A DNA stretch of 64,000 nt, from IMG/VR virus record IMGVR_UViG_2778261375_000003; one strand, given 5' to 3'. A program made the position numbers and the translations under genes. This DNA is from a virus. Taxonomy: Duplodnaviria; Heunggongvirae; Uroviricota; Caudoviricetes. The notes under the pieces are model-generated. The model ran no database searches and was not told the origin of the DNA. It saw nothing but the letters and a program-made list of their open reading frames with translations. Positions 1 through 64,000 of the stretch are shown here, one piece after another (positions within the stretch are counted from its first letter, which is position 1; the number at the start of each line of letters is the position of its first letter).

Positions 1-342
1 ATGATGAAAAAAAGTATTCTGGCGTTTCTGTTACTCACCAGTTCTGCAGCGGCGCTGGCTGCACCGCAGGTGATTACCGTCAGCCGTTTTGAAGTGGGTA
101 AAGACAAATGGGCGTTTAATCGCGAAGAGGTGATGCTGACTTGCCGACCGGGTAATGCTTTGTATGTCATCAACCCAAGTACCCTCGTGCAGTATCCTTT
201 AAACGATATCGCACAAAAGGAAGTTGCCAGTGGGAAGACTAAAGCCCAACCCATTTCGGTGATTCAGATTGATGATCCTAACAATCCCGGCGAAAAAATG
301 AGTCTGGCACCGTTTATAGAACGAGCTGAAAAACTCTGTTAA
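1..342 (+). CDS. yebY: Periplasmic DUF2511-type protein, YebY-like (host gene)
   Basis: 113-aa ORF from base 1 with signal peptide [20 protein letters not shown]; matches my recollection of E. coli YebY; followed by a hairpin terminator. Confidence 0.6.
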
Positions 343-371
343 TTACCTAAACTAGCGTTTTGATTTCCAAT

Positions 372-413
372 AAAAAAACCGCCTCAGTTCTTTCACCAGA
401 ACGGGCGGTTTTT
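372..413. terminator. Bidirectional rho-independent terminator
   Basis: A-run, imperfect GC stem (ccgcc ... ggcgg), then T-run; reads as hairpin plus U-tract on both strands. Confidence 0.6.
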
Positions 414-500
414 AACATTTAAGCTGATGACCACCGCGCTTTTTATTGACCATTTTGCACGCAAACTGGAAAACCTGGCGTCGTCATCTATTCTTAAAGG

Positions 501-603
501 GCAAGGCAACTAAGCCTGCATTAATGCCAACTTTTAGCGCACGGCTCTCTCCCAAGAGCCATTTCCCTGGACCGAATACAGGAATCGTATTCGGTCTTTT
601 TTT
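501..603 (+). ncRNA. sdsR: SdsR/RyeB-like small RNA
   Basis: gcaaggcaacuaagccugcauuaaugcc... ending in hairpin 571-595 plus T-run 597-603 matches my memory of SdsR; possible -35 TTGACC at 446-451; known to lie next to yebY. Confidence 0.5.
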
Positions 604-734
604 AATTGTATTTAAAATCAATCAGTTGCAAGCGTCTCCCCGAAATTCCCCGAAATTTACTCGAATTTCTGTATTCCGGTCTTTTTTGGTTATATCACAA
701 CCAATATACATTTAACAATCCATTTACGTTAAAA

Positions 735-1811
735 TCAGAGCAGTAAGTACGTTTTTTCTCGCTCATCAAGATACATTTTTGTTGTCTTCTCCGATGTGTG
801 ACCAAGTAGGCGCTGGGCAAATTCTTCTCCACATGTTTCTTTGTACAATCGTCCAGCCAGACTTCTGATCTCGTGAAAAGTTGGTGGGTTTTCACTGAAC
901 TGGATACCTGTTAATTTTCTGGCTGCGACAAATTTTTTTGTCAGGCCATCCGGGTGAATGCTGCCGTCAGGGCTGTTTTTTCTAATCCCGGCACTGATTA
1001 GATAATCTCCCCGGCTTACCAGGCGGCATCGTTCAACTACTGTACCAAGCCGTAGACCAGCGACAGGAAGGCTGAGTGACAGGGGGATAGCAATCATCAT
1101 TCCTGTCTTAATTTGCCTGATGTGGAGACGATCATCATAAATATCACTGAACCGCATATTCGTTATGTCTTCGCGACGTTGTCCTGTTACAAGGGCTAAA
1201 TCCATAGCTAATGGGAACCATGCCGGAAGTTGATCTGCTGCCTCCCTGATGCAGTTGTATGTCTTTAGTTTCAGTCGTTCTCTTGTAACTACTATTTTCG
1301 GTGCTCTTGTTGGTGTTACTGGATTTTGAGATATACGTCCTTCAACAATGGCCTCGCGGAACATATCAGATAACACAGAACGCATTGATCCTGCCATCGT
1401 GTTTTTCCCTCCTTCAATCCACAAATCAAGAAACTCGGCAATATGGCGAGTGGTTATTTCTGTCAGTAAAACCCCTCCTAATTTTTCTTTTATTGTCTCC
1501 AGTTGATTTACCCGAATTTTATAAGTATTTCTGGACACTTTTCTCCTTATAAGAATCGTTTTGTAACGTTCAATCCAGTCTGCCATAGTAAATGAGTCGA
1601 ACCCTTTTAGTTTTTCAATTAAGGCAGCAGGAGAGTAGTTTTTGTATATATAATGATTTGCTTCAATTGCCTGCGCTACTGCATCTCTTCTTGAAATTTT
1701 ACCTAGTGTAAATTCTTCTTTCGTCAGAGGGTTGCGCCAGTAATATGCTTTGTCCCTCCTTCGATATGTTAAGTTTTTAGGCAAATTGGGATCGTATTTT
1801 TTCCGCTGCAT
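735..1811 (-). CDS. int: Tyrosine integrase, lambda Int family
   Basis: 358 aa; C-terminal catalytic region (...[11 protein letters not shown]...[17 protein letters not shown]) closely parallels lambda Int; overlaps xis as in lambda. Confidence 0.9.
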
Positions 1812-2064
1812 GTTTTAACTTCTCCAGTAACGGACTGTCTCTCCCTTGTCGCCCATTAGGCTGATGGTGTGTTATATCGGTATCAACCTTATTTGGGTTG
1901 ATATAGAAAGCTTCCGGAACCACCCTGTAACTCCTCCCGTGTAGTTCAGGTGCAGGATAAATGTTTCCATTCCTTGCCCATCGTCTCAGCGTTGATATTG
2001 ATGGTGGGTTATCCGGATATCTGAGTTTTCCCCACGTTTTGAGTGTCACAAGATTCATTGCCAT
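1777..2064 (-). CDS. xis: Excisionase (Xis-like)
   Basis: Small ORF directly upstream of and overlapping int; winged-helix-like TLRRWARNGNIYPAP resembles lambda Xis. Confidence 0.7.
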   Translation of the reverse strand: MAMNLVTLKTWGKLRYPDNPPSISTLRRWARNGNIYPAPELHGRSYRVVPEAFYINPNKVDTDITHHQPNGRQGRDSPLLEKLKHAAEKIRSQFA

Positions 2065-2164
2065 ACCTCTTACGATATGACCGCCAGTAAATATACAGAA
2101 TACTGGCGGGTGTGGTTGATTTTTAATAATCAGCTATGAAGTTATAATTTGTATATAATGCAAC

Positions 2165-2353
2165 TCACGAGGACAGAAGTTTCTCGCAATTAAAATTTAT
2201 CAGCTTTACTTTCTGCTCTCTGGACACGCCTGCTTCTTTTTTCCCTGAGAGCATTTTTTCGCATTCTGATTTCGTTAATTTAGATTTTGAATATCTTGTC
2301 CAGTTAGTAGGAGTGCCACCTTCTTTTTCAATAGTGGCAGTTATTTTATACAT
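2165..2353 (-). CDS. Hypothetical small protein (YdaC position in Rac)
   Basis: ORF between xis and lar; start chosen at internal Met to limit overlap with lar; start uncertain. Confidence 0.4.
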   Translation of the reverse strand: MYKITATIEKEGGTPTNWTRYSKSKLTKSECEKMLSGKKEAGVSREQKVKLINFNCEKLLSS

Positions 2354-2549
2354 GAACACCTCCATTATTATTTCCAGTAGTTCGTTTATTCCATCTTTCG
2401 AGTGCTTCTTTTTCACTTCCACCATAGCCAGTTCGGGATTCGCATTCGTTGCATTTTGCCCGGTAATACCCTGAAATTGCTTTCACCGTAACAGATGGAC
2501 AACCACAAAACGGACATGGTTTAACATCGTCATATCTCATAATTTTTGT
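2346..2549 (-). CDS. lar: Restriction alleviation protein, Lar/RalR family
   Basis: MTKIMRYDDVKPCPFCGC...CNECESRTGYGGSEKEALERWNKR zinc-ribbon signature of the Lar family; sits upstream of recT as in Rac. Confidence 0.8.
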   Translation of the reverse strand, partial: TKIMRYDDVKPCPFCGCPSVTVKAISGYYRAKCNECESRTGYGGSEKEALERWNKRTTGNNNGGVHV

Positions 2550-2596
2550 CATAAAAACTGTCTCACGTTGGCGGTGCATTACACCGCCAGGCTGAA

Positions 2597-3406
2597 TTAT
2601 TCTTCTGAATTATCGATTACACTGTATTCCCCGGTTAATACAGAGGAGTCTGCCGGATCGATTGTCAGTGGTTCCTTTTCATCCATTGATACTGCACGCT
2701 GGATTTCAATTGAGACAGGCAGGTATTTAAACAGGCGACGAATAGCCGTTTTTTTTGCCATTTCTTCCCAGTGAGTTACCCATGGCCCGTTATTACCAGC
2801 CTTACTCTGGCTGCGCACCAGTTCAATCTGTTTGCGCGTCATAACTTCAAACTGAGTCCCTCCGTCTTTCAGTCTTGCGACAGCATAGACGTGGGTCACT
2901 GGTGCATCTTCGTTTTCTCCCGGGCGGTGTATTAACTTTTCATCAAGGCCAAATTCAAAACTAAACTCGTCACCTTCACGGACAACACGGGCTGACAGGC
3001 TGGCGATTTGACCAGAACGGCGAGCCAGATCAATCATGCCGCGATAACCAATGATTAGCTGAACGTTCTTTTTACCGCTCTTTTCGTTTTTATTACCAAA
3101 AGGCAGTAAATATGCGTGGCCGAGGGCGCTACCTGGCTCAAGGCCGAGCTGTGAACACTGAACGATCGCACTGACAAAACTCATGGTGTCACAGTTTCCT
3201 AGCGCCGGAACCTTACGAATTTCTGTGGTGGCGATACGTATCATTCGTTCAGCCGTCATATGGCGTGGGAGAGCTGCTGCCAGTTGCTCTTTCATTGATG
3301 GCTGATTAATAAAGCTGATCACGTCGTTATTTTTTACTGCTGCTGGTGCACGGTTTCCCTGAGTTTTTTGCAGATCGGCTTTTGCGATTGGTGGTTGCTT
3401 AGTCAT
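2597..3406 (-). CDS. recT: RecT single-strand annealing recombinase
   Basis: 269 aa from [24 protein letters not shown]...; essentially the Rac RecT sequence as I recall it. Confidence 0.95.
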
Positions 3407-6053
3407 TTGCATATTCCTTAGCCCAGCGGGGCAGTGATAACGTCTTAATAGCTGGCCATTCATCGGTATTGAGGCAGTCAGCCAGGGTTCGCAGATTGCG
3501 GTGATATTCCAGCTGACCTGCCAGTTTTGCTTCTTCGCCCATCATGAAAATTTCAACCGGATAACGTCCGCATTCAATAGTTGTGCTGGCAACCAGAAAA
3601 ACGAAAGTTGGCTGCACTCCAAACTGTGCTTCATAACCGTCACTGTAGAATGCATCCTGAACGTGATAGCGGTAGTCGTAATAAGCGGTTTTGAATCGTT
3701 GAATATCCGCCGTAGTTTTCACGTCCATGATCCAGTGAAATTCAGGGATAATTTTGTCCGGACGGCACCGACACAAAATTCCTGTTTCAGGATCTTCCCA
3801 GTAAATTGATGATTCAGCGTGTCCGGCGCTTTCAACAAGCCATTGCCCCAGCGGCAAAGCCATAACGCTTTGATACATGAGTTCAATTTTCCGGCCTTCT
3901 TCCGCAGTGATAACCGTTTTTCCTGTGCTTGCGCATTCCATCAGAAACGCTTTCTCTTCTTCTTTTCCGGCGTTTGTACGGCGGTTAAATTCAGGTGCTA
4001 CGATAAAGCGGTTACTGAATTCTTCCGGTTCAAGTACCCGGCAGTGGAAAGCGGTTCCTAAATCGAGCGTTTTTGTCTTTGTGGTGTCCACGGGGGCATT
4101 TTTACGCCACAAATACAGTGCCGGAGTATCAGCAATGTCGTCGAGCTGAGACTTACTGACACCGGGACCCGCGTGGTAACTCTCATTCGAAATTCCGTAA
4201 TAAATACCTGGCTCTATGTCTTCTACGATTACGGGATCTGCGACTTCGCCAGTTTCATCACTGCAATCGCGATGCGGATCGCTGCCAGCATTCTCATTGT
4301 GCGGATGTTCAGCGCCTTCCATTTCCTCCGGATCATTTTCCTTAGCTTCAACCTGATTCTCTTCACCGAATGTTTCCTGGTATGTTGCGTCGCCCATCAC
4401 CGCACCACAGTCAGGGCAGTTATCCCCGCCAGTCTGACCGCAGGCATTGCAGACTATTTCCGGTTCCTGTTGCACTACTGGCTCAGGTTGTTTCACATCC
4501 GGGCTGGTTTTTTCCGTTTCTGGCGTGTTTTGTTCCGTTTCTGGCTGGTTCTGGTACACAGAATCGCGAGTCTGGATCCCCTTAACCCATTTCGGATCGT
4601 TCGGGTCGCTAATTCCGTCAACAAATTCACCACGTGATGCAGCAAGCAATTTATCGGCATCGACAGGATTTTTTGATGGAATGTTTTTCCGGGCTTCATG
4701 GAGTTCTGCCCGCAGTTCCTGATATTTCGCATCAACAGAATTTACCTGTGACTGAGCATCCAGCGGCTGCGTGTCCTGATGATGTTCAGTTGCGTCCGGT
4801 TCCATTGTTTCAGCCTCTCCCTGTTCATCTGCCGTTGTTCCAGTTGGTTGTGGTTTTTCTTCATCATCCTGTTTTCCTTCTTCTGTTACACGCTGCGGCA
4901 TCGGGGCAGAGGAGCGACCGCAGGCAATATCCACGATTTCCGGATCAGGGTTGGCATGATCGGTTTCAGTCAGTACTTTGTTCAGATATTCAGTGACGTG
5001 CGCGGGGATGACCTCGATCCCAATTGGTGCTTTTTTCACGGACGCAACCACGATGGCGCGTGAATAATCCAGCCCGCCAGGCATGGTGATGAATTTGTCG
5101 CGGAAAACAGAAAAGGGCGGTTTATTTTCAGCGATAATTTCCTCGACACGTTTAGCGTGTGCCGGATGAAGGTTATAAATGTCCACGTCCATTGAACGAG
5201 CCAGTACGCCAGTGGCTACGTCGCGCGCCAGTGACGTCAGATCGTGAACGAAACCTTCGCCGCGATCGGTGAGGTTCCCGCCGCCAGCATTAGCGCCGGA
5301 AGCCGTGCGCGTGATGCGTGAAACACGATTTCCTTTCATCCACTCTTTTGTCAGCAGACCGCGATCGGTGTAGTCTGCGTCCAGGTATGCTTCGAAAAAA
5401 GCAGTCATCAGCCCCAGGCTTGAATTGCCTGGATTAGGGAAAACTCTGTCAGTATCACGCACCAGTTTGTGGAGATCGCGAATTTCCAGCGGGTCGAGCA
5501 GGCTGGTTTTGTGGGAAACAGCCAGGGCAGTAACAGCTGGTAGTTCTTCAGCTCGTGCAATGTGTAATGCCTGGAGTTTGTCGCGTGAAACGTGCGTTAC
5601 CGGTTTTTCGCTGCCGTGTTGAGCAAGCCAGCGAATGGGCAGCTCCTGACCGGAAATCGGGAGTAGCATATTCTCCTCAATCTCCGTCATGTCTTCGCCA
5701 TTAACATTGGTATTGTCAGTGCTGGCTGGTTTGTCCTGCGCAGAGGATGAGGGCGCGATAAATACCATTGTGATGCCATCTTCCCCGCCTTTTTCGTAAC
5801 GGTTGCAGAATTCCGTATCAAATACGCCCTCTGGTGGAAGGTCATCAACAACGGGCAAATTGACGCGAACAGGTTTTTTAAAGTCATCTTCATCGTAGCC
5901 AGCATCGTCAATCGCAACAGCACCACGGGATATGGCAATGGATAATTTTTTCGCTTCAGCCCAGTAGAAACCGCCTTTAATACCGAGACGTTTTCTTACT
6001 TTGTCATTTTTTGCTTCGTAATACAGTGGGTAAACTTGTTTATCGGTGCTCAT
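3399..6053 (-). CDS. recE: RecE exonuclease VIII
   Basis: 884-aa ORF overlapping recT start; acidic low-complexity middle and C-terminal nuclease domain (...[22 protein letters not shown]...) as in Rac RecE. Confidence 0.9.
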
Positions 6054-6152
6054 TGTTTTTTAACCTCAACTCAGATTAAAATTAATGCGAGTGATGAATA
6101 AATGTCCCAGGTTCTTCACTCAGGCCTGCACAGTGTGCAGGCTTTCTTTTTT

Positions 6153-6428
6153 TCAGATTTCACCTTTTAATTTCATTGCAATCAGAGTTGCCAGAAATTC
6201 GGCTTTTTTTTCTGCGGGCAGATTCTTTCCTATGTGCACCAGACACATTTTTTTAACACCATCGTTAAGTGTTTTAACGTTGCCTGATGGACCGTCGATA
6301 TCAACCACAGTGAATGGGGTTTCTTTATTTTCTGTCTTAATCACGTAGCCAATACGCTTTCCTTCCAGGGTAACTTCGTGAACAATGTCATCAGTAGTAA
6401 CAACAGTGGCTTCATAACTGGTAATCAT
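6153..6428 (-). CDS. racC: RacC
   Basis: 91 aa from MITSYEATVVTTDDIVHEV...; matches recalled Rac RacC. Confidence 0.85.
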   Translation of the reverse strand: MITSYEATVVTTDDIVHEVTLEGKRIGYVIKTENKETPFTVVDIDGPSGNVKTLNDGVKKMCLVHIGKNLPAEKKAEFLATLIAMKLKGEI

Positions 6429-6502
6429 GTTTTTCTCCTTAATTAAGGTTGAGTGAATCCCTGCCATTGCTGGCATAAATTCAGTTTCGGATAGTCAGTT
6501 AA

Positions 6503-6673
6503 TTAAAGTTCGTGTGCCATCTGGTCTTTTTCGGCACAGATTTCACTACAATATTTTTTCATTTCCGTCGTTGGTATAACTCCACGCATGAAATGAAGTG
6601 GTCTTGTAATGATTTTGCTTTCTTCAATTTCTTTATTGCAAAGGTGATAAGCACATTTTATTTTCTTAGTCAT
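6503..6673 (-). CDS. ydaE: YdaE-like small zinc-binding protein
   Basis: Hand-translated 56-aa [22 protein letters not shown]...YCSEICAEKDQMAHEL, below the ORF-track size cutoff; start overlaps kilR stop (TAATG). Confidence 0.7.
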   Translation of the reverse strand: MTKKIKCAYHLCNKEIEESKIITRPLHFMRGVIPTTEMKKYCSEICAEKDQMAHEL

Positions 6674-6894
6674 TACCATGACTCCGCCTTTACAGGTAAA
6701 CCATCACGACCGAGGAAGACTTTAATCATGCAGTCAGAAATGCATGTTTTTGTAGTCAGGCTACGAATATAAAGTTTTCGCTTTTTAATATTGTTTGCCG
6801 AGGCGATATACGTCCGGCCTTCATGAAGAACATAATCGCCAGGGGTCACACACTGACGTGGTATTTCATCAGTTCCGAAGTGATGAGCAATCAT
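6673..6894 (-). CDS. kilR: KilR, FtsZ-inhibiting killing protein
   Basis: 73 aa [38 protein letters not shown]...; matches recalled Rac KilR. Confidence 0.85.
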
Positions 6895-7289
6895 AATTAT
6901 CTCCATTTTTACAAATGAATTTTGTCGATGCGGTGCCTGGTGCCTCCAGGTGACGTTAACCAGTTAACAATTAACGCCGGATAATCCACCCATAACACTG
7001 ATGCTTTTAACTGTTCCGCGTGCGCTTAGCCGCATTCACCGCATCACAAAATTCACTTTAAAAAGGGGCGGCAGGGCAGCCACGGAGTAGAACTGATGCC
7101 GCCAAAGACTAGACACAGCAATGTCGTTATTTACAACCGGAGGCGCACTCCCACCATTTAAATTTAACAGACAAGACCGACTCTTTATGAATACCGGAAA
7201 TGCGCCTTCGTGTTGTGCGCCTGTCTTTTTACCACTTCAGGCTCGGTGGTATACTGGAGTTCTCACACAACCAGTAATAAGGTATTCCG

Positions 7290-7484
7290 ATGGATAATAA
7301 AGACAAAGCCTGGCTACTTGCTTTAGCTTTCAGCATCAGATCGCAGCGAGAAACAACTCATCAAGAATTTTTCTCGGAAATCGAGAATGCTGAGAATGAG
7401 TTTTTGTCACTACTCAATGAACGTGATGCTAAAAAAAGCGCCGATTCACTTAAGGCTTGGGCGAAACTAGGCTCTTCAAAATAA
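7290..7484 (+). CDS. Hypothetical small protein
   Basis: 64-aa ORF with upstream -10-like tatact and purine-rich RBS region; no recognised family. Confidence 0.35.
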   Translation: MDNKDKAWLLALAFSIRSQRETTHQEFFSEIENAENEFLSLLNERDAKKSADSLKAWAKLGSSK

Positions 7485-7668
7485 TTGCTTCTGTAGCGGC
7501 ATGAACAACTGTTTTTGCCGCCTCTTCAACTTCCTTGTCTGGACGACCAGCCTTTACTTTTTCTGCAATGACCTCCAGCACAGTTGGAAGAACCTTGCTA
7601 ATAAGCATGGCTGCCACATCTTTGCTGCACAATTGACCGTTAATAACAACCAGATCTTCACCAACCAT
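7450..7668 (-). CDS. Hypothetical small protein
   Basis: 72-aa ORF with strong RBS (aagggg 8 nt upstream of ATG); convergent with and overlapping 7290-7484. Confidence 0.4.
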   Translation of the reverse strand: MVGEDLVVINGQLCSKDVAAMLISKVLPTVLEVIAEKVKAGRPDKEVEEAAKTVVHAATEAIILKSLVSPKP

Positions 7669-7859
7669 CTTTTTTCCCCTTAACGCCGGGTGGCGGAACT
7701 AAAACCTACAGCGCCGTGCTGTTCTTGATATAAATATTAGTAACACGGATATTTTAAGTCAACAGTATGGCGTATGATATTTTTGATTTAGTAACTATGT
7801 AAATGTTTTTTCAAGGGAAAAATATTAGTTATACAGCTGATTTGCAGAAGTTATGGCAC

Positions 7860-7890
7860 AAAAAAACCGACTAAGACGTCGGTTTTTTTG
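7860..7890. terminator. Bidirectional terminator downstream of racR
   Basis: aaaaaaccgac-taag-acgtcggttttttt hairpin flanked by A-run and T-run. Confidence 0.6.
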
Positions 7891-7915
7891 TTGTGGATGG
7901 GGTAGTGAGTGGTGG

Positions 7916-8377
7916 CTACTGGTTACGTTTCTTTAGTGCCAGCATGTTCTCGAAGGCTTCCTCGTAGAGCTTGTTTAGTCCACGTAGCTGGTTAAGGAGT
8001 TTGGCTTTTTCTGACGCAGGTAGAATCTCGAAGAGGTTAAGTAACTCAGCCTGTTCTTCATTGACCAGCCTCCATCCTTTGCCTGAAAAGCTATCATCAT
8101 AAGTATCTGATGATCTTACATAATTCATTAAGTCTTTAAGGTCTTCTCGAATGTCCTCTGGTTTTACCTTTAACAGAGCCGCAAATTTTAGCGCAGCGTC
8201 GGTATTTACCGGTATCTTGCCGTTCAGATACTGGCTAACGGTGCCTTGAGATTCGAATCCCAACAACTCAGCCGCCAGCTCTTGAGTCAGCTTCAGCTCT
8301 TTTTTTCTTGCATTCCATGCGGCTTTTAAATTCTTGCTCGCTTCTGGAGTTGCAATCACTTCGCGTGTTTTTTTCAT
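7916..8377 (-). CDS. racR: RacR-like HTH repressor
   Basis: 153 aa with XRE-type HTH (LTQELAAELLGFESQGTVSQYLNGK); divergent from a Cro-like gene; position equals RacR in Rac. Confidence 0.7.
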   Translation of the reverse strand: MKKTREVIATPEASKNLKAAWNARKKELKLTQELAAELLGFESQGTVSQYLNGKIPVNTDAALKFAALLKVKPEDIREDLKDLMNYVRSSDTYDDSFSGKGWRLVNEEQAELLNLFEILPASEKAKLLNQLRGLNKLYEEAFENMLALKKRNQ

Positions 8378-8425
8378 ACATAGAGTTTATTTGTTTTACC
8401 AATATTATCAAAGATAGTCTGACTG

Positions 8426-8454
8426 TTGATCTTTAAAATTAGTGGAGCTAATAT
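8426..8454 (+). promoter_or_regulatory. Candidate pR-like promoter for ydaS-ydaT
   Basis: TTGATC, 17-bp spacer, TAATAT, about 25 nt upstream of ydaS ATG, in the racR/ydaS divergent region. Confidence 0.4.
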
Positions 8455-8478
8455 TTGCTCGAGGCATAACGTAGAAGG

Positions 8479-8760
8479 TTGGCTATGAACTTAAGAGACT
8501 ATTTAAAAGAGAAACATATCACCCAGTTACAGTTTGGGAAGCTAACGGGTTTATCTCAGGTGCATGTAAGTCGAGTGCTGGGGGGCTATGAAAGATTCAG
8601 CCCTGAAAAAGCATTACGTGTTGCTGAAGTAACGAATTTCGAGGTTACACCTCATGAACTCCGGCCTGATATCTACCCGAATCCGACCGATGGTTTACCT
8701 GTTGGATGTAAGGCTAACACACAAAATGCACAGGAGTTGATTCATGAAAATCAGGCATGA
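8479..8760 (+). CDS. ydaS: YdaS-like Cro-type HTH protein
   Basis: 93 aa, HTH (LTGLSQVHVSRVL), divergent from repressor. Confidence 0.7.
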   Translation: MAMNLRDYLKEKHITQLQFGKLTGLSQVHVSRVLGGYERFSPEKALRVAEVTNFEVTPHELRPDIYPNPTDGLPVGCKANTQNAQELIHENQA

Positions 8761-9166
8761 GCACATCGAATCAGTGTTGTTAGCCCTAGCCGCTGAAAAA
8801 GGGCAGGCGTGGGTCGCTAACGCAATTACTGAAGAATATCTGCGCCAGGGGGGCGGCGAATTGCCCCTGGTACCAGGCAAGGACTGGAATAATCAGCAGA
8901 ACATCTATCACCGTTGGTTAAAAGGTGAAACGGAAGCGCAAAGGGAAAAAATTCAGAAACTGATCCCTGCAATTCTGGCAATCCTTCCGCGCGGGCTGCG
9001 TCACCGACTCTGCATCTTCGATACCCTGGAACGCCGTGCATTACTGGCGGCGCAGGAAGCGTTGAGTACGGCAATTGATGCGCATGATGATGCAGTCCAG
9101 GCCGTTTACCGGAAAGCACATTTCAGCGGTGGTGGGTCGCCCGGCGATTCTGTCGTAGTGCATTGA
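8744..9166 (+). CDS. ydaT: YdaT-like protein
   Basis: 140 aa, overlaps ydaS 3' end; length and position match Rac YdaT. Confidence 0.7.
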   Translation: MKIRHEHIESVLLALAAEKGQAWVANAITEEYLRQGGGELPLVPGKDWNNQQNIYHRWLKGETEAQREKIQKLIPAILAILPRGLRHRLCIFDTLERRALLAAQEALSTAIDAHDDAVQAVYRKAHFSGGGSPGDSVVVH

Positions 9167-9210
9167 TTGAAATTAATCGTGCCGGATTGTTTTGTTCGGT
9201 ATCAGTTAAA

Positions 9211-9630
9211 TGTAACGCTGCGAGCGTTACAAGGTGAAAACAAATGGCTTCAAACTGGATAAAGCTCGAGGTTATTACGCCGGATAAGCCGGAAATATTC
9301 AGGCTTGCTGAGATTCTGAATATTGATCCAGATGCCGCATTAGGGAAGGTTATTCGCTTCTGGGCATGGGCGGATCAACAAATGATAGACGGTAATGCAG
9401 ATTGTAACGCTCGCGGCGTTACAAAAAGTGCAATAGATCGCATCACTTTTATGGCTGGTTTTGCTGATGCGTTAATTCAGGTTGGATGGCTGGTCGAAAA
9501 TGACGGTGGGCTTTCTCTACCTAACTTTGAACGTCATAACGGGAAAAGCTCTAAAAAACGGGCGGTTACAAACGAGCGAGTTACAAAAATACGCGAACTG
9601 AAACGAAAAGGTAACGCTGGCAGCGTTACA
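9211..9630. repeat. Three copies of a GTAACGC(N)GCGTTAC palindrome plus one degenerate copy
   Basis: Perfect palindromes at 9211-9231, 9403-9423, 9611-9630 and a degenerate gttaca...gttaca at about 9565-9585; first overlaps the ydaU RBS region, others lie inside ydaU. Confidence 0.8.
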
Positions 9631-10032
9631 CAAATGGATCAAAAAGCGTTACCAGAGGAAGAGGAAGAGGAAGATATAAATACTGATCTCCCCCTAAATC
9701 CCCCTCGCCAAAAACGAGCGTCTAAAAAATTTGAGCCGGAGGCTATTGAGCTGCCCGATTGGTTGCCGGAAACACTCTGGCATGAGTGGGTCCGGTTCAG
9801 GCAGGCATTGCGAAAACCGATTCGAACGGAGCAGGGCGCTAACGGGGCGATACGGGAGCTGGAAAAATTCCGCCAGCAGGGTTTTACACCTGAGCAGGTG
9901 ATTCGACACAGCATCGCCAATGAATACCAGGGCCTGTTCGCGCCGAAAGGTGTTCGGCCTGAGACGTTGCTCCGACAGGTTAACACTGTCTCGTTGCCGG
10001 ACAGTGCGATCCCGCCAGGCTTCAGGGGGTAA
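9244..10032 (+). CDS. ydaU: YdaU-like replication initiation protein (lambda O analogue)
   Basis: 262 aa directly upstream of a DnaC-like gene; carries internal palindromic repeats. Confidence 0.65.
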   Translation: MASNWIKLEVITPDKPEIFRLAEILNIDPDAALGKVIRFWAWADQQMIDGNADCNARGVTKSAIDRITFMAGFADALIQVGWLVENDGGLSLPNFERHNGKSSKKRAVTNERVTKIRELKRKGNAGSVTQMDQKALPEEEEEEDINTDLPLNPPRQKRASKKFEPEAIELPDWLPETLWHEWVRFRQALRKPIRTEQGANGAIRELEKFRQQGFTPEQVIRHSIANEYQGLFAPKGVRPETLLRQVNTVSLPDSAIPPGFRG

Positions 10033-10038
10033 CGGACC

Positions 10039-10785
10039 ATGAAAAATATTGCGACAGGCGGCGTTCTGGAACGCATCCGCCGACTGACCCCGCCACATGT
10101 AACCGCCCCATTCAGAACGGTAGCGGAGTGGCGCGAGTGGCAACTTGCTGAAGGCCAGAAACGTTGTGAGGAGATCAACCGTCAGAATCGTCAGTTGCGG
10201 GTGGAAAAAATTCTGAATCGTTCAGGCATCCAGCCGTTGCACCGTAAATGCTCATTTGCGAATTACCAGGTGCAGAACGACGGCCAGCGATACGCGTTAA
10301 GCCAGGCGAAATCCATCGCCGATGAACTGATGACCGGGTGTACAAATTTTGCGTTCAGCGGAAAACCTGGTACCGGGAAGAATCACTTAGCGGCAGCTAT
10401 CGGGAATCGCCTGCTGAAAGACGGTCAGACAGTGATTGTGGTTACCGTGGCTGATGTTATGAGCGCCCTGCACGCCAGCTATGACGACGGGCAGTCAGGC
10501 GAAAAATTTTTGCGGGAGCTGTGCGAAGTGGATCTGCTGGTTCTTGATGAAATTGGCATTCAGCGCGAGACGAAAAACGAGCAGGTGGTGCTGCACCAGA
10601 TTGTTGATCGCCGGACAGCGTCGATGCGCAGCGTGGGGATGCTGACAAACCTGAACTATGAGGCCATGAAAACATTGCTCGGCGAGCGGATTATGGATCG
10701 CATGACCATGAACGGCGGGCGATGGGTGAATTTTAACTGGGAGAGCTGGCGTCCGAATGTCGTCCAGCCAGGAATTGCGAAGTGA
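10039..10785 (+). CDS. ydaV: YdaV-like DnaC/IstB-type helicase loader ATPase
   Basis: 248 aa, Walker [16 protein letters not shown], Walker B LLVLDEIG. Confidence 0.85.
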
Positions 10786-10807
10786 TTTTTACCGGGAGGA
10801 AATTTTA

Positions 10808-11569
10808 ATGGAGACTGTTTTTGACGCACTGAAAGCGATGGGAAAAGCCACGTCGGTAGAGCTGGCTGCGCGACTTGATATCAGTCGTGAAGAAGTACTG
10901 AACGAGCTGTGGGAACTGAAAAAGGCTGGCTTCGTTGATAAAAGCGTATACACCTGGCGTGTGGCTGATAACAACGTTCAGCAGGAACAGCCAGCGCCAG
11001 AAGAACAGCCGGAAGAAACCACCACGGCGACAGTAGCGAAAATCTCAGAGTGCGATTTAACCGCGACGATTGAACAACGCGGACCACAAACGGCGGATGA
11101 ACTGGCTACGCTGTTCGGTACAACATCCCGCAAAGTGGCTTCAACGCTGGCAATGGCAATCAGCAAAGGTCGTCTGATTCGCGTAAATCAGGGCGGTAAA
11201 TTTCGTTACTGCATACCGGGCGATAATTTACCAGCAGAGCCGAAAGCTGCATCGGTAGCGGAAACTGATGGTAAAGCCTTTCCTCAGCCTGCATGTGTTG
11301 CGTTACCAGTACAGGAGGCTGCAACACAGGAAGATATTAAAACAGAAACTGTGGCGGACATTGTGCAGTCGCTGCCATCGTTCACCGAAACGCGAGCGGA
11401 TGACCTGATTTTACCATCGCTGCATATGGCAAACCGCGAACTGCGTCGGGCGAAAAGTCATGTCCAGAAGTGGGCGCGAGTCTGCGCCGCGCTGCGGGAG
11501 CTGAACAAGCACCGGGATATTGTTCGACAGATTACTGATTCTTCCCGACGTGTTGTATCGGAAAAGTGA
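10808..11569 (+). CDS. Hypothetical phage protein (YdaW position)
   Basis: Start set at ATG 10808 behind gggagg RBS; acidic/proline-rich linker; no recognised motif. Confidence 0.5.
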
Positions 11570-11584
11570 TTGCCGGAGGCACTT

Positions 11585-12007
11585 ATGGCAAAAGTATTTA
11601 CACAAGAAGAGCGGGAAAAAATTAAAGGGCAGGTTGTTGAGCTAGTACGCCGGAGTGGGCGCGAGACGTTACGGCAACTGGAAGCCAAGACAGGTGCGAC
11701 AAGATATCTGATGAGCGTTCTCGCCAGAGAGCTTGTTGCCAGTGGCGATGTATACAACTCTGGTTACGGGTTATTTCCGTCTGAACAGGCCCGTAAGGAC
11801 TGGCAAAACGCCCGCAAAAAACTATCCAGGGCAAAGGTGAAAAAAACGGTTGTGGTTGATCCTGACCTTATCTGGTCATTACCAGACGGAGAAATACGCC
11901 GCTACGACAGGCGTCTGAACATAATCTGTCGCGAGTGCCGGAAGAGCGAAGCTATGCAGCGTGTACTGGCTTTCTATCAGGGTAATTTTCAGGAGGCGGT
12001 ACTGTGA
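11585..12007 (+). CDS. Hypothetical phage protein
   Basis: ATG 11585 behind ggagg RBS; 140 aa. Confidence 0.5.
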   Translation: MAKVFTQEEREKIKGQVVELVRRSGRETLRQLEAKTGATRYLMSVLARELVASGDVYNSGYGLFPSEQARKDWQNARKKLSRAKVKKTVVVDPDLIWSLPDGEIRRYDRRLNIICRECRKSEAMQRVLAFYQGNFQEAVL

Positions 12008-12064
12008 GTGAAATTAGCTATCAGGCTTCAATTGCCGCTGGCATTCGCATCAAAGGAGAGGAGC

Positions 12065-12421
12065 ATGGAAATAAAACCAGAAGATGAGTTAAGTAATATT
12101 GTTTTATTTCCGGTAAAAGAGGATGACCCACGTAATCAGGTTAATTTTCTTTATGAGCCATCGGAAAGACCATATTGTCATCACGCCTCTGTCCGGGTTG
12201 ACGAAAAAGAGCGTCAGGTCCGCTGTAAAATCTGCGGTGCAGTTGTGGAGCCATTTGACTGGATGCTCTCTGTGGCGAAAAGAGAAACCAGACTGGCAGA
12301 TGATGTAAGGCTATTGCGTCAGGAGGAACAGGAAAGGCGAAAAAATATAGAAAAGCTAATTCAGATTGAGCGTAACGCGAAAGCGCGGATAAGCAGGGTG
12401 ACAAAATCAAGAACTGAATAA
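12065..12421 (+). CDS. Hypothetical protein with C/H zinc-ribbon-like motif
   Basis: ATG 12065 behind aaaggagaggagc RBS; CHH...CKICG motif. Confidence 0.5.
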   Translation: MEIKPEDELSNIVLFPVKEDDPRNQVNFLYEPSERPYCHHASVRVDEKERQVRCKICGAVVEPFDWMLSVAKRETRLADDVRLLRQEEQERRKNIEKLIQIERNAKARISRVTKSRTE

Positions 12422-12514
12422 TTTAAATTTAGCACTGTTAAAAATTTAATCCTTAACCGGAGGGATTTCTGCACCCTCAGAACATCAGGAGTCCGCCCGA
12501 AAGGGCGGTAAGAA

Positions 12515-12733
12515 ATGACTACATTATTCAGAAAAGAATATCCGCGAAGAAGTAGAACGACAGAATTTTTGTTTCTCATTCTGTTTATCGTGTTGATGAC
12601 ACCGATATCCCCGCTAATTTTTGTCTGGGCAATCGGGAAAATAATTGAGCCAGTTATTGAATTGTATAACGACGTGGTATGGGCGTCGTTCAACACACTG
12701 CACAATAAAATTAATCCGTATAAGGAAAGCTGA
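12515..12733 (+). CDS. Small hydrophobic membrane protein
   Basis: 72 aa with one long hydrophobic helix (FLFLILFIVLMTPISPLIFVWAIG). Confidence 0.4.
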   Translation: MTTLFRKEYPRRSRTTEFLFLILFIVLMTPISPLIFVWAIGKIIEPVIELYNDVVWASFNTLHNKINPYKES

Positions 12734-12734
12734 T

Positions 12735-13166
12735 ATGACCACTATTACCACTATTACCAGAGAAAACGCGGAGATTAAATCATTCATCACTGGTTTCCTG
12801 AGCGACCCGGCGCACGATAACCAATCTTCAGACAGCCTGCTTGCCAATGTGTTTCGTATCGCGCTGGCTTCGCTGGAAGCAGAACCAGTTGCATGGACTG
12901 ATGATGAGGAACTGCGTGATGTCAAGCAGTATGGTCTCGGTGAGATATTTCAGTGCCCGCCAGATAAATACGCAGACTCGCGTCGTGTAATTCCGCTGTA
13001 TCGTGTGCCGCCAGCTTCCATGGTGCAGGCACAGGGCATAGAGATTGCAATAAACGAACTGGTGGCTCTGTCCCCACGCTTGGATAAACAGGCGGTGGAA
13101 ACTCTTTCTATGGCTGTGGAACATTTACGCAAACTGGTTAAGAAGCAGTTGCAGACTAAGGACTAA
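12735..13166 (+). CDS. Hypothetical phage protein, paralogue A
   Basis: ATG 12735 behind aaggaaag RBS; begins MTTIT and contains RIALASLEAEPVA, both shared with next gene. Confidence 0.55.
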   Translation: MTTITTITRENAEIKSFITGFLSDPAHDNQSSDSLLANVFRIALASLEAEPVAWTDDEELRDVKQYGLGEIFQCPPDKYADSRRVIPLYRVPPASMVQAQGIEIAINELVALSPRLDKQAVETLSMAVEHLRKLVKKQLQTKD

Positions 13167-13169
13167 CCC

Positions 13170-13865
13170 ATGACCACTATTACCAAAGAACGTATTGAAT
13201 TGTTCATTAAAAATCCGCTTGAAAACGGGCTTGCTCGTAGCGAACAAATGGAAGTGGCACGGATCGCTTTGGCATCGCTGGAAGCAGAGCCGGTGGCATA
13301 TCAGTATCGCCAGTGGGATGCAGAATATGATGAATGGGGAGAATGGGAAGATTGCGGGGAATGTGCTTTCGAAAGATTCGTTGAGGAAGAGAAATGCCAG
13401 GGGGCAGGTGTTCAGACCCGTAAGCTTTACACCGCCCCTCCAGTGCCGGTAGTGCCAGAGGAAATCAGCATGGCTTCAAAGTTGCCTCTCATGAGTGACC
13501 AGTTGATGTTAGTAGGTTATGTGAAGGGGTGGAACGCCTGCCGCGCAGCCATGCTTCAGTCCGGAAACTTTCGGGAAATCTCGGAAACGTCAACCAACTC
13601 TCCGATAACTCTGACTCCTTTGCCTGGTGGTTTCACCATTGAGGATGCGAAGGAGTTACATGAAGACCTGGTACGCAGCCACATAAGCCAGGCTTTAAGT
13701 GGCGAGAAGATGAAAAAGAAAGATCGTGATGCTGATTTGCTCTGGATTCATGGCGTTATAGTACAGGCAGCGTGGTTTGTGAAAGCCTCACTGGATGCGT
13801 TGCCTGAACCGCTGCGGGAGGAGAAGGGAGGAAGTCCAACTGAAGAAAGTGAAGCCGGACTGTAA
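13170..13865 (+). CDS. Hypothetical phage protein, paralogue B
   Basis: 231 aa; shares MTTIT N-terminus and ARIALASLEAEPVA block with previous gene. Confidence 0.55.
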   Translation: MTTITKERIELFIKNPLENGLARSEQMEVARIALASLEAEPVAYQYRQWDAEYDEWGEWEDCGECAFERFVEEEKCQGAGVQTRKLYTAPPVPVVPEEISMASKLPLMSDQLMLVGYVKGWNACRAAMLQSGNFREISETSTNSPITLTPLPGGFTIEDAKELHEDLVRSHISQALSGEKMKKKDRDADLLWIHGVIVQAAWFVKASLDALPEPLREEKGGSPTEESEAGL

Positions 13866-13931
13866 ATTACCGAGTAAGGCGATGGACTACCTGAAGCGAA
13901 ACGGGCTGACAAGCGTGGAGGATATTTTACG

Positions 13932-14015
13932 ATGACCTGGCCTGAGGCATTCACCACGGTAGGAATTGCAATGGCGGTGGCGCTGGTGGTGTATTCGATT
14001 TGCCGCTGGGGATAA
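13932..14015 (+). CDS. Possible 27-aa hydrophobic peptide
   Basis: Hand-found ORF MTWPEAFTTVGIAMAVALVVYSICRWG; below ORF-track cutoff; speculative. Confidence 0.25.
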   Translation: MTWPEAFTTVGIAMAVALVVYSICRWG

Positions 14016-14203
14016 AAACGGTTTGCGGGAAAAGGAGAGTTAAGTAGAATTGCAGCGGGTGCTTGAGGCTATCTGCCTCGGGCATGAACACCAACGGCAG
14101 ATAGATAAAAGCCCCACCCGACTATAAATCGAAGTGAGGCCCCTATATGCTCGTCACATATAGATTGCCTCTTACGGACCGAAAGGTCAAGGAGAAGCAG
14201 GCT

Positions 14204-14359
14204 ATGAAGCAGCAAAAGGCGATGTTAGTCGCCCTGATCGTCATCTGTTTAACCGTCATAGTGACGGCACTGGTAACGAGGAAAGACCTCTGCGAGGTAC
14301 GAATCCGAACCGGCCAGACGGAGGTCGCTGTCTTCGTAGACTACGAACCTGAGGAGTAA
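14204..14359 (+). CDS. hok: Hok/Gef-family type I toxin
   Basis: 51 aa MKQQKAMLVALIVICLTVIVTALVTRKDLCEVRIRTGQTEVAVFVDYEPEE, near-identical to recalled HokD/RelF; in-frame upstream ATG at 14147 could act as a mok-like leader. Confidence 0.9.
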   Translation: MKQQKAMLVALIVICLTVIVTALVTRKDLCEVRIRTGQTEVAVFVDYEPEE

Positions 14360-14427
14360 GAGACCCGGCGGGGGAGAAATCCCTCGCCACCTCTGATGTG
14401 TCAGGCATCCTCAACGCACCCGCACTT

Positions 14428-14450
14428 ACCCCGCTTCGGCGGGTTTTTTG
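14428..14450 (+). terminator. Rho-independent terminator of hok transcript
   Basis: ccccgcttcggcggg hairpin followed by tttttt. Confidence 0.7.
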
Positions 14451-14637
14451 TTGTTTATTTTCGGTGAGCATGATGCATCTGGTTGTACTGATGTGGCTGG
14501 CTGATTCTGTTATTCAGGTGGCTTATTGCTGTTGATTGGTATGTCTTCACGGCTAGAATCGAGGCTCTTAAGTAGCGCGCAGGGAGAAGAGGGATGGACC
14601 CCGAAGGGGAAGAGCTATTTATCTGGAAGGATTCTGA

Positions 14638-14813
14638 AGATGAAAATCGAAGAATTGCGTGAAATTTTTAGTGAAAATGGCCTCTATGCTGTGCGCGTTG
14701 AGAATGGGAAAGTTGTCTACACAACGTTAATCCCTGATGATCATGTAATTTTATCTATCGAGGCATTCATTGAATACCTTGAAAGGCTCGGTTTCAAGGT
14801 GGTTCGCGAATGA
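14638..14813 (+). CDS. Hypothetical small protein
   Basis: 58-aa ORF from MKIEELREIF; start chosen at internal ATG. Confidence 0.4.
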
Positions 14814-14872
14814 GTTATAATTCGTAAGCCAGCCTGAACAACTGGCAACCTACAGCGCCATTGGAGGCAGCA

Positions 14873-15472
14873 ATGGCGCATATACAACTGGTCAAACAAA
14901 CCTCTTCCGGATTACTTCTCCCGGCGACGCCGGAGAGTTGTGATTTTCTGCATCAAATCAAAATAGGTGAGTGGATACACGCAGACTTTAAGCGTGTGCG
15001 TAACTACGCGTTCCACAAGCGTTTTTTCAAACTCCTGCAACTGGGATTCGATTACTGGACTCCGAACGGTGGGGCGATCACGCCTCGCGAACGAGAACTG
15101 GTGTCCGGTTTCGTTGAGTATCTGTGCGAATCAGTTGGTCGGGAACACACTCCAGCCCTGAGCGAAGCCGCAGAGCAATATCTGAATGCCGTTGCGACAC
15201 GCAGAACCCGGGATACGGCATTGCTAAAGTCGTTTGACGCTTTCCGCGAGTGGGTAACCATTCAGGCCGGATTTTACACCGAGCATATTTATCCTGATGG
15301 TAGTCGTGGGCGCAGGGCAAAATCTATCGCATTTGCGAATATGGACGAAACCGAGTTTCAGCAGGTTTATAAATCTGTACTGAATGTGCTGTGGAACTGG
15401 ATCCTGTTCCGTAAATTTTCCTCTCCGGAGGAAGTCGAAAATGTGGCCGCACAGTTACTGGAGTTTGCGTAA
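14873..15472 (+). CDS. Nin-region protein, DUF1367-like
   Basis: ATG 14873 behind ggagg RBS; recalled as the family paired with DUF1364 upstream of Q in lambdoid prophages. Confidence 0.5.
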   Translation: MAHIQLVKQTSSGLLLPATPESCDFLHQIKIGEWIHADFKRVRNYAFHKRFFKLLQLGFDYWTPNGGAITPRERELVSGFVEYLCESVGREHTPALSEAAEQYLNAVATRRTRDTALLKSFDAFREWVTIQAGFYTEHIYPDGSRGRRAKSIAFANMDETEFQQVYKSVLNVLWNWILFRKFSSPEEVENVAAQLLEFA

Positions 15473-15762
15473 TGGTGGATTTACGTAAAGCGGCGCGGGG
15501 GCAGATGTGCACCGTCAGAATTCCTGGCTACTGCAATCACAATCCCGAAACTTCTGTGCTGGCGCATTACAGGCTGGCGGGGACGTGCGGAACAGCGACA
15601 AAACCACACGATATGCAGGCAGCGATTGCCTGTAGCTCATGCCACGATCTAATCGACGGGCGGGTAAAAACCAGCGATTACACCAAAGAAGAATTACGCC
15701 TGATGCATGCAGAAGGTGTTTTTCGCACACAAGAAATCTGGAGAAAGGAAGGTTATTTATGA
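15472..15762 (+). CDS. DUF1364 protein, YbcO-like
   Basis: MVDLRKAARGQMCTVRIPGYCNHNPETSVLAHYRL...CSSCHD resembles recalled YbcO; ATGG start overlaps previous stop. Confidence 0.7.
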   Translation: MVDLRKAARGQMCTVRIPGYCNHNPETSVLAHYRLAGTCGTATKPHDMQAAIACSSCHDLIDGRVKTSDYTKEELRLMHAEGVFRTQEIWRKEGYL

Positions 15763-16313
15763 TTTACCCAACAAATACAGGCAAAAGCGGGGAACACCTT
15801 CGTCTCACCACGCTGGAAAGTGTCTGGATTCAGGGAAAACTGCGCATGTGGGGGCGCTGGTCGTATATTGGCGGCGGTAAGACGGGAAATATGTTCAACC
15901 AGTTGCTGACCTCTAAAAAGCTGACAAAAACGGCAATTAACGAGGCGCTCCGGAGGATGAAAAAAGCAGGTCTGGACAAACCTGAACTTGAGGCTTTTTT
16001 GCGGGATATGATCAACGGCAAGCAAAAAAGCTGGCTGGTGCATTGTACTGATGCAGAGGCGTTATGCATTGATCGGGTGATTAGTGAAGTGCTGGCAGAA
16101 CACCCAGGATTGATTTGTATCCTCCGGCAACGATATGAAGGGAGGGGGATGACTAAGCGAAAAATGGCTGAGTTGCTGAATGATTCACACCCTGAGTGGT
16201 GTTACGCCACGTGCCGTAATCGCATAGATGCGTGGTTGAAAATGGCAGAGTTTATGCTCTATCTGCCGATGCGTGATGCATTCTCTTCCGGGGATCTAAA
16301 AACCGTCTGTTGA
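15759..16313 (+). CDS. Late-gene antiterminator, Q21-like
   Basis: 184 aa; blocks LRMWGRWSYIGG / CTDAEALCIDRVI / RIDAWLKMAEFMLYL parallel recalled phage-21-type Q; followed by promoter plus short terminated leader. Confidence 0.6.
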   Translation: MIYPTNTGKSGEHLRLTTLESVWIQGKLRMWGRWSYIGGGKTGNMFNQLLTSKKLTKTAINEALRRMKKAGLDKPELEAFLRDMINGKQKSWLVHCTDAEALCIDRVISEVLAEHPGLICILRQRYEGRGMTKRKMAELLNDSHPEWCYATCRNRIDAWLKMAEFMLYLPMRDAFSSGDLKTVC

Positions 16314-16339
16314 CTCAATCTGTTATCCGGGGCTATATT
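16310..16339 (+). promoter_or_regulatory. Candidate late promoter pR'
   Basis: TTGACT (16310-16315), 18-bp spacer, TATATT (16334-16339), overlapping the Q stop codon. Confidence 0.4.
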
Positions 16340-16400
16340 CCTCACGCGCCAGCAAAATCTGGCGTCGGGATTGGCGTCCTGGATAGAGACCGCGACAGAT

Positions 16401-16422
16401 ACACGCCGCGAGCGTGTTTTTT
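16401..16422 (+). terminator. Candidate tR' terminator of a short pR' leader RNA
   Basis: acacgccgcgagcgtgt hairpin plus tttttt, about 75 nt downstream of the predicted pR' start. Confidence 0.5.
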
Positions 16423-16583
16423 ATTGTCGTATGCACGCGCACATCTGAATTATGGTGGGCTGTGTGGGGGCGGAGAGATCCGCGCCGGTCGGTTTCCCGG
16501 TTACGCCAACCCTGCACAGTTCACCACCAGATGATTGGCGTCGTCGGTGGTGAGTTATTAAGAAACCACCAGAGGGCGTCATT

Positions 16584-17195
16584 ATGACAACTCAAATTTC
16601 TGTTGAAACTCTCTCCCCGATCACCCATAACCAGATTCCTGTTATTACCACCGAACTTTTGGCGCAGCTTTACGGCACTGAGCCGGTGCGCATTCGCCAG
16701 AATCATCATGAGAACAAAGTACGCTTCGTTGAAGGGAAACACTTTTTCAAAGTTGTTGGTAATGACCTTAAAGAATTGCGGGTAGCTTTAAACTACTCAC
16801 AAAATTTGCGGGTTACTTTAAGTAACTCACAAAATTTGCAACCATCTTTAAGAGGGTTACAAATTTCCCCGAAAGCCCGCTCCCTCATCCTCTGGACAGA
16901 ACGCGGAGCAGCCCGTCATGCCAAAATGCTCGAAACCGATCAGGCGTGGGATGTGTTCGAAAAGCTGGAAGACTGCTATTTCAGACAAAAGGATCCGTCA
17001 GCGCCAGCTTCATGCCAGAAAAGTTACGACACGCGAGTTCTCTGTTATCAGCGAGGCGGTGTCACTGTTTCCACAATTCAGTTGCGGGATGATGATATTG
17101 TTATTTCCCTTGAGTCATGGCTGGAACTGGCGAGAGCCAATGGTTGGTTTGTTGTTCGCAGAGATAAACTGGTGGAAAGGCTGATGCAGCTTTAA
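16584..17195 (+). CDS. ORF6N-domain protein (antirepressor-like), with internal 30-bp tandem repeat
   Basis: N-terminus PVITTELLAQLYGTEPVRIRQNHHENKVRFVEGKHFFKV fits remembered ORF6N pattern; 30-bp unit repeated about 2.5 times at 16776-16865. Confidence 0.55.
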   Translation: MTTQISVETLSPITHNQIPVITTELLAQLYGTEPVRIRQNHHENKVRFVEGKHFFKVVGNDLKELRVALNYSQNLRVTLSNSQNLQPSLRGLQISPKARSLILWTERGAARHAKMLETDQAWDVFEKLEDCYFRQKDPSAPASCQKSYDTRVLCYQRGGVTVSTIQLRDDDIVISLESWLELARANGWFVVRRDKLVERLMQL

Positions 17196-17290
17196 AAAAG
17201 TTCTTGCAATTTTAGCCATAAACTGCTTCAATTCCGTTACGCTTCGCAAAGCTGTATCGCGAGGCGAACCAAGCGCATGAACTTTACCAG

Positions 17291-17316
17291 AACCCGCCAT
17301 TGAGCGGGTTTTGTTG
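17291..17316 (+). terminator. Rho-independent terminator after ORF6N gene
   Basis: aacccgccattgagcgggtttt hairpin plus T-rich tract. Confidence 0.6.
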
Positions 17317-17332
17317 TTTCTGGAGAACACCC

Positions 17333-17605
17333 ATGAAATTTTATGAATTATCTTCTGAGTCCCGATCTCAGGCCAAAATCACACTGGGTCAGTTGATTGT
17401 GGCTCGGGCTAACACCGGGATGGATGATTTTGAAAATTTGGGGCATTGCATCGCTGCCGCGTTTATTGCGATGGAGCGCCATGAAAGCGCCCCTGAGGTT
17501 GGTGAGGGGCGTAGCGGGAACGGAATACCCGTTAATGGCGATCAAAAACTAGCATCCAACGTCGTGAACGTGATGATTCACTATCCGTGTGACTCTATAG
17601 CGTGA
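17333..17605 (+). CDS. Hypothetical cargo protein
   Basis: 90 aa from MKFYELSSESR; ggagaa RBS; no family recognised. Confidence 0.45.
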   Translation: MKFYELSSESRSQAKITLGQLIVARANTGMDDFENLGHCIAAAFIAMERHESAPEVGEGRSGNGIPVNGDQKLASNVVNVMIHYPCDSIA

Positions 17606-17661
17606 CAGCGACAGTAAATTGGGTAAAATTTTCTACGCTGCAATATGCGAAAGGGGATGAA

Positions 17662-18231
17662 ATGAACGATCTGCCCGATGACTACTTTCTTGATGCTGAC
17701 GATGATCTTGTCGATTTTCTTGAAAAACAGGGTGAAGACTGCATAGGTGAAATCTATCGGTCAAATTCAGTAAATAAAGAAAATGGCTATAAGCTGTTGA
17801 GCATCCTAATCGTCGGTATTGGATCTTCATTTTTGCTGTTAACGCAAAAGACGCAGATTGACTTTCTTAGCGCAGGCATTGCCGTTTTCACCGTGTACTG
17901 GTCAGTTTGTGCTATTTATCTTGTTATTAATGTGCTGACGGTTCACACATACGGACTTGTTTCCACATCACCTGCAGATTTGTATACCGAAGCTTATAAA
18001 GGGATTTGCGAGTCCGATTTCGAGAACCTTAAGGCAAGGGGTTTTGTCGGTAAAAATGACCGCCTTTCAGTGATGAGGCGGTACAGATTGAAAACGTTAT
18101 GTGTGACTGCTGATGAGTTGCTCCAGGTCAATGAAACCATAAGAACCAGACTGAAAAAAGCAAGGATAGCGACTATCCTTGCTCCTGTTTACGCGATTAT
18201 TATTTCAGCTATCACTTACCTTTTTTTCTGA
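17662..18231 (+). CDS. Hypothetical multi-pass membrane protein (cargo between Q and holin)
   Basis: ATG 17662 behind aaagggga RBS; acidic N-terminus then three hydrophobic helices. Confidence 0.5.
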   Translation: MNDLPDDYFLDADDDLVDFLEKQGEDCIGEIYRSNSVNKENGYKLLSILIVGIGSSFLLLTQKTQIDFLSAGIAVFTVYWSVCAIYLVINVLTVHTYGLVSTSPADLYTEAYKGICESDFENLKARGFVGKNDRLSVMRRYRLKTLCVTADELLQVNETIRTRLKKARIATILAPVYAIIISAITYLFF

Positions 18232-18452
18232 TTCCTTCAGCGGAATCACCAACGATCCTTCTACCGACTGAAAAACGGTCGGGTTGAACTGGGGCCGGTT
18301 TTTGCTGCTGTGTTGGCTGTGGCTTGCTTTCACCTGCCGGCTTGTTTGACTGGCTCATCTAATTCTCCATATTTGATAAGGTTATCTTTGGCGATTTAAC
18401 GATATCAAACACGAGGATATACCGCCAGAAGCTTAATCTGGCACTCCATCTG

Positions 18453-18477
18453 GCCCCGGCATGTCCCGGGGCTTTTT
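18453..18477 (+). terminator. Hairpin terminator upstream of lysis cassette
   Basis: gccccggcatgtcccggggc followed by ttttt. Confidence 0.5.
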
Positions 18478-18575
18478 CGTTGTTAGGCTCCGGAAACATC
18501 CTCGACTTCTTGTGAGCAAGCCTGAGAGCCTGAATCTTACACTTAGCACCATCCGAACTCTCGGAGGTGAGGCTT

Positions 18576-18917
18576 ATGAAAATGCACAATGCCCCTCATT
18601 CCTGGCCTGACTTACTGGAACTCTTACAAAGTTGGTGGCGTGGAGATACGCCGCTGGGCGCAGTGGTTATGTCAATTATTATGGCTGGTTTGCGCATTGC
18701 CTATTTTGGCGGTGGCGGCGGCTGGAAACGAAAAACGCTTGAGATTCTGCTTTGTGGTGCTCTGACGCTGACCTTTGCATCCGCGCTTGAGTATGTCGGA
18801 TGGCCTAAATCACTTTCTGTTGCCATTGGTGGTGGGGTGGGGCTGATTGGTGTTGATGCTATTCGTGGTGCGGCAATGAGGGTCATCGGTAACAAGTTCG
18901 GTGCCCATAAGGAGTAA
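18576..18917 (+). CDS. Holin, lambda S family, with dual-start motif
   Basis: MKMHNAPHS... (Met1-Lys-Met3 like lambda S); three hydrophobic segments, glycine-rich C-terminal region; ggaggtgagg RBS; directly upstream of endolysin. Confidence 0.8.
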   Translation: MKMHNAPHSWPDLLELLQSWWRGDTPLGAVVMSIIMAGLRIAYFGGGGGWKRKTLEILLCGALTLTFASALEYVGWPKSLSVAIGGGVGLIGVDAIRGAAMRVIGNKFGAHKE

Positions 18918-18920
18918 TTA

Positions 18921-19397
18921 ATGCAGACACTTAATTCCCAGCGTAAAGCTTTCCTTGATATGGTGGCATGGTCAGAAGGAACAGATAACGGACGGCAGAA
19001 AACCAGAAATCACGGTTATGATGTTATTGTCGGTGGCGAACTGTTCACTGATTACTCCGATCACCCCCGCAAACTTGTCACGCTAAATCCGAAACTCAAA
19101 TCAACAGCCGCCGGACGTTACCAGCTTCTTTCACGCTGGTGGGATGCCTACCGCAAGCAACTTGGTCTGAAAGATTTTTCTCCAGAAAGCCAGGATGCTG
19201 TAGCGCTGCAGCAGATTAAAGAGCGTGGCGCTTTACCGATGATTGACCGCGGCGATATTCGTCAGGCAATCGACCGTTGCAGCAATATCTGGGCTTCGTT
19301 GCCGGGCGCTGGTTACGGTCAGTATGAACATAGAATCGGTGACCTGATTGCCCGATTTAAAGAAGCTGGTGGGGGGGTAAATGAAGCTGAGATATAA
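18921..19397 (+). CDS. Endolysin, lambda R-type lytic transglycosylase
   Basis: 158 aa; ...NSQRKAFLDMVAWSEGTDNGRQKTRNHGYDVIVGGELFTDYSDHPRKLVTLNPKLKST... nearly identical to recalled lambda R. Confidence 0.95.
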   Translation: MQTLNSQRKAFLDMVAWSEGTDNGRQKTRNHGYDVIVGGELFTDYSDHPRKLVTLNPKLKSTAAGRYQLLSRWWDAYRKQLGLKDFSPESQDAVALQQIKERGALPMIDRGDIRQAIDRCSNIWASLPGAGYGQYEHRIGDLIARFKEAGGGVNEAEI

Positions 19398-19773
19398 GCT
19401 GGTTATTGTTGCCTTCTTTGTTACCGTCATCGGTTCTTTTATCTGGTCTGCCGGGCATTACTACAGCAAATATCAGCACGAAAAGGAGCGCGCTGATGAG
19501 GCTGTACGAAATGCTGAATCTGCAACAGCCATTACCAGTAACGTCCTGCAATCACTGCAAATCATCAATACAGTTATAGAGGCTAACCAGCATGCAAAAC
19601 AGCAGATCGCACTGGAGTCACAGAGAACCCAGGAAGATATCAAAGTGGCTGTTGCGGATGATGATTGCGCTGTTCGTGTTGTTCCTTCTGGCGCAGTTAA
19701 GCGGTTGCACGAATACGCGAACGGTATACGTGTCGGTGCCGGTCATTCCGTTACCAGCAAGTCTGACGGCTGA
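19381..19773 (+). CDS. Rz-like i-spanin
   Basis: 130 aa; N-terminal TM helix then coiled-coil periplasmic domain; immediately after endolysin. Confidence 0.7.
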   Translation: MKLRYKLVIVAFFVTVIGSFIWSAGHYYSKYQHEKERADEAVRNAESATAITSNVLQSLQIINTVIEANQHAKQQIALESQRTQEDIKVAVADDDCAVRVVPSGAVKRLHEYANGIRVGAGHSVTSKSDG

Positions 19774-19936
19774 AACACCCCAGCCAGATTTACCCGACCC
19801 GTTTACGTGGGGAGCCAGCCTTAACCTGAATGTTGCGTTGTTGTCAGCGTTAGCACAGTGCAACAGGGATAAGGCTGATATCAGGACTTTTGAGAAAAAC
19901 AGGGCAGCACAAACCAATGGCACGATTAAACGTTGA
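19658..19936 (+). CDS. Rz1-like o-spanin lipoprotein (overlapped architecture)
   Basis: +1-frame ORF starting inside Rz; lipobox LAQLSGC; proline-rich mature part; extends past the Rz stop. Confidence 0.6.
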   Translation: MMIALFVLFLLAQLSGCTNTRTVYVSVPVIPLPASLTAETPQPDLPDPFTWGASLNLNVALLSALAQCNRDKADIRTFEKNRAAQTNGTIKR

Positions 19937-20102
19937 AGTTATCCCACCAGACAGCGAAACGATGAACGGGATTTTTGCAGAGATTGAACGTAAATATGCG
20001 CATCAGCCGATGACGCCAAAAGTTATCGATGAAATGCAACGCGAAGCGGCGCGCCTTGTAAGGCGAGCGACAAACACGAAGGTTACGTTTGTTCGGGACT
20101 GA
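19917..20102 (+). CDS. Hypothetical small protein
   Basis: 61-aa ORF from MARLNVEV between spanins and terminase. Confidence 0.4.
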   Translation: MARLNVEVIPPDSETMNGIFAEIERKYAHQPMTPKVIDEMQREAARLVRRATNTKVTFVRD

Positions 20103-20159
20103 CATTACAGAAGCTCCTTTGATAAGGGGCTTCGATAATGTCACTAAGAGGAAAAATTC

Positions 20160-20909
20160 ATGGCAAAACCGGACTGGGAGGCCATCGAATCGGCATACCG
20201 GGCCGGAGTCCTTAGCCTCCGTGATATAGGTGAGAAATACGGCGTAACAGAAGGGGCTATCAGGAAGAGGGCTAAAAAGCTTGGTTGGGTACGCAGTGGC
20301 GGTACGCAGGTTTGCAAAAATGGTACGCAAAAAAGAAAAGTGCGTACCAGCAGAAAGCCTGCTATTACTGGCCCTACACAAAAAGGTACGCAACCAAAAA
20401 CAGAACCTACACCGGATACGAAACCGATACGCGGAATGCGTACCAATCCCCCGACTAACCCATTCCAGCCCGGTAACCAGCAGGCATTAAAACACGGTGG
20501 TTATGCCCGTCGCCTTCTGCTCAAAGATGAGGTGATAGAGGACGCTAAAGCGTTGACGCTCGAGGACGAATTATTTCGCCTTCGTGCTAACAACCTTGTC
20601 GCTGCAGAGAATATTGGTCGGTGGCTGGTGTCGCTGGAAGATGCTAATGGGGACCAGGAAAGGAAGATGCTGATGGAAAATATCAGCGCCGCCGAGAAAG
20701 CAATGATGCGCAATACAGTTCGTATTGAGTCCATCGTTGGCACGCTTGCGACGGTAGGAAAAATATTTGCTGATACAGCCTACCGCAAGGCCGCTACTGA
20801 TAAGGTGTCTCTGGAGGCTGATCGTCTTCGCCGTGATGCAGGTATTGATGATGGCAATGGAGAGCGTGACCTCAATGACTTCTACTCTGACATCCAAACC
20901 GACGCTTAA
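20160..20909 (+). CDS. Terminase small subunit (HTH type)
   Basis: N-terminal HTH (LSLRDIGEKYGVTEGAIRKRAKKLGW), basic low-complexity linker, directly upstream of terminase large subunit. Confidence 0.7.
   Translation: MAKPDWEAIESAYRAGVLSLRDIGEKYGVTEGAIRKRAKKLGWVRSGGTQVCKNGTQKRKVRTSRKPAITGPTQKGTQPKTEPTPDTKPIRGMRTNPPTNPFQPGNQQALKHGGYARRLLLKDEVIEDAKALTLEDELFRLRANNLVAAENIGRWLVSLEDANGDQERKMLMENISAAEKAMMRNTVRIESIVGTLATVGKIFADTAYRKAATDKVSLEADRLRRDAGIDDGNGERDLNDFYSDIQTDA
20288..20444. repeat. GGTACGCA / TGCGTACC octamer array inside small-terminase gene
   Basis: Direct copies at 20288, 20301, 20322, 20385; inverted copies at 20341, 20437; encode repeated GTQ tripeptides in the linker. Confidence 0.8.
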
Positions 20910-22278
20910 TCCGGCTTTACGTAGTTTCTGGACTACGCGGGCACGTAACAAAGTGCTTTATGGTGGCCGGTCATCGTCAAAATCATGGGATGCCGCTGGC
21001 ATTGCCATATTTCTGTCGAATAAATACACCCTGCGTTTTTGTTGTGCCCGTCAGATCCAGAATAAAATCGAAGAGTCGGTGTATACCCTGCTCAAAATTC
21101 AGATAGACAGGTTTGGCCTGCGGCACCGTTTCCGGATTCTGAACAACAAAATCATTAACCGGGTTACTGGCTCGGAATTTGTTTTTTATGGATTATGGCG
21201 CAACATCGAAGAAATTAAGTCACTGGAGGGGATCGATGTGTTGTGGCTGGAAGAAGCCCACGCACTGACGGAATACCAGTGGAAAATTCTGGAGCCAACG
21301 ATCCGTAAAGAGGGTTCGGAATGCTGGTTCATATTCAACCCCGGACTTGTTACTGATTTCGTCTGGCGCAACTTCGTTGTTGATCCGCCCGAAGGCACTC
21401 TCATCCGCAAAATTAACTATGACGAAAATCCGTTTCTGTCTGACACCATGCTTAAGGTTATCGACGCGGCGCGACGCCGTGATCCGGATGGTTTTAAACA
21501 TGTGTATGAGGGCGTTCCGGAGTCTGATGATGATGCGGCAATCATCAAACTGTCCTGGATAGAAGCCGCAGTGGATGCGCACAAAACGTTAAATTTCGAA
21601 CCCAGTGGAAGAAAGCGTATTGGCTTTGACGTGGCTGACAGTGGTACAGATAAGTGCGCTAACGTTTACCGTCACGGATCCGTTGTTTTCTGGGCCGACG
21701 AATGGAAGGCCAAAGAAGATGAATTACTGAAGAGCTGCCAGCGTACTTATCAGGCGGCGCTGGAGCGTGAAGCAGATATTGTTTACGACTCTATCGGTGT
21801 TGGTGCGTCTGCCGGTGCTAAATTCTCTGAAATTAACGCTGACCGGAAGAGCGAGAATGCATACGCGCGACGTGTGAATTACCAGAGGTTTAACGCCGGT
21901 GCTGGTGTGCATGAGCCAGATGACGAATACAACGGCATCCCCAACAAAGACTTTTTCGCAAATCTTAAGGCTCAGGCATGGTGGCTGGTGGCTGACCGTT
22001 TCAGAAATACGTTTAACGCCATTAACAACGGAGAACAGTATCCTGTGGATGAGCTGATCAGCATAGATTCTCGTTGTCCGTTGCTTGAAAAGCTGAAACT
22101 GGAACTGACAACACCTCATCGTGATTTCGACCGTAACGGACGTGTGATGGTCGAAAGTAAAAAAGACCTCGCAAAACGCGAGATACCGTCACCAAACGTT
22201 GCTGACGCATTCATTATGGCCTTCGCGCCAATTGATACATCGCTGGATATCTGGGAACAGCTGGGGAGACAGGCCTGA
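20848..22278 (+). CDS. Terminase large subunit
   Basis: About 475 aa, directly after the small subunit; ATPase-like N-terminal half and acidic nuclease-like C-terminal half; start (20848/20851/20857) uncertain. Confidence 0.8.
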   Translation: MMAMESVTSMTSTLTSKPTLNPALRSFWTTRARNKVLYGGRSSSKSWDAAGIAIFLSNKYTLRFCCARQIQNKIEESVYTLLKIQIDRFGLRHRFRILNNKIINRVTGSEFVFYGLWRNIEEIKSLEGIDVLWLEEAHALTEYQWKILEPTIRKEGSECWFIFNPGLVTDFVWRNFVVDPPEGTLIRKINYDENPFLSDTMLKVIDAARRRDPDGFKHVYEGVPESDDDAAIIKLSWIEAAVDAHKTLNFEPSGRKRIGFDVADSGTDKCANVYRHGSVVFWADEWKAKEDELLKSCQRTYQAALEREADIVYDSIGVGASAGAKFSEINADRKSENAYARRVNYQRFNAGAGVHEPDDEYNGIPNKDFFANLKAQAWWLVADRFRNTFNAINNGEQYPVDELISIDSRCPLLEKLKLELTTPHRDFDRNGRVMVESKKDLAKREIPSPNVADAFIMAFAPIDTSLDIWEQLGRQA

Positions 22279-23744
22279 TGGCACGAAACAAGCAAGCCCT
22301 GCGAAGAACTGCGCAGGCCACAGCTGATGGTTATGAGAATTTTATTGCCCGCGTAGGGATGCAGACACCTAACCAGCACTCAGCATCCACCTACCGGGCT
22401 AATTTCACCAGTCGTAACCGCATGCTGGTGGAATGGTCCTATCGTTCATCCTGGATCATCGGCGAAGCAGTCGATGCTATCCCGGATGATATGACCCGCA
22501 AAGGCATTCGCATCACTTCGGAAATTGATGCAAAAGATCGTGGCATTCTCGAATCACAACTGGATGAGTTGCAAATCTGGGATGCGCTGAATGACGTGCT
22601 GAAATGGTCGCGCCTCTACGGCGGCGCGGTGGGTTTCATCATGATTGAGGGGCAGGCACCAATGACCCCGCTGCGACCCGAAACCATCGGTAAGGGCAAG
22701 TTTAAGGGGATTCTCCCGCTCGACCGCTGGATGATTGACCCGGTACTGACCCGCCGCATTAAAGATATGGGGCCGGACCTGGGTAAACCTGAGTTTTACG
22801 ATGTGGTGACCACAGCAACGGGAATTCCTGCCTGGCGCATTCATCACAGTCGACTGATTCGCTTTGATGGCGTCACGCTGCCATTTCAGCAGAAGATGAC
22901 CGAGAACGAATGGGGAATGTCGGTTGTAGAGCGTATCTGGGATCGTCTTACCGCGTTCGACAGCGCTACTGTCGGCGCGGCGCAGCTGGTCTACAAAGCG
23001 CATTTGCGCACCTACAGCGTGGAGAAGCTACGCGAGCTTATCGCACTTGGTGGTCCTGCGTATGAAGCGTTGCTGAAGAATATTGACCTGATTCGACAGT
23101 TCCAGAGCAATGAAGGCATGACGCTCATGGACTCGCGGGATAAGTTTGAAACCCATCAGTACAGCTTCAGTGGTCTGGATGACATCCTTTCACAGTTTGC
23201 AGAACAGATTAGTGGCGCTGTTGGTATCCCACTGGTGCGGTTGTTCGGACAGTCCCCGAAGGGATTTTCTACCGGCGATGCAGACCTTGCCAACTATTAC
23301 GACCGGGTAAGCTCGTTACAGGAGAGGCGTTTACGTCTTCCGGTGCGGCGGATACTGGACATCATGCATCGTTCGGAGCTTGGCAAGCCGCTGCCGGACG
23401 ATTTCACGTTTGAGTTTAACCCGCTCTGGCAAATGTCTGATGTCGATCGCTCAACGGTGGCGTTAAACACTACCAACGCAATCAGTACGGCGCTGGGTGA
23501 TGGTCTGATGACACTGAAAGCCGCTATGACTGATTTGCGCGAAAATTCTGACGTAACCGGCATCGGGGCATCCATTACCGACGAGGACATCGAGAATGCC
23601 GAAGATGAAGCGCCGCCCGGCATCGGCGAACCTGATGACGAACCGCAGGAACCGTCAGGCGGAAATCCGCTATCGAACCAGCCTACGCAGGATAGCGCGG
23701 GCGGTCGGAGACATCGTAAATGGTCGCTACGATGGTTCAAATGA
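22278..23744 (+). CDS. Portal protein
   Basis: 488 aa after terminase large (ATGA overlap); acidic C-terminus. Confidence 0.75.
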   Translation: MARNKQALRRTAQATADGYENFIARVGMQTPNQHSASTYRANFTSRNRMLVEWSYRSSWIIGEAVDAIPDDMTRKGIRITSEIDAKDRGILESQLDELQIWDALNDVLKWSRLYGGAVGFIMIEGQAPMTPLRPETIGKGKFKGILPLDRWMIDPVLTRRIKDMGPDLGKPEFYDVVTTATGIPAWRIHHSRLIRFDGVTLPFQQKMTENEWGMSVVERIWDRLTAFDSATVGAAQLVYKAHLRTYSVEKLRELIALGGPAYEALLKNIDLIRQFQSNEGMTLMDSRDKFETHQYSFSGLDDILSQFAEQISGAVGIPLVRLFGQSPKGFSTGDADLANYYDRVSSLQERRLRLPVRRILDIMHRSELGKPLPDDFTFEFNPLWQMSDVDRSTVALNTTNAISTALGDGLMTLKAAMTDLRENSDVTGIGASITDEDIENAEDEAPPGIGEPDDEPQEPSGGNPLSNQPTQDSAGGRRHRKWSLRWFK

Positions 23745-24369
23745 CAGTATCACGGAAATTATTGAGGCGCTGGAACGCTACAGTGAAATCATCACCCCCT
23801 GGGCGACAAAGGTCGCGGAAAACTTTACCGCCGATATTGTGCGCAAGAATGATGAGCAGTGGCGTAAACACAGCAAAACCATCAGCCGTGAGCTACGCAA
23901 TCTGGTAAACAGTGCCCCGCCAGGGCAGGTGATGAAATCCATCGTTGCTGAACAGGTTAAGTACATTAAATCGCTACCCCTCGAGGCGGCTGACAGGGTG
24001 TACGACATCCAGAATCGGGCGATTGAAGCTGTTGTGACCGGTGGGAGAGCGGAACATTTTGCTAAAGAAATAGCCGCATCGGGTGATATAGCAAAGTCCA
24101 GAGCTGACCTGATTGCCCGTACTGAACTTGGACGTGCAACCGGCGCGCTGGATCAGGCGCGTGCGCTGGCAATTGGTTCGAATGGTTATATCTGGCGTAC
24201 AGCCGAAGATGGTGACGTCAGGCATTCTCATCGGGAAATGGAAGGTAAATTTGTCGAATGGGGCAAACCTCCAACGCTTGATGGCATGACCGGTCACGCT
24301 GGCGAGCTCCCGAATTGTCGCTGTTATAAAGAAATCGTTTTTCCCACCTCCCATTCTTATCCCGCCTGA
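23596..24369 (+). CDS. Head morphogenesis protein (Mu F / SPP1 gp7-like)
   Basis: Follows portal; C-terminal ...HSHREMEGKFVEWGKP...NCRCY typical of the family; annotated start overlaps portal by about 150 nt, true start uncertain. Confidence 0.6.
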   Translation: MPKMKRRPASANLMTNRRNRQAEIRYRTSLRRIARAVGDIVNGRYDGSNDSITEIIEALERYSEIITPWATKVAENFTADIVRKNDEQWRKHSKTISRELRNLVNSAPPGQVMKSIVAEQVKYIKSLPLEAADRVYDIQNRAIEAVVTGGRAEHFAKEIAASGDIAKSRADLIARTELGRATGALDQARALAIGSNGYIWRTAEDGDVRHSHREMEGKFVEWGKPPTLDGMTGHAGELPNCRCYKEIVFPTSHSYPA

Positions 24370-24383
24370 ATCGCAGGTAACAC

Positions 24384-25604
24384 ATGAAATATTTTTTCAA
24401 TACCCGGCTGGGGGAAACCCGCTATCAGCTGGCTGACGGCTCGTTGCTGTGCAAAGACGTGCCGATAGGACGAACAGGTAAGCAGCTCTATGGTGCTGAT
24501 GACCTGCCAAAACTGAAACCCGATAAGTTCGGTGAAATAGTCGTCACGCGTTCTCCTGAGCAGGTATTCCATCCCGCCACGCTTGCCTCATTCGAAGGAA
24601 TGAGTATCACGGTGTTGCATCCCGAGGATGAAAACGGGGATGTGCGGCTGGTGAATCCAGAGAACTGGAAAGAGCTCGCGGTCGGGCATCTTCAGAATGT
24701 CCGGCGCGGGACGGGTGTGCAGTCTGATTTGATGCTGGCTGACCTTATCGTCAAAGACGAAAACGCCATTCAGCTGATCGAAGATGGCCTGCGCGAAGTG
24801 TCGTGTGGCTATGACGCGGAATATAAGCAGACTGAGCCGGGTAAGGCTGAGCAGGTTGATATTACCGGAAACCATGTGGCTCTTGTCCCTAAAGGCAGAG
24901 CCGGAAATCGTTGTGCAATTGGAGACAGAGACACAATGGCAAATCAAAAGAAAAGCTGGTGGACCCGCATGCGCACGGCCATCAAAACGGGTGACGCTGA
25001 CACCATGAACGAACTGGTGGAGTCGGCTCCCGCATCGGTTACAGGAGATGATGGGGATTTGCCGCAGGGCGTTAATCTCAACATCAACCTGTCCCCGCAG
25101 CAACCACTACCGGACAAAGCACCAGAGATGGGTGGAGATCCAACCGGCGACAGTGATGATGACCTCAAAACATTACTGAAAGCCCTGCTGGCTAAGCTGG
25201 AAGGAAATGCGACGGGCGATAACGATAATAAGCCTGACGATAATCCGATCGGTGATGGCGAGGATGATGAAGAGGAAACCACGATTACTGGTGACTCAGC
25301 CTGGCGTGCCGAAGTTATCGTTCCGGGTATCGATCTGAGCCGTAAGATGAAACCGACCGCGTTCAAACGCGAGGTTCTGGCTTCCGCTGACAAAACGCTG
25401 GTTCGCCAGATAGTCGGTGATGCGGATATCCGCAAATTACCGAAACAATCGGTCAACATGGCGTTTAATGCCGTGTCTGAGATTGCCAAAGGGCGAAACA
25501 CCCGCGCCACCACCGGCGATGCACAGCGCCCAAATATGGGCATGACCAGTATCGCTTCCCTGAACAAACAAAACGCTGAATTCTGGGCAAACCGTAAAGG
25601 GTAA
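24384..25604 (+). CDS. Putative prohead protease/scaffold protein
   Basis: 406 aa between minor head protein and capsid; acidic low-complexity middle, helical C-terminus. Confidence 0.5.
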   Translation: MKYFFNTRLGETRYQLADGSLLCKDVPIGRTGKQLYGADDLPKLKPDKFGEIVVTRSPEQVFHPATLASFEGMSITVLHPEDENGDVRLVNPENWKELAVGHLQNVRRGTGVQSDLMLADLIVKDENAIQLIEDGLREVSCGYDAEYKQTEPGKAEQVDITGNHVALVPKGRAGNRCAIGDRDTMANQKKSWWTRMRTAIKTGDADTMNELVESAPASVTGDDGDLPQGVNLNINLSPQQPLPDKAPEMGGDPTGDSDDDLKTLLKALLAKLEGNATGDNDNKPDDNPIGDGEDDEEETTITGDSAWRAEVIVPGIDLSRKMKPTAFKREVLASADKTLVRQIVGDADIRKLPKQSVNMAFNAVSEIAKGRNTRATTGDAQRPNMGMTSIASLNKQNAEFWANRKG

Positions 25605-25607
25605 AAA

Positions 25608-26114
25608 ATGAATAATGTATTTCTGTACCGGATGCCTGTTGGCATTGCCGGGGCTGTCTCTCGTCCGCAGGACTTAACCGTCGAACCGGTGGTCCTTAAA
25701 TCCGATAACGCCTTTGCTGCCTATGGGCTGGCTGGTAAATACGATGATGACGGTTTTTTCGTGCCGCTGGCAGATGGTGATACCGCAGACAAGGTGAAGG
25801 GGATCTATGTGCGCCCTTATCCGACCACTTCGCAGCCGGACATGGTTCGCCAGGTGGGGAGTGGCAAGAACTTCCCTGGCGACGCCATGAAGCGTGGCTA
25901 CGTGACCGTTAATCTCGGTTCTGATTTTGATGCCAGCACCATCAAAAAAGGCGACCCGGTATACGTTGTCGTCTCCACTGATGAATCCATCAAAGTGCCG
26001 CTGGGTGGATTCATGTCCACGTCAGTCAGTGGCAAAAATGTGGTGCTGACCAACGCTGAATTCACAGGTGCCGGTGATGCTGACGGCAATGCAGAAATTT
26101 CCTGGAAGATTTAA
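25608..26114 (+). CDS. Head-associated hypothetical protein
   Basis: 168 aa immediately upstream of major capsid gene. Confidence 0.4.
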   Translation: MNNVFLYRMPVGIAGAVSRPQDLTVEPVVLKSDNAFAAYGLAGKYDDDGFFVPLADGDTADKVKGIYVRPYPTTSQPDMVRQVGSGKNFPGDAMKRGYVTVNLGSDFDASTIKKGDPVYVVVSTDESIKVPLGGFMSTSVSGKNVVLTNAEFTGAGDADGNAEISWKI

Positions 26115-26125
26115 GGAACAGACGA

Positions 26126-27067
26126 ATGATTACTTTTGATCAGGCAACCGTTGACAGCTCTGGTGCCTTTCTCATCGGAGAGCTGGAGCGACTCGACCAG
26201 ACGCTGAACCTGCCACTGGTGGGGTACACCTGGACCCGCGATATTCAGTTGCGTGAAGATGTCTCTATCGCAGATGACATTTCCAGCTGGACGAATACCA
26301 GCTTCGCCGCTGCGGGTACTGGTGCAAATCCGAATGGCAAAAACTGGGTAGGCAAAGACTCAACCGCTATTGCTGGCGTAAACGTGGATATCGGCAAATC
26401 CGGTAACCCGCTGAACCTGTGGGGGATGGAACTTGGCTGGACGGTCATAGAATTGCAGGCTGCTCAGCAGGTCGGACGCCCGATCGATACGCAGAAGTAT
26501 GACGGGATGCAACTGAAATGGCAGATGGATAACGATGAACAGGTATATGTTGGCGATTCCGCATTAAACCTGAAAGGCCTTGTTACCCTGGACGGCGTGC
26601 CTGTCAACAACGCTGCCAAAACGTGGGCAACCTCAACACCGGACGAAATCCGCGCAAGCATTAACCAGGTGCTGTCTGATGCGTGGGCCGCTTCTGGTTA
26701 CTCTGTGGTCCCGCGTGATTTGCTGATCCCGCCTGAGCAGTTTGCTCTGTTGTCCAGCATCATCGTTTCATCTGCGGGTAACCAGTCCCTGTTGACGTAT
26801 CTTCAGACCAACACCATCAGCTATCACCAGAACGGTGTTCCGCTGAATATCCGCGCGGTTAAATGGCTGAAAGGCCGTGGTGTGGGGGATAAGGATCGCA
26901 TGGTTGCGTACACCAACGACAAGAAATACGTGCGCTATCCGCTGGTGCCGTTGCAGAGCGTTCCTATCCAGTATCGTGGTCTGTATCAGATTGCGACCTA
27001 CTACGGCAAGCTGGGTGCGGTTGAGCCAGTGTACAAAGAAACCATTTCGTACGTTGATGGCATTTAA
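26126..27067 (+). CDS. Major capsid protein (Mu gpT-like size)
   Basis: 313 aa in head module, after scaffold-like gene. Confidence 0.65.
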   Translation: MITFDQATVDSSGAFLIGELERLDQTLNLPLVGYTWTRDIQLREDVSIADDISSWTNTSFAAAGTGANPNGKNWVGKDSTAIAGVNVDIGKSGNPLNLWGMELGWTVIELQAAQQVGRPIDTQKYDGMQLKWQMDNDEQVYVGDSALNLKGLVTLDGVPVNNAAKTWATSTPDEIRASINQVLSDAWAASGYSVVPRDLLIPPEQFALLSSIIVSSAGNQSLLTYLQTNTISYHQNGVPLNIRAVKWLKGRGVGDKDRMVAYTNDKKYVRYPLVPLQSVPIQYRGLYQIATYYGKLGAVEPVYKETISYVDGI

Positions 27068-27109
27068 CAGCCACATGGCCCCCTGGCGGGGGCCATTAAG
27101 GATGACCAG

Positions 27110-27331
27110 ATGGCAAAAAATAATGCAGTAATACACGTACATACCCCGTTTGTGCTCACGCTTCCCGACGGTTCACGGCGCGAGTTTGTTAAAGGCCGTC
27201 ATGCTGTGGAGGAAGACGTTGCCACGCACTGGTTCACTCGTGCGCACGCGGAAGTATCCGTTGGCAAAGCCACAGACGCGCGTAACGAGGTAAAAAATGC
27301 CAAAGAATCAAAGTCTGCCAGCGGTAAGTGA
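27110..27331 (+). CDS. Hypothetical small head-module protein
   Basis: 73-aa ORF after capsid gene. Confidence 0.4.
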
Positions 27332-27704
27332 TTTTCGCCGCGACTTCCCGCAGTTTGCTGACCCTGCCAAATATCCCGAAGCGCAAATCCAGTTTCGTCT
27401 GAATCTGGCCGATGAACTGCTGAGCGAAAACGTCACCGGAAAAAAGTTGTTTCCGTACTTTGCCGGGTTGTTCGTGGCTCACTACATGACGCTATGGGCG
27501 GCAGACAGCCGGGCGATGCTGGCTGGCGGGCCGGGCGGTTCAACCAATGGTGTTCAGTCCTCAAAGTCCGTGGATAAGGTAAGCGTCAGTTATGACACCA
27601 GCGCGACGCTGAATCCTGATGCAGGTTTCTGGAATAACACCCGATATGGCGCTGAATTTTATCAGTTGATCACGATGTTTGGTGCAGGCGGTCGCCAGCT
27701 ATGA
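27297..27704 (+). CDS. Head completion / connector protein (hypothetical)
   Basis: 135 aa in head-tail joining region. Confidence 0.45.
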
Positions 27705-28255
27705 GCTTCAAAAGCGGTGTAACAACGAGGGTGGATAACGCTCAGGCCATTCTGGATGCGCTCAGGTCGCTAACCAAAAAGGATGTGCTGGTCGGCATCC
27801 CTTCGGAAGACAGCGAGCGTGAAGATGTTCCGTTTGGTAATGCCGGGATCGGCTATGTCAACGAACACGGCTCACCAGCGCAAAACATCCCCCCACGCCC
27901 GCACCTGACCCCCGGCGTTAAATCGGTAGAGGGACAGACAGTGCCGCAGCTCAAAGCAGCTGCGCAGGCTGCGCTTGATGGTAATGCGTCGGGTGCGGAA
28001 AGAGCGCTCAACCGTGCCGGAACGCTGGCCGCTAATGGCGTCAGGCGTTACATGACTATTACCGGCTTTACGCCGCTTGCTGACAGCACTGTTGAAGCCC
28101 GTGCACGTCGAGGGCGCAAAGGGGCAAAAGCGGAACTTGCGCGGCGCGCTGCTGGTGAGTCTCCTGGAACCGATCTGGTGAAACCGCTAATTGACACCGG
28201 ACAGTACCGCAGAGCTATTACCCATGTAGTGAGGGATAAAGATGCCGACTCTTGA
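27701..28255 (+). CDS. Phage structural protein (hypothetical)
   Basis: 184 aa, ATGA-coupled to neighbours. Confidence 0.45.
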
Positions 28256-28631
28256 TGTAACAGACGTGCTTTTTGACCCCGATTTTTGCGACTTCAACCT
28301 GTGGGTAACGCGTCGCGTGCAAACGGTGGACGATGACGGGATCGGCAGTGACAGCGAAGTTAAAACGCAGTTTGCCGGAGTTGTTACCGTTGACCGCTCC
28401 CTGGAGAACCGCCGTATGCAGTCCGGGCAAGTTATCAGTGGCGCGATTCTTATCGTGACAACTGAGCGACTGACGCAGGGACAGACTGGCCGTGATGCAG
28501 ATATCGTGACGTATCAGGGCCGTGATTATCGTGTGACCTTCGTCGACCCGTATACAGCTTATGGGGCCGGATTCGTTCAGGCGCATTGTGAGTTGATGCC
28601 GTTTGATGGGGGAATTCCGGTTGAGCAATAA
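28242..28631 (+). CDS. Phage structural protein (hypothetical)
   Basis: 129 aa in head-tail joining region. Confidence 0.45.
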   Translation: MPTLDVTDVLFDPDFCDFNLWVTRRVQTVDDDGIGSDSEVKTQFAGVVTVDRSLENRRMQSGQVISGAILIVTTERLTQGQTGRDADIVTYQGRDYRVTFVDPYTAYGAGFVQAHCELMPFDGGIPVEQ

Positions 28632-29169
28632 CACCAGCACAGAGCGCGGATGGCTGATACCAACCAGTGGCGATCCGGATTATGACGAAGCACTCGACAG
28701 GCTGTTAAGCCAGTGGATGCGTAACGTTTCCGGTCTGTCTGCCGGGATGGTTCGCCCGCGCTGGCAGAAAGAGCAGCCGCCACTGCTACCGGTTGAAACG
28801 AACTGGTGTGCGTTTGGGGTTATCGGATGGTCAGGTGATGACAGTCCGGCATTCACCAGACAGACCGATGATGGCTCTCAGCTCTGGCGGCATGAAACGA
28901 TTGAGTGTATGGCTTCGTTTTATGGTCCGGCGGGGATGGTGTATGCGTCCCGGTTTCGTGACGGTATATCTGTACCGCAGAACAATGCAGCACTGAATGC
29001 GCTGGGGCTGTCTCTTGGCGATTACACAGGTCTGACTCCCTTCCCTGAACTTATTAATCAGCAATGGGTCCGCCGCTACGATATGACGGTGCGTCTGCGC
29101 CGGAAGGTTGTGCGCGAGTACGGTATTAAATCGCTGGTGGAAGCACCAGTCATCTTTTTCGGAGATTAA
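28621..29169 (+). CDS. Phage structural protein (hypothetical), probable TTG start
   Basis: ORF overlaps previous stop; TTG at 28621 gives MSNNTSTERGW... Confidence 0.4.
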   Translation: MSNNTSTERGWLIPTSGDPDYDEALDRLLSQWMRNVSGLSAGMVRPRWQKEQPPLLPVETNWCAFGVIGWSGDDSPAFTRQTDDGSQLWRHETIECMASFYGPAGMVYASRFRDGISVPQNNAALNALGLSLGDYTGLTPFPELINQQWVRRYDMTVRLRRKVVREYGIKSLVEAPVIFFGD

Positions 29170-29172
29170 GCT

Positions 29173-30318
29173 ATGGCACAGGGCTTGCCTGTATCAAACG
29201 TTGTTAATGTTGATGTGATCATGTCGCCGCGTGCAGCATCAGGGCGAAATTTTGGTGCATTACTCATTCTCGGCCCGTCCACAATCATTCCGGTAAGTGA
29301 GCGCATTCGTCGTTATTCTGCCGCGGAAGATATTGGAAAAGATTTTGGCGTGGAATCACCAGAATATAAGGCTGCGCAGGTGTTTTTCTCACAATCACCG
29401 AAACCTCAGGAGGTTTTTGTTGGTCGTTGGGTGAAAACGAAGGGAGACAGCGAACAGGCCACGACTGAGACGCTGGAGCAGGCTGTGAATGCCATGCTCG
29501 ATTATACTTCATGGTATGGGTTGGGGATTGCAGACGATGCAGATATTCCGGATGCAGACTGGCTGAAAGTGGCTGCGGCGATCGAATCCTCTTCTGTAAG
29601 CCGTATTCTGGCGATTACGACAAGCGATGAGAAATGCCTGCAGACTGCATCCAGCGATGATTTGGCATCAAAACTGAAAACCGCCGGATATTCACGCAGT
29701 TTTATTCAGTATTCATCGGGTAATAAATACGCTGCGTTATCTGCATTTGGCCGGGCATTCACGGTTAATTTCAATGGCAGTAATACCGCGATTACGCTCA
29801 AGTTTAAGCAGGAGCCGGGTGTCGGGTATGAAACACTGACAGTCAGTCAGGCATCGGCACTTGATGCAAAAAACTGCAATGTGTTCGTGTACTACCAGAA
29901 TGATACAGCTATCCTCCAGCAGGGAGTGATGGCTAACGGCGATTTCTTTGATGAACGCCACGGCCTGGACTGGTTACAGAATTATGTGCAGACCAACCTC
30001 TATAACCTGCTTTATACCAGCACCACGAAAGTTCCCCAGACTGAAGCCGGTATTACCCGACTGTTATCAAATGTTGAAAAATCACTGGATCAAGCCGTTC
30101 AGAATGGACTGATTGCTCCGGGCGTATGGAACGGGGGCGACCTTGGCCAGTTGTCATCAGGTGACACGCTGCCCAAAGGTTATTACGTATACGCCCAGCC
30201 GCTGGATGAACAGGCACAATCAGAACGTGAAGCCCGTAAGGCTCCGGTGATTCAGGCTGCAATAAAACTTGCAGGCGCGGTTCATTACGCTGACGTACAG
30301 ATTAACGTTGTTCGCTAA
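29173..30318 (+). CDS. Tail sheath protein (contractile tail)
   Basis: 381 aa immediately upstream of tube, chaperone and tape measure genes. Confidence 0.6.
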
Positions 30319-30328
30319 GGGGAAGTGA

Positions 30329-30769
30329 ATGTCTACCTATTCTTTTATGGATGTCACTGCGACGCTGACCGGCCCGACCGGTTCGATTGACCTCGGGTAC
30401 GGTTCTGCAAGTTCTGAAGAGGGGATTGTGGTTGCGATGGGCGGCCCTAAAAACACCATGACCATCGGTGCTGATGGCGAAGTGATGCACAGTCTCCATG
30501 CAGATAAAAGCGGGACGATTACCGTTAACCTTCTGAAGACATCACCGACAAATAAAAAATTGTCGCTGGCGTATAACGCACAGAGCCAGTCTTCTGCCAC
30601 ATGGGGGAATAACGTTATTGTGATCCGAAACAAGGTCAGCGGCGACATCATCACGGCACGTAGTGTTGCGTTCCAGAAACAACCGGATAATGCCAACGCT
30701 AAAACCGGTAATACGATGCCGTGGGTGTTTGACTGCGGCAAGATTGACCAGGTTCTCGGGGAGTTTTAA
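30329..30769 (+). CDS. Tail tube protein
   Basis: 146 aa following sheath gene. Confidence 0.6.
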   Translation: MSTYSFMDVTATLTGPTGSIDLGYGSASSEEGIVVAMGGPKNTMTIGADGEVMHSLHADKSGTITVNLLKTSPTNKKLSLAYNAQSQSSATWGNNVIVIRNKVSGDIITARSVAFQKQPDNANAKTGNTMPWVFDCGKIDQVLGEF

Positions 30770-30772
30770 TAC

Positions 30773-31225
30773 ATGGAATTCGAAATCAAAGGCGTGAAAT
30801 ATCGCGCGGCAAAACTCAGCGTTTTTGATCAGCTGAAAGTGACCCGCAAACTTCTGCCGGTGCTGGCAGGAATGATGTCAGATTTCGGGAGCATTCGCTC
30901 CCGTTTGCCTGCTGATGGCAAAATCGACACCGTGAAATTCGAGCAGTTAAAACCGGTGTTTGAAACCATGCTCCCGCGTATCGCTGAGGAACTGTCTTCC
31001 CTGACCGAAGATGACACCAGTGCGATTATTCATCCCTGTCTTGCGGTGGTATCGCGGCGTCATATGGACGGATGGGTTCCGGTATTTACCCAGGGCGAAC
31101 TGATGTTTGATGATATTGACTTGCTGGTCATGCTGCATCTGGTGGCGCGGGTGGTCGCCGATTCGCTGGGAAATTTTTTGCAAGGACTCCCTACCAAAGA
31201 GACGCCCATCCCGCCAGCGGAATAA
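30773..31225 (+). CDS. Tail assembly chaperone
   Basis: 150 aa between tube and tape measure; 177-bp gap before tape measure could hold a frameshift extension. Confidence 0.5.
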   Translation: MEFEIKGVKYRAAKLSVFDQLKVTRKLLPVLAGMMSDFGSIRSRLPADGKIDTVKFEQLKPVFETMLPRIAEELSSLTEDDTSAIIHPCLAVVSRRHMDGWVPVFTQGELMFDDIDLLVMLHLVARVVADSLGNFLQGLPTKETPIPPAE

Positions 31226-31402
31226 CCTTCAATAGCCTGCCGGGTGGTGAAGATTTTATTCTTCGTCCGGCGCTTGCCTTCCATATTGACCAGAAAGATC
31301 TTAACAGTGGTGCGGTAGATCTCTGTCGCATCGCGCTTCTTAATGACTACCTTGATATGTGCGAGGACAACGATGTCCGGGTAGAAAAATGGAGAGAGGA
31401 TA

Positions 31403-33388
31403 ATGAACGCCGAGACTATTAAAGATTTCCTCGTCTCGCTTGGCTTCAGTGTGGATGATGCAGGAGCGAAAAAGTTCGGTTCTGTCCTCGCCGGTACAAC
31501 TGCAAATGTCATCAAAATGGGGCTGGCCGTCGAAGGAGCTGCACTGTCCGTGGTGGCCTTCACGGCTAAGATCGCCTCCGGTCTGGATAATCTTTACTGG
31601 GCGTCACAGCGCACTGGCGCGACAGTCCAGGGAATTCAGTCTATTGGCTATGCGGTTTCGCAGGTTGGCGGCAGTGTGGACGCTGCGCGATCTTCTCTGG
31701 AAAGCCTCTCCCGGTTTATTCGTAACAATCCCGGAGCAGAAGGCTTTCTGAATCGCCTGGGCGTACAGACCCGTGATGCCAGCGGCAACATGCGTGACAT
31801 GGCCGCTATTTTTACAGGTGTAGGCCAGAAGCTCAGCGGTATGCCGTATTACCGGGCTAACCAGTATGCGCAGATGCTGGGCATTGACGAAAATACCCTG
31901 ATGGCCATGCGTCGTGGTGTGGGGCAGTTCAGCGCTCAGTATTCAGAAATGGTGAAAGCGATCGGATTTAATGCCGATCAGGCTGCCTTATCGTCAAACC
32001 GGTTTATGACCTCGCTGAAATCGCTCGGTGAAATGGCCGGGATGGCGCGGGACAAAATCGGATCGAATCTTGCGGACGGACTGGCGGGGCAGATTGATAA
32101 CCTGCGCAAAAAGATAATTGAAAATTTTCCCAAAATTGAAGTCACCATCACAAAGGTCATAAAGGGGATCCTCTGGCTGGGTGAGATAGTCGGGCGGGTA
32201 GCATTTCGGATAGTCGATGGTGTCGGAGATATCATCGAGTGGTGGGGGAAACTGGATGCCGAAACGAAAACCCTGATAGAGGTTATCGGCGGTCTGGTTG
32301 TCGCCATGCGGATACTTAACTCTACTTTCTGGATGTCACCTATAGGGCTGATTACCGGTCTGATCGTGGCTCTCGGTCTCTTGTGGGAAGACTACAAAAC
32401 ATGGAAAGAAGGCGGTAACAGTCTTATCGACTGGGAAAAATGGCAACCGGCAATAGATAAAGCGAAGGATGCGATCACCTGGCTTCGTGACCACCTTCTG
32501 GAACTAAAAGATGGTGTTGGCGGCTGGCAAAATGCACTGGAAATCCTTGGTACATTCATCGCGGGTGTCTGGGTATCCAGGGTTCTGGGGGCTTTCGGGA
32601 AAATATCAGGTTTGCCGGTCCCGCCGTGGTTAAAAGGCTGGATGGCTTATGCTGCGTATTTGTACTCTGATCGCGAAAATATTGGTGCCAGTGCGAAGTC
32701 ATCCTGGGATTACACGAAACAAAATATTGGAGATTCATTGCGCTGGCTTGGCATTGATACCGATTTTGGTCGTAATCCTCATACCGTAAAAGGCGCAAAT
32801 ATTCAGTCAGATATTCCAGGTGCTGAGCCGGAACAATATGCACAGGCTACGAAACGAGGAGAACGGAATAACAATCCGGGAAACCTTAATTTTGCTGGTC
32901 AGGCAGGGGCTTCTCTTGAACGCCCGGGCGGGCGATTTGCCAGATTTGAAACTGCCTTTGATGGATTACGGGCTCTTGCTCGTCAGTTAATGCTGTACGC
33001 CGGACGGGGAATAAACAGTGTGGAGAAAATTATCTCTACCTGGGCACCTGCGTCTGATAATAACAACACAACAGCGTATATCAGGGCTGTATCGCAACGA
33101 CTGGGAGTGGATCCCCGGGCTGCCCTGAATATGAGCGATCCGCAAACCATGTCAGCATTGATGAGCAGCATTATCCAGCATGAGAATGGAAGAAATATCT
33201 ATTCTCGAGAGCTGATTAATAAGGCTGCCGTGGCGGGAATTAGTGGCAAAGTGACAGAGGTTAACCAGCAAAATACCTACCACATTTACGGTGGCGGAGA
33301 TCCGCACGCTGTCGGTAATGAGGTTGCACGTCGGCAACAGTCTGCAAATGCTCAGGTCATGCGAAGTAATCAGGTGAGGGTGGGTTAG
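31403..33388 (+). CDS. Tail tape measure protein
   Basis: 661 aa, helical with central hydrophobic segment, after the chaperone. Confidence 0.75.
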   Translation: MNAETIKDFLVSLGFSVDDAGAKKFGSVLAGTTANVIKMGLAVEGAALSVVAFTAKIASGLDNLYWASQRTGATVQGIQSIGYAVSQVGGSVDAARSSLESLSRFIRNNPGAEGFLNRLGVQTRDASGNMRDMAAIFTGVGQKLSGMPYYRANQYAQMLGIDENTLMAMRRGVGQFSAQYSEMVKAIGFNADQAALSSNRFMTSLKSLGEMAGMARDKIGSNLADGLAGQIDNLRKKIIENFPKIEVTITKVIKGILWLGEIVGRVAFRIVDGVGDIIEWWGKLDAETKTLIEVIGGLVVAMRILNSTFWMSPIGLITGLIVALGLLWEDYKTWKEGGNSLIDWEKWQPAIDKAKDAITWLRDHLLELKDGVGGWQNALEILGTFIAGVWVSRVLGAFGKISGLPVPPWLKGWMAYAAYLYSDRENIGASAKSSWDYTKQNIGDSLRWLGIDTDFGRNPHTVKGANIQSDIPGAEPEQYAQATKRGERNNNPGNLNFAGQAGASLERPGGRFARFETAFDGLRALARQLMLYAGRGINSVEKIISTWAPASDNNNTTAYIRAVSQRLGVDPRAALNMSDPQTMSALMSSIIQHENGRNIYSRELINKAAVAGISGKVTEVNQQNTYHIYGGGDPHAVGNEVARRQQSANAQVMRSNQVRVG

Positions 33389-33975
33389 TGGATATTCTCT
33401 CTACACTTTTTCATCAGCAGAGCAGAAAAATAGGAATGATTGTTCCCAGTGTTGTTATTTCAGAGAAGCATACAGATATGCTTGAAATAACAGAGCATCC
33501 GGTAGAGGTCGGGGCCGCTGTCGCTGATCATGCCTATAAAAAACCGTCAGAAGTGGTGATGGAGGTTGGTTTCGCCGGTGGCGGCGCATTGCTGGATTTT
33601 GCCAGTAACCTGACGGCTACCAGCCTGCTCGGCCTGAGTCCTCAGCAGACGTATCAGGAGCTACTGGGTCTGCAGGAAAGCCGTATCCCCTTCGATGTGG
33701 TAACCGGTAAACGGCTGTACAGCAACATGTTGATCCGGGCGCTGGAAGTGACGACGGACAAGACAACCGAAAACGTCCTGTCCGCCGTCCTCACCCTGAG
33801 GGAGGTCATTATCTCCCGGACACAGCAGATTACCGTCGCGGATAAAACCAACATGAAGGAAGGGGCCAGCACGTCGGCGGTACAGAACAGCGGCAACAAA
33901 ACCACAAAGCCTCCAGATACTTCACTGCTGAAAAGCATCACGGGTAACGTGGCGTCATTACTGGGGGGCGGCTAA
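33388..33975 (+). CDS. Tail/baseplate protein (hypothetical), GTG start
   Basis: 195 aa; GTG start overlaps tape-measure stop. Confidence 0.5.
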   Translation: MDILSTLFHQQSRKIGMIVPSVVISEKHTDMLEITEHPVEVGAAVADHAYKKPSEVVMEVGFAGGGALLDFASNLTATSLLGLSPQQTYQELLGLQESRIPFDVVTGKRLYSNMLIRALEVTTDKTTENVLSAVLTLREVIISRTQQITVADKTNMKEGASTSAVQNSGNKTTKPPDTSLLKSITGNVASLLGGG

Positions 33976-34277
33976 TGACAATTCAGGAAATTCCGCTGAC
34001 AGCGGACAACCAGCAGTTCTGCATCGTCCTGGGTGGTGTCACCTGGCGGATTAGCATCATATGGCGCGATCTGTACTGGATTATGGACCTGCAGAACGAC
34101 AGAGGGGAGCCGGTAATCTCCGGTATTCCTCTCGTCACTGGTGCTGACCTGCTGGCGCAGTACGCCTGTATGGGGCTTGGTTTTAAGCTGGTGGTGGTCT
34201 GTGATGACAACACACAGGATTACCCCACAAAAACTGACCTGGGCGGTCGCAGCCATTTACTGGTATCAACGGAGTAA
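33975..34277 (+). CDS. Tail/baseplate protein (hypothetical)
   Basis: 100 aa, ATGA-coupled. Confidence 0.5.
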   Translation: MTIQEIPLTADNQQFCIVLGGVTWRISIIWRDLYWIMDLQNDRGEPVISGIPLVTGADLLAQYACMGLGFKLVVVCDDNTQDYPTKTDLGGRSHLLVSTE

Positions 34278-34279
34278 GC

Positions 34280-35347
34280 ATGTCACAGAACTGGATGAGA
34301 CATTTCGAGCTGCAGCTTGTGGACGGGAACGGTCAGGGAATTGAGCTAAGTGATTTCAAAGTCACCTTTACGATCGACTGGTTCAACATCAGCAGCGCGT
34401 CCCGGGTAGGGACTATCAAAATTTATAACCTCTCGGCAGATACTGTGAACCGAATTACCGGGCAAGAGTTTTCGAAAGTGCGTCTGATTGCCGGTTACGA
34501 CGGTATCGCGCCGGAGGTGTCAGCAAGCGACGTCGGGACAGTGCGGGAAGTTGACGCGGCGGACGTGGGCCAGAGTGATGGTCGCAACTACGGACTGATT
34601 TTCAGCGGTGAAATTCGCTACTCGGTTACAGGAAAAGACAGTCCGGTTGATTCCTACGTCCTGATTCAGGCAGCAGATACTGATCTGGCTTTTGCCACCA
34701 GTATAACCTCACAGACGCTGGCTGCCGGTTACACGGTCGCTGATGTAAACCGTGCGCTGATGAAAGACTTCGAAGCCAAAGGCGCGACCGAAGGCCTGAC
34801 GCCTGAAATGCCTGCTACTGTATTCCCCCGGGGGCGGGTACTCTTTGGCATGACGCGGCATCTAATGGATAACGTAGCCGGGCAATGTGGCGCAACATGG
34901 CAATTCGTGGATGGTCAGCGCCAGATGGTGGCGAATAACGAATATGTTCATGAAGCGATTGTGCTCAACAGCGCTACCGGGCTTATTGGCATGCCGCAGC
35001 AGACTATCGGTAACGGCGTAAACGTCCGCGCGCTTATTAATCCGAACATCCGGGTTAACGGACTTATTCAGCTGGATCAGGCTTCCGTGTATCGTACCGC
35101 CTTGTCGAACAACGATATCGCGATGGCCGGTGGGCAGATCACTGACCAGAACACGGACGGAAATATTACGCTAAGCGGCACCACATCGCAGCCTGCCAGC
35201 ATCGCAACGGATGGCGTTTATATTGTGCGCGGGATTATGTACACTGGCGACACAAGGGGCCAGGCGTGGTACATGGATATGATGTGCGAAGCGCGCGGTG
35301 CGGCGGATCTTCGTTCGGCGTCGTCTTTACAGCGTGAGGTAGGATAG
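34280..35347 (+). CDS. Baseplate hub-like protein
   Basis: 355 aa following tape measure and small tail proteins. Confidence 0.5.
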   Translation: MSQNWMRHFELQLVDGNGQGIELSDFKVTFTIDWFNISSASRVGTIKIYNLSADTVNRITGQEFSKVRLIAGYDGIAPEVSASDVGTVREVDAADVGQSDGRNYGLIFSGEIRYSVTGKDSPVDSYVLIQAADTDLAFATSITSQTLAAGYTVADVNRALMKDFEAKGATEGLTPEMPATVFPRGRVLFGMTRHLMDNVAGQCGATWQFVDGQRQMVANNEYVHEAIVLNSATGLIGMPQQTIGNGVNVRALINPNIRVNGLIQLDQASVYRTALSNNDIAMAGGQITDQNTDGNITLSGTTSQPASIATDGVYIVRGIMYTGDTRGQAWYMDMMCEARGAADLRSASSLQREVG

Positions 35348-35700
35348 TGAAAAAGTGGATTGTTATTGGACTCTGTTTCCTTCCGGGGTTCGCATTTGCT
35401 GCGAATCCTGGCGGTGTCACGCTTCAGTGTGGTGGCTACAAATTAGAGTTGATTCCTGATTCATTGTTCAGGATTAATGGTGAGACAGTTACCTCCCAGA
35501 AAATCAAAACGCTCGGCAACGGTAATGGAATGAAGGCGGATATGGGGCTTATGCCAGCCAAAGACGGTAACAATTACGGTTTCGAGTTCATTCGCCGTCC
35601 GGGTACCGAAACGCGATTCCTGAATGTCCAGCTTCTGCAGAACAGCATGGATGCGCCGAAAATCATCGGATCTTTCCCTTGTAAAAAAGTGGCTGGGTGA
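35347..35700 (+). CDS. Secreted small protein with signal peptide (probable moron)
   Basis: GTG start; MKKWIVIGLCFLPGFAFA signal peptide; two Cys; followed by weak hairpin/T-run about 35727-35765. Confidence 0.5.
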   Translation: MKKWIVIGLCFLPGFAFAANPGGVTLQCGGYKLELIPDSLFRINGETVTSQKIKTLGNGNGMKADMGLMPAKDGNNYGFEFIRRPGTETRFLNVQLLQNSMDAPKIIGSFPCKKVAG

Positions 35701-35849
35701 AGGTAACCTGAAATTCGTAACGCCTGAAAAACAACAAAATGTGCTCTAAAAACTGTTGTTTTTTGAGACGAGCGATTACACTGCACTGACTTTTTGATGG
35801 TGGATTGCCATCGATATGCTACTTCATTAAAGCCAGGAATAACTAAAAC

Positions 35850-36581
35850 ATGAGTTTAGCGCAGCCAAAATCAGGAGAACTGTTAGATCTTCTGACTCCT
35901 TCATTAACTAAGGGTGAAAACCTTCTGAGTGAGTTTGAAATCCATCGAATCATTCGTGAAGCGAAGAAACTACCTGAACGTTATCAGGGGCTATCAATTG
36001 AAGGCTTAGCTAAGCTTGTTCTTGGTGAAATAGATGAAGGATGTTCACTCTGTGAGCGGGGGTTGAGAATAGCGCCTAACGATCCAGTTTCTTTTTGTAA
36101 CTATACGATTGCGCTGCGTAACTTAGGTTTGCATGCTCGCCAGTATGTGATGATTCAGAAAGCATCTGATTCACTTAATCCAACGATATTGGCTGAGGTT
36201 GCTACAATTTCTGCATACTGGGTTGATATCGATTTGCTTGAAAAGGTGATGCCGATGCTAACTGCAATGGAAGTACCGCGCCCTGAAGATATGGGCAAAT
36301 GGTATGACACGCTCAATTATCTGCATACCCAAAAAGATCATGCTCAGGAGCTAAAAACTATTGGGCGGCTCATGATGAACGTTGCAGAAAAGTACCGCGC
36401 TCGTCTTGCTGGCGCTCATGCTTTTTATGTAATGTCAGAACTTGATACGCTGTTCGTTGAAGTCAAAACAGACGATCCAGTGCTTCTTTCGCAGATGAAT
36501 AATGCCTTGGCTGATGAGATTATTATTGCGGGGCTTGCGGATTCAGAATGCGTCGGATGCTTTGAAGCCGGGGAACTCTAA
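35850..36581 (+). CDS. Hypothetical helical protein, gene 1 of two-gene moron
   Basis: 243 aa; preceded by 150-bp AT-rich intergenic; stop overlaps next ATG (TAATG). Confidence 0.55.
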   Translation: MSLAQPKSGELLDLLTPSLTKGENLLSEFEIHRIIREAKKLPERYQGLSIEGLAKLVLGEIDEGCSLCERGLRIAPNDPVSFCNYTIALRNLGLHARQYVMIQKASDSLNPTILAEVATISAYWVDIDLLEKVMPMLTAMEVPRPEDMGKWYDTLNYLHTQKDHAQELKTIGRLMMNVAEKYRARLAGAHAFYVMSELDTLFVEVKTDDPVLLSQMNNALADEIIIAGLADSECVGCFEAGEL

Positions 36582-37009
36582 TGTCGGTTGAGCATACCTG
36601 TTTTCTTGAATTGGCTAAGCATTCCCTGGCTCTAAACGGTGAGATGTGGACGAGAAATGCTATTAGCCGAGCATACTATGGTATGTACCATTCCGCCTTA
36701 CGGATCACCAACAATCTGGTACCGACCGCTACACAAGATGGTGAAAAACTAAAAGGTGGAGTTCACATGCGAGTCTATACGGCCTTTTGTAGTGGTGAGG
36801 CAGCTGCACTTAACGATGTTGATGTTAACGCAGTAAAGAAAATCGGCGTTAAACTGAAAATGACGCATGCCCAACGTGTTAATTCTGATTACAAGCTTGA
36901 GCGGAAAATCAACCGGATTACCGCGAGAAGTGTAATTCTGGATGCGGAAGAGGTCGATGCAATCGTTAATCAATTACTGAAGATTGGTGATGACTCGTTA
37001 ACTGCATAA
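36581..37009 (+). CDS. HEPN-like protein, gene 2 of two-gene moron
   Basis: 142 aa; N-terminal helix pair FLELAKHSLALNGEMWTRNAISRAYYGMYHSALRI resembles the HEPN N-terminal pattern; assignment by pattern only. Confidence 0.45.
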   Translation: MSVEHTCFLELAKHSLALNGEMWTRNAISRAYYGMYHSALRITNNLVPTATQDGEKLKGGVHMRVYTAFCSGEAAALNDVDVNAVKKIGVKLKMTHAQRVNSDYKLERKINRITARSVILDAEEVDAIVNQLLKIGDDSLTA

Positions 37010-37030
37010 GCTGAAATTTCTCAAAATTCA

Positions 37031-37055
37031 AACCCGCCACTTGGCGGGTTTTTTG
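37031..37055 (+). terminator. Rho-independent terminator ending the moron cassette
   Basis: aacccgccacttggcgggtt hairpin plus tttttt. Confidence 0.75.
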
Positions 37056-37073
37056 CTTTCTGGAGCCTACTAA

Positions 37074-37826
37074 ATGGCAGTATCTGACCAGACCCGCAGC
37101 GGCGACCTTGCCGAAACATTTAAATCTGAACGGGAAACAACAAAGAACCAGATCCGTGTCGCCTTGCCTGGCATTGTTCAGTCATTCGCTCCTGATGCGG
37201 TGACGGCGGTTGTACAGCCTGCTATCCGTTACGTTGAAATTGATAACGACGGCAACCGCATTACCAAAAATTACCCATTGCTGGTGGATGTGCCAGTGGT
37301 ATTCCCGCGTGGCGGAGGCTGTACGCTAACGTTTCCAGTTAAAGCCGGTGATGAATGTTTGGTGATTTTTGCCGATCGTTGTATTGATTTCTGGTGGCAG
37401 AGTGGCGGGATACAGGAGCCGGTCGATGACAGAATGCATGATTTATCGGATGCGTTTTGTATTGTCGGTCCCCAGTCGCAGGCAAGGAAGATTAGCGGTA
37501 TTAATACCAGTGCCACACAGTTGCGTAGTGATGACGGCAGCACCTATTTTGAGCTTAATCCTGATACCAGGAAAATTAAAATTGTCGCTCCGGGGGGCCT
37601 TGATGTGGTTGCCCCTCTGGCTGATTTTTCTGAGAAAGTAACCATTCATGGCCTGTTAACCTGGATGGGAGGCATGGTGGGGTCTGTTGTTTCTGGTGTG
37701 GCTTCAAAAATCACTGGTGCTGTTGAGTTTTTGGGTAGCGTGAAGGCTAACGGCAAGCCAATCGATGATACGCACACTCATGGTGGTGTTCAGCGCGGTG
37801 GAAGCAATACCGACGGAGTAAAATGA
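37074..37826 (+). CDS. Baseplate central spike protein (gpV / Gp138-N-like)
   Basis: 250 aa, upstream of W- and J-like baseplate genes. Confidence 0.6.
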   Translation: MAVSDQTRSGDLAETFKSERETTKNQIRVALPGIVQSFAPDAVTAVVQPAIRYVEIDNDGNRITKNYPLLVDVPVVFPRGGGCTLTFPVKAGDECLVIFADRCIDFWWQSGGIQEPVDDRMHDLSDAFCIVGPQSQARKISGINTSATQLRSDDGSTYFELNPDTRKIKIVAPGGLDVVAPLADFSEKVTIHGLLTWMGGMVGSVVSGVASKITGAVEFLGSVKANGKPIDDTHTHGGVQRGGSNTDGVK

Positions 37827-38179
37827 TGCGATACAGACGTGAAGACGCCGATGGCGATTACACCTTTGGCAGCGGTGATGACACCTGGCTGATTAACTCA
37901 CCGGAGGCCGTGGCGCAGGCGGTAAAAACGCGATTCGAATTGTGGTATGGGCAATGGTTTCTCGACACCACCGAGGGGACTCCGTGGATCCAGTCCGTAC
38001 TCGGTAAGCAGAAGCCGGAAACCTACAACCTAGCGATCAGAAAACGCATTCTGGAAACGCAGGGCGTTAAATCAATCCTCTCTTTCAATACGACGGTGGA
38101 TACCACGACCCGACGTGTCATGTTTTCCGCTGAAATCGACACTCTCTATGGAATAACGACTGTTACATCGGAGGCGTAA
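37823..38179 (+). CDS. Baseplate protein (gpW-like)
   Basis: 118 aa, ATGA-coupled between spike and J-like gene. Confidence 0.55.
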   Translation: MMRYRREDADGDYTFGSGDDTWLINSPEAVAQAVKTRFELWYGQWFLDTTEGTPWIQSVLGKQKPETYNLAIRKRILETQGVKSILSFNTTVDTTTRRVMFSAEIDTLYGITTVTSEA

Positions 38180-39378
38180 TGGCTCTGAACCTTGATTCTC
38201 TCGGTTTATCTGCAAAGGTAACCGCGGAGGGGATCAGTGCGCCTGATTATCAGACGATACTCAGCACCCTGATTAGCTATTTTCAGCAGATTTATGGCAG
38301 TGATGCCTACCTCGAACCGGACAGCAAAGACGGCCAGATGGTGGCTCTGATGGCGCTGGCGATTCATGATGCCAATAATATGGCGATAACTGTCTACAAC
38401 TGTTTTTCACCGGCAACCGGCTATGGGGCTGCACTGACCAGTAACGTGAAAATAAATGGTATTTCACGTAAAGGCGCGACGAATTCTACGGTTGATTTGC
38501 TTCTTACAGGAACTGCCGGGGCAACCATCATTAATGGCAGCGTGAAAGACAGTAATAATGTGATATGGCGTTTGCCTGCTTCAGTGGTGGTCGGCGTGGA
38601 TGGTACAGTGATGGTGACCGCAACATGTTCCGTCAGTGGTGCAGTGGCGGCGCTGGCTGGAACTATCACTGAAATTAATACGCCAACCCGTGGCTGGATT
38701 TCGGTAACCAATCCTGCTGCAGCTACTGTAGGCACTCCAGCAGAAACTGATGCTGAGTTACGTATCCGCCAGTCGCAAAGTGTTGCGTTGCCATCAATAA
38801 CCCCATTTGAAGCACTGGATGGTGCTGTTTCTAATGTTGCCGGTGTAACCCGCCACAAACTCTATGAAAACGATACTGGTTCGGAGGACGGTAACGGGTT
38901 ACCGCCACACTCTGTTGCTGTAATTGTGGATGGTGGTGATGTGACGGATATTGCTCAGGCTATCAGAGGGAATAAAGGCCAGGGGACAGCCACTCACGGT
39001 ACAACATCCGTTACGGTTCTGGATAAATACGGCAATCCCCATGTAATCAAATTCTCGCGTTCCAGTGATGTACCTGTTTATGCCCGGATTAAATTAAAAG
39101 TTTTTACGGGTTATACCTCACAGATAGGGCAGCAGATCCAGCAGGCTATTTCCGACTATATCAATAGTCTGATGATTGGTGATTCGGTCCTTTTAAGTCG
39201 CATTTACTCACCGGCGAATCTTGGCGTGGTGAGTGGCGGGAATGCACGCTATTACGATATTCAGGAACTGACGATTGGGAAATCCCCGGGGGCTTTGTCG
39301 TCATCAAACATTGATATCAGATACAACGAATCTGCGTCCTGTACCCCGGAAAATATCGTTATAACGGTGGAGTCATGA
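38179..39378 (+). CDS. Baseplate J-like protein
   Basis: 399 aa in canonical position. Confidence 0.6.
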   Translation: MALNLDSLGLSAKVTAEGISAPDYQTILSTLISYFQQIYGSDAYLEPDSKDGQMVALMALAIHDANNMAITVYNCFSPATGYGAALTSNVKINGISRKGATNSTVDLLLTGTAGATIINGSVKDSNNVIWRLPASVVVGVDGTVMVTATCSVSGAVAALAGTITEINTPTRGWISVTNPAAATVGTPAETDAELRIRQSQSVALPSITPFEALDGAVSNVAGVTRHKLYENDTGSEDGNGLPPHSVAVIVDGGDVTDIAQAIRGNKGQGTATHGTTSVTVLDKYGNPHVIKFSRSSDVPVYARIKLKVFTGYTSQIGQQIQQAISDYINSLMIGDSVLLSRIYSPANLGVVSGGNARYYDIQELTIGKSPGALSSSNIDIRYNESASCTPENIVITVES

Positions 39379-40055
39379 GCAAATACACCGAACTAATCAC
39401 AAACTACCACGCCACCAAACCTAAATTTCTTGCACATGTTGATCTGATGACCCGGCCGCTTATTGATGTTGCGGCTGCCACCAGAGGGCTGATTACTGCA
39501 TTTGATATTGACTCTGCGGTTGGTGTGCAACTTGACATTCTGGGATTGTGGATCGGACGTAGCCGTGTTGTCAGCCAGCCTATCTCAGGTGTCTATTTCA
39601 GCTGGGATACCGACGGGCTTGGATATGATCAGGGGGTATGGCAGGGACCATACGATCCTGATTCCGGATACATGTACCTCAGCGATGAAACTTATCGTGT
39701 CATTCTTAAAGCGAAGATTGCGATTAATAACTGGGACGGACGGAATGATTCGCTTCCGGCAATTCTTGACGCTGCAACAGCAGGATCCGGGCTGCGAATG
39801 CAGATAGTCGATAACCAGGACATGACGATATCGGTCTGGGTCTTTCCTGATACTGATATTTCAGATGTATCGCGTGAGTTAATTGCGGCAATTAAACAGG
39901 GGTATCTCACAGTAAAAGTCGCCGGGGTATGGGCGGGTGGCATTGAAACACCTTCGGTGGAAACCCCATCGGAAGGCTCAAAATTTTTTGGTTTTGATAT
40001 GGATAACGAATTCATCAGTGGTTTTGATGTAGGAGCATGGGGAGTATTACTCTGA
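39375..40055 (+). CDS. Baseplate protein (gpI-like)
   Basis: 226 aa between J-like gene and tail fiber. Confidence 0.5.
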
Positions 40056-40828
40056 TGGCGAAAAATGACTTTAAAGCGTTTGCAACGGATCGAAATGCCA
40101 ATGTTATATCGCAGGAGGAATGGGAAGCGTTGCCCGCGCTTTTATCCGGATTTACAGCAGGGAAAGCCTCCAGTGCGCAAGTCAATAAGGTTATTCGGCA
40201 GGCCAGCTTTATTGCTGCAGCTCTGGCCCAGTTTGTAAGTGATAAAACGCAACGGGATGTGCTTGATAATGGTGATCTGCCCGGTTTTGTTGAATTGCTG
40301 GGATCGGGGTTTGCTGTTGAATACCTGAGCCGCAAGAATCCGTTTGGTGATATCAAATCGGATGGCACGGTGAAAACGGCTCTCGAAAACCTTGGTTTGG
40401 GAGAAGGTTCGGCATTACCCGTTGGTGTGCCTGTCCCGTGGCCTTCCGCCACTCCGCCAACAGGCTGGCTAAAATGCAATGGTGCGGCTTTTTCTGCTGA
40501 AGAATACCCGGAACTGGCAAAGGTTTATCCGACAAATAAATTGCCTGATTTACGCGGTGAATTTATTCGTGGATGGGATGATGGGCGTGGGGTGGATTCC
40601 TCTCGTGGTTTGTTGACATCTCAAGACCATTTATTTGCTTCTCATGGGCACTGGTTTGACAAGTACTATGCGCTAACAGGTTTTGATACAACGGGAGGTC
40701 GGTTCGTAGTTACGGCTGATGCTTTCGGGGAACTTATTAAGGCAAATTCAATTTCTACGGTATCGGTTGGTGGTTCTGAAACCCGGCCGCGCAACGTCGC
40801 ATTTAACTATATCGTGAGGGCAGCCTGA
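40055..40828 (+). CDS. Tail fiber protein (short, Stf-like C-terminus)
   Basis: C-terminus ...[10 protein letters not shown]...[12 protein letters not shown]...[11 protein letters not shown] parallels recalled lambda Stf C-terminus; ATGA overlap with previous gene. Confidence 0.7.
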
Positions 40829-41430
40829 TGAATAAAGCCGTATTAAATAACGAACTCATTGCCATAAAAGCGGGAGACATTACCATTTATAATTATGATG
40901 GTGAAACGCGGGAATATATTTCCACATCAACTGAATATCTTGCGGTTGGCGTCGGTATACCGGCATGCTCCTGTTTAGATGCTCCTGACTCATATAAAGC
41001 TGGTTATGCAATCTGCCGTTCTGCAGATTTTAACTCATGGGTATATGTGCCAGACCACCGTGGTGAAACGGTATATAGCACTGAAACAGGAGAATCAAAA
41101 GAAATCACAGCTCCGGGTGATTACCCTGAAAATACAACCACTATCGCCCCGTTAACGCCATTCGATAAATGGGATGGTGAGAAATGGGTGACCGATACTG
41201 AGGCACAGCATTGCGCCGCAGTAGACGCGGCAGAAGCACAGCGTCAGTCACTGATTGATACTGCAATGGCTTCCATCAGTCTGATTCAACTGAAATTGCA
41301 GGCCGGGCGGAAGCTGACGCAGGCAGAAACCACCCGACTTAACGCTGTGCTGGATTACATTGACGCGGTGACGGCAACAGATACCAGCACCGCGCCGGAT
41401 GTCATCTGGCCTGAACTGCCGGAGGCGTAG
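40828..41430 (+). CDS. Tail fiber assembly protein (Tfa)
   Basis: 200 aa after fiber gene; C-terminal ...LDYIDAVTATDTSTAPDVIWPELPEA. Confidence 0.75.
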   Translation: MNKAVLNNELIAIKAGDITIYNYDGETREYISTSTEYLAVGVGIPACSCLDAPDSYKAGYAICRSADFNSWVYVPDHRGETVYSTETGESKEITAPGDYPENTTTIAPLTPFDKWDGEKWVTDTEAQHCAAVDAAEAQRQSLIDTAMASISLIQLKLQAGRKLTQAETTRLNAVLDYIDAVTATDTSTAPDVIWPELPEA

Positions 41431-41842
41431 GCCATTCAATATCTGGCGCACCGGAAGTATCGACCAGTTCCAGTGCGTCCAGGTAATCCAGCCACAAATT
41501 ATATTGCGCCAGTTCGTCACCTTTCAGACGACCAATAGCCGCTTTACCAGGCCATTGTTTACTGTTCATATAATCGTTGGCCTGATTAATCAATTGCTGC
41601 TTCTCCAATTCGGCTGCAGCAATTTGTTCCTCATGTGTTGGTGGTGGAATTTCGGACCATGCAGGAAAACCATTTTCTCCAGCGATACGGATTTTTCCTT
41701 TCGGCGGTAATCCGGAAAACTCAATATACACTTGCTCATCAACTTCAACAGCATCATCTGGCCATGAGTCAGCTTGAGTGTAATCCTCTTTCATCCCCAG
41801 CGGATAGAAAGAGTTTGTAGTCGCGGAATATATGTAATTCAT
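41402..41842 (-). CDS. Tail fiber assembly protein (Tfa), second copy, convergent
   Basis: 146 aa; C-terminal ...LDYLDALELVDTSGAPDIEWPTPP; 3' end overlaps the plus-strand tfa by 29 bp. Confidence 0.75.
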   Translation of the reverse strand: MNYIYSATTNSFYPLGMKEDYTQADSWPDDAVEVDEQVYIEFSGLPPKGKIRIAGENGFPAWSEIPPPTHEEQIAAAELEKQQLINQANDYMNSKQWPGKAAIGRLKGDELAQYNLWLDYLDALELVDTSGAPDIEWPTPPAVQAR

Positions 41843-41863
41843 TTTTCACTCCATATAGCTAAA

Positions 41864-43798
41864 TTAACAGCCTAACGCTAAAAATGAAGCGCCGAGGCCA
41901 GGAGTACTGGCTCTGGATATAAATTTAACCGGGTCGGGACTAAAACCTGCACAGGCAATATAACCAACAGCCCCGCTATCTGGTGTGTAGTCTTGTGAGA
42001 CCAAAACACGCAGACATCTGTTTGGAAATGCAATCGGGAAATGGGTTACTACATCCTGTGCAATGCCTGGTGCGCCGATTGAGCCCCACTGAAGAATAAA
42101 ACCTGATGGTAATTTTTGATATCCAGTACCTGAAACAGAAAGCGTGAAGCTACCCATATCAGGTATCTGATTCGCCCCTGTCCCTACATTCCTTTTAGCC
42201 GCTTCTCCCAAACCAAGGTATTGGATAACGGCCAGTGTGCTTGTTTTAGCCAGAATATCGCGACCGACTGACGTTAAATCAGTCTGAGCTACCGTATCCT
42301 TACCAGTGAAATAAGGCAGTTTGTTTGCACCAGTCGCAAGGGCAGCGAGAGCGGTTAAAGTTGCATCCAGAGGCTGTTTGCCTGCCAGCGCATTTGTCAT
42401 TGTTGTCGCAAAGTTCGGGTCATTGCCAAGTGCTGCGGCAAGCTCATTCAGGGTATCAAGAGCTTCTGGTGATGAACCAACCAATGCGGATATGGCAGCT
42501 CTTACATAAGCGGTCGTAGCAATCTGCGTGTTATTCGTACCCTGTGCAGCGGTAGGCGCAGTAGGGACACCCGTTAATGCAGGGCTTGCCAAAGGCGCTT
42601 TGAGAGCCAAGGCATTGTTGATAGTTGTGCTGTAATTCGGGTCGTTATTGATCGCAGCAGCTATTTCTTTAAGCGTATCCAGTGTGCCAGGCGCACCGTT
42701 GATAAGTGCAGTTATAGCTGCCTTAACAAAGGCTGTATTTGCGATCTGCGTGTTATTCGTACCCTGTGCAGCGGTAGGCGCAGTAGGTATTCCCGTTAAT
42801 GCAGGACTTGCTAAAGGAGCTTTAAGAGCCAGAGCATTGTTGATAGTTGTGCTGAAATTCGGGTCGTTATTGATCGCAGCAGCTATTTCTTTAAGCGTAT
42901 CCAGTGTGCCAGGTGCACCGTTGATAAGTGCCGTTATAGCTGCCTTAACAAAGGCTGTATTTGCGATCTGCGTGCTATTTGTACCTTGCGCTGCCGTCGG
43001 CGCGGTTGGCGTTCCTGTCAGACTCGGGCTTTCTATTGGCGCTTTGGTATCAGCCAGATCTTTTATAGACTTAACAGCTTTAGGGGTAGCCGCCATTGTT
43101 TCGCTGTCGCTGTTAGTTGCGCTACTGAGCTGAACTAATCCCTTTTGCGTTGTGCTTGCATCCTGTGCCGTATACTTGCTTTTCGCCAGATCGTAGGCTT
43201 TTTTAACTGCCAGCGAACTTGCAGCAACATCACTTCTGGTACTGGTTACAGAGTCTGAAATATCAATGCCGATCGAGCGGTTGATACGCTCGGATGTATC
43301 AATCATCTCCTGGGTAATGGCAGATACACTAGCAGGGATATTCACCGTACAAACAAGCAGCTCCCCATCTCCTAACTGATATGAATCGGTATAGGTTCTG
43401 GCAACAAATTCAGCCGCATGAATATGTGACGCGGTATTCACCTGGTAGGTATCTTCTCCAAGGAGGTATCTTCCCTTCAGCACAATTGCATATTTCTTGC
43501 CTGCACTAAGTGCAAGAGAAATATCCTTACGTTGCTGAATAGTTACCTGGTAAAATTCACCAATATCCACCGACGCCGCGCCTGCGGTTTTATCACCATC
43601 CACTGAGGTAATTAACAGGTTCATCCCACCGCCAGGCTTAGGTAAGAAACCGGCATAAAATCCCGGGTCAACAATCCCCCTGAATTTTCGGTTTAGCGCG
43701 GCTGACAGATATGGTTCGTGGTATTGCACATCGGCCACCAGAGCCAACGACTCGGATGATGGGTAAGTAACCGATGTAACAACTGTAACGTCATTCAT
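41864..43798 (-). CDS. Side tail fiber protein (Stf-like) with internal tandem repeats
   Basis: Start set at MNDVTVVTS; contains ...[25 protein letters not shown]... and ...[35 protein letters not shown]... blocks shared with lambda Stf / P2 H as recalled. Confidence 0.8.
42540..43030. repeat. Tandem coding repeats (about 222-bp unit) within tail fiber gene
   Basis: Near-identical DNA at 42641-42660 and 42863-42882 and surrounding; encode repeated [57 protein letters not shown] units. Confidence 0.75.
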
Positions 43799-43809
43799 CA
43801 AGCATATCC

Positions 43810-44244
43810 TTATGCTGTAGTCGTGTTTATGGCCATAACTGCGGTATATGTTTTGCCCACATACAGCGAGTCTTCCTGGACACAAATAATGGCGATTGGC
43901 TTGTTCTCGTTATCCAGAACAACCAGAGTGTTGAATGGGTAGTTTTTCCCTTCCTGCAACTGGCTTTGATCAAGGTCCATTCGGACAGTAATTATCCCGC
44001 CTGAGTAGGTTGGGACGAGGTTGATGGTGCAAAATTGACTGGTCAGTTCTGCCAGTTCGAAAGCCTTTGGCAGTTCTCCAATCTCATAAGTGCCATCTCC
44101 TTTCTTAGTAACCAGCGAACTGGTACCGAAAACGGCCTTGCTGATTAAAAATCGAGAGCCTTTGTTAATGGACGATTCAGCGCGCCGCTGATAGTAATAG
44201 TCCAACAACTGACTCTTATAGAGGTTTGTTGAGACGTCAGACAT
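43810..44244 (-). CDS. Tail/baseplate-associated hypothetical protein
   Basis: 144 aa immediately upstream of minus-strand tail fiber. Confidence 0.45.
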
Positions 44245-44322
44245 GATTTTCCCTAATCAATGTTGTGAAGCCTCATTGTAAGATAAGTAACTTGTCACCC
44301 CGCCCTGCGGACGGGGTGATTA

Positions 44323-45162
44323 TCAGGCATCACTATCCAGCAGCAAATCATCTGCGCGGGTGCGATCAAACGTAGGCGTTGCTTTCACAATAGTGCCGCC
44401 CGGCGTTGCAGTGATCGGAGCGCTAATCGACGTAACTCCAGTAAGCGAAGTTGTATCCGAAGTTTCAAACCAGCAGTACGCTTTTTCGGTATCAGAAATC
44501 TCGTTCAAAGTGATCATGTCGGCGTGTTCATTTACAACAACCGACAAATAGAGCGTAAGCCCATCAAACACTATATGCAGTGGCAGTAGAGGCTTTACGA
44601 ACTGATTAAACTTTCTGAGAATTTCTTCTGTAATTGCGGACTGATCTATCGTGCCAGTAATCCCCATTGTCCGGGCCAGGTCGTTTATGGGAATACTGAT
44701 CATCCCTCTGGAAGTCAGAAACATCTCGCCGAATGTGCCGCCGGTAGTCTCCAGTGTGCTTTCAGGTATTAGAACCGTGCCATAGGGATGACGCTCAAGG
44801 TCCACCGGTGCATATATCGGATCCCATAAAACAGAAATACCGTTAAATTCGCGGTAAATTGTCTGGTTTATAGGGCGTTCAGTCCCCTTAAAGTGAATCT
44901 CATCAAGACGCTGTTGTAACAACATCGGAACGGAAGATGAGTTCGACGTTCTGATAGTAAAGAACTGGCCAAGTTCATTTGTCCTGGTCTCCAGATCCTC
45001 CTTGCTCATGGAAAAAATAGACTTCCGGTTGGTAATTCGCTCCAACCATGGGTCAACAAAGGTATCCATCATTGACTGAACCAAATCAGCCAATGATTTA
45101 TAGAGCAATGACTTTTGCTTAGCTGATGTAAGCCGGTTATTAAACCAGGAACGCTGCATCAC
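44323..45162 (-). CDS. Baseplate protein (gpI-like position)
   Basis: 279 aa between J-like gene and fiber region on minus strand. Confidence 0.45.
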   Translation of the reverse strand: MMQRSWFNNRLTSAKQKSLLYKSLADLVQSMMDTFVDPWLERITNRKSIFSMSKEDLETRTNELGQFFTIRTSNSSSVPMLLQQRLDEIHFKGTERPINQTIYREFNGISVLWDPIYAPVDLERHPYGTVLIPESTLETTGGTFGEMFLTSRGMISIPINDLARTMGITGTIDQSAITEEILRKFNQFVKPLLPLHIVFDGLTLYLSVVVNEHADMITLNEISDTEKAYCWFETSDTTSLTGVTSISAPITATPGGTIVKATPTFDRTRADDLLLDSDA

Positions 45163-46592
45163 TCCTCCTCATACGAAATATTAAAGGTGGAGTTTTCTGT
45201 ATCCAGATAAACGAAATCGTAAAAGCCGTTGGACTCATTCCACTCGACAAATTCCAGATAAAAGTCGCGGAAATAACCCAGCGTTTCGATAAATGCCCAA
45301 ACGTCTTTTTTCTTGATTAGGATGTACTTGCCAACACGGTTCGGATCAAAGAAAGTTGAGTCACGCCCAAATTTTGTTTCCAGTGCCGACTTCAGCTCAT
45401 CAGTCACGTTCTCAATGGTCAGGCTTGCCGATATCCGCCCGGTGATGGTGATCTTAAAGGGTAGTTTTCTGACCTCTTTATACGAGAATTTCTTGTTCAA
45501 CTCATTCGGCACCTTCTTAAAGGCAGCCAGGATCATTTCTTCAAGCTCTGACTGGCTTTTGTTTGGATGCCATCCTGAAATAAATATCTTATTGATATTC
45601 CGAACATTATAAGCACCATCTAATTTCTCTTGCTGGCCTTCGCCCCATGCCTTTACCCAGGACAGTCCCGGGATGTTACGCACCAGAAAATACGTATAGT
45701 CCCCGCCCCATACGACCTGATCATCATAGGCAAGGTAATATTGTGCACGATTACGTGTGATCTCCGTTGTTTCGGCATCGGTACCTGCGGTTATGGGTGT
45801 CATTGTCTTAACTGAAATCAAATTAGCTAAATTAGCCGCAGAATCGACAGGCGTCAGATTTTGGCCAGCAACCAAGGTTATATCTCCGTTGGTGCACCAT
45901 ACCTTAAGTGTAATGGTCGAGCCTTCTGGCGGTATTTGCCCAATTAGCCCATCACCGAATCGAACCCCCAACTGCTCGGATGGTTTATAAAACTCAACGT
46001 AGACCTGGCTTTTACTACCAGCTAACCGGAACATAGTGCTGGAAGACCACTGCGTGGTCTTACCATCGGTCGTCACGAATACTTCCAGCTTATAGCAGAC
46101 AGCAGTGAGAGCCTTTGATAACACGACTTCCAGAAATTCTTTGGCTGCCGTAACGGTATATGTCACCTCCTGGATTTCCAACTGTGCCACTTCTACCGTA
46201 CCGGTGCCGTCAACCAACCTGCATACATCCATAGTTATGTAAGGGTACTGGTCGTCAGATATTAAAGGCATGTTTTTGGGGATTACCGCTGGAGCATCTT
46301 CACTTGTGGCGGTGATCTCAATCATCCCCGATGACGGTGTTGGCTTGGTACCAACGTAACTATTCGTTTCTGCCGCTGCCAGGATAGAGGAACGCCGCGT
46401 CGCGGTCGATATAAAGCCTTCAGCCAGCGCCGCATCGGCATACTGAAAGCACCTGTAGACAATCTGGGTAATAAACAATGTCAGCATCGAGACAAATTGA
46501 GAGCCGACAAACTTCGACCAGAATGAATCTTTCTCGACAAGCTCTTCAAACTCTGCACGAATACTGTCTTTAGTCGGTGTTGTTTTACTCAT
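45159..46592 (-). CDS. Baseplate J-like protein
   Basis: 477 aa in canonical position of minus-strand tail module. Confidence 0.55.
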   Translation of the reverse strand: MSKTTPTKDSIRAEFEELVEKDSFWSKFVGSQFVSMLTLFITQIVYRCFQYADAALAEGFISTATRRSSILAAAETNSYVGTKPTPSSGMIEITATSEDAPAVIPKNMPLISDDQYPYITMDVCRLVDGTGTVEVAQLEIQEVTYTVTAAKEFLEVVLSKALTAVCYKLEVFVTTDGKTTQWSSSTMFRLAGSKSQVYVEFYKPSEQLGVRFGDGLIGQIPPEGSTITLKVWCTNGDITLVAGQNLTPVDSAANLANLISVKTMTPITAGTDAETTEITRNRAQYYLAYDDQVVWGGDYTYFLVRNIPGLSWVKAWGEGQQEKLDGAYNVRNINKIFISGWHPNKSQSELEEMILAAFKKVPNELNKKFSYKEVRKLPFKITITGRISASLTIENVTDELKSALETKFGRDSTFFDPNRVGKYILIKKKDVWAFIETLGYFRDFYLEFVEWNESNGFYDFVYLDTENSTFNISYEEE

Positions 46593-46948
46593 AGCACCAC
46601 GTCCTGTGTGATAGTTATATCCCTGATACGAATGGATATTTTCAACTTATCAAAAGCATCTCCCTCGGCTACTGACAAGCCAGAAATCGGTATGTCAGGT
46701 AAATCTACCGTCAGTTTTTGCAACAGCATTGCCTCAACCGCAATTTGAACATGCGACAAGTTGGTCGGTTCGTGTTTAAACTGCGGTAAAACATTGCCCC
46801 ATGACGGATCCCCGTATACCTCACCCTGATAAGTGTTTAGCCACTCATATAAACGAGCGCCCCAGGCCTCCTCCTGGGACTCATACGTTTTTACGCCGGA
46901 TAACTCCAGCGTCAGCAAAGGATCAATTTCGTTATTGTTGGCCATCAA
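46589..46948 (-). CDS. Baseplate wedge protein (gpW/gp25-like)
   Basis: 119 aa, coupled between tape-measure-like gene and J-like gene. Confidence 0.5.
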   Translation of the reverse strand: MMANNNEIDPLLTLELSGVKTYESQEEAWGARLYEWLNTYQGEVYGDPSWGNVLPQFKHEPTNLSHVQIAVEAMLLQKLTVDLPDIPISGLSVAEGDAFDKLKISIRIRDITITQDVVL

Positions 46949-49900
46949 TCAACTCTCGCGTAGTCATTCATCAACGGATCATCAATTGACAGTGGTACCG
47001 TGCGCATAACGCCCGGCTGAGGCGTGCTGACCTTTACGACAGTTCCCTGGCCTTTCGCCGAGTCTTTGGTGTGCTCTTCAATCCTGGCAAGCAATGAGGC
47101 CATCTGCGCAAACAGCCGCTTCGTTTCACCATCAAGTGAAACGGTATTATCAGCCAACTGCATTGTCGGCTTGGCACCGGAGCCGCCAAGGTCACTAATA
47201 ACCTGTCCGTCTATCTGCATACGACCGGTTGGTTGCTGCAAATCGTTGGCGGCAGTCGTCACCTTGGACGTGGAGGCTGGTTCAGGCGCATTATTTTTCC
47301 GCATCCCCGGCGAGTTGCGGAGTTTATCGAATAGTCCATCAATCTCCATTTGTGCGCCGAGTTGGTCAAAGTAACTTGAGTTGTTGGCCACCGGACGCGC
47401 CTCTTCAACTGGCATCGGAGTATCAACATACACATTGCCAGCTGCTGTTGCGGTCCCCTTCCCTCGTGCACGTTCTTCGAGCGTTCCCTGAACGACTTCC
47501 CGACGCATACCCCGGCCATTCATGAATTTGTTGACCAGATCGTTAACGCCAACAGCATTGCCGATTTTGTCTACCAGACCGCCTTTCTCAAACGGGCTAT
47601 CACCAGGGGTAAATGCCAGGCCAGTAGACTGATCGATAACAGCGTTATCAGGCAGTGGTCCCCTCACTCCATATTGCGCCCCACCCTGTGCTCCTGCTCC
47701 AGGTGTATAGATTTCACCACCTAAATAGCGAGCACGATGAGTATTGACCTTGATCGCGTACTCACGGTTTTCTTTGGATAAGTCACCTGTGCCTTTTTTC
47801 CACTTATTGATAGTGCCAAACCCAGCGTTATATGCAGTGATGGCCTCGTTTAAGTCTCCATTGGCTTGCTTCAGATACTTGCTCATGAGAAGAGCCGCAG
47901 CTTCTGCCGATTTCACAGGATCAAACGATTCACCTTCAGCTAAGCCAGTCTCTTCACGAGCAATCCCCGTGAACTGAAACATTCCCAGAGCACCGGTTTG
48001 GGATTTTGCATACGGATTACCACCAGATTCAGTTGCAGCAATCGCGTAAAGAGTGCCTTCTGGAAGACCGTATTTATTCTCTAGTTCGGCAAAATACGGA
48101 GCCAACTTATCGAGATTTGCCTTACCTTCAGCGCCAAGACTTCCGACTTTTACATCTAAGTTGCCATTGTTGTAAGTATCCGCAGCTTTCTGAATGTCAT
48201 TCCTGGTGCCAGTAGTATTAAGCGACGATGATGATGAGCTATTTTGACCAATAGCATTATCAATTTTCTGCAACGCGCTATTGCCCGTTTCTACGGCATT
48301 TGCATTGATAATCTGATTGGCAGTTTCTTTAACTGTTTTATTGCTATCTTTCGCCGTATCTAGGGATGCATTTACAACACGAGTGACAATATTAGCCTTT
48401 TTAGGGGTATATTCAGTCTTAGGAGCATTGTCCTCCTGACTTTCTTTAGCTGGTGTTTTTAATTCAGGTGTAACCTCTTTCGCATCCGCTTTGTTGACTA
48501 GCTTTGATGCAACCCAGGCCACAGGGGTGCTCTGAACAGCGGCATCTGCAACCTCACCTGAAAGCTCTTTTGCGGCACTCCATAGATTACTGCCAGCTTC
48601 TTTAATGTATTTCCCTGGGTTCTTAATGAAATCAATTGCACTATCAATTGCATCACTGAAAACCTGTTTCAGGTTATCGACAGTAAAGAAGTTTTTGATG
48701 GCGTCTAATTTTTCGTTCAGGTTCTTTGTTGTGTCACTGAACCATGCTGAAATAGCATCACCAATCTTTGCAGTATAATCACTAAATGTCGTGGATATAG
48801 TATCACCAAGGTTAGAAATATATGTTTCTAAATTGGTAATCCCACTATCAATGGCCTGGGCAATACTTTCCGTCGAAAATGATTGCAACATATTGCCGAT
48901 ATCCTCAAATCCAAGTGATTTGAGAACGCCGCCAATGGCACTGCTAATACCAGATACCAGTCCTCCCATATCGAGAACGTTAGCCAGTGTATAAGCCGCT
49001 TTTTGCTGAAAAGATGGATCTTCCCCATCCTTAAGCCCAAAGGTCCGACGTTGTGCTTCTGTATCATTCCAACCGGTTACCGCATCATAGATACCTCCAG
49101 CCACCGTGCCGACTAGCGGAATTGCGCGTAAAGCCCCCTTTGCAAGAGCCTTAACACCTAGTTTCCCCAATCCCTTAGTTGCAAGTTTTCCGGCACCGCG
49201 AGTAGCCAATTCGCCAGCTTCTTTGGCAGCAGCTTTTTTCCCACCAAAGCCCAATAAGCTTGCAACTTTTTTTATACCTAAAGCGCCTAGTGCCATCGAG
49301 CCAACTTTCTTTAGTACCCCACGGCCAAAAATAAGGGAAGCAATACCACCGGCCCCCTTCCCTAACAGGCTAAATAGTTTGGACAGCAAGCCGCCCTTCT
49401 TTTTCCCGGTGTTTTTGGCTATCTGATCAAGGGCGCTGAGAATCTTGTCATTGCCCTCTTTAATTTCGCTGGTCTGCTCCTGAAGTTCCTGAACCGTCCG
49501 TTTTTGGGTGTTAACCTGAACGACATCGGCACTATTTTGCGATTTACGCCTAAAAAAACCTTTTCTACGGCTGTTATCGTCATTGCCACGAATCACATCG
49601 GCAATAGACTTTCTGGCACCATTAAGCGATCCACCAACTTCTTTTGATATCCCGCCAAGCTCCTTCCCTGCTGCCCACAATGGACCAGCAACGGCATAAC
49701 CTAACGCATCGACGGCACGAGTCTCTGAAGGGTTACCTATGCCTTCAGCTACTTTTGACAGTTTTTTTAATAAACCTGATTCAGCATTTAGACGCTCATC
49801 ATCCTCTTTGCGCCTGGCCTTTTCAGCACGTTCAGCACGGGCATCTTCCGCTGCGGCCTTACTCCCTGACTTTCCAATAAAACGACCACGCGCATCGCGT

Positions 49901-50640
49901 TGGTTTTGGCTTTTTTGCGCACCGCCTTTTTGATCGAACATTTTGCGAGCGTGTTCGGCTGCTTCGGTCCGTTGTGCCTTTATATCCTCTGGTATAGCCT
50001 TCCTGCGTCGTTTTTTACCCTTTGGTGTAGTTGATTTGGCCTGCTGTTCCTGTTGAGCAATGCCCTCCTGAACTACACGAGAAACGTCCCCTAAATTAAG
50101 CCGTTTCATTGCATCAACAATAGGGTCTACTGATGGCGCATTGGCCACAAAGTCTGGCCGGGAATTTTCGATTGTTCGATTTAATGCCGACACACTGCGA
50201 GATACTGGGTCAACCGTTGCAACGCGTTCCCCTTTCAAATCACGATCGAGTTTGACCGTTTCTAACCGCTGTGCTTTAACATCCTCTGTTATTGCCTCTC
50301 TTCGTCTATTTGGGGGATTGTGCGCTGTTGGTGCAGCCTGCTGTTCACGGTTAGTGACTTTGTCCTCCCGTATACGAGAAACGTCCCCTAAATTAAGCCG
50401 TTTCATTGCGTCAACAATAGAGTCCACTGATGGCGCATTGGTCACAAAGTCAGGACGTGAATTTTCGATTGTGCGATTTAATGCCGACACACTGCGAGAG
50501 ACAGGATCAACAGTTGCAACTCGTTCCCCTTTCAAATCTTCAACAGCTTCCCGAATACCTGCAAGCTCTTCCAGCTCTTTCGCGCTGGCGGTTTCAACTG
50601 TCCTTATAACATCGTCAATATTGGCGTTTTTTCTTTCCAT
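46945..50640 (-). CDS. Tape-measure-like protein with lytic transglycosylase (SLT) domain
   Basis: 1231 aa; SLT-like block ...AIAATESGGNPYAKSQTGALGMFQF...AYNAG...; Gly/Ala-rich helical stretches; two copies of an N-terminal repeat of about 55 aa. Confidence 0.6.
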   Translation of the reverse strand: MERKNANIDDVIRTVETASAKELEELAGIREAVEDLKGERVATVDPVSRSVSALNRTIENSRPDFVTNAPSVDSIVDAMKRLNLGDVSRIREDKVTNREQQAAPTAHNPPNRRREAITEDVKAQRLETVKLDRDLKGERVATVDPVSRSVSALNRTIENSRPDFVANAPSVDPIVDAMKRLNLGDVSRVVQEGIAQQEQQAKSTTPKGKKRRRKAIPEDIKAQRTEAAEHARKMFDQKGGAQKSQNQRDARGRFIGKSGSKAAAEDARAERAEKARRKEDDERLNAESGLLKKLSKVAEGIGNPSETRAVDALGYAVAGPLWAAGKELGGISKEVGGSLNGARKSIADVIRGNDDNSRRKGFFRRKSQNSADVVQVNTQKRTVQELQEQTSEIKEGNDKILSALDQIAKNTGKKKGGLLSKLFSLLGKGAGGIASLIFGRGVLKKVGSMALGALGIKKVASLLGFGGKKAAAKEAGELATRGAGKLATKGLGKLGVKALAKGALRAIPLVGTVAGGIYDAVTGWNDTEAQRRTFGLKDGEDPSFQQKAAYTLANVLDMGGLVSGISSAIGGVLKSLGFEDIGNMLQSFSTESIAQAIDSGITNLETYISNLGDTISTTFSDYTAKIGDAISAWFSDTTKNLNEKLDAIKNFFTVDNLKQVFSDAIDSAIDFIKNPGKYIKEAGSNLWSAAKELSGEVADAAVQSTPVAWVASKLVNKADAKEVTPELKTPAKESQEDNAPKTEYTPKKANIVTRVVNASLDTAKDSNKTVKETANQIINANAVETGNSALQKIDNAIGQNSSSSSSLNTTGTRNDIQKAADTYNNGNLDVKVGSLGAEGKANLDKLAPYFAELENKYGLPEGTLYAIAATESGGNPYAKSQTGALGMFQFTGIAREETGLAEGESFDPVKSAEAAALLMSKYLKQANGDLNEAITAYNAGFGTINKWKKGTGDLSKENREYAIKVNTHRARYLGGEIYTPGAGAQGGAQYGVRGPLPDNAVIDQSTGLAFTPGDSPFEKGGLVDKIGNAVGVNDLVNKFMNGRGMRREVVQGTLEERARGKGTATAAGNVYVDTPMPVEEARPVANNSSYFDQLGAQMEIDGLFDKLRNSPGMRKNNAPEPASTSKVTTAANDLQQPTGRMQIDGQVISDLGGSGAKPTMQLADNTVSLDGETKRLFAQMASLLARIEEHTKDSAKGQGTVVKVSTPQPGVMRTVPLSIDDPLMNDYARVD

Positions 50641-50721
50641 GATCTTATCGCCTACCGTTTCGGTTTAAGTTTTTCTTCCAGTTTCTCCAACAGGAAAAAC
50701 GCATAGGATTCAGTAAGCCTT

Positions 50722-51603
50722 TCAGCGTCCTGAATCGGTATACCCCCATACAAAACCAGGTTGGACACTAAGGTCTGATAGCTTTTCAATCCCCACCTGT
50801 GGAATGAAGTCGGTAGCCCGAAAGGGCACCCACAGACGGGTATATGCACCCTCTGTGGACTCCTTTTTATCCTGATTTGGGCATTTATGCGGCGGGAGAC
50901 GAAGACGCATTTCACCTTTATCGATGTAGCACGGTAAACCATGTTCGAGCTTTTCATGAGCCAGTCGGATGTGTGCCGCCAGCTTCATAAATTCAGTATC
51001 AATGGCCATCCGTTTAATCGTTTCATAACGACGCTCAGCCTGATCTTCACGAGTACCGCTAACATCGTTATAAAGCTCACACTGATAAGCGAATTCCCAA
51101 AAACGCAAATCAACGATCGCTTCTTTGAATTCCGCGTCGTCTTCAGGTGGCAATGCTGCACGGCGCATCTCCAGCATTTCCATTGCCCAACCATCAAGCG
51201 GCACGATACGCCATTGATAAGGTACTCCCTCTACAGACACCTCAATATCGTCAATGAAAGGTTCCACTTCCAGGACCTGGATATCTTCAGCCAGAGCATT
51301 CATATCGCAATCGTAATAATGCTCTTTACCGCAATGTTTACAGGTGTAGGTGAATGTCTCGACCGGTGTTTCACGGGAGCCGGTAAATATCCACCATAAC
51401 GCGGTAATCCGGTCCTGCGCCGTCCATGTCAGGGGATCATGTTTCGCGGGTTCAGCAAGCAAGGCTTTTAAATACGCCGTTGTCTGTTGTTCTTGTTCCT
51501 CCGGTGTTATCGAGTTGAAACGCATCGCATCAGCAATATTTGGCTGACGGAACTGGATCAATTCAGTTGGCCGCGATGGTAGCGGGAAAAGAGGTAAAAG
51601 CAT
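50722..51603 (-). CDS. Phage tail-associated hypothetical protein (possible chaperone)
   Basis: 293 aa directly upstream of tape-measure-like gene. Confidence 0.4.
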   Translation of the reverse strand: MLLPLFPLPSRPTELIQFRQPNIADAMRFNSITPEEQEQQTTAYLKALLAEPAKHDPLTWTAQDRITALWWIFTGSRETPVETFTYTCKHCGKEHYYDCDMNALAEDIQVLEVEPFIDDIEVSVEGVPYQWRIVPLDGWAMEMLEMRRAALPPEDDAEFKEAIVDLRFWEFAYQCELYNDVSGTREDQAERRYETIKRMAIDTEFMKLAAHIRLAHEKLEHGLPCYIDKGEMRLRLPPHKCPNQDKKESTEGAYTRLWVPFRATDFIPQVGIEKLSDLSVQPGFVWGYTDSGR

Positions 51604-51617
51604 CCTTGCTCCTTAAT

Positions 51618-52229
51618 TCAAAGAGAAAAGCTAAAGCCCAGAAGGGAAGCCAAAGAACTTGAGGATTGGTTAAACGTGCTGTGCAATGCGAAGGTCATTG
51701 GGAATGACTTAAATTCAGTAACCTGATCTCGCGCATAGGTGACATCGCCGGTAGTGACCGGGAATACCGTCATCTCATTTTCCAGTTTGGTTAAGCCGGA
51801 AGACAGCAACCGATAAATACGCACATTGAGCAAATATTTAGACGGTATATTCCCGGTACCGTCCGGATTGATCACCCGACTTTTTGCCGTCTTAAACCAG
51901 TCCAAAACGAGGCCATCAACGGTATCCCTGACCATCATTGTTATCTGCCCAGGCGAACGCTCCGTTGGTTGAAGGATATTCCCTCCGCCGATTTTAATCG
52001 TTTCATATTCGATGCTGTAATCGTGGTAGGTAATGTCTTTGGCAAAGAAGTCTGCCCCCTCCAGTCCATCAACTTCGACAGAGAACTGCCATCCTTGCGC
52101 GAACAGCATTTTGTTCATGATGATTGACGTCAGCTTACCAACTTCCCGCTCACCAACGCCGGAGCCAAATAATGTCGTCGTTAATGCCGAAGATACATAA
52201 GACTTTACTGAAGCAACATTAAGCCCCAT
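51618..52229 (-). CDS. Phage structural hypothetical protein (possible tube)
   Basis: 203 aa in minus-strand tail module. Confidence 0.35.
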   Translation of the reverse strand: MGLNVASVKSYVSSALTTTLFGSGVGEREVGKLTSIIMNKMLFAQGWQFSVEVDGLEGADFFAKDITYHDYSIEYETIKIGGGNILQPTERSPGQITMMVRDTVDGLVLDWFKTAKSRVINPDGTGNIPSKYLLNVRIYRLLSSGLTKLENEMTVFPVTTGDVTYARDQVTEFKSFPMTFALHSTFNQSSSSLASLLGFSFSL

Positions 52230-52239
52230 ATCAGCCCCC

Positions 52240-52830
<591 letters not shown>

Positions 52831-52886
52831 TTAACAGATTCTACGAGTTGTCATTTGTGACAGTATGCTCGCAATCGTAGTGATTA

Positions 52887-53426
52887 CTACCACCAACTGC
52901 TAGCTTTCTTCTCTCTAGCTTTTCCTTCGCTTTGCAGTAAATCTTTACTTCCTGTAGAAATATTTCTATTTGCATCAGCCTCAGACTGAATTACATCTGT
53001 CTTAGCTGCTCTCTCCTTCAACTCCTGCTCTATAAAATCGTTTTCTCGCTGGACACGAGCCGCTTTTGCTTGCAGTTCGAGCTTCATGCTTTCGAGTTGC
53101 AGCTTGCGAAGCTCATCCTCATAAGCTTGATCTCGCTTCTTGTCATTTGCTAGCTCGGCTTCTCGTTTCGCTCTACGTTCATTTTCTGCAGCAACACGCT
53201 GTTTTTCGCGTGCAGCAGCGGCAGATGCTGCTTTTTCTCTTCTAATACGTTCAGCTTGTGCTTGTTGGCGAATAAGTTCTTTTCTGGCATCCTCAGCTTG
53301 CTGCTCTTTAGCTCGCCCTTCATTTTCCGCTTGAGCAATAGCAGCAATTTGACTTTGCAACGAGTTAGCCAAGGCAGTGCCTACACTAAACGTAGAAAAG
53401 ATTAGAAATAAAATAATTTTATTCAT
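52887..53426 (-). CDS. Secreted coiled-coil protein (Lys/Glu/Ala/Arg-rich)
   Basis: Signal peptide MNKIILFLIFSTFSVGTALA then long charged helical region; AT-rich codon usage. Confidence 0.55.
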   Translation of the reverse strand: MNKIILFLIFSTFSVGTALANSLQSQIAAIAQAENEGRAKEQQAEDARKELIRQQAQAERIRREKAASAAAAREKQRVAAENERRAKREAELANDKKRDQAYEDELRKLQLESMKLELQAKAARVQRENDFIEQELKERAAKTDVIQSEADANRNISTGSKDLLQSEGKAREKKASSWW

Positions 53427-53429
53427 AAA

Positions 53430-53951
53430 TTATTTCTTTTCTGGACAAGTAGCATTTGGCTGAATTCGAGTTTCATTATCTTTAGTTGAAATAAGCACAG
53501 CAAGCCCCGTTGTAAACTGGCATGCTTTACCAACTTGAGTTGAAGTGAACACCTTAGTTCCTTCTTTATAAGTCAGTGAAACACCTTCAACAATTGTTTT
53601 ATCACTAACCAAAGAACCAGCCGCTGCACCAAGAGCCGCACCACCAGTACCGCCAGCTACAGCACCCAGTGTCGATGTGCCTTTAACATTATAACCGGCA
53701 ACGCCCCCAGCAACAGCTCCCAGTACCGCACCAAATGTCTGTGCCGCTTCTTTATTAGCTTTATTATCAACTTTCACTTTAGCTGGAAGCACAGAGATAA
53801 TATTGACTGTCTTTGTTTCCTGCTTCGAATTCAATTGAGCGGTATCATAAACATCGGCAGCATAATCAGCACCGCTAGATTGACACCCAGAAAGAAGAAT
53901 TGCAGATACAACAAGAGCGCATAAAGTATACTTTTTAGACATAAGAATCAT
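53430..53951 (-). CDS. Lipoprotein with glycine-zipper domain (SlyB-like)
   Basis: Lipobox LLSGC; GAVLGAVAGGVAGYNV...GAVAGGTGGAALGAAAGS; start may be 53951 or 53942. Confidence 0.6.
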   Translation of the reverse strand: MILMSKKYTLCALVVSAILLSGCQSSGADYAADVYDTAQLNSKQETKTVNIISVLPAKVKVDNKANKEAAQTFGAVLGAVAGGVAGYNVKGTSTLGAVAGGTGGAALGAAAGSLVSDKTIVEGVSLTYKEGTKVFTSTQVGKACQFTTGLAVLISTKDNETRIQPNATCPEKK

Positions 53952-54563
53952 CCCAGAAAAACAAAAACCGGCGAGAAGTTACCACGAGAACGGAAAGTAA
54001 ACAAGAATACTCCCATTGACTTATATCAATTAATCAACTTTTTATAAGCTATCCCTAACTTATTGTGTATAGCTGAAAAGTCAGAGACAAGTTCACCATC
54101 TGCATTATTTCTTAAGTTAATAGTTTATTGCTAACTTAATTTATGTATCGACTATTGATATCCATCTTAAAGTTACAATATCCCTCTGCATTATTTTTCA
54201 TCACAAATAATATATCTATTGCACTACACTCACCTGCTCTAATAAATTTGTATTTTTAAGTCACAAATGCTATCTTTTCGCATCATATTGACCTTTTAAT
54301 CGTTCAGGCTTATAGTTCCGCCGTCGTAGCAAATTCTGCGACCGGGTTTAGCAGCCTGAATGATTGTGCGGACAGCCGCAGATATCCGATATTGCGGTAT
54401 TTTTGTGTCCGTAAAACCGTGTTACGCCCAAATTATGGTGGGGCGTGATGGGGAGGCTTCGGCCTGCTGGTTTCACAATCGCCAGTCTGCTAACCCCGTC
54501 ACGTCCTGCCACCTGTTTAGCAGCGGGTAGCAGGTTGTTAAACCTGATTGTGAGGCCGTAACT

Positions 54564-54785
54564 ATGGTTAATGCCAATCCTTGCGCACGCCAAGAATTCA
54601 TCTGGCGTTTCTATTCCTGTAAAAAACACCACTATCACTTCGTCATCGCAGCAACAGAAGACGAAGCACGCTCTCAATTGCCTGATGGCCCCTGCATTTT
54701 TACTGCCCGTTTTTCAACTAACTCGCGCAATTCACTTAGTTACTGGAACCTCCCCTTCTCTGCCGACGTTCAGGGGGATTTATGA
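54564..54785 (+). CDS. Icd-like small protein (putative cell division inhibitor family)
   Basis: 73 aa; EFIWRFYS...HFVIAATEDEARSQL...TARF fits remembered Icd-like pattern; gagg RBS; ATGA-coupled to antirepressor. Confidence 0.4.
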   Translation: MVNANPCARQEFIWRFYSCKKHHYHFVIAATEDEARSQLPDGPCIFTARFSTNSRNSLSYWNLPFSADVQGDL

Positions 54786-55825
54786 AAAAACCTCTCGTCA
54801 CCCGTAATGAAATAGCCGAAGCGATCGCCCTGCATACAACCTGTATGCCGACACGGGAGATCCCCGGCGCAATTGCCAACTATTTCATGATAACCAGACG
54901 TTTTTATACCCGAACAGATAAGGCTGTGATCAACAAGCTACTGATAGCCGAGATCAGGGATTATTTGATTGAACAAGGACGTCTACGTTACGCAACAGTG
55001 GCAGCAGAAATGAGAAAGGAGGCGCGCAGAATGACCGGTAATAATTTGAATGTTGAAAAACCAGCACCTGTTGCTTCAGCTACGCCATCACCAGCTGTGA
55101 ATGTTATCTCCAACACTGGAGACACAATCGACAGCCAGACACTGTTAAAGATGGTCAATGAAGCTCGTAAGTTATGTGGGGAACCAGAGGTTCGGAACAA
55201 CAAATTCATCGAAAAAATACTCGACGAATTAGAAGGTGAGGACGGTTACACAAAAAGTGCAACCGTGCCGCCAGGTGGCGGTACGCCTATGGTTGTCATA
55301 ACCATGACCTACAAACAAGCCCTGCGAGTCGCCGCACGCGAATCAAAAGCCGTCCGCCGTTCGCTGATCGACAAACTGGAAGAATTGCAGCAGGCAAACT
55401 CCCCTGCCCCATCGATCCCCCAAACATTACCAGAAGCTCTACGCCTGGCTGCCGAGTTGGCAGAACAGAAAATGCAGCTGGAACAACAGCTGGTGGCCGC
55501 CGCTCCTAAAGTCGATTTTGCCGACCGGGTATCAGTGGCTAATGGAATCCTGATCGGGAACTTTGCAAAGGTCGTTGGACTTAAGCAAAACGCCCTTTTC
55601 TCATGGTTGCGCCAGAACGGCATTCTCATGGCTTTTGGTGCGCGCAAAAACGTACCGCGCCAACAGTACATCAACGCCGGGTATTTCACGGTGAAAGAAG
55701 TGGTGCTGGATGATGAAAATGGCTACCAGATACGGCTGACGCCCCAATTAACGGGTAAAGGCCAGCAGTGGTTAACTCGCAAGCTACTTGATGCTGGTTT
55801 GTTAAAACCAGTAGCAATAGGTTAA
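54782..55825 (+). CDS. Phage antirepressor with KilA-C/ANT C-terminal domain
   Basis: C-terminal 130 aa (LPEALRLAAELAEQK...GYFTVKEVV...TGKGQQWL) match the ANT/KilA-C pattern and are paralogous to next gene. Confidence 0.7.
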   Translation: MKKPLVTRNEIAEAIALHTTCMPTREIPGAIANYFMITRRFYTRTDKAVINKLLIAEIRDYLIEQGRLRYATVAAEMRKEARRMTGNNLNVEKPAPVASATPSPAVNVISNTGDTIDSQTLLKMVNEARKLCGEPEVRNNKFIEKILDELEGEDGYTKSATVPPGGGTPMVVITMTYKQALRVAARESKAVRRSLIDKLEELQQANSPAPSIPQTLPEALRLAAELAEQKMQLEQQLVAAAPKVDFADRVSVANGILIGNFAKVVGLKQNALFSWLRQNGILMAFGARKNVPRQQYINAGYFTVKEVVLDDENGYQIRLTPQLTGKGQQWLTRKLLDAGLLKPVAIG

Positions 55826-55837
55826 CAAAAGAAAAAA

Positions 55838-55863
55838 ACCTGCCAGCAAACTGGCAGGTTTCT
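55838..55863 (+). terminator. Hairpin terminator after first antirepressor
   Basis: acctgccagcaaactggcaggt hairpin followed by ttct; weak U-tract. Confidence 0.45.
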
Positions 55864-55989
55864 GAGCAGATCGACCAACCCGATCTGGATCGAGTTAGAA
55901 AAATTTGCTCTAATAAATTTCGTTTTCTAAGTGCAAAGAATCACCATTTCGAGCTGGTGATTGAAGGTTGATGCAAATTTGGAGAAAAA

Positions 55990-56790
55990 ATGCAACAAAC
56001 ATTCAATGCGGATATGAATATATCAAACCTTCATCAAAATGTCGATCCTTCAACCACTCTGCCTGTTATTTGTGGTGTTGAAATTACGACCGACCGCGCT
56101 GGCCGTTACAACCTTAATGCTCTACACAGAGCGAGCGGACTCGGTGCCCATAAAGCGCCAGCTCAATGGCTAAGAACGCTGTCAGCCAAACAGCTCATCG
56201 AAGAGCTTGAAAAAGAAACTATGCAGAATTGCATAGTTTCGTTCGAAGGCCGTGGCGGCGGCACTTTTGCCCATGAATTGCTCGCTGTGGAGTACGCAGG
56301 CTGGATTTCTCCCGCATTTCGGCTGAAGGTAAACCAGACATTTATCGACTATCGAGCCGGAAGATTACAACCAGCTATTCCGCAGAGTCTCCCTGAAGCT
56401 CTCCGTTTGGCTGCCGACCTGGCAGAGCAAAAGCAACGGCTGGAGCAAAAAATGCTTATGGATGCACCTAAAGTCGAATTCGCCGAACGCGTTGCTACCG
56501 CTAGCGGGGTTCTAATCGGCAACTATGCCAAAGTGCTCGGCCTGGGCCAAAACTATCTCTTCACCTGGTTGCGTGATAACGGAATTCTGATCGCAACCGG
56601 TGAACGCAGGAACGTCCCCAAACAAGAATACATATCTCGTGGGTATTTCACCCTTAAAGAAACCGTGATCGATACAAGCAATGGAAGCAGGATTTCTTTC
56701 ACGACTCGTATAACCGGCAAAGGTCAGCAGTGGCTGATGAAGCGATTGCTTGATGCTGGTGTGCTGGTACCTGTCGCGGCAACGCGCTAA
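55990..56790 (+). CDS. Phage antirepressor, KilA-N plus KilA-C domains
   Basis: N-terminal KilA-N-like region (...NLNALHRASG...AQWLR...FEGRGGGTFAHELLAVEYAGWISP...); C-terminal ANT domain paralogous to previous gene; ggagaaaaa RBS. Confidence 0.75.
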   Translation: MQQTFNADMNISNLHQNVDPSTTLPVICGVEITTDRAGRYNLNALHRASGLGAHKAPAQWLRTLSAKQLIEELEKETMQNCIVSFEGRGGGTFAHELLAVEYAGWISPAFRLKVNQTFIDYRAGRLQPAIPQSLPEALRLAADLAEQKQRLEQKMLMDAPKVEFAERVATASGVLIGNYAKVLGLGQNYLFTWLRDNGILIATGERRNVPKQEYISRGYFTLKETVIDTSNGSRISFTTRITGKGQQWLMKRLLDAGVLVPVAATR

Positions 56791-56819
56791 CAGACGTAGT
56801 AAGAACCACCAGCATTGTA

Positions 56820-57665
56820 ATGCTGGCTAAAGTCACTTTCCTGAGCTGTATAACGATGAGCGATTTTACTTTTTCTGGCTATGAATTGGCCTGCTTTGTA
56901 ACACACTCCGGTCTATCCCGTAGCGCCGGGCATATCCTGTCGCAATGTGCAAATCTCGCGGCAACAACCAGTGAATACTTCATTCACAAGCCTCACCGCC
57001 TGATCGCGGCAGAAACTGGTTATAGCCAATCAACCGTCGTTCGTGCATTCCGTGAAGCTGTAAACAAAGGAATTCTGTCTGTAGAGATTGTTATCGGCGA
57101 TCACCGTGAACGTCGCGCTAACCTGTACCGGTTTACACCATCCTTTTTGGCCTTCGCACAACAAGCCAAAAATGCGCTGATAGAAAGCAAATTAAAGATC
57201 TCTTCAGCGGCAACCAAGGTTAAAGCTGTTCTCGCTAAGACATTGGCTTTATTTAATTTTTTATCCACACCCCCATGTCAAAATGATACCCCCTCCCCCT
57301 GTCAGGATGACGTGGCAATAAAGAATAAGAAGTCACAAGTTAAAAAAACAAAAAGATCAGTTTCCGGCGGTGCCGGAACGACCAGCCTCAAAAAATTGAC
57401 TTCATGGATCGCTAAGGCAAAAGCAAAGGCTGACAATCTGCGGTTATCCAAAAAACGCACTCAAAAACATGAGTTCAAGCAGAAAGTAGAGGCGGCTGCG
57501 CGGAAATATGCTTACCTGAAGAACAAGCGTTCGCCTGATATTGGCGGGATATCAAACTTCGATAACCTACCGCATTGCATGACGGTAAACGAAGCTCTTA
57601 ATGCGGTTTTAGCCAAAAATAAAGATAACGAACAATGGGGTATACCGGCAGGATTCAGAGGGTAA
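56820..57665 (+). CDS. Winged-HTH DNA-binding protein (possible replication/regulatory)
   Basis: HTH-like GYSQSTVVRAFREAVNKGIL; basic low-complexity middle; C-terminus ...WGIPAGFRG echoes YdaU C-terminus; start may be 56856. Confidence 0.45.
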   Translation: MLAKVTFLSCITMSDFTFSGYELACFVTHSGLSRSAGHILSQCANLAATTSEYFIHKPHRLIAAETGYSQSTVVRAFREAVNKGILSVEIVIGDHRERRANLYRFTPSFLAFAQQAKNALIESKLKISSAATKVKAVLAKTLALFNFLSTPPCQNDTPSPCQDDVAIKNKKSQVKKTKRSVSGGAGTTSLKKLTSWIAKAKAKADNLRLSKKRTQKHEFKQKVEAAARKYAYLKNKRSPDIGGISNFDNLPHCMTVNEALNAVLAKNKDNEQWGIPAGFRG

Positions 57666-57833
57666 TGAATTGCTCTAATTATAACCATGCATACTTTCAA
57701 CACCTCTAGTTTGCCATGAGGCAAACTCATAGGTGTCCTGGTAAGAGGACACTGTTGCCAAAACTGGACGCCCCATTATTGCAATTAATAAACAACTAAC
57801 GGACAATTCTACCTAACAATAAGTGGAGTTAAC

Positions 57834-58538
57834 ATGTTGAACCGAAGAACATTTAATGTATTCTGCGATGAATCCTGTCACCTACTAAATGATCATAATA
57901 AAGTCATGGTATTGGGTGCGCTTTGGTGTCCCGGCACTATCACAAAAAAAATTGCTAGAGACATCAAGGAATTAAAATTAAAACACAATCTAAAACCTGA
58001 TTTCGAAATCAAGTGGACTAAAGTATCTGCGTCCAAAGTTGAATTTTACTTAGATGTCGTAGATTACTTCTTCAGCAACCCTGCATTGCGCTTTAGAGGT
58101 GTTGTTGTTCCTGATAAAGAGCAACTGGACCATGCTCGATTCCATCAAGATCATAATACTTTCTATTATAAGATGTTTTTTTATGTCTTAAAAAACATAA
58201 TAGAAAGTAACAACACATACAATATCTACCTAGATATAAAAGATACTTTAGGTATTGAAAAAATTGAGAAATTAAGAGGGGTTCTTCACAATGATCGCTA
58301 TGATTACAATCATGAGTCGATAAACAGAATTCAACATATACGATCTCATGAAGTGCAGCAATTGCAGCTAACGGATCTTTTCATTGGCGCGTTAGGCTAC
58401 GTTCATCGAGGAATGAATAGCAACGCGGGAAAAATCCAAGTCATAAACAGAATAAAATCACATACAAACAGGGAGTTACTAAAAAGTACTCTTCCAACAG
58501 AAAGTAAATTTAATATTTTCGTGTGGGAGGCTCGCTGA
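57834..58538 (+). CDS. DUF3800-family protein, gene 1 of AT-rich two-gene cassette
   Basis: N-terminal FCDES motif typical of DUF3800; gtggag RBS; AT-rich codon usage; stop overlaps next start (ATGA). Confidence 0.6.
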   Translation: MLNRRTFNVFCDESCHLLNDHNKVMVLGALWCPGTITKKIARDIKELKLKHNLKPDFEIKWTKVSASKVEFYLDVVDYFFSNPALRFRGVVVPDKEQLDHARFHQDHNTFYYKMFFYVLKNIIESNNTYNIYLDIKDTLGIEKIEKLRGVLHNDRYDYNHESINRIQHIRSHEVQQLQLTDLFIGALGYVHRGMNSNAGKIQVINRIKSHTNRELLKSTLPTESKFNIFVWEAR

Positions 58539-59002
58539 TGCTTCAAATGCCAGATTTATTGTACTTCAATGGAAGTTGGCAAGAGTATATAGACGATGTA
58601 TATGATGTTGTTAGAGAAGATATTTTAATATCTAATATAACGTTTAAGGGTCTCCCTGTTCGATTACGTTATTCACCGGAATATAATGGGAAAGAATTCG
58701 GATTTTGGCATTTAGTATCAGAGGGAAAAATAGAAGAAGAACGTATACCCGATCTTGAACGGTGCAAGCGAATTCGCTGGATCGCGCACATGATAAGGAA
58801 TTATAACCATTGCGATATATCATGTTGGTCTGAAAGACGAGGACCAACTGAAGAGTGGGTAATCTGGAATGAGTGTGAAAACTACGTTGTTGTGCTATCC
58901 GCACGTAGAGACTATTGGCTTCTCAAAACAGCCTATGTTGTAACCTATGACAGTAAAATCAGAACACTCAAACAAAGCAGAAAAAGAGCACTTGGGACAT
59001 AA
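58538..59002 (+). CDS. Hypothetical protein with H/C cluster, gene 2 of cassette
   Basis: 154 aa from MLQMPDLLYF; gggagg RBS inside upstream gene; HMIRNYNHCDISCW cluster; no family recognised. Confidence 0.5.
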   Translation: MLQMPDLLYFNGSWQEYIDDVYDVVREDILISNITFKGLPVRLRYSPEYNGKEFGFWHLVSEGKIEEERIPDLERCKRIRWIAHMIRNYNHCDISCWSERRGPTEEWVIWNECENYVVVLSARRDYWLLKTAYVVTYDSKIRTLKQSRKRALGT

Positions 59003-59167
59003 AAAGCTGAACCCGACACATATTGCTATGTATCGGGTTCGATCGCTCTTTCTACACATGGTAGATGAGTAATGCAAATCTAACCGATCTACTTTAGCTT
59101 TTCAATAGCTAGCTATAACTTTCCGCACATATTCTTCTGATAATTCCGGGAGAGCGGTTGGGTTTTT

Positions 59168-59464
59168 TCATGCTTTTCTGCGCAGAGAAGCACACTTATT
59201 CAGCAATAATAAGTGCAATTCTTTGTTATCACTAAGTATTTCTACACACCAATATCGTAACGTGTTCACTTCAAGTGTAGCCAGCACCTTATGTCGAAAA
59301 GCCCCCTCCCCTACACATAACGATGGCTGACATTCTGCTAAGGCACATAACCATGTATTGGCATCATAGAGAATCCAATAATGCTCCTCGGAAATAGTTT
59401 TGCATCCAATTATTTCGAATCTTCGTTCTATCGTTTCAGGAGAGTATGAAAAATCAATTTCCAT
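59168..59464 (-). CDS. Hypothetical small protein (AT-rich island)
   Basis: 98-aa ORF convergent with DUF3800 cassette; several Cys. Confidence 0.4.
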   Translation of the reverse strand: MEIDFSYSPETIERRFEIIGCKTISEEHYWILYDANTWLCALAECQPSLCVGEGAFRHKVLATLEVNTLRYWCVEILSDNKELHLLLLNKCASLRRKA

Positions 59465-59504
59465 AATATGCTCAAAATTTCGCTATATTGACATGATTTA
59501 AGCA

Positions 59505-59530
59505 CAAAAAAGCTCCCGAAGGAGCTTTAA
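59505..59530 (-). terminator. Bidirectional terminator at end of minus-strand structural block
   Basis: aaaaaagctcccgaaggagcttt; on minus strand the hairpin is followed by tttttt; lies 20 nt after the stop at 59548. Confidence 0.7.
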
Positions 59531-59547
59531 AATACAAGGGATGACTC

Positions 59548-60057
59548 TTAATCCCACTCAATCCAGTTGTAGACGATACGAAGTGACGGGCGCACAGCGG
59601 CAGTCACATCTTCGGTACTAAAGTCGATTGCATCACTGTAGATTTTGCAGTCCAACATTTCAATTGTTGTAGCAGCTTTTGTCACAGCGTTAACCCCGGA
59701 AGATTTGGATTCAGGGGTCGCAGCCATCGTGATATCAACATAGTCCTTCGCCGCAATGCGATCTTTAATGAACTGAAGAATATCGCCTTCGATAGTCTCC
59801 ACGCACTGGACCTGGATTTCCCCAGAGTTTCGAATTGGACCGTGCTGGTTGAACTTCACACCATTCGGACCATAGTCCTCCACATCCTCGCGGGTCATTT
59901 CAGGAATTTGCGACGTGCGAACCAGTACGCTGATATCTTCATGGCCTGCAAAAGTGAGCTGGAATTCAGAAGATACCAGTCGTTCGCCTTTGGCCGCGTT
60001 GGCAGTATAGCGGCCCTTAATAAATTTACGGTTTCCCTTAGTGTTATTGTGCCCCAT
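59548..60057 (-). CDS. Phage structural protein (possible tail tube)
   Basis: 169 aa at the 3' end of a minus-strand structural operon. Confidence 0.35.
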   Translation of the reverse strand: MGHNNTKGNRKFIKGRYTANAAKGERLVSSEFQLTFAGHEDISVLVRTSQIPEMTREDVEDYGPNGVKFNQHGPIRNSGEIQVQCVETIEGDILQFIKDRIAAKDYVDITMAATPESKSSGVNAVTKAATTIEMLDCKIYSDAIDFSTEDVTAAVRPSLRIVYNWIEWD

Positions 60058-60068
60058 ATAAAATCCTT

Positions 60069-60650
60069 TTACTGGAACGCCCGAACAATATCGGAGCTGT
60101 TATATATCGAAGAACCGGTCAACTGGAGGTTGACGGTGTTTTTCAGGAAATGCCCATTGCTGTCCCTGGGCGCATCGAGATCGAAACTTATGTCCTGGAT
60201 AGCGACATCAATGATGTTGATCCGGCGACCAATGTTTAGCGTCACACGCTCCGGGATTCGACCACCAATGCTGGCATCTTTAAGTTCCGGGCTAATCATC
60301 GCTGACAATGCGGCGATAGCTCCTGAAACCTCAGTGAATGGGTCAAACAAAGCGATGAAAGTTACTGGCAGCGTGAAAGTCGGCGGTGTTCCCCCCTCCC
60401 AAACCATTAAGCTGTTCCAACGGGCCACCGACGTTGTTTCAGTACCAACCTGCGCAAAACCACTGAAAGCACCAGCAACAGACCCCATGGACATACCGGT
60501 AAACGGCGCTTCCCAATTCTGGGCCATGTTCATTGCTGCCCCCTGGCTGATATATCCGGTAACCTGGTACTGAGAGTTCGTTAAAGTAACTTTCAGAAAT
60601 GGCGATACACCGTCAGCCTGGCTGTAAACCCCATAAGGTATAGGTGCCAT
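60069..60650 (-). CDS. Phage structural hypothetical protein
   Basis: 193 aa, Gly/Ser/Ala-rich. Confidence 0.35.
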   Translation of the reverse strand: MAPIPYGVYSQADGVSPFLKVTLTNSQYQVTGYISQGAAMNMAQNWEAPFTGMSMGSVAGAFSGFAQVGTETTSVARWNSLMVWEGGTPPTFTLPVTFIALFDPFTEVSGAIAALSAMISPELKDASIGGRIPERVTLNIGRRINIIDVAIQDISFDLDAPRDSNGHFLKNTVNLQLTGSSIYNSSDIVRAFQ

Positions 60651-60685
60651 TCAAGTTAAAGGCCGGAGTTCTCCGGCCTCCTCCT

Positions 60686-61501
60686 TTAGCCAAGGCGCTT
60701 ACGGCGCAGTTTCATTGACTTTTTGCGGGCAAGTTTTGCCGCGCCGGTCTGGGCTTTTCGACGCGCTTTTTTCAGCGCCGATTTTTGAGCCGCAGTCAGA
60801 CGTTTTTTACGCAGGCGTTTACGGATGAGTTTGATCTCACCGTTACGAACAACCTTCTTAAATGCTTCAGTCAGCATTTCATCAGAAGTGCCAGCAACAA
60901 CAAACGCCGCTTCCAGTTCGTCGCGGTCGTCGCTATCTAAACCAGCGATAGAGGCACCAACATCAGCAGCTGCGTCGTCGTCTTCATCGTCAGCCAGTGC
61001 TTCGATCAGGTCATCATCTACACCGCATGCTGCGAGGAAGTCAGCAACATTTGCCCATGCTTCGTTATAGGCATCGTCCTGTTCTTCTGTAACTTCGGAG
61101 TCGTCGTCATCAGAGATACCAGCGATAGCCTGAACGAAACCATCAAGGGAGTCGAAAGTCAGATCACCGCTATCAGCCCAGGAGAAAACGGCGTCGGCCG
61201 CATCACTCAACGCATTCTGCATAGCACTTCGATTTGCAGCTTCCAGAATCATCTGGTGCGCCTGTTCGACGGTCCATTCTTTACCGTCTTTCCCTTCCAG
61301 GATTTGCTCTGGAGCCGGGGCAGATGGAACGTTATCGTTAGTCTGTGCCGCCGGTTCCGGATTATTATTAATAACCGGATCTGTTGGCGGTTCGGCGCTT
61401 GCTCGGGCAGACTCCATCAGCTGCACAGGATCAGAGTTCAAAGCGAAACGGGACAGTCCATTCCCCAAAAATGCCCCGGATTGAAAAAAGTTTTTGCTCA
61501 T
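60686..61501 (-). CDS. Acidic protein with highly basic C-terminal tail
   Basis: 271 aa; Asp/Glu-rich body then about 50-aa Lys/Arg-rich tail. Confidence 0.4.
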   Translation of the reverse strand: MSKNFFQSGAFLGNGLSRFALNSDPVQLMESARASAEPPTDPVINNNPEPAAQTNDNVPSAPAPEQILEGKDGKEWTVEQAHQMILEAANRSAMQNALSDAADAVFSWADSGDLTFDSLDGFVQAIAGISDDDDSEVTEEQDDAYNEAWANVADFLAACGVDDDLIEALADDEDDDAAADVGASIAGLDSDDRDELEAAFVVAGTSDEMLTEAFKKVVRNGEIKLIRKRLRKKRLTAAQKSALKKARRKAQTGAAKLARKKSMKLRRKRLG

Positions 61502-61510
61502 TGTATTCCC

Positions 61511-63100
61511 TTACTTAATAAGCAGCGGTACGCCCTGGATACGACGGGCTACGCCAGTCGGGCAGCAGGCCCAGACTACTTCCCATTTATCGAATTCCGC
61601 CTGCGTAACTTTCAGCACATACGGTTCTGTACCGTCAGCATCGGGATCACGAGGAGCCACCAGAGCGCCGGAGGCGACAAAGCGATCTAAAAGTTTGGTC
61701 ATCCCTTTAGTCAGGCCAGCCGCAGTAATACCGTCCGGGCTATGCTTCATCTGTCGGGCTAACTGGACAAAGAAACGGCTGATTGCATTCATCAGGGATG
61801 GGACGTGCTGGAAGTGCAGATAGTTATCCTGCGTGCAGCAAGTTAAAGCATCGTCGATGATCATCTGGCCAGAGGTGCCAACAGATACTTTATTGAGACG
61901 GCCCTTGACCATTGCTTCTTCGTCCGGGGTATCTTCCGGATACAGCGGTTGAATTGACGCACGAGCAATGACGGCACGTTCTTCACCAGCCGGTGAGTAA
62001 TGCCAACCGCCGACATCAGAGTTTTTCTTGACGCCACGAGCTTTCGCCGCATACGCCGCGCCAGACAGACCGAAGACCACACGGGATTGGGTCCATTTGT
62101 CTTTGCAGGAGAACGGGTAGTGATAGACAGAACAGCTTACATAATCGGTACCAAGTAAACCGGTACCCTCAACAGCTGTTAGTGCTTCTGCGTACCTTAA
62201 TGTCGGTTTGACATCAAAGAAGCCATCAATCAGGCGATCTGCACAGATTTTACCTAATGCGGTGATAGCCGCATTGTCATAGCAGCCCAGGCCAAGAACA
62301 GCGGTGTACATGTACGGCGCATTGTTCAGCACTTTCACCGCACGCAGGTACGCAGCGGTTGAGATTTTCGACTGATCACCGTTGGTACCACCAGTGAACG
62401 CCAACGATTTTTTGTTTGTTACTTTCGCTGTAGAAATCAGATCTTCATTAACAACCGCGCGCAGATATTTAGAACGAGCTTCCAGAGCCGTAGGCAGATA
62501 ACACAAGCGGCCCATGTCATCTTTCGCTTCTTCCGCCAAAGACACAGTGTGTGTCTCCAGGGTCGTTACCACGCCGAGCGAAGTCGTCTGGGTCAGTTTT
62601 AAGAGGAAGCGTTCATTACCCGCGCTGTCCGCTGTTGCCGTTTCGATGGTTAACTCTCGGGTAGGTGAAATACACGGATCACCATCATCAACGTAGATAG
62701 CAAAGGCTTCGCCACTATCAAGTTCAATTTCAGAACCGTATGGCAACGCACTGTAAGCCGGTTCGCCTGATTCATCGAACATAATAATCGGGAACTTCGC
62801 ATCATCCGGAACAGCGCGAACAACATAACCAGATGTTTGCTGAATAGCTTCGTATACATGGCGAATTGGTTCGAACTGTGAGCCGGAAGACGGCTTCAGC
62901 GGTTCGCCGAGAACATCTTCGTAATTGGACTCAGTAACCGCAAGAACAGTAAACGGCTTGCCACGCGCAAATACGCCAATACCAGCCCACAAGCTGCTAT
63001 TTAATGCAACACCGGTAGATAACGTCGCATCGGCATTGATCGGGCTAACCGCGACGCCGGATGCATTACCTAATGACTGTTGAATTGAATATTGAGACAT
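61511..63100 (-). CDS. Large phage structural protein (possible tail sheath)
   Basis: 529 aa; N-terminal region loosely resembles recalled P2 FI-type sheath N-termini; weak assignment. Confidence 0.35.
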   Translation of the reverse strand: MSQYSIQQSLGNASGVAVSPINADATLSTGVALNSSLWAGIGVFARGKPFTVLAVTESNYEDVLGEPLKPSSGSQFEPIRHVYEAIQQTSGYVVRAVPDDAKFPIIMFDESGEPAYSALPYGSEIELDSGEAFAIYVDDGDPCISPTRELTIETATADSAGNERFLLKLTQTTSLGVVTTLETHTVSLAEEAKDDMGRLCYLPTALEARSKYLRAVVNEDLISTAKVTNKKSLAFTGGTNGDQSKISTAAYLRAVKVLNNAPYMYTAVLGLGCYDNAAITALGKICADRLIDGFFDVKPTLRYAEALTAVEGTGLLGTDYVSCSVYHYPFSCKDKWTQSRVVFGLSGAAYAAKARGVKKNSDVGGWHYSPAGEERAVIARASIQPLYPEDTPDEEAMVKGRLNKVSVGTSGQMIIDDALTCCTQDNYLHFQHVPSLMNAISRFFVQLARQMKHSPDGITAAGLTKGMTKLLDRFVASGALVAPRDPDADGTEPYVLKVTQAEFDKWEVVWACCPTGVARRIQGVPLLIK

Positions 63101-63160
63101 AACTTTCCCTGTTATGCGCCCCGCACGGGGGCGCTATGTTAAACGGAGAACTTCCCCTGA

Positions 63161-63928
63161 TTACTCAGAGTCACCGGCATCAATCGTGTCGCCGCTAATG
63201 AAGTTAAGCCCGCCTTTTTTGGCCATTGTCAGCGTTACACGAGTGAAGTAATCAGCGCCGTTGCGTGGGTGCATATCGTTGATAGCCGAACCCCACAGTG
63301 TGGTACGGTTGACCAGCGCCGGAGTGGTCGGATGCTGGAACGGGATAGCCGGGACAGCATCACCAGTCACGAAGCCTGCTTTACCCGGATTTTCATCACG
63401 GACGTAGCACAGCACATCCATCGAGCTGAACTGAATGTTCTCTGTCGTTAAGTTCTTACAAATACCAGCAGGTACTTCGTACACTTTCACGTTACCGAAC
63501 AGGGTACCGATGTAGTGAACATACGGAGTCTGGATATAGTCTTCGGCTGGCTGGAAGAAATCCTTCGGCAACTGTTTGAAGAAAGATGCTGCATCAGCAC
63601 CAGCAAACATCCCCATCGCACCAGAAGATTTAACGCGCTCAATAATGTCGCGATATACAGTCTGGAATTTGCCACGAATGATGGTTGCCCATACATCAAA
63701 GGACTGGTTAACCGGCAGAGCGATGTCAAAGGTGTCGGTCGCAAGAGTACGCCAGATCATGATGCGAAGACGCAGCATATCCTGTTCATGAGACAGGTAT
63801 TCCTTCAGGGTGCGGAACTGTAGGGAACCCAGGTCCAGACCAAATTCACGCTGTGCTTCATACGCCGCCTGTACCGTGTGCTCAGCCGCGATAACGAACT
63901 GGCTTGGGAACAGGGTGTATTTCTTCAT
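63161..63928 (-). CDS. Phage structural hypothetical protein, frame open to window edge
   Basis: ORF from Met at 63928; same frame stays open up to base 64000 with no stop, so the protein may start beyond the window. Confidence 0.35.
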   Translation of the reverse strand: MKKYTLFPSQFVIAAEHTVQAAYEAQREFGLDLGSLQFRTLKEYLSHEQDMLRLRIMIWRTLATDTFDIALPVNQSFDVWATIIRGKFQTVYRDIIERVKSSGAMGMFAGADAASFFKQLPKDFFQPAEDYIQTPYVHYIGTLFGNVKVYEVPAGICKNLTTENIQFSSMDVLCYVRDENPGKAGFVTGDAVPAIPFQHPTTPALVNRTTLWGSAINDMHPRNGADYFTRVTLTMAKKGGLNFISGDTIDAGDSE

Positions 63929-64000
63929 TTCGTGGTTGATCAGCGGGATCAGCTCAGGAGCGGCTTCAATATTGATTTCCGTCTCAATTGCGATCTCAGT

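Follow-up and report, generated by a model that had tools for sequence, protein, structure and literature searches.

HEPN domains were originally described as binding nucleotides or substrates, and inactive versions of them exist; minimal HEPN proteins of the clade considered here are usually found in HEPN-MNT toxin-antitoxin (TA) modules (Anantharaman et al. 2013). In archaea and thermophiles, proteins of the AF0298 family as a rule have a minimal nucleotidyltransferase (MNT) as partner or fused domain. They carry a second conserved His N-terminal to the HEPN motif, and a possible alternative active site was proposed for this family and for AbiV; RNase activity of AF0298-type HEPNs has been proposed only in that form (Anantharaman et al. 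2013). In HepT/MntA systems the partner is an MNT, and the RX4HXY motif supplies the catalytic His as well as the Tyr that is AMPylated. HEPN RNases cleave RNA as dimers that share a composite active site, with no metal required. Two such RNases of prophage origin, HepS of Gifsy-1 and Tha of S. aureus prophages, act in abortive infection and are triggered by phage tail proteins; each is a single protein with a canonical Rx4H motif (R100-H105 and R265-H270, respectively). AbiV, a bona fide lactococcal anti-phage Abi protein encoded by a single gene, has lost the motif His and has a second conserved His upstream (Anantharaman et al. 2013). Accessory cargo of P2 and P4 phages is held in the gpQ-gpA and psu-int hotspots, which are marked by presence/absence polymorphism, low GC, an end terminator and many cargos, and for the gpQ-gpA hotspot an anti-phage role was validated in P2-like prophages of E. 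coli (Rousset et al. 2022).

A two-gene cassette was analysed in a 64,000-nucleotide stretch (the window) of a Caudoviricetes virus (IMG/VR record IMGVR_UViG_2778261375_000003). Its first gene, A, encodes a TPR protein and its second, B, a HEPN-fold protein, and it occupies a slot that shares the above traits of the P2 and P4 hotspots. The pair differs from the AF0298 family in its TPR partner and in its carrier, a temperate phage of Gammaproteobacteria. Unlike HepT/MntA, it is without an MNT (no MNT gene was found beside the pair in the loci inspected), and B has Rx4Y in place of RX4HXY, so neutralisation by AMPylation is not expected. Like HepS and Tha, B is a prophage-borne accessory HEPN; it differs from them in its Rx4Y motif and its separate TPR partner, and no sequence similarity of HepS or Tha to B was detectable. 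AbiV gave a weak structural match to B (Foldseek probability 0.20, TM about 0.4 to 9bj7) and differs from A/B in size and host range.

Curated defence collections and the literature were searched for the pair. Against PADLOC-DB v2.0 (2023), B of the window matched only HEPN_IX (E 0.009), a model that matched 6 of 18 B alleles (best E 3e-4), and A of the window and its diverged homologues gave only isolated weak matches; A/B matches no curated defence-system model in this database. The main text of Rousset et al. 2022 does not name the pair among its systems, and the RefSeq accessions of A and B, WP_000050470.1 and WP_000110002.1, and those of the E2348/69 pair were not found in the accessible parts of the DefensePredictor supplements. 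DefensePredictor DS-28 was considered as the same system and rejected (different HEPN, RNSVAH, and different partner). The Tai tail-assembly-interference paper makes no mention of TPR, tail module or baseplate. No description of the A/B pair was found in literature on HEPN+TPR systems, UPF0332, COG1895 and SEN34/Brunovirus hotspots, and the literature searched did not describe a hotspot at the hub-spike slot of Brunovirus-like prophages.

Layout of the hub-spike slot

The cassette and its flanks in the window comprise the following features.

34280 to 35347, + strand: baseplate hub, left backbone gene (phrog_196, E 5e-89), flanking and outside the cassette
35347 to 35700, + strand: 117-aa ORF whose N-terminus resembles a signal peptide, making up the left part of the variable zone, outside the A/B pair
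35701 to 37058, + strand: mobile two-gene accessory cassette (genes A and B) of a Brunovirus/SEN34-like E. coli prophage
35701 to 35849, + strand: AT-rich leader/spacer (149 bp, 37.6% GC)
35728 to 35766, + strand: A/U-rich hairpin in the leader (-10.4 kcal/mol, z -1.5, not significant)
35835 to 35838, + strand: AGGA Shine-Dalgarno sequence in the leader of A
35850 to 36581, + strand: gene A (243 aa), TPR protein, proposed partner (antitoxin or sensor) of B
35973 to 36185, + strand: sequence-detectable TPR repeats of A (residues about 42-112, profile matches)
36405 to 36569, + strand: C-terminal alpha/beta domain of A (beta-beta-alpha-beta, ~55 residues, residues 186-240)
36581 to 37009, + strand: gene B (142 aa), HEPN fold of AF0298/UPF0332 (HEPN-T) type, proposed effector
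36665 to 36691, + strand: helix-2 signature of B, S29-R30-A-Y32-Y33-G-M-Y36-H37
36875 to 36892, + strand: canonical HEPN motif position of B, R99-V-N-S-D103-Y104 (Rx4Y, Tyr where His is expected)
37030 to 37057, + strand: Rho-independent terminator (hairpin 37030-37051 and T-run), ~20 nt before the spike start codon
37074 to 37826, + strand: central spike, right backbone gene (PF18352, E 3.6e-43, and Apex motif), outside the cassette

A preliminary description of this DNA had placed an AT-rich region of 150 bp, two translationally coupled genes and a strong terminator between the hub and spike genes. The spacer was found to be 149 bp long, and both genes were recovered at their coordinates, the A stop and B start overlapping as cTAATGt. 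Both flanking genes were likewise confirmed (the spike gene is a membrane-puncturing spike protein in RefSeq; the hub scored 22.8 bits against PF22759, E217_GP41, under the cutoff of 27), but the 117-aa ORF separates the hub from the spacer, and the A/B cassette therefore does not directly adjoin the hub. This ORF (phrog_3443, function label 'unknown') was 24-98% identical between prophages whose hubs are near-identical, and in one strain an HMG-box protein was found in its place.

The terminator stem has 9 bp (6 G-C pairs) with a loop of 4, followed by the T-run, and folds at -15.7 kcal/mol (z = -5.05; 0/200 shuffles as good), so its strength was borne out. Whatever the cargo type in the hub-spike slot, this terminator is retained, also in phage SEN34, and the sequence left of the leader (35701 to 35849) varies by cargo type. 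The terminator is the fixed right border of the cargo slot. Being common to all cargo types, it was rejected as cassette-specific evidence and gives no evidence that the A/B cassette is self-contained, as had been claimed from it. An independent promoter, expression from which had been put forward as a check, was not demonstrable for the window allele: no sigma-70 match of at least 9/12 was present on the + strand upstream of A, and the best candidate, TTGATG (35794-35799)-N15-TATGCT (35815-35820), was weak. The window allele is without a convincing sigma-70 promoter, and expression of A/B may occur solely as part of the late operon. Promoter-like sites of 10/12 were found ~59 nt upstream of A in E2348/69-type alleles, and several alleles have such 10/12 sites plus terminators of their own. 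The leader hairpin was considered as a terminator and rejected (z -1.5).

Occupancy of the slot was compared among prophages with the same backbone. The window allele was present in 33/353 complete E. coli genomes with the hub/spike backbone and the E2348/69 allele in 7/353, and some 90% of prophages that share these baseplate genes lack A/B. Alternative cargo comprised a YafO-family toxin with a 190-aa partner and DUF2335, DUF4282, HMG-box and STY1065/STY2022 proteins, and phage SEN34 has other small genes in the slot. Hubs were 96-99% identical among prophages with very different cargo. Alleles are also swapped within the same slot, the flanks being 94-99% identical while B is only 27-36% identical. 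GC content was 44% in A and B (GC3 0.38-0.41) against 54% in the hub (GC3 0.60); across contexts the cassette ranged from 0.36 to 0.47 and the flanks from 0.44 to 0.59, and cassette composition looks foreign in every one of them. Presence or absence between conserved genes together with deviant base composition is a moron trait, and the hub-spike junction behaves as a moron/cargo hotspot. The preliminary description had taken the site for one that carries moron-type cargo, including toxins, and its view that neither protein is structural agrees with the replacement of A/B by unrelated cargo in most same-backbone prophages.

The TPR protein and the HEPN-fold protein

A (phrog_22649) combines TPR repeats with a small alpha/beta domain at its C-terminus. 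Its AF2 model (pLDDT 90.1) has ten helices at residues 7-181, followed by strands at 186-194 and 198-205, a helix at 210-226 and a strand at 234-240. Foldseek matches in the PDB were all TPR proteins and were dominated by the TPR part; the A2 profile matched long multi-TPR proteins (Pfam-confirmed) repeatedly over profile positions 42-112, and a weak TPR_17 match covered residues 67-95. Conservation within A reaches furthest in the C-terminal domain (N217, L220, C234, G236 and F238), which is also the sole segment that BLAST aligned with the E2348/69 allele. Its N and L are invariant in a diverged A-like set, to which A of the window was aligned by hhalign at a probability of 99.3% (E 1e-20); judged by this profile comparison, the diverged A-like proteins are true homologues of A.

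A was considered as a nucleotidyltransferase with a degenerate MNT at its C-terminus. This was rejected: the domain has ~55 residues, no NTase match to A was found in Pfam, fold matches were to TPR only, and no conserved acidic pair is present across alleles. No HTH, RHH or AbrB DNA-binding domain of a type II antitoxin was found in A by Pfam or in the AF2 model. Sequence searches with A and B against Pfam, NCBIfam and the PDB gave nothing above threshold.

B is an all-alpha, up-down helical bundle of HEPN topology and a minimal HEPN-fold protein of the AF0298/UPF0332 type, in keeping with the earlier view of the second protein as HEPN-like. AF0298 (19% identity) was its sole PDB sequence-profile match, with the AYYxMxH of helix 2 and the R-x3-D-Y of helix 4 aligned; the A1 profile gave E 0.14 against 2hsb. 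B of the window had no Pfam or NCBIfam match at threshold. PF05168 matched 2/20 close B homologues at E 0.14, two diverged relatives carry a precomputed PF05168 match, and some are labelled UPF0332 or HEPN (JGI, NCBI).

Conservation was assessed over 38 distinct B sequences. In helix 2, S29, R30, Y32 and Y33 were invariant and H37 was conserved in 97%, and this signature aligns to AYYAMFH of AF0298. The canonical Rx4-6H, expected about 70% along the domain, is absent; R99 to Y104 stand there instead, with R99, D103 and Y104 invariant and no His at the motif position in any of the 38 sequences. Diverged B alleles read R-N-E-A-D-Y at this position, which aligns to R-E-E-S-D-Y of AF0298. The R-x6-H (RAYYGMYH, R30 to H37) that the preliminary description had offered as HEPN-like spacing is a real and nearly invariant string that satisfies the regular expression; its place in helix 2 led to its rejection as the canonical motif. 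Since H37 matches the second conserved N-terminal His of the AF0298 family, a relevant residue had been picked for the wrong reason. B thus shows the AF0298-type hallmark, in which the motif Arg (R99) is kept and the motif His lost, as in AF0298 itself, and an N-terminal His (H37) is conserved. The polar constellation R25, S29, R30, Y32, Y33, H62, R99, D103 and Y104 is invariant. Between alleles that share only 20-30% identity, eleven residues of B (two His and three Arg among them) never vary, a pattern suggestive of a strongly constrained active or ligand site.

Pairing, mobility and possible functions

Seventy B-bearing loci were inspected, and the presence of A was judged only where upstream DNA exists. 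An overlapping or abutting A-like ORF (243-298 aa) lay upstream of B in all 70 loci wherever this DNA was present, and the pairing held at B identities of 27-100%. The A-B gap ranged from -77 to +4 nt (36 distinct pairs), the larger overlaps arising partly because B was called from the longest possible start. Identities of A and B co-varied (Spearman 0.85, 595 comparisons), and B was more conserved than A in 93% of the 595 comparisons. The A/B pair is an autonomous unit whose two genes co-diverge; co-occurrence in other prophages, raised earlier as a check on the cassette, proved strict.

Pairs were also found in lambda-like and other siphovirus tail modules, in the lambdoid nin region (between replication genes and Q), as two tandem pairs in one Rha/antirepressor region, and at an integrase end. 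Diverged pairs were found at the gpQ-gpA locus in P2-like prophages of Vibrio cholerae and V. parahaemolyticus, where they lie between portal gpQ/ogr and gpA and are convergent with gpA. In most cases the pair lies in a tail module and reads in the same direction as it, but it is not confined to tail operons, a confinement that the preliminary description had named as counting against its proposal. Hotspot residence is circumstantial, and such slots also carry non-defence morons.

Because A/B travels as a unit between accessory hotspots, an uncharacterised phage-defence module of the toxin/sensor kind is its most likely identity. The fuller reading, which we regard as evenly poised, is that A/B is a mobile moron in the hub-spike hotspot and a TA-like abortive-infection module with a HEPN effector and a TPR partner. 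We infer that A and B would be co-produced by translational coupling and form a complex, within which the HEPN protein would be held inactive by A. B might be freed by a phage-derived protein acting on the fast-evolving TPR surface of A, or by loss of A, and would then act on RNA via a non-canonical site (R99, D103, Y104, H37, H62 and R30). Growth of the infected cell or the competing phage would be stopped, to the benefit of the lysogen and the prophage. This logic would be analogous to that of HepS and Tha, in which a HEPN protein lies dormant until a protein from the incoming phage activates it to cleave RNA and abort the infection, except that in A/B sensing or inhibition would fall to a separate TPR protein. 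More tentatively, A/B may represent a two-component prophage immunity family in which a fast-evolving TPR sensor controls a His-less AF0298-type HEPN effector, with the hub-spike slot as a new defence hotspot, a proposal that we hold to be possible rather than probable.

A plain TA addiction module, with B as toxin and A as labile antitoxin, would stabilise prophage or hotspot DNA with no phage exclusion. Two small genes that run in one direction, are coupled in translation and never occur apart are a generic type II TA trait; here the genes also co-evolve, the putative antitoxin lies upstream, a YafO-family type II toxin gene is among the other cargo of the slot, and HEPN-MNT TA modules are where minimal HEPNs of this clade are usually found. 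This account is nevertheless unlikely: A has neither a DNA-binding domain nor the short disordered toxin-binding tail of type II antitoxins and is larger (243 aa) than the toxin, and the strong allelic diversification in one slot and gpQ-gpA placement fit an arms race better. Addiction and phage defence could both apply.

B lacks the canonical catalytic His (Rx4Y) and could therefore be non-catalytic. A role in the lytic cycle or in counter-defence has been weighed on this basis, in which a late-expressed, non-catalytic HEPN with a TPR adaptor would bind RNA, nucleotides or a host immune protein to the advantage of the phage, with no defence of the lysogen. The invariance of eleven residues across such diverged B alleles, the 10/12 promoter-like sites and own terminators of several alleles, and the non-late contexts (convergent with gpA, beside an integrase, in the nin region) make this role improbable, even though the HEPN domain was originally defined by nucleotide or substrate binding and has known inactive versions, the window allele is co-directional inside the late operon with no clear promoter of its own, and the pair mostly lies in tail modules and reads in their direction.

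A part in baseplate assembly (a TPR chaperone that serves the hub-spike complex, for instance) or in the virion as a minor component would suit the position between hub and spike and the frequent service of TPR proteins as chaperones or scaffolds, and is dismissed as very improbable: A/B is absent from about 90% of same-baseplate prophages and from the virion-forming phage SEN34, is replaced by unrelated genes, occurs also in siphoviruses, P2-like phages and early regions, and is of foreign base composition.

Significance for HEPN systems and prophage cargo

If A/B is a defence or toxin module, it would give HEPN systems a new class of partner, TPR instead of MNT, and would provide a tractable E. 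coli model for the nuclease question on His-less AF0298/UPF0332-type HEPNs. Its diverged alleles in identical flanks would then form a natural series for specificity mapping, and in a common lineage of enterobacterial prophages the hub-spike junction would be a cargo hotspot worth mining; the YafO-toxin pair and the DUF2335, DUF4282, STY1065/STY2022 and HMG-box cargos of the slot are equally uncharacterised. If the pair does not serve defence, it is still a clean case of a moron moving between very different phage backbones. Should immunity through a TPR sensor and a HEPN effector hold true, alleles of the hub-spike slot would be exchanged like immunity specificities, and the pair would give the AF0298-type clade its first biological role, and its first activity, outside MNT pairing.

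Cassette anatomy and the hub–spike slot

The cassette (35701-37058) lies in an E. coli prophage that is contained whole in the window, from the integrase gene (738-1811) onward, and whose tail module resembles that of Salmonella phage SEN34 (genus Brunovirus).

Features of the cassette and its flanks
Left flank: baseplate hub gene (phrog_196, E 5e-89)
35347-35700: 117-aa ORF between hub and spacer, signal-peptide-like N-terminus MKKWIVIGLCFLPGFAFA (phrog_3443, function unassigned)
149 bp 5' of gene A: spacer, 37.6% GC
35850-36581: gene A, 243 aa
36581-37009: gene B, 142 aa
37030-37055: hairpin and T-run 3' of gene B, 9-bp G+C-rich stem
Right flank: central spike gene (PF18352, E 4e-43, and Apex motif)

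The A stop and B start share a TAATG overlap, and the two coupled ORFs, AT-rich spacer and strong terminator were present as preliminarily described. The pair was likewise confirmed between hub and spike, except that the 117-aa ORF separates the hub from the spacer. This ORF, directly 3' of the hub, was 24-98% identical across prophages with hubs 96-99% identical and was replaced by an HMG-box protein in one strain, which puts the start of the variable zone at the hub stop codon. The cassette (44% GC, GC3 about 0.4) is foreign in composition relative to its surroundings (hub 54% GC, GC3 0.60). The spacer was searched for a sigma-70 promoter and held no good one, the best candidate being TTGATG-N15-TATGCT.

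The hub/spike backbone was found in 353 of 5,426 complete E. coli genomes, 33 of which carried the window A/B allele and seven a diverged allele first met in EPEC E2348/69. The remainder held unrelated genes (a 190-aa ORF with a YafO-family toxin, or DUF2335, DUF4282, HMG-box or STY1065/STY2022 proteins), and SEN34 held two other small ORFs. Because the slot is occupied by unrelated genes in most backbone genomes, the hub–spike junction is a cargo hotspot, one for which the literature searched held no description. In E. coli CAVP746 (locus L003, 1890-2880) the 190-aa ORF, without a Pfam match, precedes the YafO-family type II toxin (PF13957, E 4e-17), possibly another unconventional toxin pair. 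In the E2348/69 prophage (locus L006, 1827-2979) B was 29% identical, and the A start was preceded at about 59 nt by a promoter-like sequence (TTGACT-N18-TAAAAT, 10/12) much better than the candidate of the window allele; this reference strain is convenient for expression and deletion tests of the pair.

Folding against shuffled sequence gave the terminator hairpin an energy of -15.7 kcal/mol (z = -5.05; equalled by 0/200 shuffles). The hairpin and the 20 nt up to the spike ATG were kept with every cargo type, SEN34 included, with variation in the loop alone, and the sequence left of it changed with each cargo. The terminator is thus real but not cassette-specific: it forms an unchanging right-hand border to the slot. 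It stands about 20 nt ahead of the spike start codon, so transcription has to pass it to reach any of the baseplate and tail-fibre genes further on; for this phage lineage, antitermination or programmed read-through is therefore implied.

Directly after the tail-fibre assembly gene of this prophage, a second tail cluster in the opposite orientation (41864-52806, - strand) encodes a 673-aa tail fibre with Phage_fiber_2 repeats, a gp6-like wedge protein and a 1231-aa SLT-domain protein, so that two phage tail regions lie tail-to-tail; an antirepressor gene (54782-55825) follows them.

Folds of the two proteins

Protein B had no match above threshold in sequence libraries. An AlphaFold2 model built from 20 homologues was confident (pLDDT 90.7). 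The B-family sequence profile matched a single PDB entry, the AF0298-type HEPN 2hsb, aligning helix-2 SRAYYxMYH with AYYAMFH and helix-4 R-V-x-A-D-Y with R-E-E-S-D-Y. Further fold matches were TT1696, SsR10, ST0689, the HEPN domains of sacsin and Roquin, the toxins LsoA and HepT, and Csm6; Foldseek agreed with these HEPN-type matches. In 38 distinct B sequences, the most distant about 20% identical, R25, S29, R30, Y32, Y33, H62, L92, R99, D103, Y104 and A115 were invariant and H37 was 97% conserved. By this alignment and conservation the canonical motif position is Rx4Y, not Rx4-6H, and the R-x6-H string originally proposed as the HEPN motif sits elsewhere. The HEPN-like assignment itself was borne out: fold and signature residues place B in the AF0298-type HEPN clade as a divergent member, although it does not reach curated profile thresholds. 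The AF0298 family and AbiV are described as keeping the motif Arg without its His, and as having a further conserved His on the N-terminal side of the motif from which an alternative active site could be built (Anantharaman et al., 2013). B matches this residue pattern exactly, so catalysis is possible but unproven.

The confident model of protein A (pLDDT 90.1) had ten helices and, after them, a beta-beta-alpha-beta domain of 55 residues, and its PDB fold matches were TPR proteins without exception. Its profile was searched against 1.84 billion representatives; full-length relatives were all 236-276 aa with no fusions, and long Pfam-confirmed TPR proteins repeatedly matched positions 42-112. 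No DNA-binding domain was recognisable in A. A nucleotidyltransferase assignment for A was rejected.

Pairing, divergence and genomic contexts

Relatives of B were collected from 59 viral contigs and from genomic loci. Co-occurrence in other prophages, proposed earlier as a check, was found throughout: an A-like ORF (243-298 aa) overlapped or abutted the B start in every one of 70 loci with a B gene, wherever upstream sequence was present, and the most diverged of these ORFs were true A homologues (hhalign probability 99.3%, E 1e-20, 236 columns). A identity tracked B identity (Spearman 0.85, 595 comparisons), with A diverging faster (B was the more conserved partner in 93%). Co-variation with one member changing faster is what an interaction between two proteins would be expected to give when one of them is under diversifying pressure.

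The hub–spike slot accounted for about three quarters of viral loci with the pair. At some of these, flanks were 94-99% identical and B only 27-36% identical, which indicates allele exchange within the slot. The pair also occurred in siphovirus tail modules adjoining the tape measure; in the nin region, between Q and the replication genes, with Klebsiella phage vB_Kpn_Chronis among the examples; as two tandem pairs in a Rha/antirepressor region; at a prophage end adjoining an integrase; and, in P2-like prophages of Vibrio cholerae and V. parahaemolyticus, between portal/ogr and gpA, a locus that Rousset et al. (2022) showed to be an anti-phage hotspot in the P2-like prophages of E. coli. One IMG/VR contig (L068) carried two diverged A/B copies (1040-2234 and 4970-6116) within a single phage, separated by 2.7 kb and situated in a Rha/P22-antirepressor region. 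Cassette GC was below flank GC in all contexts, and a terminator usually stood at the cassette end where the cassette was co-directional with its neighbours.

Proposed function

The evidence fits best with a toxin-antitoxin-like abortive-infection module, in which A would keep the HEPN protein B inactive in a complex and, through its variable TPR surface, serve as the sensor; once triggered, B would act as an effector on RNA. What the analysis shows is the anatomy, the folds, the pairing, the co-divergence and the residence in hotspots, while the complex, the nuclease activity, the trigger and the phenotype are inferred. HepS and Tha, prophage HEPN RNases triggered by tail proteins, are a precedent for this mechanism. 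Rival readings are a pure addiction module and a non-catalytic HEPN that serves the lytic cycle or counter-defence. A structural role is very unlikely. Measured against the refuting conditions set earlier, the pair was not restricted to tail operons, and none of its homologues is a known virion protein.

Candidate HEPN defence systems are common. With neither an MNT (minimal nucleotidyltransferase, the usual partner) nor an RX4HXY motif, the pair falls outside the HEPN-MNT systems, and it is none of HepS, Tha and AbiV. PADLOC-DB 2023 models gave no match beyond a weak one to HEPN_IX, and no description of the pair was found in the literature searched. The pair appears to join a HEPN effector to a TPR partner, a new combination within a known kind of module. 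It is well suited to experiment on account of its His-less HEPN, its new partner, a previously undescribed hotspot and the wealth of alleles.

Follow-up and report, generated by a model that had tools for sequence, protein, structure and literature searches.

Two converging tail-fibre sets are the halves of one invertible cassette through which a prophage and a P1-like phage-plasmid were probably joined in assembly

The two converging fibre–tfa sets in the 64-kb stretch of DNA analyzed here (the window) are the two halves of one flip-flop host-range switch, identical in a chromosomal prophage and a P1-like plasmid-phage. The convergent tfa pair with its 29-bp overlap is the native middle of an invertible cassette of the Din family (Cin/Pin/Gin type), and the kind of system, a Din-family invertible tail-fibre switch, is already known. 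Through this cassette the source contig, NOEJ01000003.1 (271 kb, number 3 of a draft WGS assembly), joins a prophage integrated at sdsR, on the left, to a P1/P7-like phage-plasmid on the right. The join was probably made by the assembler, threading a free plasmid through a collapsed repeat, rather than by a real fusion. The features of the window are collected in Table 1.

Table 1. Features of the window on both sides of the join
Feature	Position	Strand	Basis
sdsR/ryeA locus (SraC/RyeA and SdsR/RyeB), beside yebY	463..607		Rfam RF00101 and RF00111
Prophage tyrosine integrase	735..1811	-	ORF; annotation as tyrosine-type recombinase/integrase in matching closed genomes
Baseplate_J	38179-39378	+	Pfam mark
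Phage_Wedge1/DUF2612	39375-40055	+	Pfam mark
Prophage tail fibre	40055 (or 40037)-40828	+	PF07484, ORF call
Crossover site ix1, CTCTCGAAAACC-TT-GGTTTGGGAGAAG	40380..40405		Site pattern, comparison with relatives
Invertible cassette with inner half-sites	40387..42216		1,830-bp block repeated downstream on the source contig
tfa, 200 aa, chaperone for the Collar-type tip	40828-41430	+	Caudo_TAP_N and Caudo_TAP domains
tfa, 146 aa, chaperone for the Gp53-like tip	41402-41842	-	Caudo_TAP domain
P1-type fibre gene S, 644 aa	41864-43798	-	ORF, Pfam marks, P1 homology
Crossover site ix2, minus-strand reading GTTATCCAATACC-TT-GGTTTGGGAGAAG	42203..42228		Site pattern, P1 comparison
P1 gene R, tail-fibre protein R	43810..44244	-	PF26881 and P1 annotation
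P1 late promoter LPs, -22 box AAGTTACTT, -10 box TACAAT	44275..44293	-	Sequence identical to P1 promoter
gp16 (P1 baseplate)	44323-45159	-	Pfam and P1/P7 annotation
bplA (P1 baseplate)	45159-46592	-	Pfam and P1/P7 annotation
pmgA/bplB (P1 baseplate)	46589-46945	-	Pfam and P1/P7 annotation
P1 sit, 1231 aa, SLT domain	46945..50640	-	PF01464 and P1 annotation
Remaining P1/P7-like genome in the window	50722..64000		~97% identity to P7 and P1; P7 annotation
C4 RNA	54431-54516		RNA-family match

The cassette measures 1.83 kb and the segment between its inverted crossover sites 1.82 kb. On one strand it carries a Collar-type fibre tip with its 200-aa chaperone, and on the opposite strand a Gp53-like tip with its 146-aa chaperone. 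The plus-strand fibre gene has a constant N-terminal part up to 40391 and, from 40394, a variable Collar-domain tip of cassette DNA; its ...LENLGLGE motif spans ix1. On the other side, gene S consists of a variable Gp53-like_C tip within the cassette (41864–42214) and a constant part, Sc, of P1 DNA (42217–43798), in which there are 222-bp tandem repeats. As assembled, both fibre genes are open (263/257 and 644 aa), and an in silico flip of the cassette kept both in frame (235 and 672 aa). As in a switch, the crossover site lies inside the fibre gene, the constant N-terminus is in frame with either tip and each tip is accompanied by its chaperone. Both cassette orientations were found among relatives (L007 versus L003 and L018), and one strain had the same P2-like phage in both states (L019 versus L020). 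A contig search with the exact plus-strand fibre protein found no second contig carrying it.

The gene coordinates confirmed the convergence of the two fibre–tfa pairs reported in the first-pass annotation, with the overlap at 41402–41430, at the 3' end of the 146-aa tfa gene. The baseplate genes that it placed before each set are likewise present, Baseplate_J and Phage_Wedge1/DUF2612 on the plus strand and P1 R, gp16, BplA and PmgA on the minus strand. The 29-bp overlap is unchanged in every intact relative of the cassette, across Mu-like, P2-like, lambdoid and P1-like contexts, and an identical 146-aa tfa protein occurs in all four.

The crossover sites are 26 bp each and lie in inverted orientation, centered on TT at 40392–40393 and AA at 42215–42216, with conserved half-sites around the central dinucleotide as in the Din family. 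A 20-nt site pattern matched twice in the window, only at ix1 and ix2, where 0.02 matches were expected by chance. By its outer half, ix1 is of the kind that borders the constant part (Sc) of the prophage fibre gene, and it is the same as the site in the intact relatives L003, L002 and L018. The outer half of ix2 is identical to that of P1 cixR. These two sites bounding the segment had been missed at the first reading. A simple G-segment-type switch, which would have spoken against that reading, is only half borne out: there are crossover sites at both segment ends, but the intact cin and pinE of the contig are 95.4 kb away, outside the window. In agreement with the earlier claim that no invertase is adjacent, tblastn searches with Cin and PinE found none in the whole 64 kb. 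No enhancer-like sequence was found in the window either, the best match to the recombinational enhancer covering 36 of 72 positions. The window copy of the cassette has neither an invertase gene nor an enhancer adjoining it; it would have both if the join were an assembly artefact.

The left element, a lambdoid prophage with a myovirus tail, occupies the sdsR site, with yebY on one side and pphA on the other. The sdsR/ryeA locus is its left attachment region, and an imperfect core of this region, ACAGGAATCGT(A/G)TTCGGTCT, is found again next to pphA at the far junction. The integrase gene marks the left end of this 611R5-like prophage, which extends to about 40392. Its yebY, int and recET were annotated by way of relatives, recE and recT lying within the same prophage. 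The baseplate genes (38179..40055) are ~97% identical to those of phage vB_EcoM-611R5 and of the CP158447 prophage.

The right element, taken in the first-pass annotation for a second integrated prophage, is instead a complete P1-like phage-plasmid beginning exactly at cixR. Homology to P1 starts at P1 coordinate 36468, cixR being P1 36471–36490, and P1 or P7 match 87–93% of window positions 42204–64000 at ~97% identity. Gene order and sequence are those of P1, including the tail, immI and lytic-replication modules, as in Punavirus. The second tape-measure-like gene noted previously is sit, annotated in P1 as 'putative structural injection transglycosylase; putative tail ruler'. Genes farther to the right include pmgB, tubB, tubA, c4 RNA, icd-ant, kilA, repL and the sheath gene. 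The plasmid replication and partition genes repA, parA and parB are present just past the window end on the same contig (L029). What is inserted amounts to an entire P1-like genome, which carries cin, the lyd genes and darA in addition to these three.

A blastn comparison of the window with a part of the contig (L014) located a second copy of the cassette 95,441 bp downstream, identical at 1830 of 1830 positions without gaps. Identity between the copies ends at the outer half-sites. They have the same orientation and are direct repeats spaced by one P1 genome length, with 93.6 kb of P1 backbone between them. At this reciprocal junction, on the same contig outside the window, the order is cin–cassette–pinE–pphA. 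Both cin and pinE are intact; cin is 98% identical to P1 Cin and conserves the P1 enhancer at 70 of 72 positions. All four sites, two in the window and two at the far junction, are good Din-type sites with the same central TT and the same inner half, GGTTTGGGAGAA. Canonical relatives have one Sc-side-type and one invertase-side-type site each; here both window sites are of the Sc-side type, and both sites at the far junction are of the invertase-side type. The pairs in inverted orientation are ix2/ix3, 93.6 kb apart, and ix1/ix4, 97.3 kb apart.

The contig runs from the constant fibre part of the prophage through the cassette into P1 Sc, which it enters exactly at cixR. Its topology is that of one reciprocal exchange somewhere within the shared 1,830 bp. 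The loci exchanged are both canonical, Sc–cassette–pinE in the prophage and cin–cassette–Sc in P1. As in a cointegrate, both reciprocal junctions are present and direct repeats (1,830 bp, 100% identity, spacing 95,441 bp) flank the inserted replicon. In line with the first-pass annotation, which saw no room for an att site, neither an att site nor an integrase is involved in the join.

The right half resembles the P1 C-segment/Cin system (NC_005856; P7) in the outer half of its right-hand site, in Sc, R, LPs, gp16, bplA, pmgA and sit, which stand in P1 order at ~97% identity, and in the cin gene and enhancer of the far junction. It differs in that the cassette is 1.83 kb, compared with 4.2 kb in P1, and has other fibre tips and chaperones; the inner half-sites are GGTTTGGGAGAA rather than GGTTTAAGAGAA; and cin is 93.6 kb from the window cassette instead of adjacent to it. 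The left half is like the Pin-type segment of 611R5-like/e14-type prophages (E. coli CS6L, CP158447; vB_EcoM-611R5, ON470588) in its baseplate genes, constant fibre part, ix1, cassette type and 29-bp overlap, and in the integration locus and pinE-side site at the far junction. Beyond the cassette those prophages have a tip fragment, then pinE and pphA, whereas here the cassette leads to P1 Sc and 93.6 kb of P1 DNA. A constant fibre N-terminus joined at the crossover site to alternative C-termini with their own chaperones is also known from the Mu G segment/Gin and p15B Min systems, where more than two sites can coexist. Unlike the present arrangement, each of those systems has one replicon and one invertase.

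Each half of the join is common in closed E. coli genomes. Nevertheless, the comparison with related genomes proposed in the first-pass annotation found neither junction in the 5,426 closed genomes searched. A survey of drafts covered five index blocks whose longest contig with the exact P1 R protein was 0.2–1 Mb. All four contigs listed, the present one among them, exit P1 via the fibre cassette into a resident prophage; in two others the partner is a P2-like prophage and in the last an e14-like element. The two P1–P2-like contigs differ by ~1% in sequence and are therefore not the same clone; closed genomes lack this junction too. These joins lie within homologous DNA (shared block roughly L036 12443–14664) and not at a site, only one cix site being found. 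The comparison of drafts with closed genomes is one of small numbers: the four draft contigs stand against none among some 700 closed P1-like replicons.

Closed genomes do contain P1-like elements that have integrated next to a resident prophage, and the cause of such chromosomal integration has been termed unclarified (Pfeifer & Rocha 2024, PMC10879196). In closed chromosomes the P1-like DNA is joined at points other than the cassette. Two such elements, in ST2747 (CP007392) and APEC17 (CP178203), are like the present contig in having P1-like DNA with plasmid genes kept, next to resident prophage genes. They differ in being closed rather than draft and in joining at a truncated lom gene (ST2747) or in the hot/humD region (APEC17). 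The canonical cin–C-segment–S arrangement is kept in APEC17, unlike here, and in OU349840; ST2747 is without cin.

An assembly artefact at the junction, raised earlier only as an alternative, is now held to be the likelier origin. On this view the strain would contain a normal prophage together with a P1-like element that exists as a free plasmid at unit copy. Each fibre gene would be part of a conventional host-range switch, driven by Cin or by Pin, with an invertase and enhancer of its own alongside. A short-read graph would merge the two exact copies into a single edge from which the plasmid loops out, and the contig would trace chromosome–repeat–plasmid–repeat–chromosome. The NOEJ01000003.1 assembly is most likely of short-read origin, judging platform and assembler from contig size and numbering. 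This origin is favored because the copies are 100% identical between the outer half-sites, more than in the cassette pairs compared elsewhere, the assembly is a draft and the junctions are absent from closed genomes, and because 4/4 listed drafts leave P1 via the cassette while closed P1-like integrations join elsewhere. The insertion of a whole P1-like genome is as expected from a traversed plasmid loop. Nevertheless, a real cointegrate would yield exactly the same contig, so that the contig alone does not discriminate, and recombination would find a good substrate in 1.83 kb of perfect homology, with RecE and RecT encoded by the prophage itself. Such a Campbell-type cointegrate, in which RecA or the prophage RecET would have made one crossover between identical cassettes of a free P1-like plasmid and the prophage, is a rather unlikely but substantial alternative. 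The 93.6-kb backbone would then have been inserted whole between direct cassette copies, the window cassette would serve two fibre genes without invertase or enhancer nearby and the other copy, lying between cin and pinE, would be silent. This fits the two reciprocal junctions and the direct repeats one P1 genome length apart, as well as the recE and recT genes of the same prophage and the near-identical co-resident cassettes of a closed genome. Closed genomes also contain P1-like DNA fused to resident prophages, by a route left as an open question (PMC10879196), but the cassette-mediated kind was seen in 0 of 5,426 of them, compared with several draft contigs. Moreover, exact identity of the copies needs identical parents or later gene conversion, and recombination between the flanking 1.83-kb direct repeats would free the plasmid again. 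Cointegrates with such flanks should be in the minority in a population. It is improbable that the cointegrate is physically real and that the window cassette still flips between two fibre genes, with no enhancer within 94 kb.

Two further explanations carry far less weight. Cin or PinE might have joined a cix site of the plasmid to the matching prophage site in an intermolecular reaction, which is very improbable. Four good sites with a common center and inner half are available, the homology between the two loci stops exactly at them, and intact invertase genes and an enhancer are at hand. Wild-type Din invertases (Hin, Gin, Cin), however, need a Fis-bound enhancer and sites in cis within a defined synapse, and intermolecular fusion is strongly disfavored. 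With identical cassettes, the product would be indistinguishable from that of homologous recombination, and the analogous P1–P2-like joins sit inside homologous DNA rather than at a site. The least probable reading is that of the first-pass annotation, in which two integrated prophages recombined in homologous tfa 3' ends, or a very large invertible element is seen in one of its states. Two different tail modules were indeed joined via homologous tail-fibre DNA, and a Caudo_TAP motif is common to the C-termini of both tfa proteins. The crossover is not at the overlap, which is unchanged in every intact cassette and hence not a junction; homology to either parent type extends only as far as the crossover sites, which are about 1.0 and 0.8 kb distant from it. 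The second element, moreover, is a plasmid-phage with repA and parAB, and a large inversion alone cannot carry a plasmid into the chromosome. Large flips between the inverted pairs ix2/ix3 and ix1/ix4 (93.6 and 97.3 kb) are formally possible only if the cointegrate is real.

In practical terms, the contig serves as a warning. Several drafts place a P1-like phage-plasmid in the chromosome via a shared fibre cassette and closed genomes do not; therefore, surveys of 'integrated' and 'plasmid' prophages based on drafts could misclassify such elements. If the join were real, homology would offer a concrete mechanism by which P1-like elements come to lie next to resident prophages, an integration so far unexplained. 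Shared invertible cassettes might then be a general route of entry and exit of phage-plasmids to and from chromosomes, answering the question left open in PMC10879196. Four crossover sites and two invertases would permit inversions of 94–97 kb in a real cointegrate, and a cassette that also flips would let a P1-like phage and an unrelated prophage reciprocally swap receptor-binding tips and chaperones through one switch.

One host-range cassette is widely spread, the same chaperone and crossover sites being found in Mu-like, P2-like, lambdoid and P1-like phages. Co-resident phages can hold identical copies of it, a ready substrate for exchange. Cassettes of unrelated pairs are 94–97% identical, and those of the co-resident prophage and P1-like plasmid in closed APEC20/16 differ at 15 of 1888 positions. 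P1-like plasmids with this cassette type, such as pAPEC201602 (CP127299), have P1 Sc followed by a cassette with the 146-aa and 200-aa tfa genes, collinear with window positions 40405–46000, and differ from the present element in being free circular replicons. The pAPEC201602 cassette is 96% identical to that of the window and 99.2% identical to that of a Mu-like prophage in its own host chromosome.

The ORF map of the window confirmed the convergent arrangement noted in the first-pass annotation. Two pairs of a fibre gene and a tfa gene, the latter encoding the fibre-tip chaperone, face each other on opposite strands, with a 29-bp overlap between the tfa genes. The plus-strand set is preceded by Baseplate_J and Phage_Wedge1/DUF2612 genes and the minus-strand set by P1 R, gp16, BplA and PmgA, then Sit, so each has its own baseplate genes, as had been described. 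The large second gene reported there is also present and encodes Sit, with an SLT domain. In agreement with the earlier reading, tblastn with Cin and PinE as queries detected no invertase in the 64-kb window. The window contains no enhancer-like sequence and no large or tandem repeats beyond the known ones in S and sit, and no terminator or promoter signal at the tfa junction exceeded the shuffled background. The observation was therefore confirmed; its interpretation as recombination within tfa sequence or a very large invertible element was partly supported.

Two Din-type crossover sites in inverted orientation, ix1 and ix2, flank a 1.82-kb segment of the window. A search with the 20-nt site pattern, allowing up to three mismatches, returned these two as the sole matches in the window, compared with 0.02 expected by chance. 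The LGLGE motif of each fibre protein is encoded by its crossover site. When 40392-42216 was reverse-complemented in silico, both fibre genes stayed open (235 aa and 672 aa) and exchanged their tips and chaperones.

Positions of the features discussed, in window coordinates
Feature	Position	Strand	Remarks
sdsR/ryeA sRNA locus	463-607
RalA, DicF, sok	2169-2347, 7066-7117, 14057-14206		Rfam
immI module, prophage part	16333-16531
isrK match	16346-16422
Fibre gene	40037/40055-40828	+	ORF map
Crossover site ix1	40392-40393 (central TT)		CTCTCGAAAACC-TT-GGTTTGGGAGAAG
tfa, 200 aa	40828-41430	+	ORF map
tfa overlap, 29 bp	41402-41430		ORF map
tfa, 146 aa	41402-41842	-	ORF map
Fibre gene	41864-43798	-	ORF map
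Crossover site ix2	42215-42216 (centre)	other strand	GTTATCCAATACC-TT-GGTTTGGGAGAAG
Tandem repeat in S constant part	42485-43003
Sit, 1231 aa, SLT domain	46945-50640
Direct repeat in sit	50030-50538
immI module, P1-like part	54310-54516

The segment is a Din-type invertible fibre cassette, like P1 C/Cin, e14 P/Pin and Mu G/Gin. Intact relatives have the canonical order of constant fibre part, site, [tip A, tfa200 > < tfa146, tip B], site and invertase. The 29-bp tfa overlap was seen in each of them, for example in prophage CP158447, phage 611R5 and the P1-like plasmid CP127299, and an identical 146-aa tfa was found in Mu-like, P2-like, lambdoid and P1-like backgrounds. Because the same overlap and the identical tfa recur across intact relatives, sequence comparison identifies the overlap as intrinsic to an invertible cassette that is widely shared, and not as a recombination scar. 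A crossover inside the tfa 3' ends, as the first-pass annotation had proposed, is ruled out on this ground. The comparison with related genomes that it had called for also showed both cassette orientations among the relatives.

E. coli MS 198-1 carries the same P2-like phage in its chromosome (CP146687) and on a circular 66,790-bp 'plasmid' record (CP146689). The two cassettes are in opposite orientations with only 2 mismatches, which is direct evidence of cassette flipping within one strain. At 66.8 kb, about twice the P2 genome size, the circular record could represent an excised dimer or have arisen in assembly.

The two flanks of the cassette belong to different elements, both of known families. 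The left window end is E. coli chromosome, with yebY followed by the sdsR/ryeA locus and then a tyrosine integrase and recET. A prophage whose early genes are lambdoid and whose tail is of the myovirus type extends from the sdsR side to ~40.4 kb and is ~97% identical to phage vB_EcoM-611R5 and to same-locus prophages in closed genomes. From 42204 to the window end the DNA is that of a P1/P7-like phage-plasmid at ~97% identity, with the late promoter LPs conserved upstream of R; repA, parA and parB lie just past the window end on the same contig. P1 homology begins at P1 coordinate 36468, at cixR (36471-36490, crossover 36480/36481). Integration through an att site and integrase at this junction is ruled out, as the prophage attL and attR are at sdsR and pphA and the P1 homology begins at cixR.

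By exact-protein look-up, the window was traced to draft contig NOEJ01000003.1 (GCA_002517405.1, 271,099 bp), the sole carrier of the two exact fibre proteins. A second 146-aa tfa lies on it 95,441 bp downstream, where the gene order is P1 darA, hdf, lydB, lydA, lydC, cin, cassette, pinE, pphA, yebW, yebV and rsmF. The two cassette copies have the same orientation and are 100% identical across 1,830 bp (window 40387-42216), with identity ending at the outer half-sites. Canonical elements have in every case one site on the side of the constant fibre part (Sc) and one on the invertase side. The window copy has two Sc-side sites, the prophage's and P1's, whereas both sites of the far copy are of the invertase-side type, namely P1 cixL and the site on the Pin side. 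Both cin and pinE are intact at the far copy. Cin is 98% identical to P1 Cin, and the P1 enhancer is conserved at 70/72 positions in cin and 55/72 in pinE. In a search for Cin homologues, the cluster representative was present on two contigs only. Of the simple G-segment-type switch that had been set against the first interpretation, the crossover sites are found in the window; the invertase is absent from it and lies at the far copy. The adjacent invertase of Din-type switches is thus missing from the window copy and present at the far one; were the join an artefact, it would be found at both.

As read from its sequence, the contig describes a whole P1-like genome that entered the prophage through a single reciprocal exchange in the 1,830 bp common to both, since the far junction, the site types, repA/parAB and the attR-like core are all on the same contig. 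The prophage attL is at sdsR, the attR-like core adjoins pphA, and the P1 DNA lies between. The crossover point within the cassette cannot be placed, both copies being identical.

Homologous recombination, invertase-mediated fusion and assembly threading cannot be separated by sequence, because the two cassettes do not differ and, under any of the three, the outer half-sites remain attached to their original flanks. Threading by the assembler is the explanation we favour, with some reserve. One indirect sign is the exact identity of the two copies, which is inevitable when an assembly path runs twice through a single repeat edge, whereas two cassettes that share the closed genome APEC20/16 (below) differ. 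The assembly is a draft, and a chromosomal contig numbered 3 and of 271 kb suggests short reads, too short for 1.83 kb. In a short-read graph, a plasmid and a chromosome with exactly one repeat in common give a simple loop, and the path chromosome - repeat - plasmid - repeat - chromosome is a standard resolution of it. Moreover, each half of either junction is common in closed E. coli genomes, but the junctions themselves are absent from all 5,426 of them (best coverage 61% and 63% for the window and far junctions, respectively). Nevertheless, 1.83 kb of perfect homology together with the prophage RecET makes a good recombination substrate, and a real cointegrate formed by homologous recombination, although rather unlikely, deserves consideration; even then, the event would be unexceptional homologous recombination between modules that the two elements share. 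The closed genome APEC20/16 carries the cassette on separate replicons, in a Mu-like prophage (CP127297) and a P1-like plasmid (CP127299); these copies differ at 15/1888 positions (99.2% identical), compared with 94-97% identity between unrelated copies. This similarity suggests exchange or homogenisation of the cassette between phages in the same host. Fusion by an invertase is very improbable, and a tfa-end crossover or large inversion, as first proposed, is scarcely credible as the origin.

Joins of this kind recur in draft assemblies. A screen with the exact P1 R protein covered four of the draft contigs >200 kb that carry it, its index listing five blocks of 0.2-1 Mb. Each of the four, the present contig included, exits P1 via the fibre cassette into a resident prophage, which is further indirect evidence for threading. 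P1 S is joined via a shared fibre cassette to P2-like prophages in JAXQYH010000159.1 and JBRWIF010000001.1, which differ by ~1% in sequence and so are not clonal, and to an e14-like element next to icd in VCRC01000001.1. The P1-P2-like join lies inside ~2.2 kb of shared DNA and not at a cix site; it too is absent from closed genomes. Another large draft contig, CBDFWU010000005.1, seemingly starts at the cassette. Such joins reflect either an artefact that assembly produces repeatedly or a biological route taken more than once. In the closed chromosomes with P1-like DNA, it is joined at points other than the fibre cassette, which favours threading; in two of them it is fused to resident lambdoid prophages. 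In APEC17 (CP178203, ~3,578,400-3,579,300) the join lies past hot/humD, into DUF551/ead/P genes; in ST2747 (CP007392, ~2,130,850-2,131,860) it follows a truncated lom, into P1 tubA. APEC17 and OU349840 retain a canonical cin-C-segment-S region, whereas ST2747 is without cin and has C-segment remnants only. Nevertheless, P1-like elements beside resident prophages are real in closed genomes, and the draft-versus-closed contrast rests on small numbers. The cause of P1-like integrations 'remains to be clarified', their neighbouring genes being recombinases or prophage genes (Pfeifer & Rocha, PMC10879196). A literature search yielded no description of a cointegrate of a P1-like element and a prophage through a shared cassette. 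It gave nothing of relevance on this accession or on Cin-mediated or cassette-mediated P1 cointegrates, and papers on ETEC and on P1-like diversity contain nothing on the matter. Every component belongs to a known family, and the join is probably an assembly path.

If the join was made in silico, the cell would have two switches of the usual kind, with PinE acting on the prophage fibre and Cin on the P1 fibre. An invertase and enhancer would adjoin each switch, and both would use the same tip pair. If the join is real, the window copy would serve two late operons simultaneously and, with no cis enhancer within 93.6 kb, would probably flip rarely. The far copy would flip but be silent, because neither a promoter nor a constant fibre part accompanies it. 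Large inversions would be possible between inverted sites spaced 93.6 and 97.3 kb apart, and the plasmid would be set free by recombination across the direct repeats.

Within the P1-like part, the S constant part contains 2.2 tandem copies of a 222-bp repeat (89-92% identical), the counterpart of the P1 b1/b2 elements. In sit there is a diverged 212-nt direct repeat (spacing 297 nt), and Sit is longer here than in P1 (1140 aa). In another P1-like plasmid (ABIZSO010000021.1, 10447-16565), eight more short Collar-domain ORFs lie downstream of S, which also has a Collar domain, with one tfa and a 190-aa invertase on the opposite side; the locus resembles a multi-cassette inversion region of the shufflon or Min kind.

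The chromosomal prophage encodes RalA (the antitoxin of RalR, beside recET), DicF and a sok antitoxin RNA, typical rac/Qin-like cargo. Two separate P1-type immI antisense modules (c4-a1b1 targets and C4 RNA) are present, one in the P1-like part and one in the lambdoid prophage, the latter adjoined by an isrK match. Through these two modules, the prophage and the P1-like element might engage in antirepressor-level cross-talk.

Follow-up and report, generated by a model that had tools for sequence, protein, structure and literature searches.

A tandem array of three 74-residue modules in the constant part of a P1-like tail-fibre gene

The tail-fibre locus

The DNA analysed here (hereafter referred to as the window) is a stretch of 64,000 nucleotides from IMG/VR record IMGVR_UViG_2778261375_000003. 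It lies within the draft contig NOEJ01000003.1 (271 kb) of strain GCA_002517405.1, the sole recorded contig that encodes the exact 644-residue tail-fibre protein described below. The features of the tail-fibre region are listed in Table 1.

Nucleotides 1–1596 of this gene, labeled S, show 95–99.9% identity to the S gene of P1-like phages (P1, P7, RCS47, SJ46, JL22 and phi456), and also match hundreds of P1-like plasmids, found in Escherichia and Salmonella, with a few in Klebsiella and Shigella. The genes upstream follow the P1 order (sit-pmgA-bplA-16-R-S), and the region 42226–64000 of the window is collinear with P1 coordinates 36491–57906. Gene order, collinearity and the similarity of S itself together identify the gene as the tail fibre of a P1-like myovirus. 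A preliminary description of this DNA, made from the sequence alone, had labeled it a side tail fibre, and this label is not borne out, as the gene is S of a P1-like myovirus, within the P1 baseplate/fibre operon. A lambda-type side tail fibre (Stf) was considered, and rejected from the gene context, since S is not part of a lambdoid siphovirus tail cluster downstream of J; the only use of the label "stf" was in phage JL22, where this P1-like gene had been annotated automatically.

The S protein consists of a P1-type constant part (Sc, residues 1–532), fused at a cix crossover site to a short gp53-like variable part. Two Pfam domains are identified, Phage_fiber_2 (PF03406) at residues 215–254, which is the best of two matched stretches and the one with a located position, and Gp53-like_C (PF21882). 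The former falls in the region of the repeated elements a0 and a1 of P1, annotated at 1615–1650 and 1651–1782 of GenBank entry M81956.

Table 1. Features of the tail-fibre region. Positions are those of the window; the repeat units b are given in the direction of translation.
Feature	Position	Strand	Protein	Remarks
Non-P1 prophage fibre gene	40037..40828	+		Constant part of ~115 aa, cix, collar-domain variable part; Pfam Collar
Second cix-type site, in the non-P1 fibre gene	40383..40406	.	ENLGLGEG	Core search and inverted repeat
Second tail-fibre assembly chaperone (tfaE-like)	40828..41430	+		Opposite orientation in the segment; Caudo_TAP; tfaE in CS6L
Tail-fibre assembly chaperone cognate to the fused variable part	41402..41842	-		Pfam Caudo_TAP, E = 8.5e-37
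Tail-fibre gene S	41864..43798	-	644 aa	ORF; ATG at 43798 is the P1 S start
Variable part fused to Sc (gp53-like C-terminal domain)	41864..42201	-	PF21882 at aa 562-644	
cix-type site, end of Sc	42202..42225	.	IQYLGLGE	Core AAACCAAGGTAT; matches P1 cixR in sequence
b unit 3 (u3)	42598-42377	-	aa 401-474	b2 type, 91.0% identical to P1 b2
b unit 2 (u2)	42820-42599	-	aa 327-400	Extra unit, b2/b1 mosaic, from difference maps and site painting
b unit 1 (u1)	43042-42821	-	aa 253-326	b1 type, 95.9% identical to P1 b1
a0/a1 repeated elements of Sc (Phage_fiber_2 motif)	43043..43210	-		Directly upstream of the b units; transferred from M81956
Gene R (fibre attachment/assembly)	43810..44244	-		Directly upstream of S; Pfam Phage_P1_tail_fiber_R; M81956 R protein

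A 222-bp repeat array in the constant part

Run on the whole window, Tandem Repeats Finder identifies a single strong tandem array in the 64 kb, at positions 42522–43003 (period 222, 2.2 copies, 92% matches, no indels, score 831). A gap-free repeat finder returns the pair 42485–42706 and 42707–42928, at 89%, and self-matching of the translated gene S finds identical 6-mers 74 residues apart 67 times, and 148 residues apart 6 times. The array is far above chance expectation. When placed in the register of the P1 annotation (M81956), it corresponds to three units of 222 bp (74 residues) each, labeled u1 to u3, arranged head-to-tail and in frame inside the long minus-strand ORF.

The DNA identity is 86.9% between u1 and u2, 69.4% between u2 and u3, and 62.2% between u1 and u3. 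At the protein level, u2 and u3 are respectively 92% and 69% identical to u1, and 50 of the 74 columns are invariant. The tandem coding repeats announced in the preliminary description are confirmed by these three in-frame units, and the span it had given (42400–43070) is off by some 25 nucleotides at most at each end. It was also right in describing two near-identical units followed by a diverged third, with the precision that u1 and u2, at 87% in DNA, are only moderately near-identical.

Correspondence to the P1 b elements

GenBank entry M81956, which covers the P1 R gene and Sc, annotates two repeated elements of 222 bp each, b1 (1783–2004) and b2 (2005–2226); the P1 genome itself is entry AF234172. 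As judged by sequence comparison, the units of the window are these P1 "b" elements, and have been annotated before in that entry. They are found in the same gene, at the same place between a1 and cixR, with the same 222-bp/74-residue unit and the same frame, and both u1 and u3 have a close counterpart in P1 (Table 1). The main difference is in their number, with three units in the window and two (b1 and b2) in P1, the added middle unit being a hybrid with the 5′ part of b2 and the 3′ part of b1. P1 aligns to the 1596-nt Sc query over 1374 bp, exactly 222 bp less, from which two units follow for P1 and three for the window. This is an allelic difference, and not a ground for excluding the window units from the P1 b elements. 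A further difference is that the variable part following cix is a short gp53-like domain in the window, not the Sv of P1.

In M81956 the feature labeled "cixR crossover site" has the same coordinates as b2 (2005–2226). A cix-like sequence is present at about 2378–2403 of this entry, for which reason the feature looks misplaced, and its coordinates look like an annotation slip.

Copy number of the unit in relatives

The preliminary description had proposed to compare the copy number across strains, and had considered that an invariant number would speak against variation. Invariance is not what is found: intact S ORFs with one, two, three or four units are present among relatives, with two units the commonest. 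One unit is found in the E. fergusonii plasmid NZ_CP099340.1, two units are found in P1, P7, RCS47, SJ46 and D6, and three units in the viable phage phi456, the plasmid pB1W1-p1, the APEC17 chromosome and an E. albertii plasmid; four units are found in JNRM01000036.1 and in a D6-like S gene. The allele lengths differ by multiples of 222 bp, and the reading frame is therefore always kept.

Copy numbers read from the row-level spans of a similarity search that merges overlapping pieces, in samples of 30–60 records, illustrate how these alleles are distributed: 17 of 18 phage records covering Sc have two units and the other one (phi456) has three, while an evenly spaced sample of 564 plasmid records yielded 32 full-length rows, 29 of them with two units, two with one and one with three, four units being absent from both sets. 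The same plasmid sample includes rows that match the repeat region only and have a different N-terminal domain; a few of these have two units, several have three and one has four, with no one-unit row. In complete E. coli genomes, the top nine matches are three-unit, and the next rows two-unit. The 120 best protein clusters, a list biased towards the query, comprise 76 with two units, 37 with three and three with four, as well as four with discordant motif counts.

Phage phi456 was propagated on E. coli MC1061, from which it follows that the three-unit fibre works. Despite its name, the constant part of the P1 fibre varies in length, and versions with one to four of the 74-residue modules are in circulation among plasmids and phages of Escherichia. 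This series bears on how P1-like phage-plasmids are annotated and compared, and on how far short-read assemblies of S can be trusted.

Two of the three-unit relatives show further features of their own. In phi456 (8460–9572), S (818 residues) is followed by two small ORFs and lydA, with no chaperone or invertase gene annotated, suggesting a possible loss of the greater part of its invertible segment. In APEC17, a P1-like element occupies positions 1–17596 of the chromosomal sequence, and combines the three-unit Sc with a normal invertible segment and with a recombinase gene; as this chromosome is closed, chromosomal P1-like prophages do exist.

The 74-residue module and its probable role

Searches with the b units gave no significant match in Pfam and no match in NCBIfam. 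Phage_fiber_2, identified in the same protein, is likewise a short repeat of the rod that differs in copy number from one relative to another, but its best stretch lies in the a-element region, whereas the b units start at residue 253. Each of at least 37 PHROG families gives three matches to the units, and most of these families are annotated as tail or tail fibre. A profile of the unit matched 43,649 protein clusters at E ≤ 1e-3, and 1,900 at E ≤ 1e-30, out of 1.84 billion representatives, with up to 23 matched stretches in one protein. The best 149 proteins possess between 0 and 11 full units each, with a spacing of 74 residues far more common than any other. Many of the profile matches span only the first ∼40 positions, from which it follows that the unit is itself composed of two sub-motifs.

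A sequence search of the PDB returned half-units only, with the collar fibre 9d93 matching the second half and the tail fibre 9k09 the first half. In FibU of 80alpha, the residues matching the unit are unresolved in its structure, and a single-sequence AlphaFold2 model of residues 201–532 had a pLDDT of 40. The module is present in tens of thousands of protein clusters, and yet is without a Pfam or NCBIfam model, or a solved structure for the whole unit.

The units are located between the N-terminal P1-specific domain, which presumably attaches to the baseplate with R, and the cix site that opens the exchangeable receptor-binding end. Each module would add one fixed segment to a trimeric rod, leading from the baseplate-proximal domain to the receptor-binding tip, and the number of modules would set the length of the fibre, and not its receptor specificity. 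I infer the location in the rod and the effect on length from the position in the gene and the family annotation, which suggest that the units are rod segments, and their number the determinant of rod length. The term "shaft segments" used in the preliminary description stands in so far as the units are coding, in frame, and placed in what would be the rod part of a tail fibre; the placement itself comes from position and family. A longer or shorter fibre may possibly affect adsorption. The number of modules would constitute a natural and tolerated change in rod length, of relevance to the engineering of P1 fibres as delivery vehicles.

The adenovirus fibre is also trimeric, with a rod whose variable number of repeats sets its length, and a separate receptor-binding knob. 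The likeness is that of an attachment fibre with a variable-repeat rod, and the analogy is one of principle only, as adenovirus is a eukaryotic virus, and its shaft is unrelated in sequence and in fold (15-residue beta-spiral repeats).

The invertible segment and host range

Downstream of the repeats, at ∼150 bp, is the cix site at the end of Sc. Together with the second site in the non-P1 fibre gene it forms a 24-nt inverted repeat, 92% complementary, that contains the core of the Cin/Gin/Pin crossover sites. These sites delimit a 1.8-kb segment (40383–42225) with two variable fibre ends in opposite orientation, each with its own chaperone. The variable part fused to Sc shows a 95–97% match to the invertible segments of chromosomal prophages. 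Inverted cix-type sites, variable ends and chaperones are likewise found in the Cin, Gin, Pin and Min segments of P1, Mu, e14 and p15B. Unlike in those systems, the segment in the window is without an adjoining invertase gene, and its flanks are the fibre constant parts of two phages. In the C segment of P1, cin adjoins the far cix, whereas on the far side in the window there are plus-strand genes of another prophage, for the fibre, the wedge and baseplate J. In pB1W1-p1 and APEC17, a recombinase gene is present beyond the far cix.

The preliminary description had suggested that the repeats could drive variation in host range. A rival reading is that they are themselves a host-range device, their number or sequence altering which bacteria are recognised. 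By analogy with the adenovirus shaft, the reach of the fibre could conceivably matter with the depth of the O-antigen or capsule. The highly variable regions listed for P1-like phage-plasmids also include that of S, as the hypervariable region cin-Sv'-U'-U-S, with no mention of the number of Sc repeats (PMC9603915). However, the units are part of the constant Sc, and host range in this family is switched by the invertible segment downstream, in which variable part and chaperone are exchanged at cix (PMC13172314). At least four unrelated variable parts are found attached to one and the same three-unit Sc, indicating that the repeat number and the host-range module vary independently, and the protein sequences of the units are highly conserved. 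With a constant part, a conserved protein and varied ends, nothing in the sequences points to receptor binding by the units. The suggestion of host-range variation through the repeats is not supported, and I consider a direct role of the units in recognition to be unlikely.

Origin of the extra unit

As seen from difference maps and site painting, u2 is a mosaic, b2-like over nucleotides 1–68 and b1-like over nucleotides 78–222. Compared to u3, it has only 6 differences in nucleotides 1–77, but 62 in nucleotides 78–222; compared to u1, it has 23 differences in nucleotides 1–68, and only 6 in nucleotides 69–222. A hybrid with the 5′ part of b2 and the 3′ part of b1, located between b1 and b2, is the product expected from a misaligned exchange, and the mosaic structure of u2 is the signature of such an event.

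The reciprocal hybrid also exists. The E. fergusonii plasmid NZ_CP099340.1 has an intact S frame with a single b1-5′::b2-3′ unit, which is b1-like to approximately nucleotide 40 and b2-like from approximately nucleotide 80. In the four-unit allele of the E. coli contig JNRM01000036.1, units 1, 3 and 4 have the same DNA sequence as u1, u2 and u3 of the window, while unit 2 is identical to u2 over nucleotides 1–129 and to u1 over nucleotides 188–222, a composition that points to a very recent unequal exchange within a 58-nt identity tract. The S lineage with a D6-like N-terminal domain, which is separate, has both three-unit and four-unit alleles, and the two middle units of its four-unit allele, which is independent of that of JNRM01000036.1, differ at 1 nucleotide.

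The extra unit would have arisen by a misaligned, in-register exchange of neighbouring units, through unequal crossing-over or replication slippage. A b2 unit would pair out of register with a b1 unit on a sister or homologous molecule, and the same process would give rise to the one-, two-, three- and four-unit alleles of related phage-plasmids. Variation in fibre length through recombination, as put forward in the preliminary description, is supported by the copy-number series and by the hybrid junction units. For the account as a whole, namely an array of b modules in a P1-like Sc that gained a unit by misaligned exchange, and in which the number of copies would set fibre length, I estimate a probability of about 0.8. 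An observation that counts against it is that, in present-day sequences, the b1/b2 identity tract at the breakpoint of u2 is only 9 nt long, which is short for a RecA-dependent exchange.

The direction of the change between two and three units is ambiguous. P1 b1 has u1-type bases up to nucleotide 68, and u2-type bases at nucleotides 111, 129, 188, 210, 211 and 219; with u2-type bases at these six sites in its 3′ half, P1 may be a deletion derivative of a three-unit allele. On such sequence grounds, P1 could equally be the ancestor or the deletion derivative.

A different explanation would be that the repeats are an old structural duplication, fixed and no longer changing in number. The identity of u3 to u1 and u2, at only 62–69% in DNA, does indicate that the split between b1 and b2 is old, and two units is by far the commonest state. 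However, alleles with one to four units are found, with hybrid junction units in sequences that are otherwise identical, and the four-unit allele differs from that of the window by an insertion alone, which makes a fixed duplication very unlikely.

It could also be argued that the third copy is an assembly artefact, that is, a mis-expanded repeat in a draft genome, as the window comes from a draft contig and short-read assemblers can miscount repeats of such size. This is hardly credible: the same three-unit allele, at 99.8–99.9% identity, is present in closed plasmids, in a closed chromosome and in the genome of the isolated phage phi456, and the middle unit has distinguishing bases of its own.

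Finally, a change in copy number by the invertase (Cin or Pin) acting on cix-like quasi-sites inside the units, to which the proximity of cix and the b2 coordinates of "cixR" in M81956 might lend themselves, can be ruled out for practical purposes, as a search for the cix core with one mismatch allowed gave four matches in the window, none of them inside the units and those near the gene only at the segment ends (40387–40398 and 42210–42221), and as the breakpoints fall in different unit-to-unit identity tracts (nucleotides 69–77, 130–187 and about 40–78), which fits a homology-driven exchange.

With misaligned exchange as the preferred origin of its extra unit, the array is an ordinary and well-explained length polymorphism of the fibre shaft, and the current understanding of these phages is not overturned by the three-unit allele.

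An apparent junction of the P1-like element with a chromosomal prophage

The left cix site has no cin gene next to it, and falls within a fibre gene that belongs to another prophage, one integrated in the chromosome. In this non-P1 prophage, the fibre gene comes after those for baseplate J and the wedge, on the plus strand, and an integrase and recET are found at the left end of the window. The gene order in its fibre region is that found in the CS6L chromosome, where the segment is followed by pinE, and then by the chromosomal gene pphA. Similarity to P1-like plasmids ends at positions 42200–42204, while similarity to the CS6L chromosomal prophage reaches position 42217. In this arrangement, two convergent fibre genes (with flanks, 38179–43798) share one cix-flanked segment. 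On the P1 side, contig NOEJ01000003.1 continues for 140 kb past the junction, a length exceeding one P1 genome. Segments of this type are common in chromosomal prophages and are found in some P1-like plasmids as well; in the closest of the P1-like plasmids with three units, the silent gp53-like end is a different one.

A 51-mer spanning the junction had no exact match in the GTDB representative genomes or in IMG/VR, and no complete E. coli genome extends across it. The join may reflect a genuine cointegrate, produced by site-specific or homologous recombination at cix or next to it, or else a misassembly through the shared segment. That the contig represents a true molecule, in which a P1-like phage-plasmid recombined at or next to cix with the Pin-type segment of a prophage, is a tentative proposal that I find rather doubtful. 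If true, each inversion would swap the receptor-binding tips between two phages at once, and this chimera at the cix site is the more unusual feature of the window, compared to the repeats.

Other repeated sequences in the window

A 161-residue ORF on the plus strand (42648–43133) overlaps the b units in antisense. It is itself repetitive, nothing speaks for its being a gene, and it has the look of a side effect of the repeated alanine-rich coding sequence. A short tandem repeat of 30 bp is present at 16776–16839 (2.1 copies, 85% matches), in the early region of the lambdoid prophage.

The number of a-type repeats varies as well. The motif KG[LIV][VT]QLS, used as a proxy for the Phage_fiber_2 repeat, occurs once in S of the window and in P1, and three times in five relatives (P0044, P0048, P0049, P0050 and P0070), all of which have two b units.

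Lastly, the gene sit (46945–50640, minus strand), which encodes a tape-measure-like protein with a transglycosylase domain, contains an in-frame direct repeat (50030–50241 and 50327–50538) of 212 nt, with 84% identity and a spacing of 297 nt. The Sit protein has 1231 residues in the window and in phi456, and 1124 residues in APEC17 and pB1W1-p1, revealing that sit is also polymorphic in length.

Follow-up and report, generated by a model that had tools for sequence, protein, structure and literature searches.

Does the very large protein encoded at 46945-50640 of the window (the whole 64,000-nt stretch of tailed-phage DNA analyzed here) act as a tape measure for the phage tail, and does the duplication near its N-terminus bear on the length of that tail? 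A sequence-only reading of the locus had proposed a 1231-aa tape-measure-like protein at this position, and the ORF was confirmed, on the minus strand with an ATG start. PHROG 2533 matched it with E=0 over profile positions 35-1130 of 1130, and at the nucleotide level the gene was 100% identical over its whole length to sit of phage phi456 (OR339795, WNL49372) and 91.6% identical to P1 sit over 91% of the gene, with an amino acid identity to P1 Sit of ~90% in a six-sequence Sit alignment. The identical 1231-aa protein occurs on 70 public contigs under the NCBI/UniRef name "Sit." Judged by its sequence, the ORF represents the sit gene of a Punavirus, a P1-like phage.

The gene order around sit, as read from neighboring PHROGs and from the phi456 and P1 annotations, is that of P1: pmgC-tub-pmgB-sit-pmgA-bplA-16-R-S. 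The phi456 flanks are 99.8% identical to the window from 42203 to 55177, whereas the S tail-fiber gene and everything to the left of 42203 differ between the two. The genes and the promoter are as follows.

52838..52856, minus strand: LPsit-like late promoter, with a -22 box AAATGACAA and a -10 element TAGAAT, one mismatch to the annotated P1 LPsit
52240-52806, minus strand: pmgC (adaptor), with tub the first genes of the sit operon; PHROGs 1842 and 1851 cover the two
51618-52229, minus strand: tub (tube initiator)
50722..51603, minus strand: pmgB, directly upstream of sit; PHROG 1854 and phi456 annotation
46945..50640, minus strand: sit, 1231-aa tape-measure protein/structural injection transglycosylase of a P1-like phage; ORF with ATG start, PHROG 2533, identity to phi456 and P1
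46589-46948, minus strand: pmgA, downstream baseplate gene whose start overlaps the sit stop; PHROG match and P1/phi456 synteny
45159-46592, minus strand: bplA, downstream baseplate gene, same evidence
44323-45162, minus strand: gene 16, downstream baseplate gene, same evidence
43810-44244, minus strand: R, downstream baseplate gene, same evidence

The annotated P1 LPsit reads aaatgactactcgtagaat, from which the window motif differs at one position. The roles of tube initiator (tub) and adaptor (pmgC) were assigned in P1 (PMC12810830), and PmgB has been proposed as a tape-measure chaperone in that phage (PMC9024508). The window also holds an inverted repeat of invertase-type sites; the Mu gix site sequence had no match anywhere in the window. 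At the invertase site, in the stretch 40.3-42.3 kb, two phages appear joined, which may reflect either a genuine fusion or a chimeric assembly.

The tape-measure and transglycosylase roles of P1 Sit are already published, and the gene itself is not new. GenBank (NC_005856) annotates P1 Sit as "structural injection transglycosylase; putative tail ruler," and Gonzales et al. 2022, who detected the protein by LC-MS/MS of virions, gave it the role of tape measure protein (TMP; PMC9024508). A 2026 cryo-EM paper on P1 likewise names Sit the TMP and reports low-resolution density in the baseplate center; Sit is unresolved in the maps, and the authors place it in the tail lumen and the baseplate center (PMC12810830). 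Virion location and TMP assignment come from the literature, and they bear out the tape-measure-like character proposed for the window protein. The long tail that had been implied is also found in P1, where ~53 rings with a rise of 39 Å give ~207-210 nm. At 1.5 Å per residue, the 1140 aa of P1 Sit would span 171 nm, and the observed tail corresponds to 1.8 Å per residue; this agrees in order of magnitude, but a plain helical-ruler calculation does not reproduce P1 precisely.

Within the tail module, sit is the largest gene and lies between the tube and chaperone genes and the baseplate genes. Searches against curated tape-measure models in Pfam (such as PhageMin_Tail) and NCBIfam returned no TMP match to Sit, only SLT-type families, and the PHROG families over the non-SLT part are labeled "unknown function." A TMP role is compatible with this result, since the class is defined by function and spans many families that are unrelated to one another; the role rests on size, position, predicted helicity, presence in the virion and the lack of another candidate. 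An AlphaFold2 (AF2) model of aa 1-350 was nearly all helix, with three helices per repeat unit, at low confidence (mean pLDDT 56.6). The features found within sit are listed below.

50539..50640, minus strand: N-terminal 34 aa, invariant (columns 1-34 identical in all six aligned Sit sequences and the same in L011, L012 and pEC2_5)
50242..50538, minus strand: repeat unit 1, the extra "type-1" unit, aa 35-133, from a repeat search; in the alignment, single-unit alleles lack precisely these residues
50374-50538 and 50242-50373, minus strand: 55-aa head and diverged 44-aa tail of unit 1
49945..50241, minus strand: repeat unit 2 (canonical), aa 134-232, from repeat search and alignment; found in every Sit
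50077-50241 and 49945-50076, minus strand: 55-aa head and basic tail with KGKKRRRK of unit 2
48907..49395, minus strand: region rich in Gly/Ala and Lys, with segments of weak hydrophobicity, aa ~416-578, from hydropathy and composition
47767..48096, minus strand: SLT (GH23 lytic transglycosylase) domain, aa 849-958, Pfam PF01464
48028-48030, minus strand: codon of catalytic Glu871, from alignment to MltC and T7 gp16

The embedded SLT-like block had been offered for checking by domain annotation, and the HMM search recovered Pfam PF01464 at aa 849-958, scoring 94.3 bits where the cutoff is 21.3 (E=4.8e-27). The segments AATE871SGG, GALGMFQF and TAYNAGFG align with the ES, GxxQ and AYNxG motifs of MltC and T7 gp16, so that the catalytic motifs are intact, and E871 and S872 are unchanged in all six aligned Sit sequences. 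Enzymatic activity of this putative lytic transglycosylase is predicted. P1 would require the Sit transglycosylase because its gp5 spike is without a lysozyme domain (PMC9024508).

Compared with P1 Sit (gp37, NC_005856, YP_006507), the window protein shares the operon position, the SLT domain and the invariant N- and C-termini, but it has two 99-aa units in 1231 aa where P1 Sit has one in 1140 aa. It also differs in its SJ46-type mid-region and in being without the 10-aa insertion TLTRSPNGKL that follows directly upon the catalytic ES motif of P1 Sit. Mosaicism between alleles is greatest in the region at aa ~416-578, with its P1-type and SJ46-type blocks.

Two N-terminal repeat copies of roughly 55 aa had been described, visible as duplicated DNA near 50.1-50.6 kb. 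The duplication is there, with 50030-50241 and 50327-50538 sharing 84% identity over 212 nt, but the size of the unit had to be revised: the start-to-start spacing is exactly 297 nt, which therefore marks an in-frame tandem duplication of 99 aa, of which the 55 aa are only the conserved head. The 297-nt repeat escaped Tandem Repeats Finder, the second halves of the copies being too diverged, and came to light in a separate repeat search. The heads of the two units are identical at 53 of 55 aa (92% of nucleotides), whereas the 44-aa tails, gap-free and in register, retain 61% nucleotide identity. Copy against copy, the heads gave dS 0.32 and dN 0.017 (dN/dS 0.05), and both copies have therefore been kept as protein under purifying selection; for the tails, dN/dS was 0.47 with dS about 1, near saturation. 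The difference in dS between tails and heads suggests either that the heads have undergone gene conversion or that the tail is of foreign origin. In the type-1 tail the basic patch is mostly gone, with NPPNRRRE where the canonical tail has KGKKRRRK. Each unit holds 6 prolines together with a basic linker that is probably disordered, and AF2 confidence was lowest in the repeat region, with pLDDT <50 at aa 89-118, 126-144 and 199-213. A search of the 99-aa unit against 1.84 billion representative proteins returned only 5 matches, and the unit appears to be confined to Sit proteins. All were Sit fragments or variants except one spurious hit, to a surface-repeat protein of Gram-positive origin (P0004), which was rejected as a chance match at 26% identity.

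Repeat copy number had been proposed for comparison among relatives, and it varies: alleles with one, two or three 99-aa units were found, together with a head-only variant of +55 aa. The Sit proteins of P1, P7, SJ46 and JL22 have a single unit, with the type-1 unit absent. A query spanning the copy1/copy2 junction matched 199 genomes, 198 of which cover the junction while 1 matches the head half only; at least two units are thus present in 198 of the 470 complete E. coli genomes carrying sit (~42%). Three units were found in at least six records, among them pEC2_5 with an intact 1340-aa ORF, and no allele with four or more was seen among the 60 best matches to a three-unit query. In the 1187-aa allele only the head is duplicated (+55 aa), whereas the 1132-aa allele matches the query at 99-100% identity over the 89% that aligns and has a chimeric head, the mark of a recombinational collapse to one unit. 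All length variants are in frame and keep whole modules (+55, +99 and +198 aa). A scan of species-representative genomes yielded 4 loci, each of them incomplete or with just one unit.

A donor lineage with a lone type-1 unit, as a source by unequal crossing-over, was not found among the 199 genomes matched by the junction query, and every single-unit allele seen has the canonical tail; the extra unit could have come from an unsampled lineage. Phage phi456, whose sit is identical to that of the window, makes plaques and myovirus particles (PMC10967188), and the two-unit allele is therefore functional. A literature search found no paper describing polymorphism in the number of sit units, and this variation (one, two or three) in natural P1-like phages would be the only new point here.

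Taken together, these results favor a reading of Sit as a tape measure and SLT protein with an expandable N-terminal array of 99-aa units, to which we give a probability of roughly 0.8. Late transcription would start from LPsit and run through the operon pmgC-tub-pmgB-sit-pmgA-bplA-16. The long N-terminal two-thirds of Sit, probably mostly helical, would lie inside the tail tube and determine its length as the tape measure, and the C-terminal third with the GH23/SLT domain would be delivered at the baseplate hub and cut peptidoglycan locally during injection. The array sits right after the invariant 34-aa N-terminus, with two units in the window and one in P1, and unequal homologous recombination between heads would account for the gain and loss of units. 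Under the ruler rule, every additional unit would lengthen a tail of roughly 210 nm by ~15-18 nm, or about four tube/sheath rings. We infer that unit copy number probably changes tail length; whether the allelic series (one unit, +55 aa, two, three) sets discrete classes of roughly 52, 56 and 60 tube rings, with unequal recombination turning one class into another, is a proposal that we regard as evenly poised.

In-frame duplications and deletions in lambda gpH and T4 gp29 change tail length proportionally, and mycobacteriophage tape measure proteins evolve by tandem unit duplication and loss. The model of these rulers is applied here to a 99-aa unit that differs in adjoining the N-terminus and in being private to the Sit family. 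Tape measure proteins with muralytic domains are known from T5 (Pb2) and mycobacteriophage TM4 (Tmp; both cited in PMC9024508). As is proposed for Sit, these two and the gp41 TMP of solved structure (PDB 9b45) combine a long helical ruler with a peptidoglycan-degrading motif delivered at the tail tip, and gp41 gave a weak sequence match to the SLT region of Sit (E=1e-4); they are, however, siphovirus rulers without sequence relation to Sit beyond the SLT, whereas Sit belongs to a contractile tail.

Placed only 34 aa from the N-terminus, and with its prolines and probably disordered linker, the array may not act as a rigid ruler. Sit might be a tape measure whose array lies outside the measuring segment (flexible, in the neck/terminator region, or cleaved), and unit number would then be a nearly neutral polymorphism with no effect on tail length. 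The prolines, the predicted non-helical basic linker and the low model confidence there fit such an arrangement, as do the fast evolution of the unit tails and the finding that one-, two- and three-unit alleles are common together on near-identical backgrounds, as weak selection predicts; but the strong purifying selection on the 55-aa heads of both copies, the restriction of variants to whole in-frame modules and the proportional lengthening of lambda and T4 tails by in-frame duplications speak against it, and we consider it possible but unlikely. Doubtful to a greater degree is a unit that acts as a binding module and tunes stoichiometry, its head binding the putative chaperone PmgB, the tail terminator (gp24) or the stopper (gp7) and its KGKKRRRK tail the DNA end. 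The conserved head, the highly basic patch of the canonical tail, the position of pmgB directly upstream and the confinement of the unit to the Sit family, with no credible outside relative, are consistent with this idea, which is also compatible with a simultaneous ruler role, yet type-1 units have lost most of that patch.

The SLT of Sit is homologous to that of T7 gp16 (PDB 6yt5, 7eyb), with the same catalytic motifs, which raises the question of whether Sit is an ejected internal or core protein of that type rather than a tape measure. PHROG 342, "internal virion protein with endolysin domain," matches with E=7e-20, the JL22 and MH422554 records speak of "internal (core) protein" and "protein inside capsid D," and no TMP model matched. 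The similarity to gp16 is limited to the SLT domain, however, and in gp16 that domain is N-terminal; gp16 resides in the capsid core until its ejection, when it forms a trans-envelope channel, and neither a ruler nor a tail operon is involved. By contrast, sit lies between tube and baseplate genes in a tail operon, P1 has no other protein long enough for a ruler (gp6 being the hub; PMC9024508), and the cryo-EM placement is in the tail (PMC12810830), so that a core protein is improbable. An artifact of sequencing or assembly, for which only the general risk with tandem repeats can be cited, was rejected: the two copies show 22% nucleotide divergence, the junction recurs in 198 genomes that were finished independently, and the exact protein recurs on the 70 contigs.

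For a tape measure and SLT protein with an expandable array, polymorphism in unit number beside an invariant N-terminus offers a simple means to test the ruler model in P1. Such a test is timely, since Sit is unresolved by cryo-EM and its length departs from the 1.5-Å-per-residue rule for a tail of roughly 210 nm. For annotation, Sit proteins with 1132, 1187, 1231 or about 1330-1340 aa should be read as genuine alleles and not as errors. If unit number does set tail length, the resulting classes would amount to a natural test of how the ruler works in a phage with a contractile tail, and they may represent an adaptation to the thickness of the envelope or capsule.

The window encodes a protein already known as Sit, the structural injection transglycosylase of P1, from the following gene and promoter:

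46945..50640, minus strand: sit ORF, 1231 aa, ATG start
52838-52856: LPsit, P1 late promoter, conserved with one mismatch

The gene is 100% identical to that annotated 'Sit' in Escherichia phage phi456 (Punavirus P1), 98.8% identical to that of vB_EcoM-673R5, and 91-95% identical to those of SJ46, JL22, RCS47, P1, and P7, and NCBI and UniRef list the identical 1231-aa protein as Sit, from 70 contigs. The P1 order of tail and baseplate genes is kept around it, with pmgC, tub, and pmgB upstream and pmgA, bplA, gene 16, R, and S downstream. In the P1 RefSeq record sit is annotated as 'putative structural injection transglycosylase; putative tail ruler'. The sequence-only reading, which proposed a tape-measure protein with an embedded transglycosylase, was thus correct and previously published: the protein is the orthologue of P1 Sit, it contains an SLT domain, and its assignment as a tape measure protein (TMP) is in the literature.

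The window as a whole is not a plain P1-like genome: its phi456 homology (99.8%) extends from 55177 down to exactly 42203, and the sit operon is intact despite this nearby junction. Left of the junction, the plus strand at ~18.5-41.7 kb belongs to a second temperate myovirus (97% to vB_EcoM-611R5, 80% to Salmonella phage SEN34), which is unrelated to the P1-like part, covers ~700-41700 overall, mainly on the plus strand, and includes:

735-1811: integrase
3399-6053: RecE-like exonuclease
29173-30318: sheath
31403-33388: TMP, 661 aa

Among PHROG families, 'endolysin' and 'tail injection transglycosylase' match the C-terminal part of this 661-aa TMP; a Pfam search gave no SLT domain for this protein. 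Two opposed tail-fibre-assembly genes are flanked by a 24-nt inverted repeat (40383-40406 / 42202-42225; 92% complementary, core AAACCAAGG), which resembles the crossover sites of Cin/Gin/Hin-type invertases, and the phi456-homology breakpoint falls on its second arm. Since phi456 homology begins at 42203 and homology to a SEN34/611R5-like chromosomal prophage stops at ~42216, the two myoviruses appear to be joined head-to-head via one invertible tail-fibre segment, and no invertase gene lies between them. None of the complete E. coli genomes spans the ~42203 junction, which either arose when an invertase fused two replicons through this shared segment or is an assembly chimera. The S tail-fibre ORF (41864-43885, minus strand) encodes 673 aa, compared with 818 aa in phi456 and a longer product in P1; the shared invertible segment supplies its variable C-terminal part, and ~220-nt internal repeats lie in its constant part. 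Between pmgC and the c4/ant immunity region (52887-53951, minus strand) are two ORFs of 179 and 173 aa, as in phi456, which fall in PHROG 1094 (unknown function) and PHROG 1277 ('DNA methyltransferase'), whereas this place in P1 is taken by simA, simB, and simC, the superimmunity genes.

The SLT block claimed for the protein was confirmed by a Pfam domain search, in which PF01464 (transglycosylase SLT) matched aa 849-958 with E=4.8e-27 and a score of 94.3 bits (gathering threshold 21.3). The domain aligns with the solved structures of E. coli MltC and the T7 gp16 transglycosylase domain; the catalytic Glu-Ser (AATE871SGG), GALGMFQF, and AYNAG motifs are all present, and E871 and S872 are invariant across an alignment of six Sit proteins (window, P1, P7, SJ46, JL22, and MH422554). 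Sit is accordingly a predicted lytic transglycosylase with intact catalytic motifs. Window Sit (47990-48030) lacks the 10 aa (TLTRSPNGKL) that are inserted directly after the catalytic Glu in P1 and MH422554, and in a 1124-aa database variant (P0002) the entire SLT cassette is swapped for a divergent one.

Sit was found in purified P1 virions by LC-MS/MS and assigned as the TMP, with its SLT domain recorded and PmgB proposed as its chaperone (Gonzales et al., 2022, PMC9024508). The lysozyme domain of T4 gp5 is absent from P1 gp5, so that the muralytic activity is probably supplied by Sit (PMC9024508). A 2026 cryo-EM study lists 'TMP (Sit)' among the central baseplate components of P1, where low-resolution density is present, with Sit itself not resolved (PMC12810830). 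Because tape-measure models in Pfam and NCBIfam gave no match to window Sit and the best PHROGs over its non-SLT part are of 'unknown function', the TMP assignment rests on indirect points, namely operon position, size, predicted helicity, a Gly/Ala/Lys-rich and weakly hydrophobic segment (aa ~416-578), and the published virion data.

The sole long direct repeat in sit (50030-50241 / 50327-50538; 84% identity over 212 nt, start-to-start spacing 297 nt) accounts for the duplicated DNA that had been noticed near 50.1-50.6 kb. At the protein level a 99-aa unit is duplicated in tandem and in frame: copy 1 covers aa 35-133 and copy 2 aa 134-232, and 71 of their 99 residues are identical without a gap. 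The repeat had been described as about 55 aa in two copies; the duplication is real, but 55 aa is only the conserved head of the unit (53/55 aa and 92% nt identity between copies), which is followed by a 44-aa basic, linker-like tail with 61% nt identity. Codon comparison of copy 1 with copy 2 gave:

Heads, codons 1-55: dS 0.32, dN 0.017, dN/dS 0.05
Tails, codons 56-99: dS about 1, dN 0.47, dN/dS 0.47

These values indicate that both heads are kept as protein and suggest either that the duplication is old or that the tail of the extra (type-1) unit is foreign and the heads have been homogenised. AF2 models aa 1-350 as nearly all helix, three helices per unit, with a mean pLDDT of only 56.6. 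No relatives of the unit outside Sit were found among 1.84 billion representative proteins searched.

Repeat number, for which a comparison among relatives had been suggested, varies between one, two, and three units, plus a head-only duplication. Exactly one unit is present in P1, P7, SJ46, JL22, and MH422554, whose gap relative to window Sit is precisely aa 35-133, with the first 34 aa invariant; two more divergent Escherichia alleles (L011 and L012) also have one each. The sit N-terminus occurs in 470 of 5426 complete E. coli genomes, chiefly on plasmids, and the copy 1/copy 2 junction (120-nt query) is covered in 198 of these 470, the same 198 being recovered independently by a three-unit query. 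At least six records (CP041960, CP130449, CP060935, CP060921, CP102677, and CP102674) contain three units spanning 1038 nt, and in pEC2_5 the ORF is intact at 1340 aa, its two type-1 units preceding the canonical one. PLSDB gave a comparable pattern, with Salmonella, Klebsiella, and Shigella plasmids in addition. Among the best 120 protein matches, 76 have two units (1231 aa) and 19 have one (1132 aa; 99-100% identity where aligned, which is 89% of the query). Every extra unit is of type-1, with the tail IREDKVTN...RLETVKL[DA]R, and the array invariably ends in a canonical unit, whose tail contains KGKKRRRK; a type-1 tail did not occur in any single-unit allele among those compared in complete E. 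coli genomes and the listed protein matches. The single head of one 1132-aa protein (P0102) has copy-1 markers and then a copy-2 marker, the pattern that would be expected from a head-head crossover collapsing two units into one, and the head-head-tail arrangement of a 1187-aa protein (P0101) points to an independent duplication of the 55-aa head alone.

The gene is mosaic, with a SJ46-type mid-region (48400-49400, aa ~430-760; ~87% nt identity to P1) between P1/P7-type flanks, and three-unit alleles occur on both P1-type and SJ46-type mid-region backgrounds. One 1009-aa database protein (P0001) starts with Sit N-terminal sequence, comprising the end of a type-1 unit, the canonical unit, and what follows up to ~aa 330, fused to unrelated C-terminal sequence, a chimeric ORF that probably reflects rearrangement or misassembly in some contig. 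In vB_EcoM-673R5, vB_EcoM-813R1, and pEC15-3, sit is cut into 4-5 short CDSs or marked frameshifted, probably through long-read homopolymer errors rather than as real pseudogenes.

The P1 tail has 53 sheath rings and 52 tube rings (PMC12810830), and a 2025 preprint gives an axial rise of ~39 Å and a length of ~2100 Å. At 1.5 Å per residue the 1140 aa of P1 Sit span 171 nm vs. ~207 nm for 53 rings of 39 Å (cryo-EM reports: 207-210 nm), so that Sit is short for a simple helical ruler, and this mismatch makes the ruler arithmetic of P1 approximate, at 1.8 Å per residue. The '120 nm' tail used by Gonzales et al. (2022) to argue that Sit fits (PMC9024508) conflicts with the cryo-EM figures. We propose an arrangement in which Sit, as placed in the literature, would lie in the lumen of the tube and reach the hub with its C-terminal part, tube growth probably stops at the end marked by the invariant first 34 aa, and the 99-aa units immediately after them would serve as spacer modules. 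With 1.5 Å per residue, a unit would lengthen the tail by 14.9 nm; with the empirical P1 value of 1.8 Å, by 18 nm. This amounts to about four 39-Å rings, so that roughly 52, 56, and 60 rings would be predicted for alleles of one, two, and three units. Two units in sit are compatible with infectivity, since phi456 has both and gives plaques as well as particles of the myovirus type (PMC10967188).

In the main competing explanation, the N-terminal array is flexible and takes no part in measuring, and its copy number would be nearly neutral. It is possible as well that the unit is a binding module for PmgB, the terminator, or the DNA end. Some database annotations imply that Sit is an internal core protein of the T7 gp16 type, but operon position and the cryo-EM assignment oppose this and make it unlikely. 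In the full-text literature searched, P1 structure papers came up but no description of variation in sit repeat number, which does not prove that none exists. The residual interest of this gene lies in the modular copy-number polymorphism of its N-terminal unit and the predicted effect of that polymorphism on tail length.
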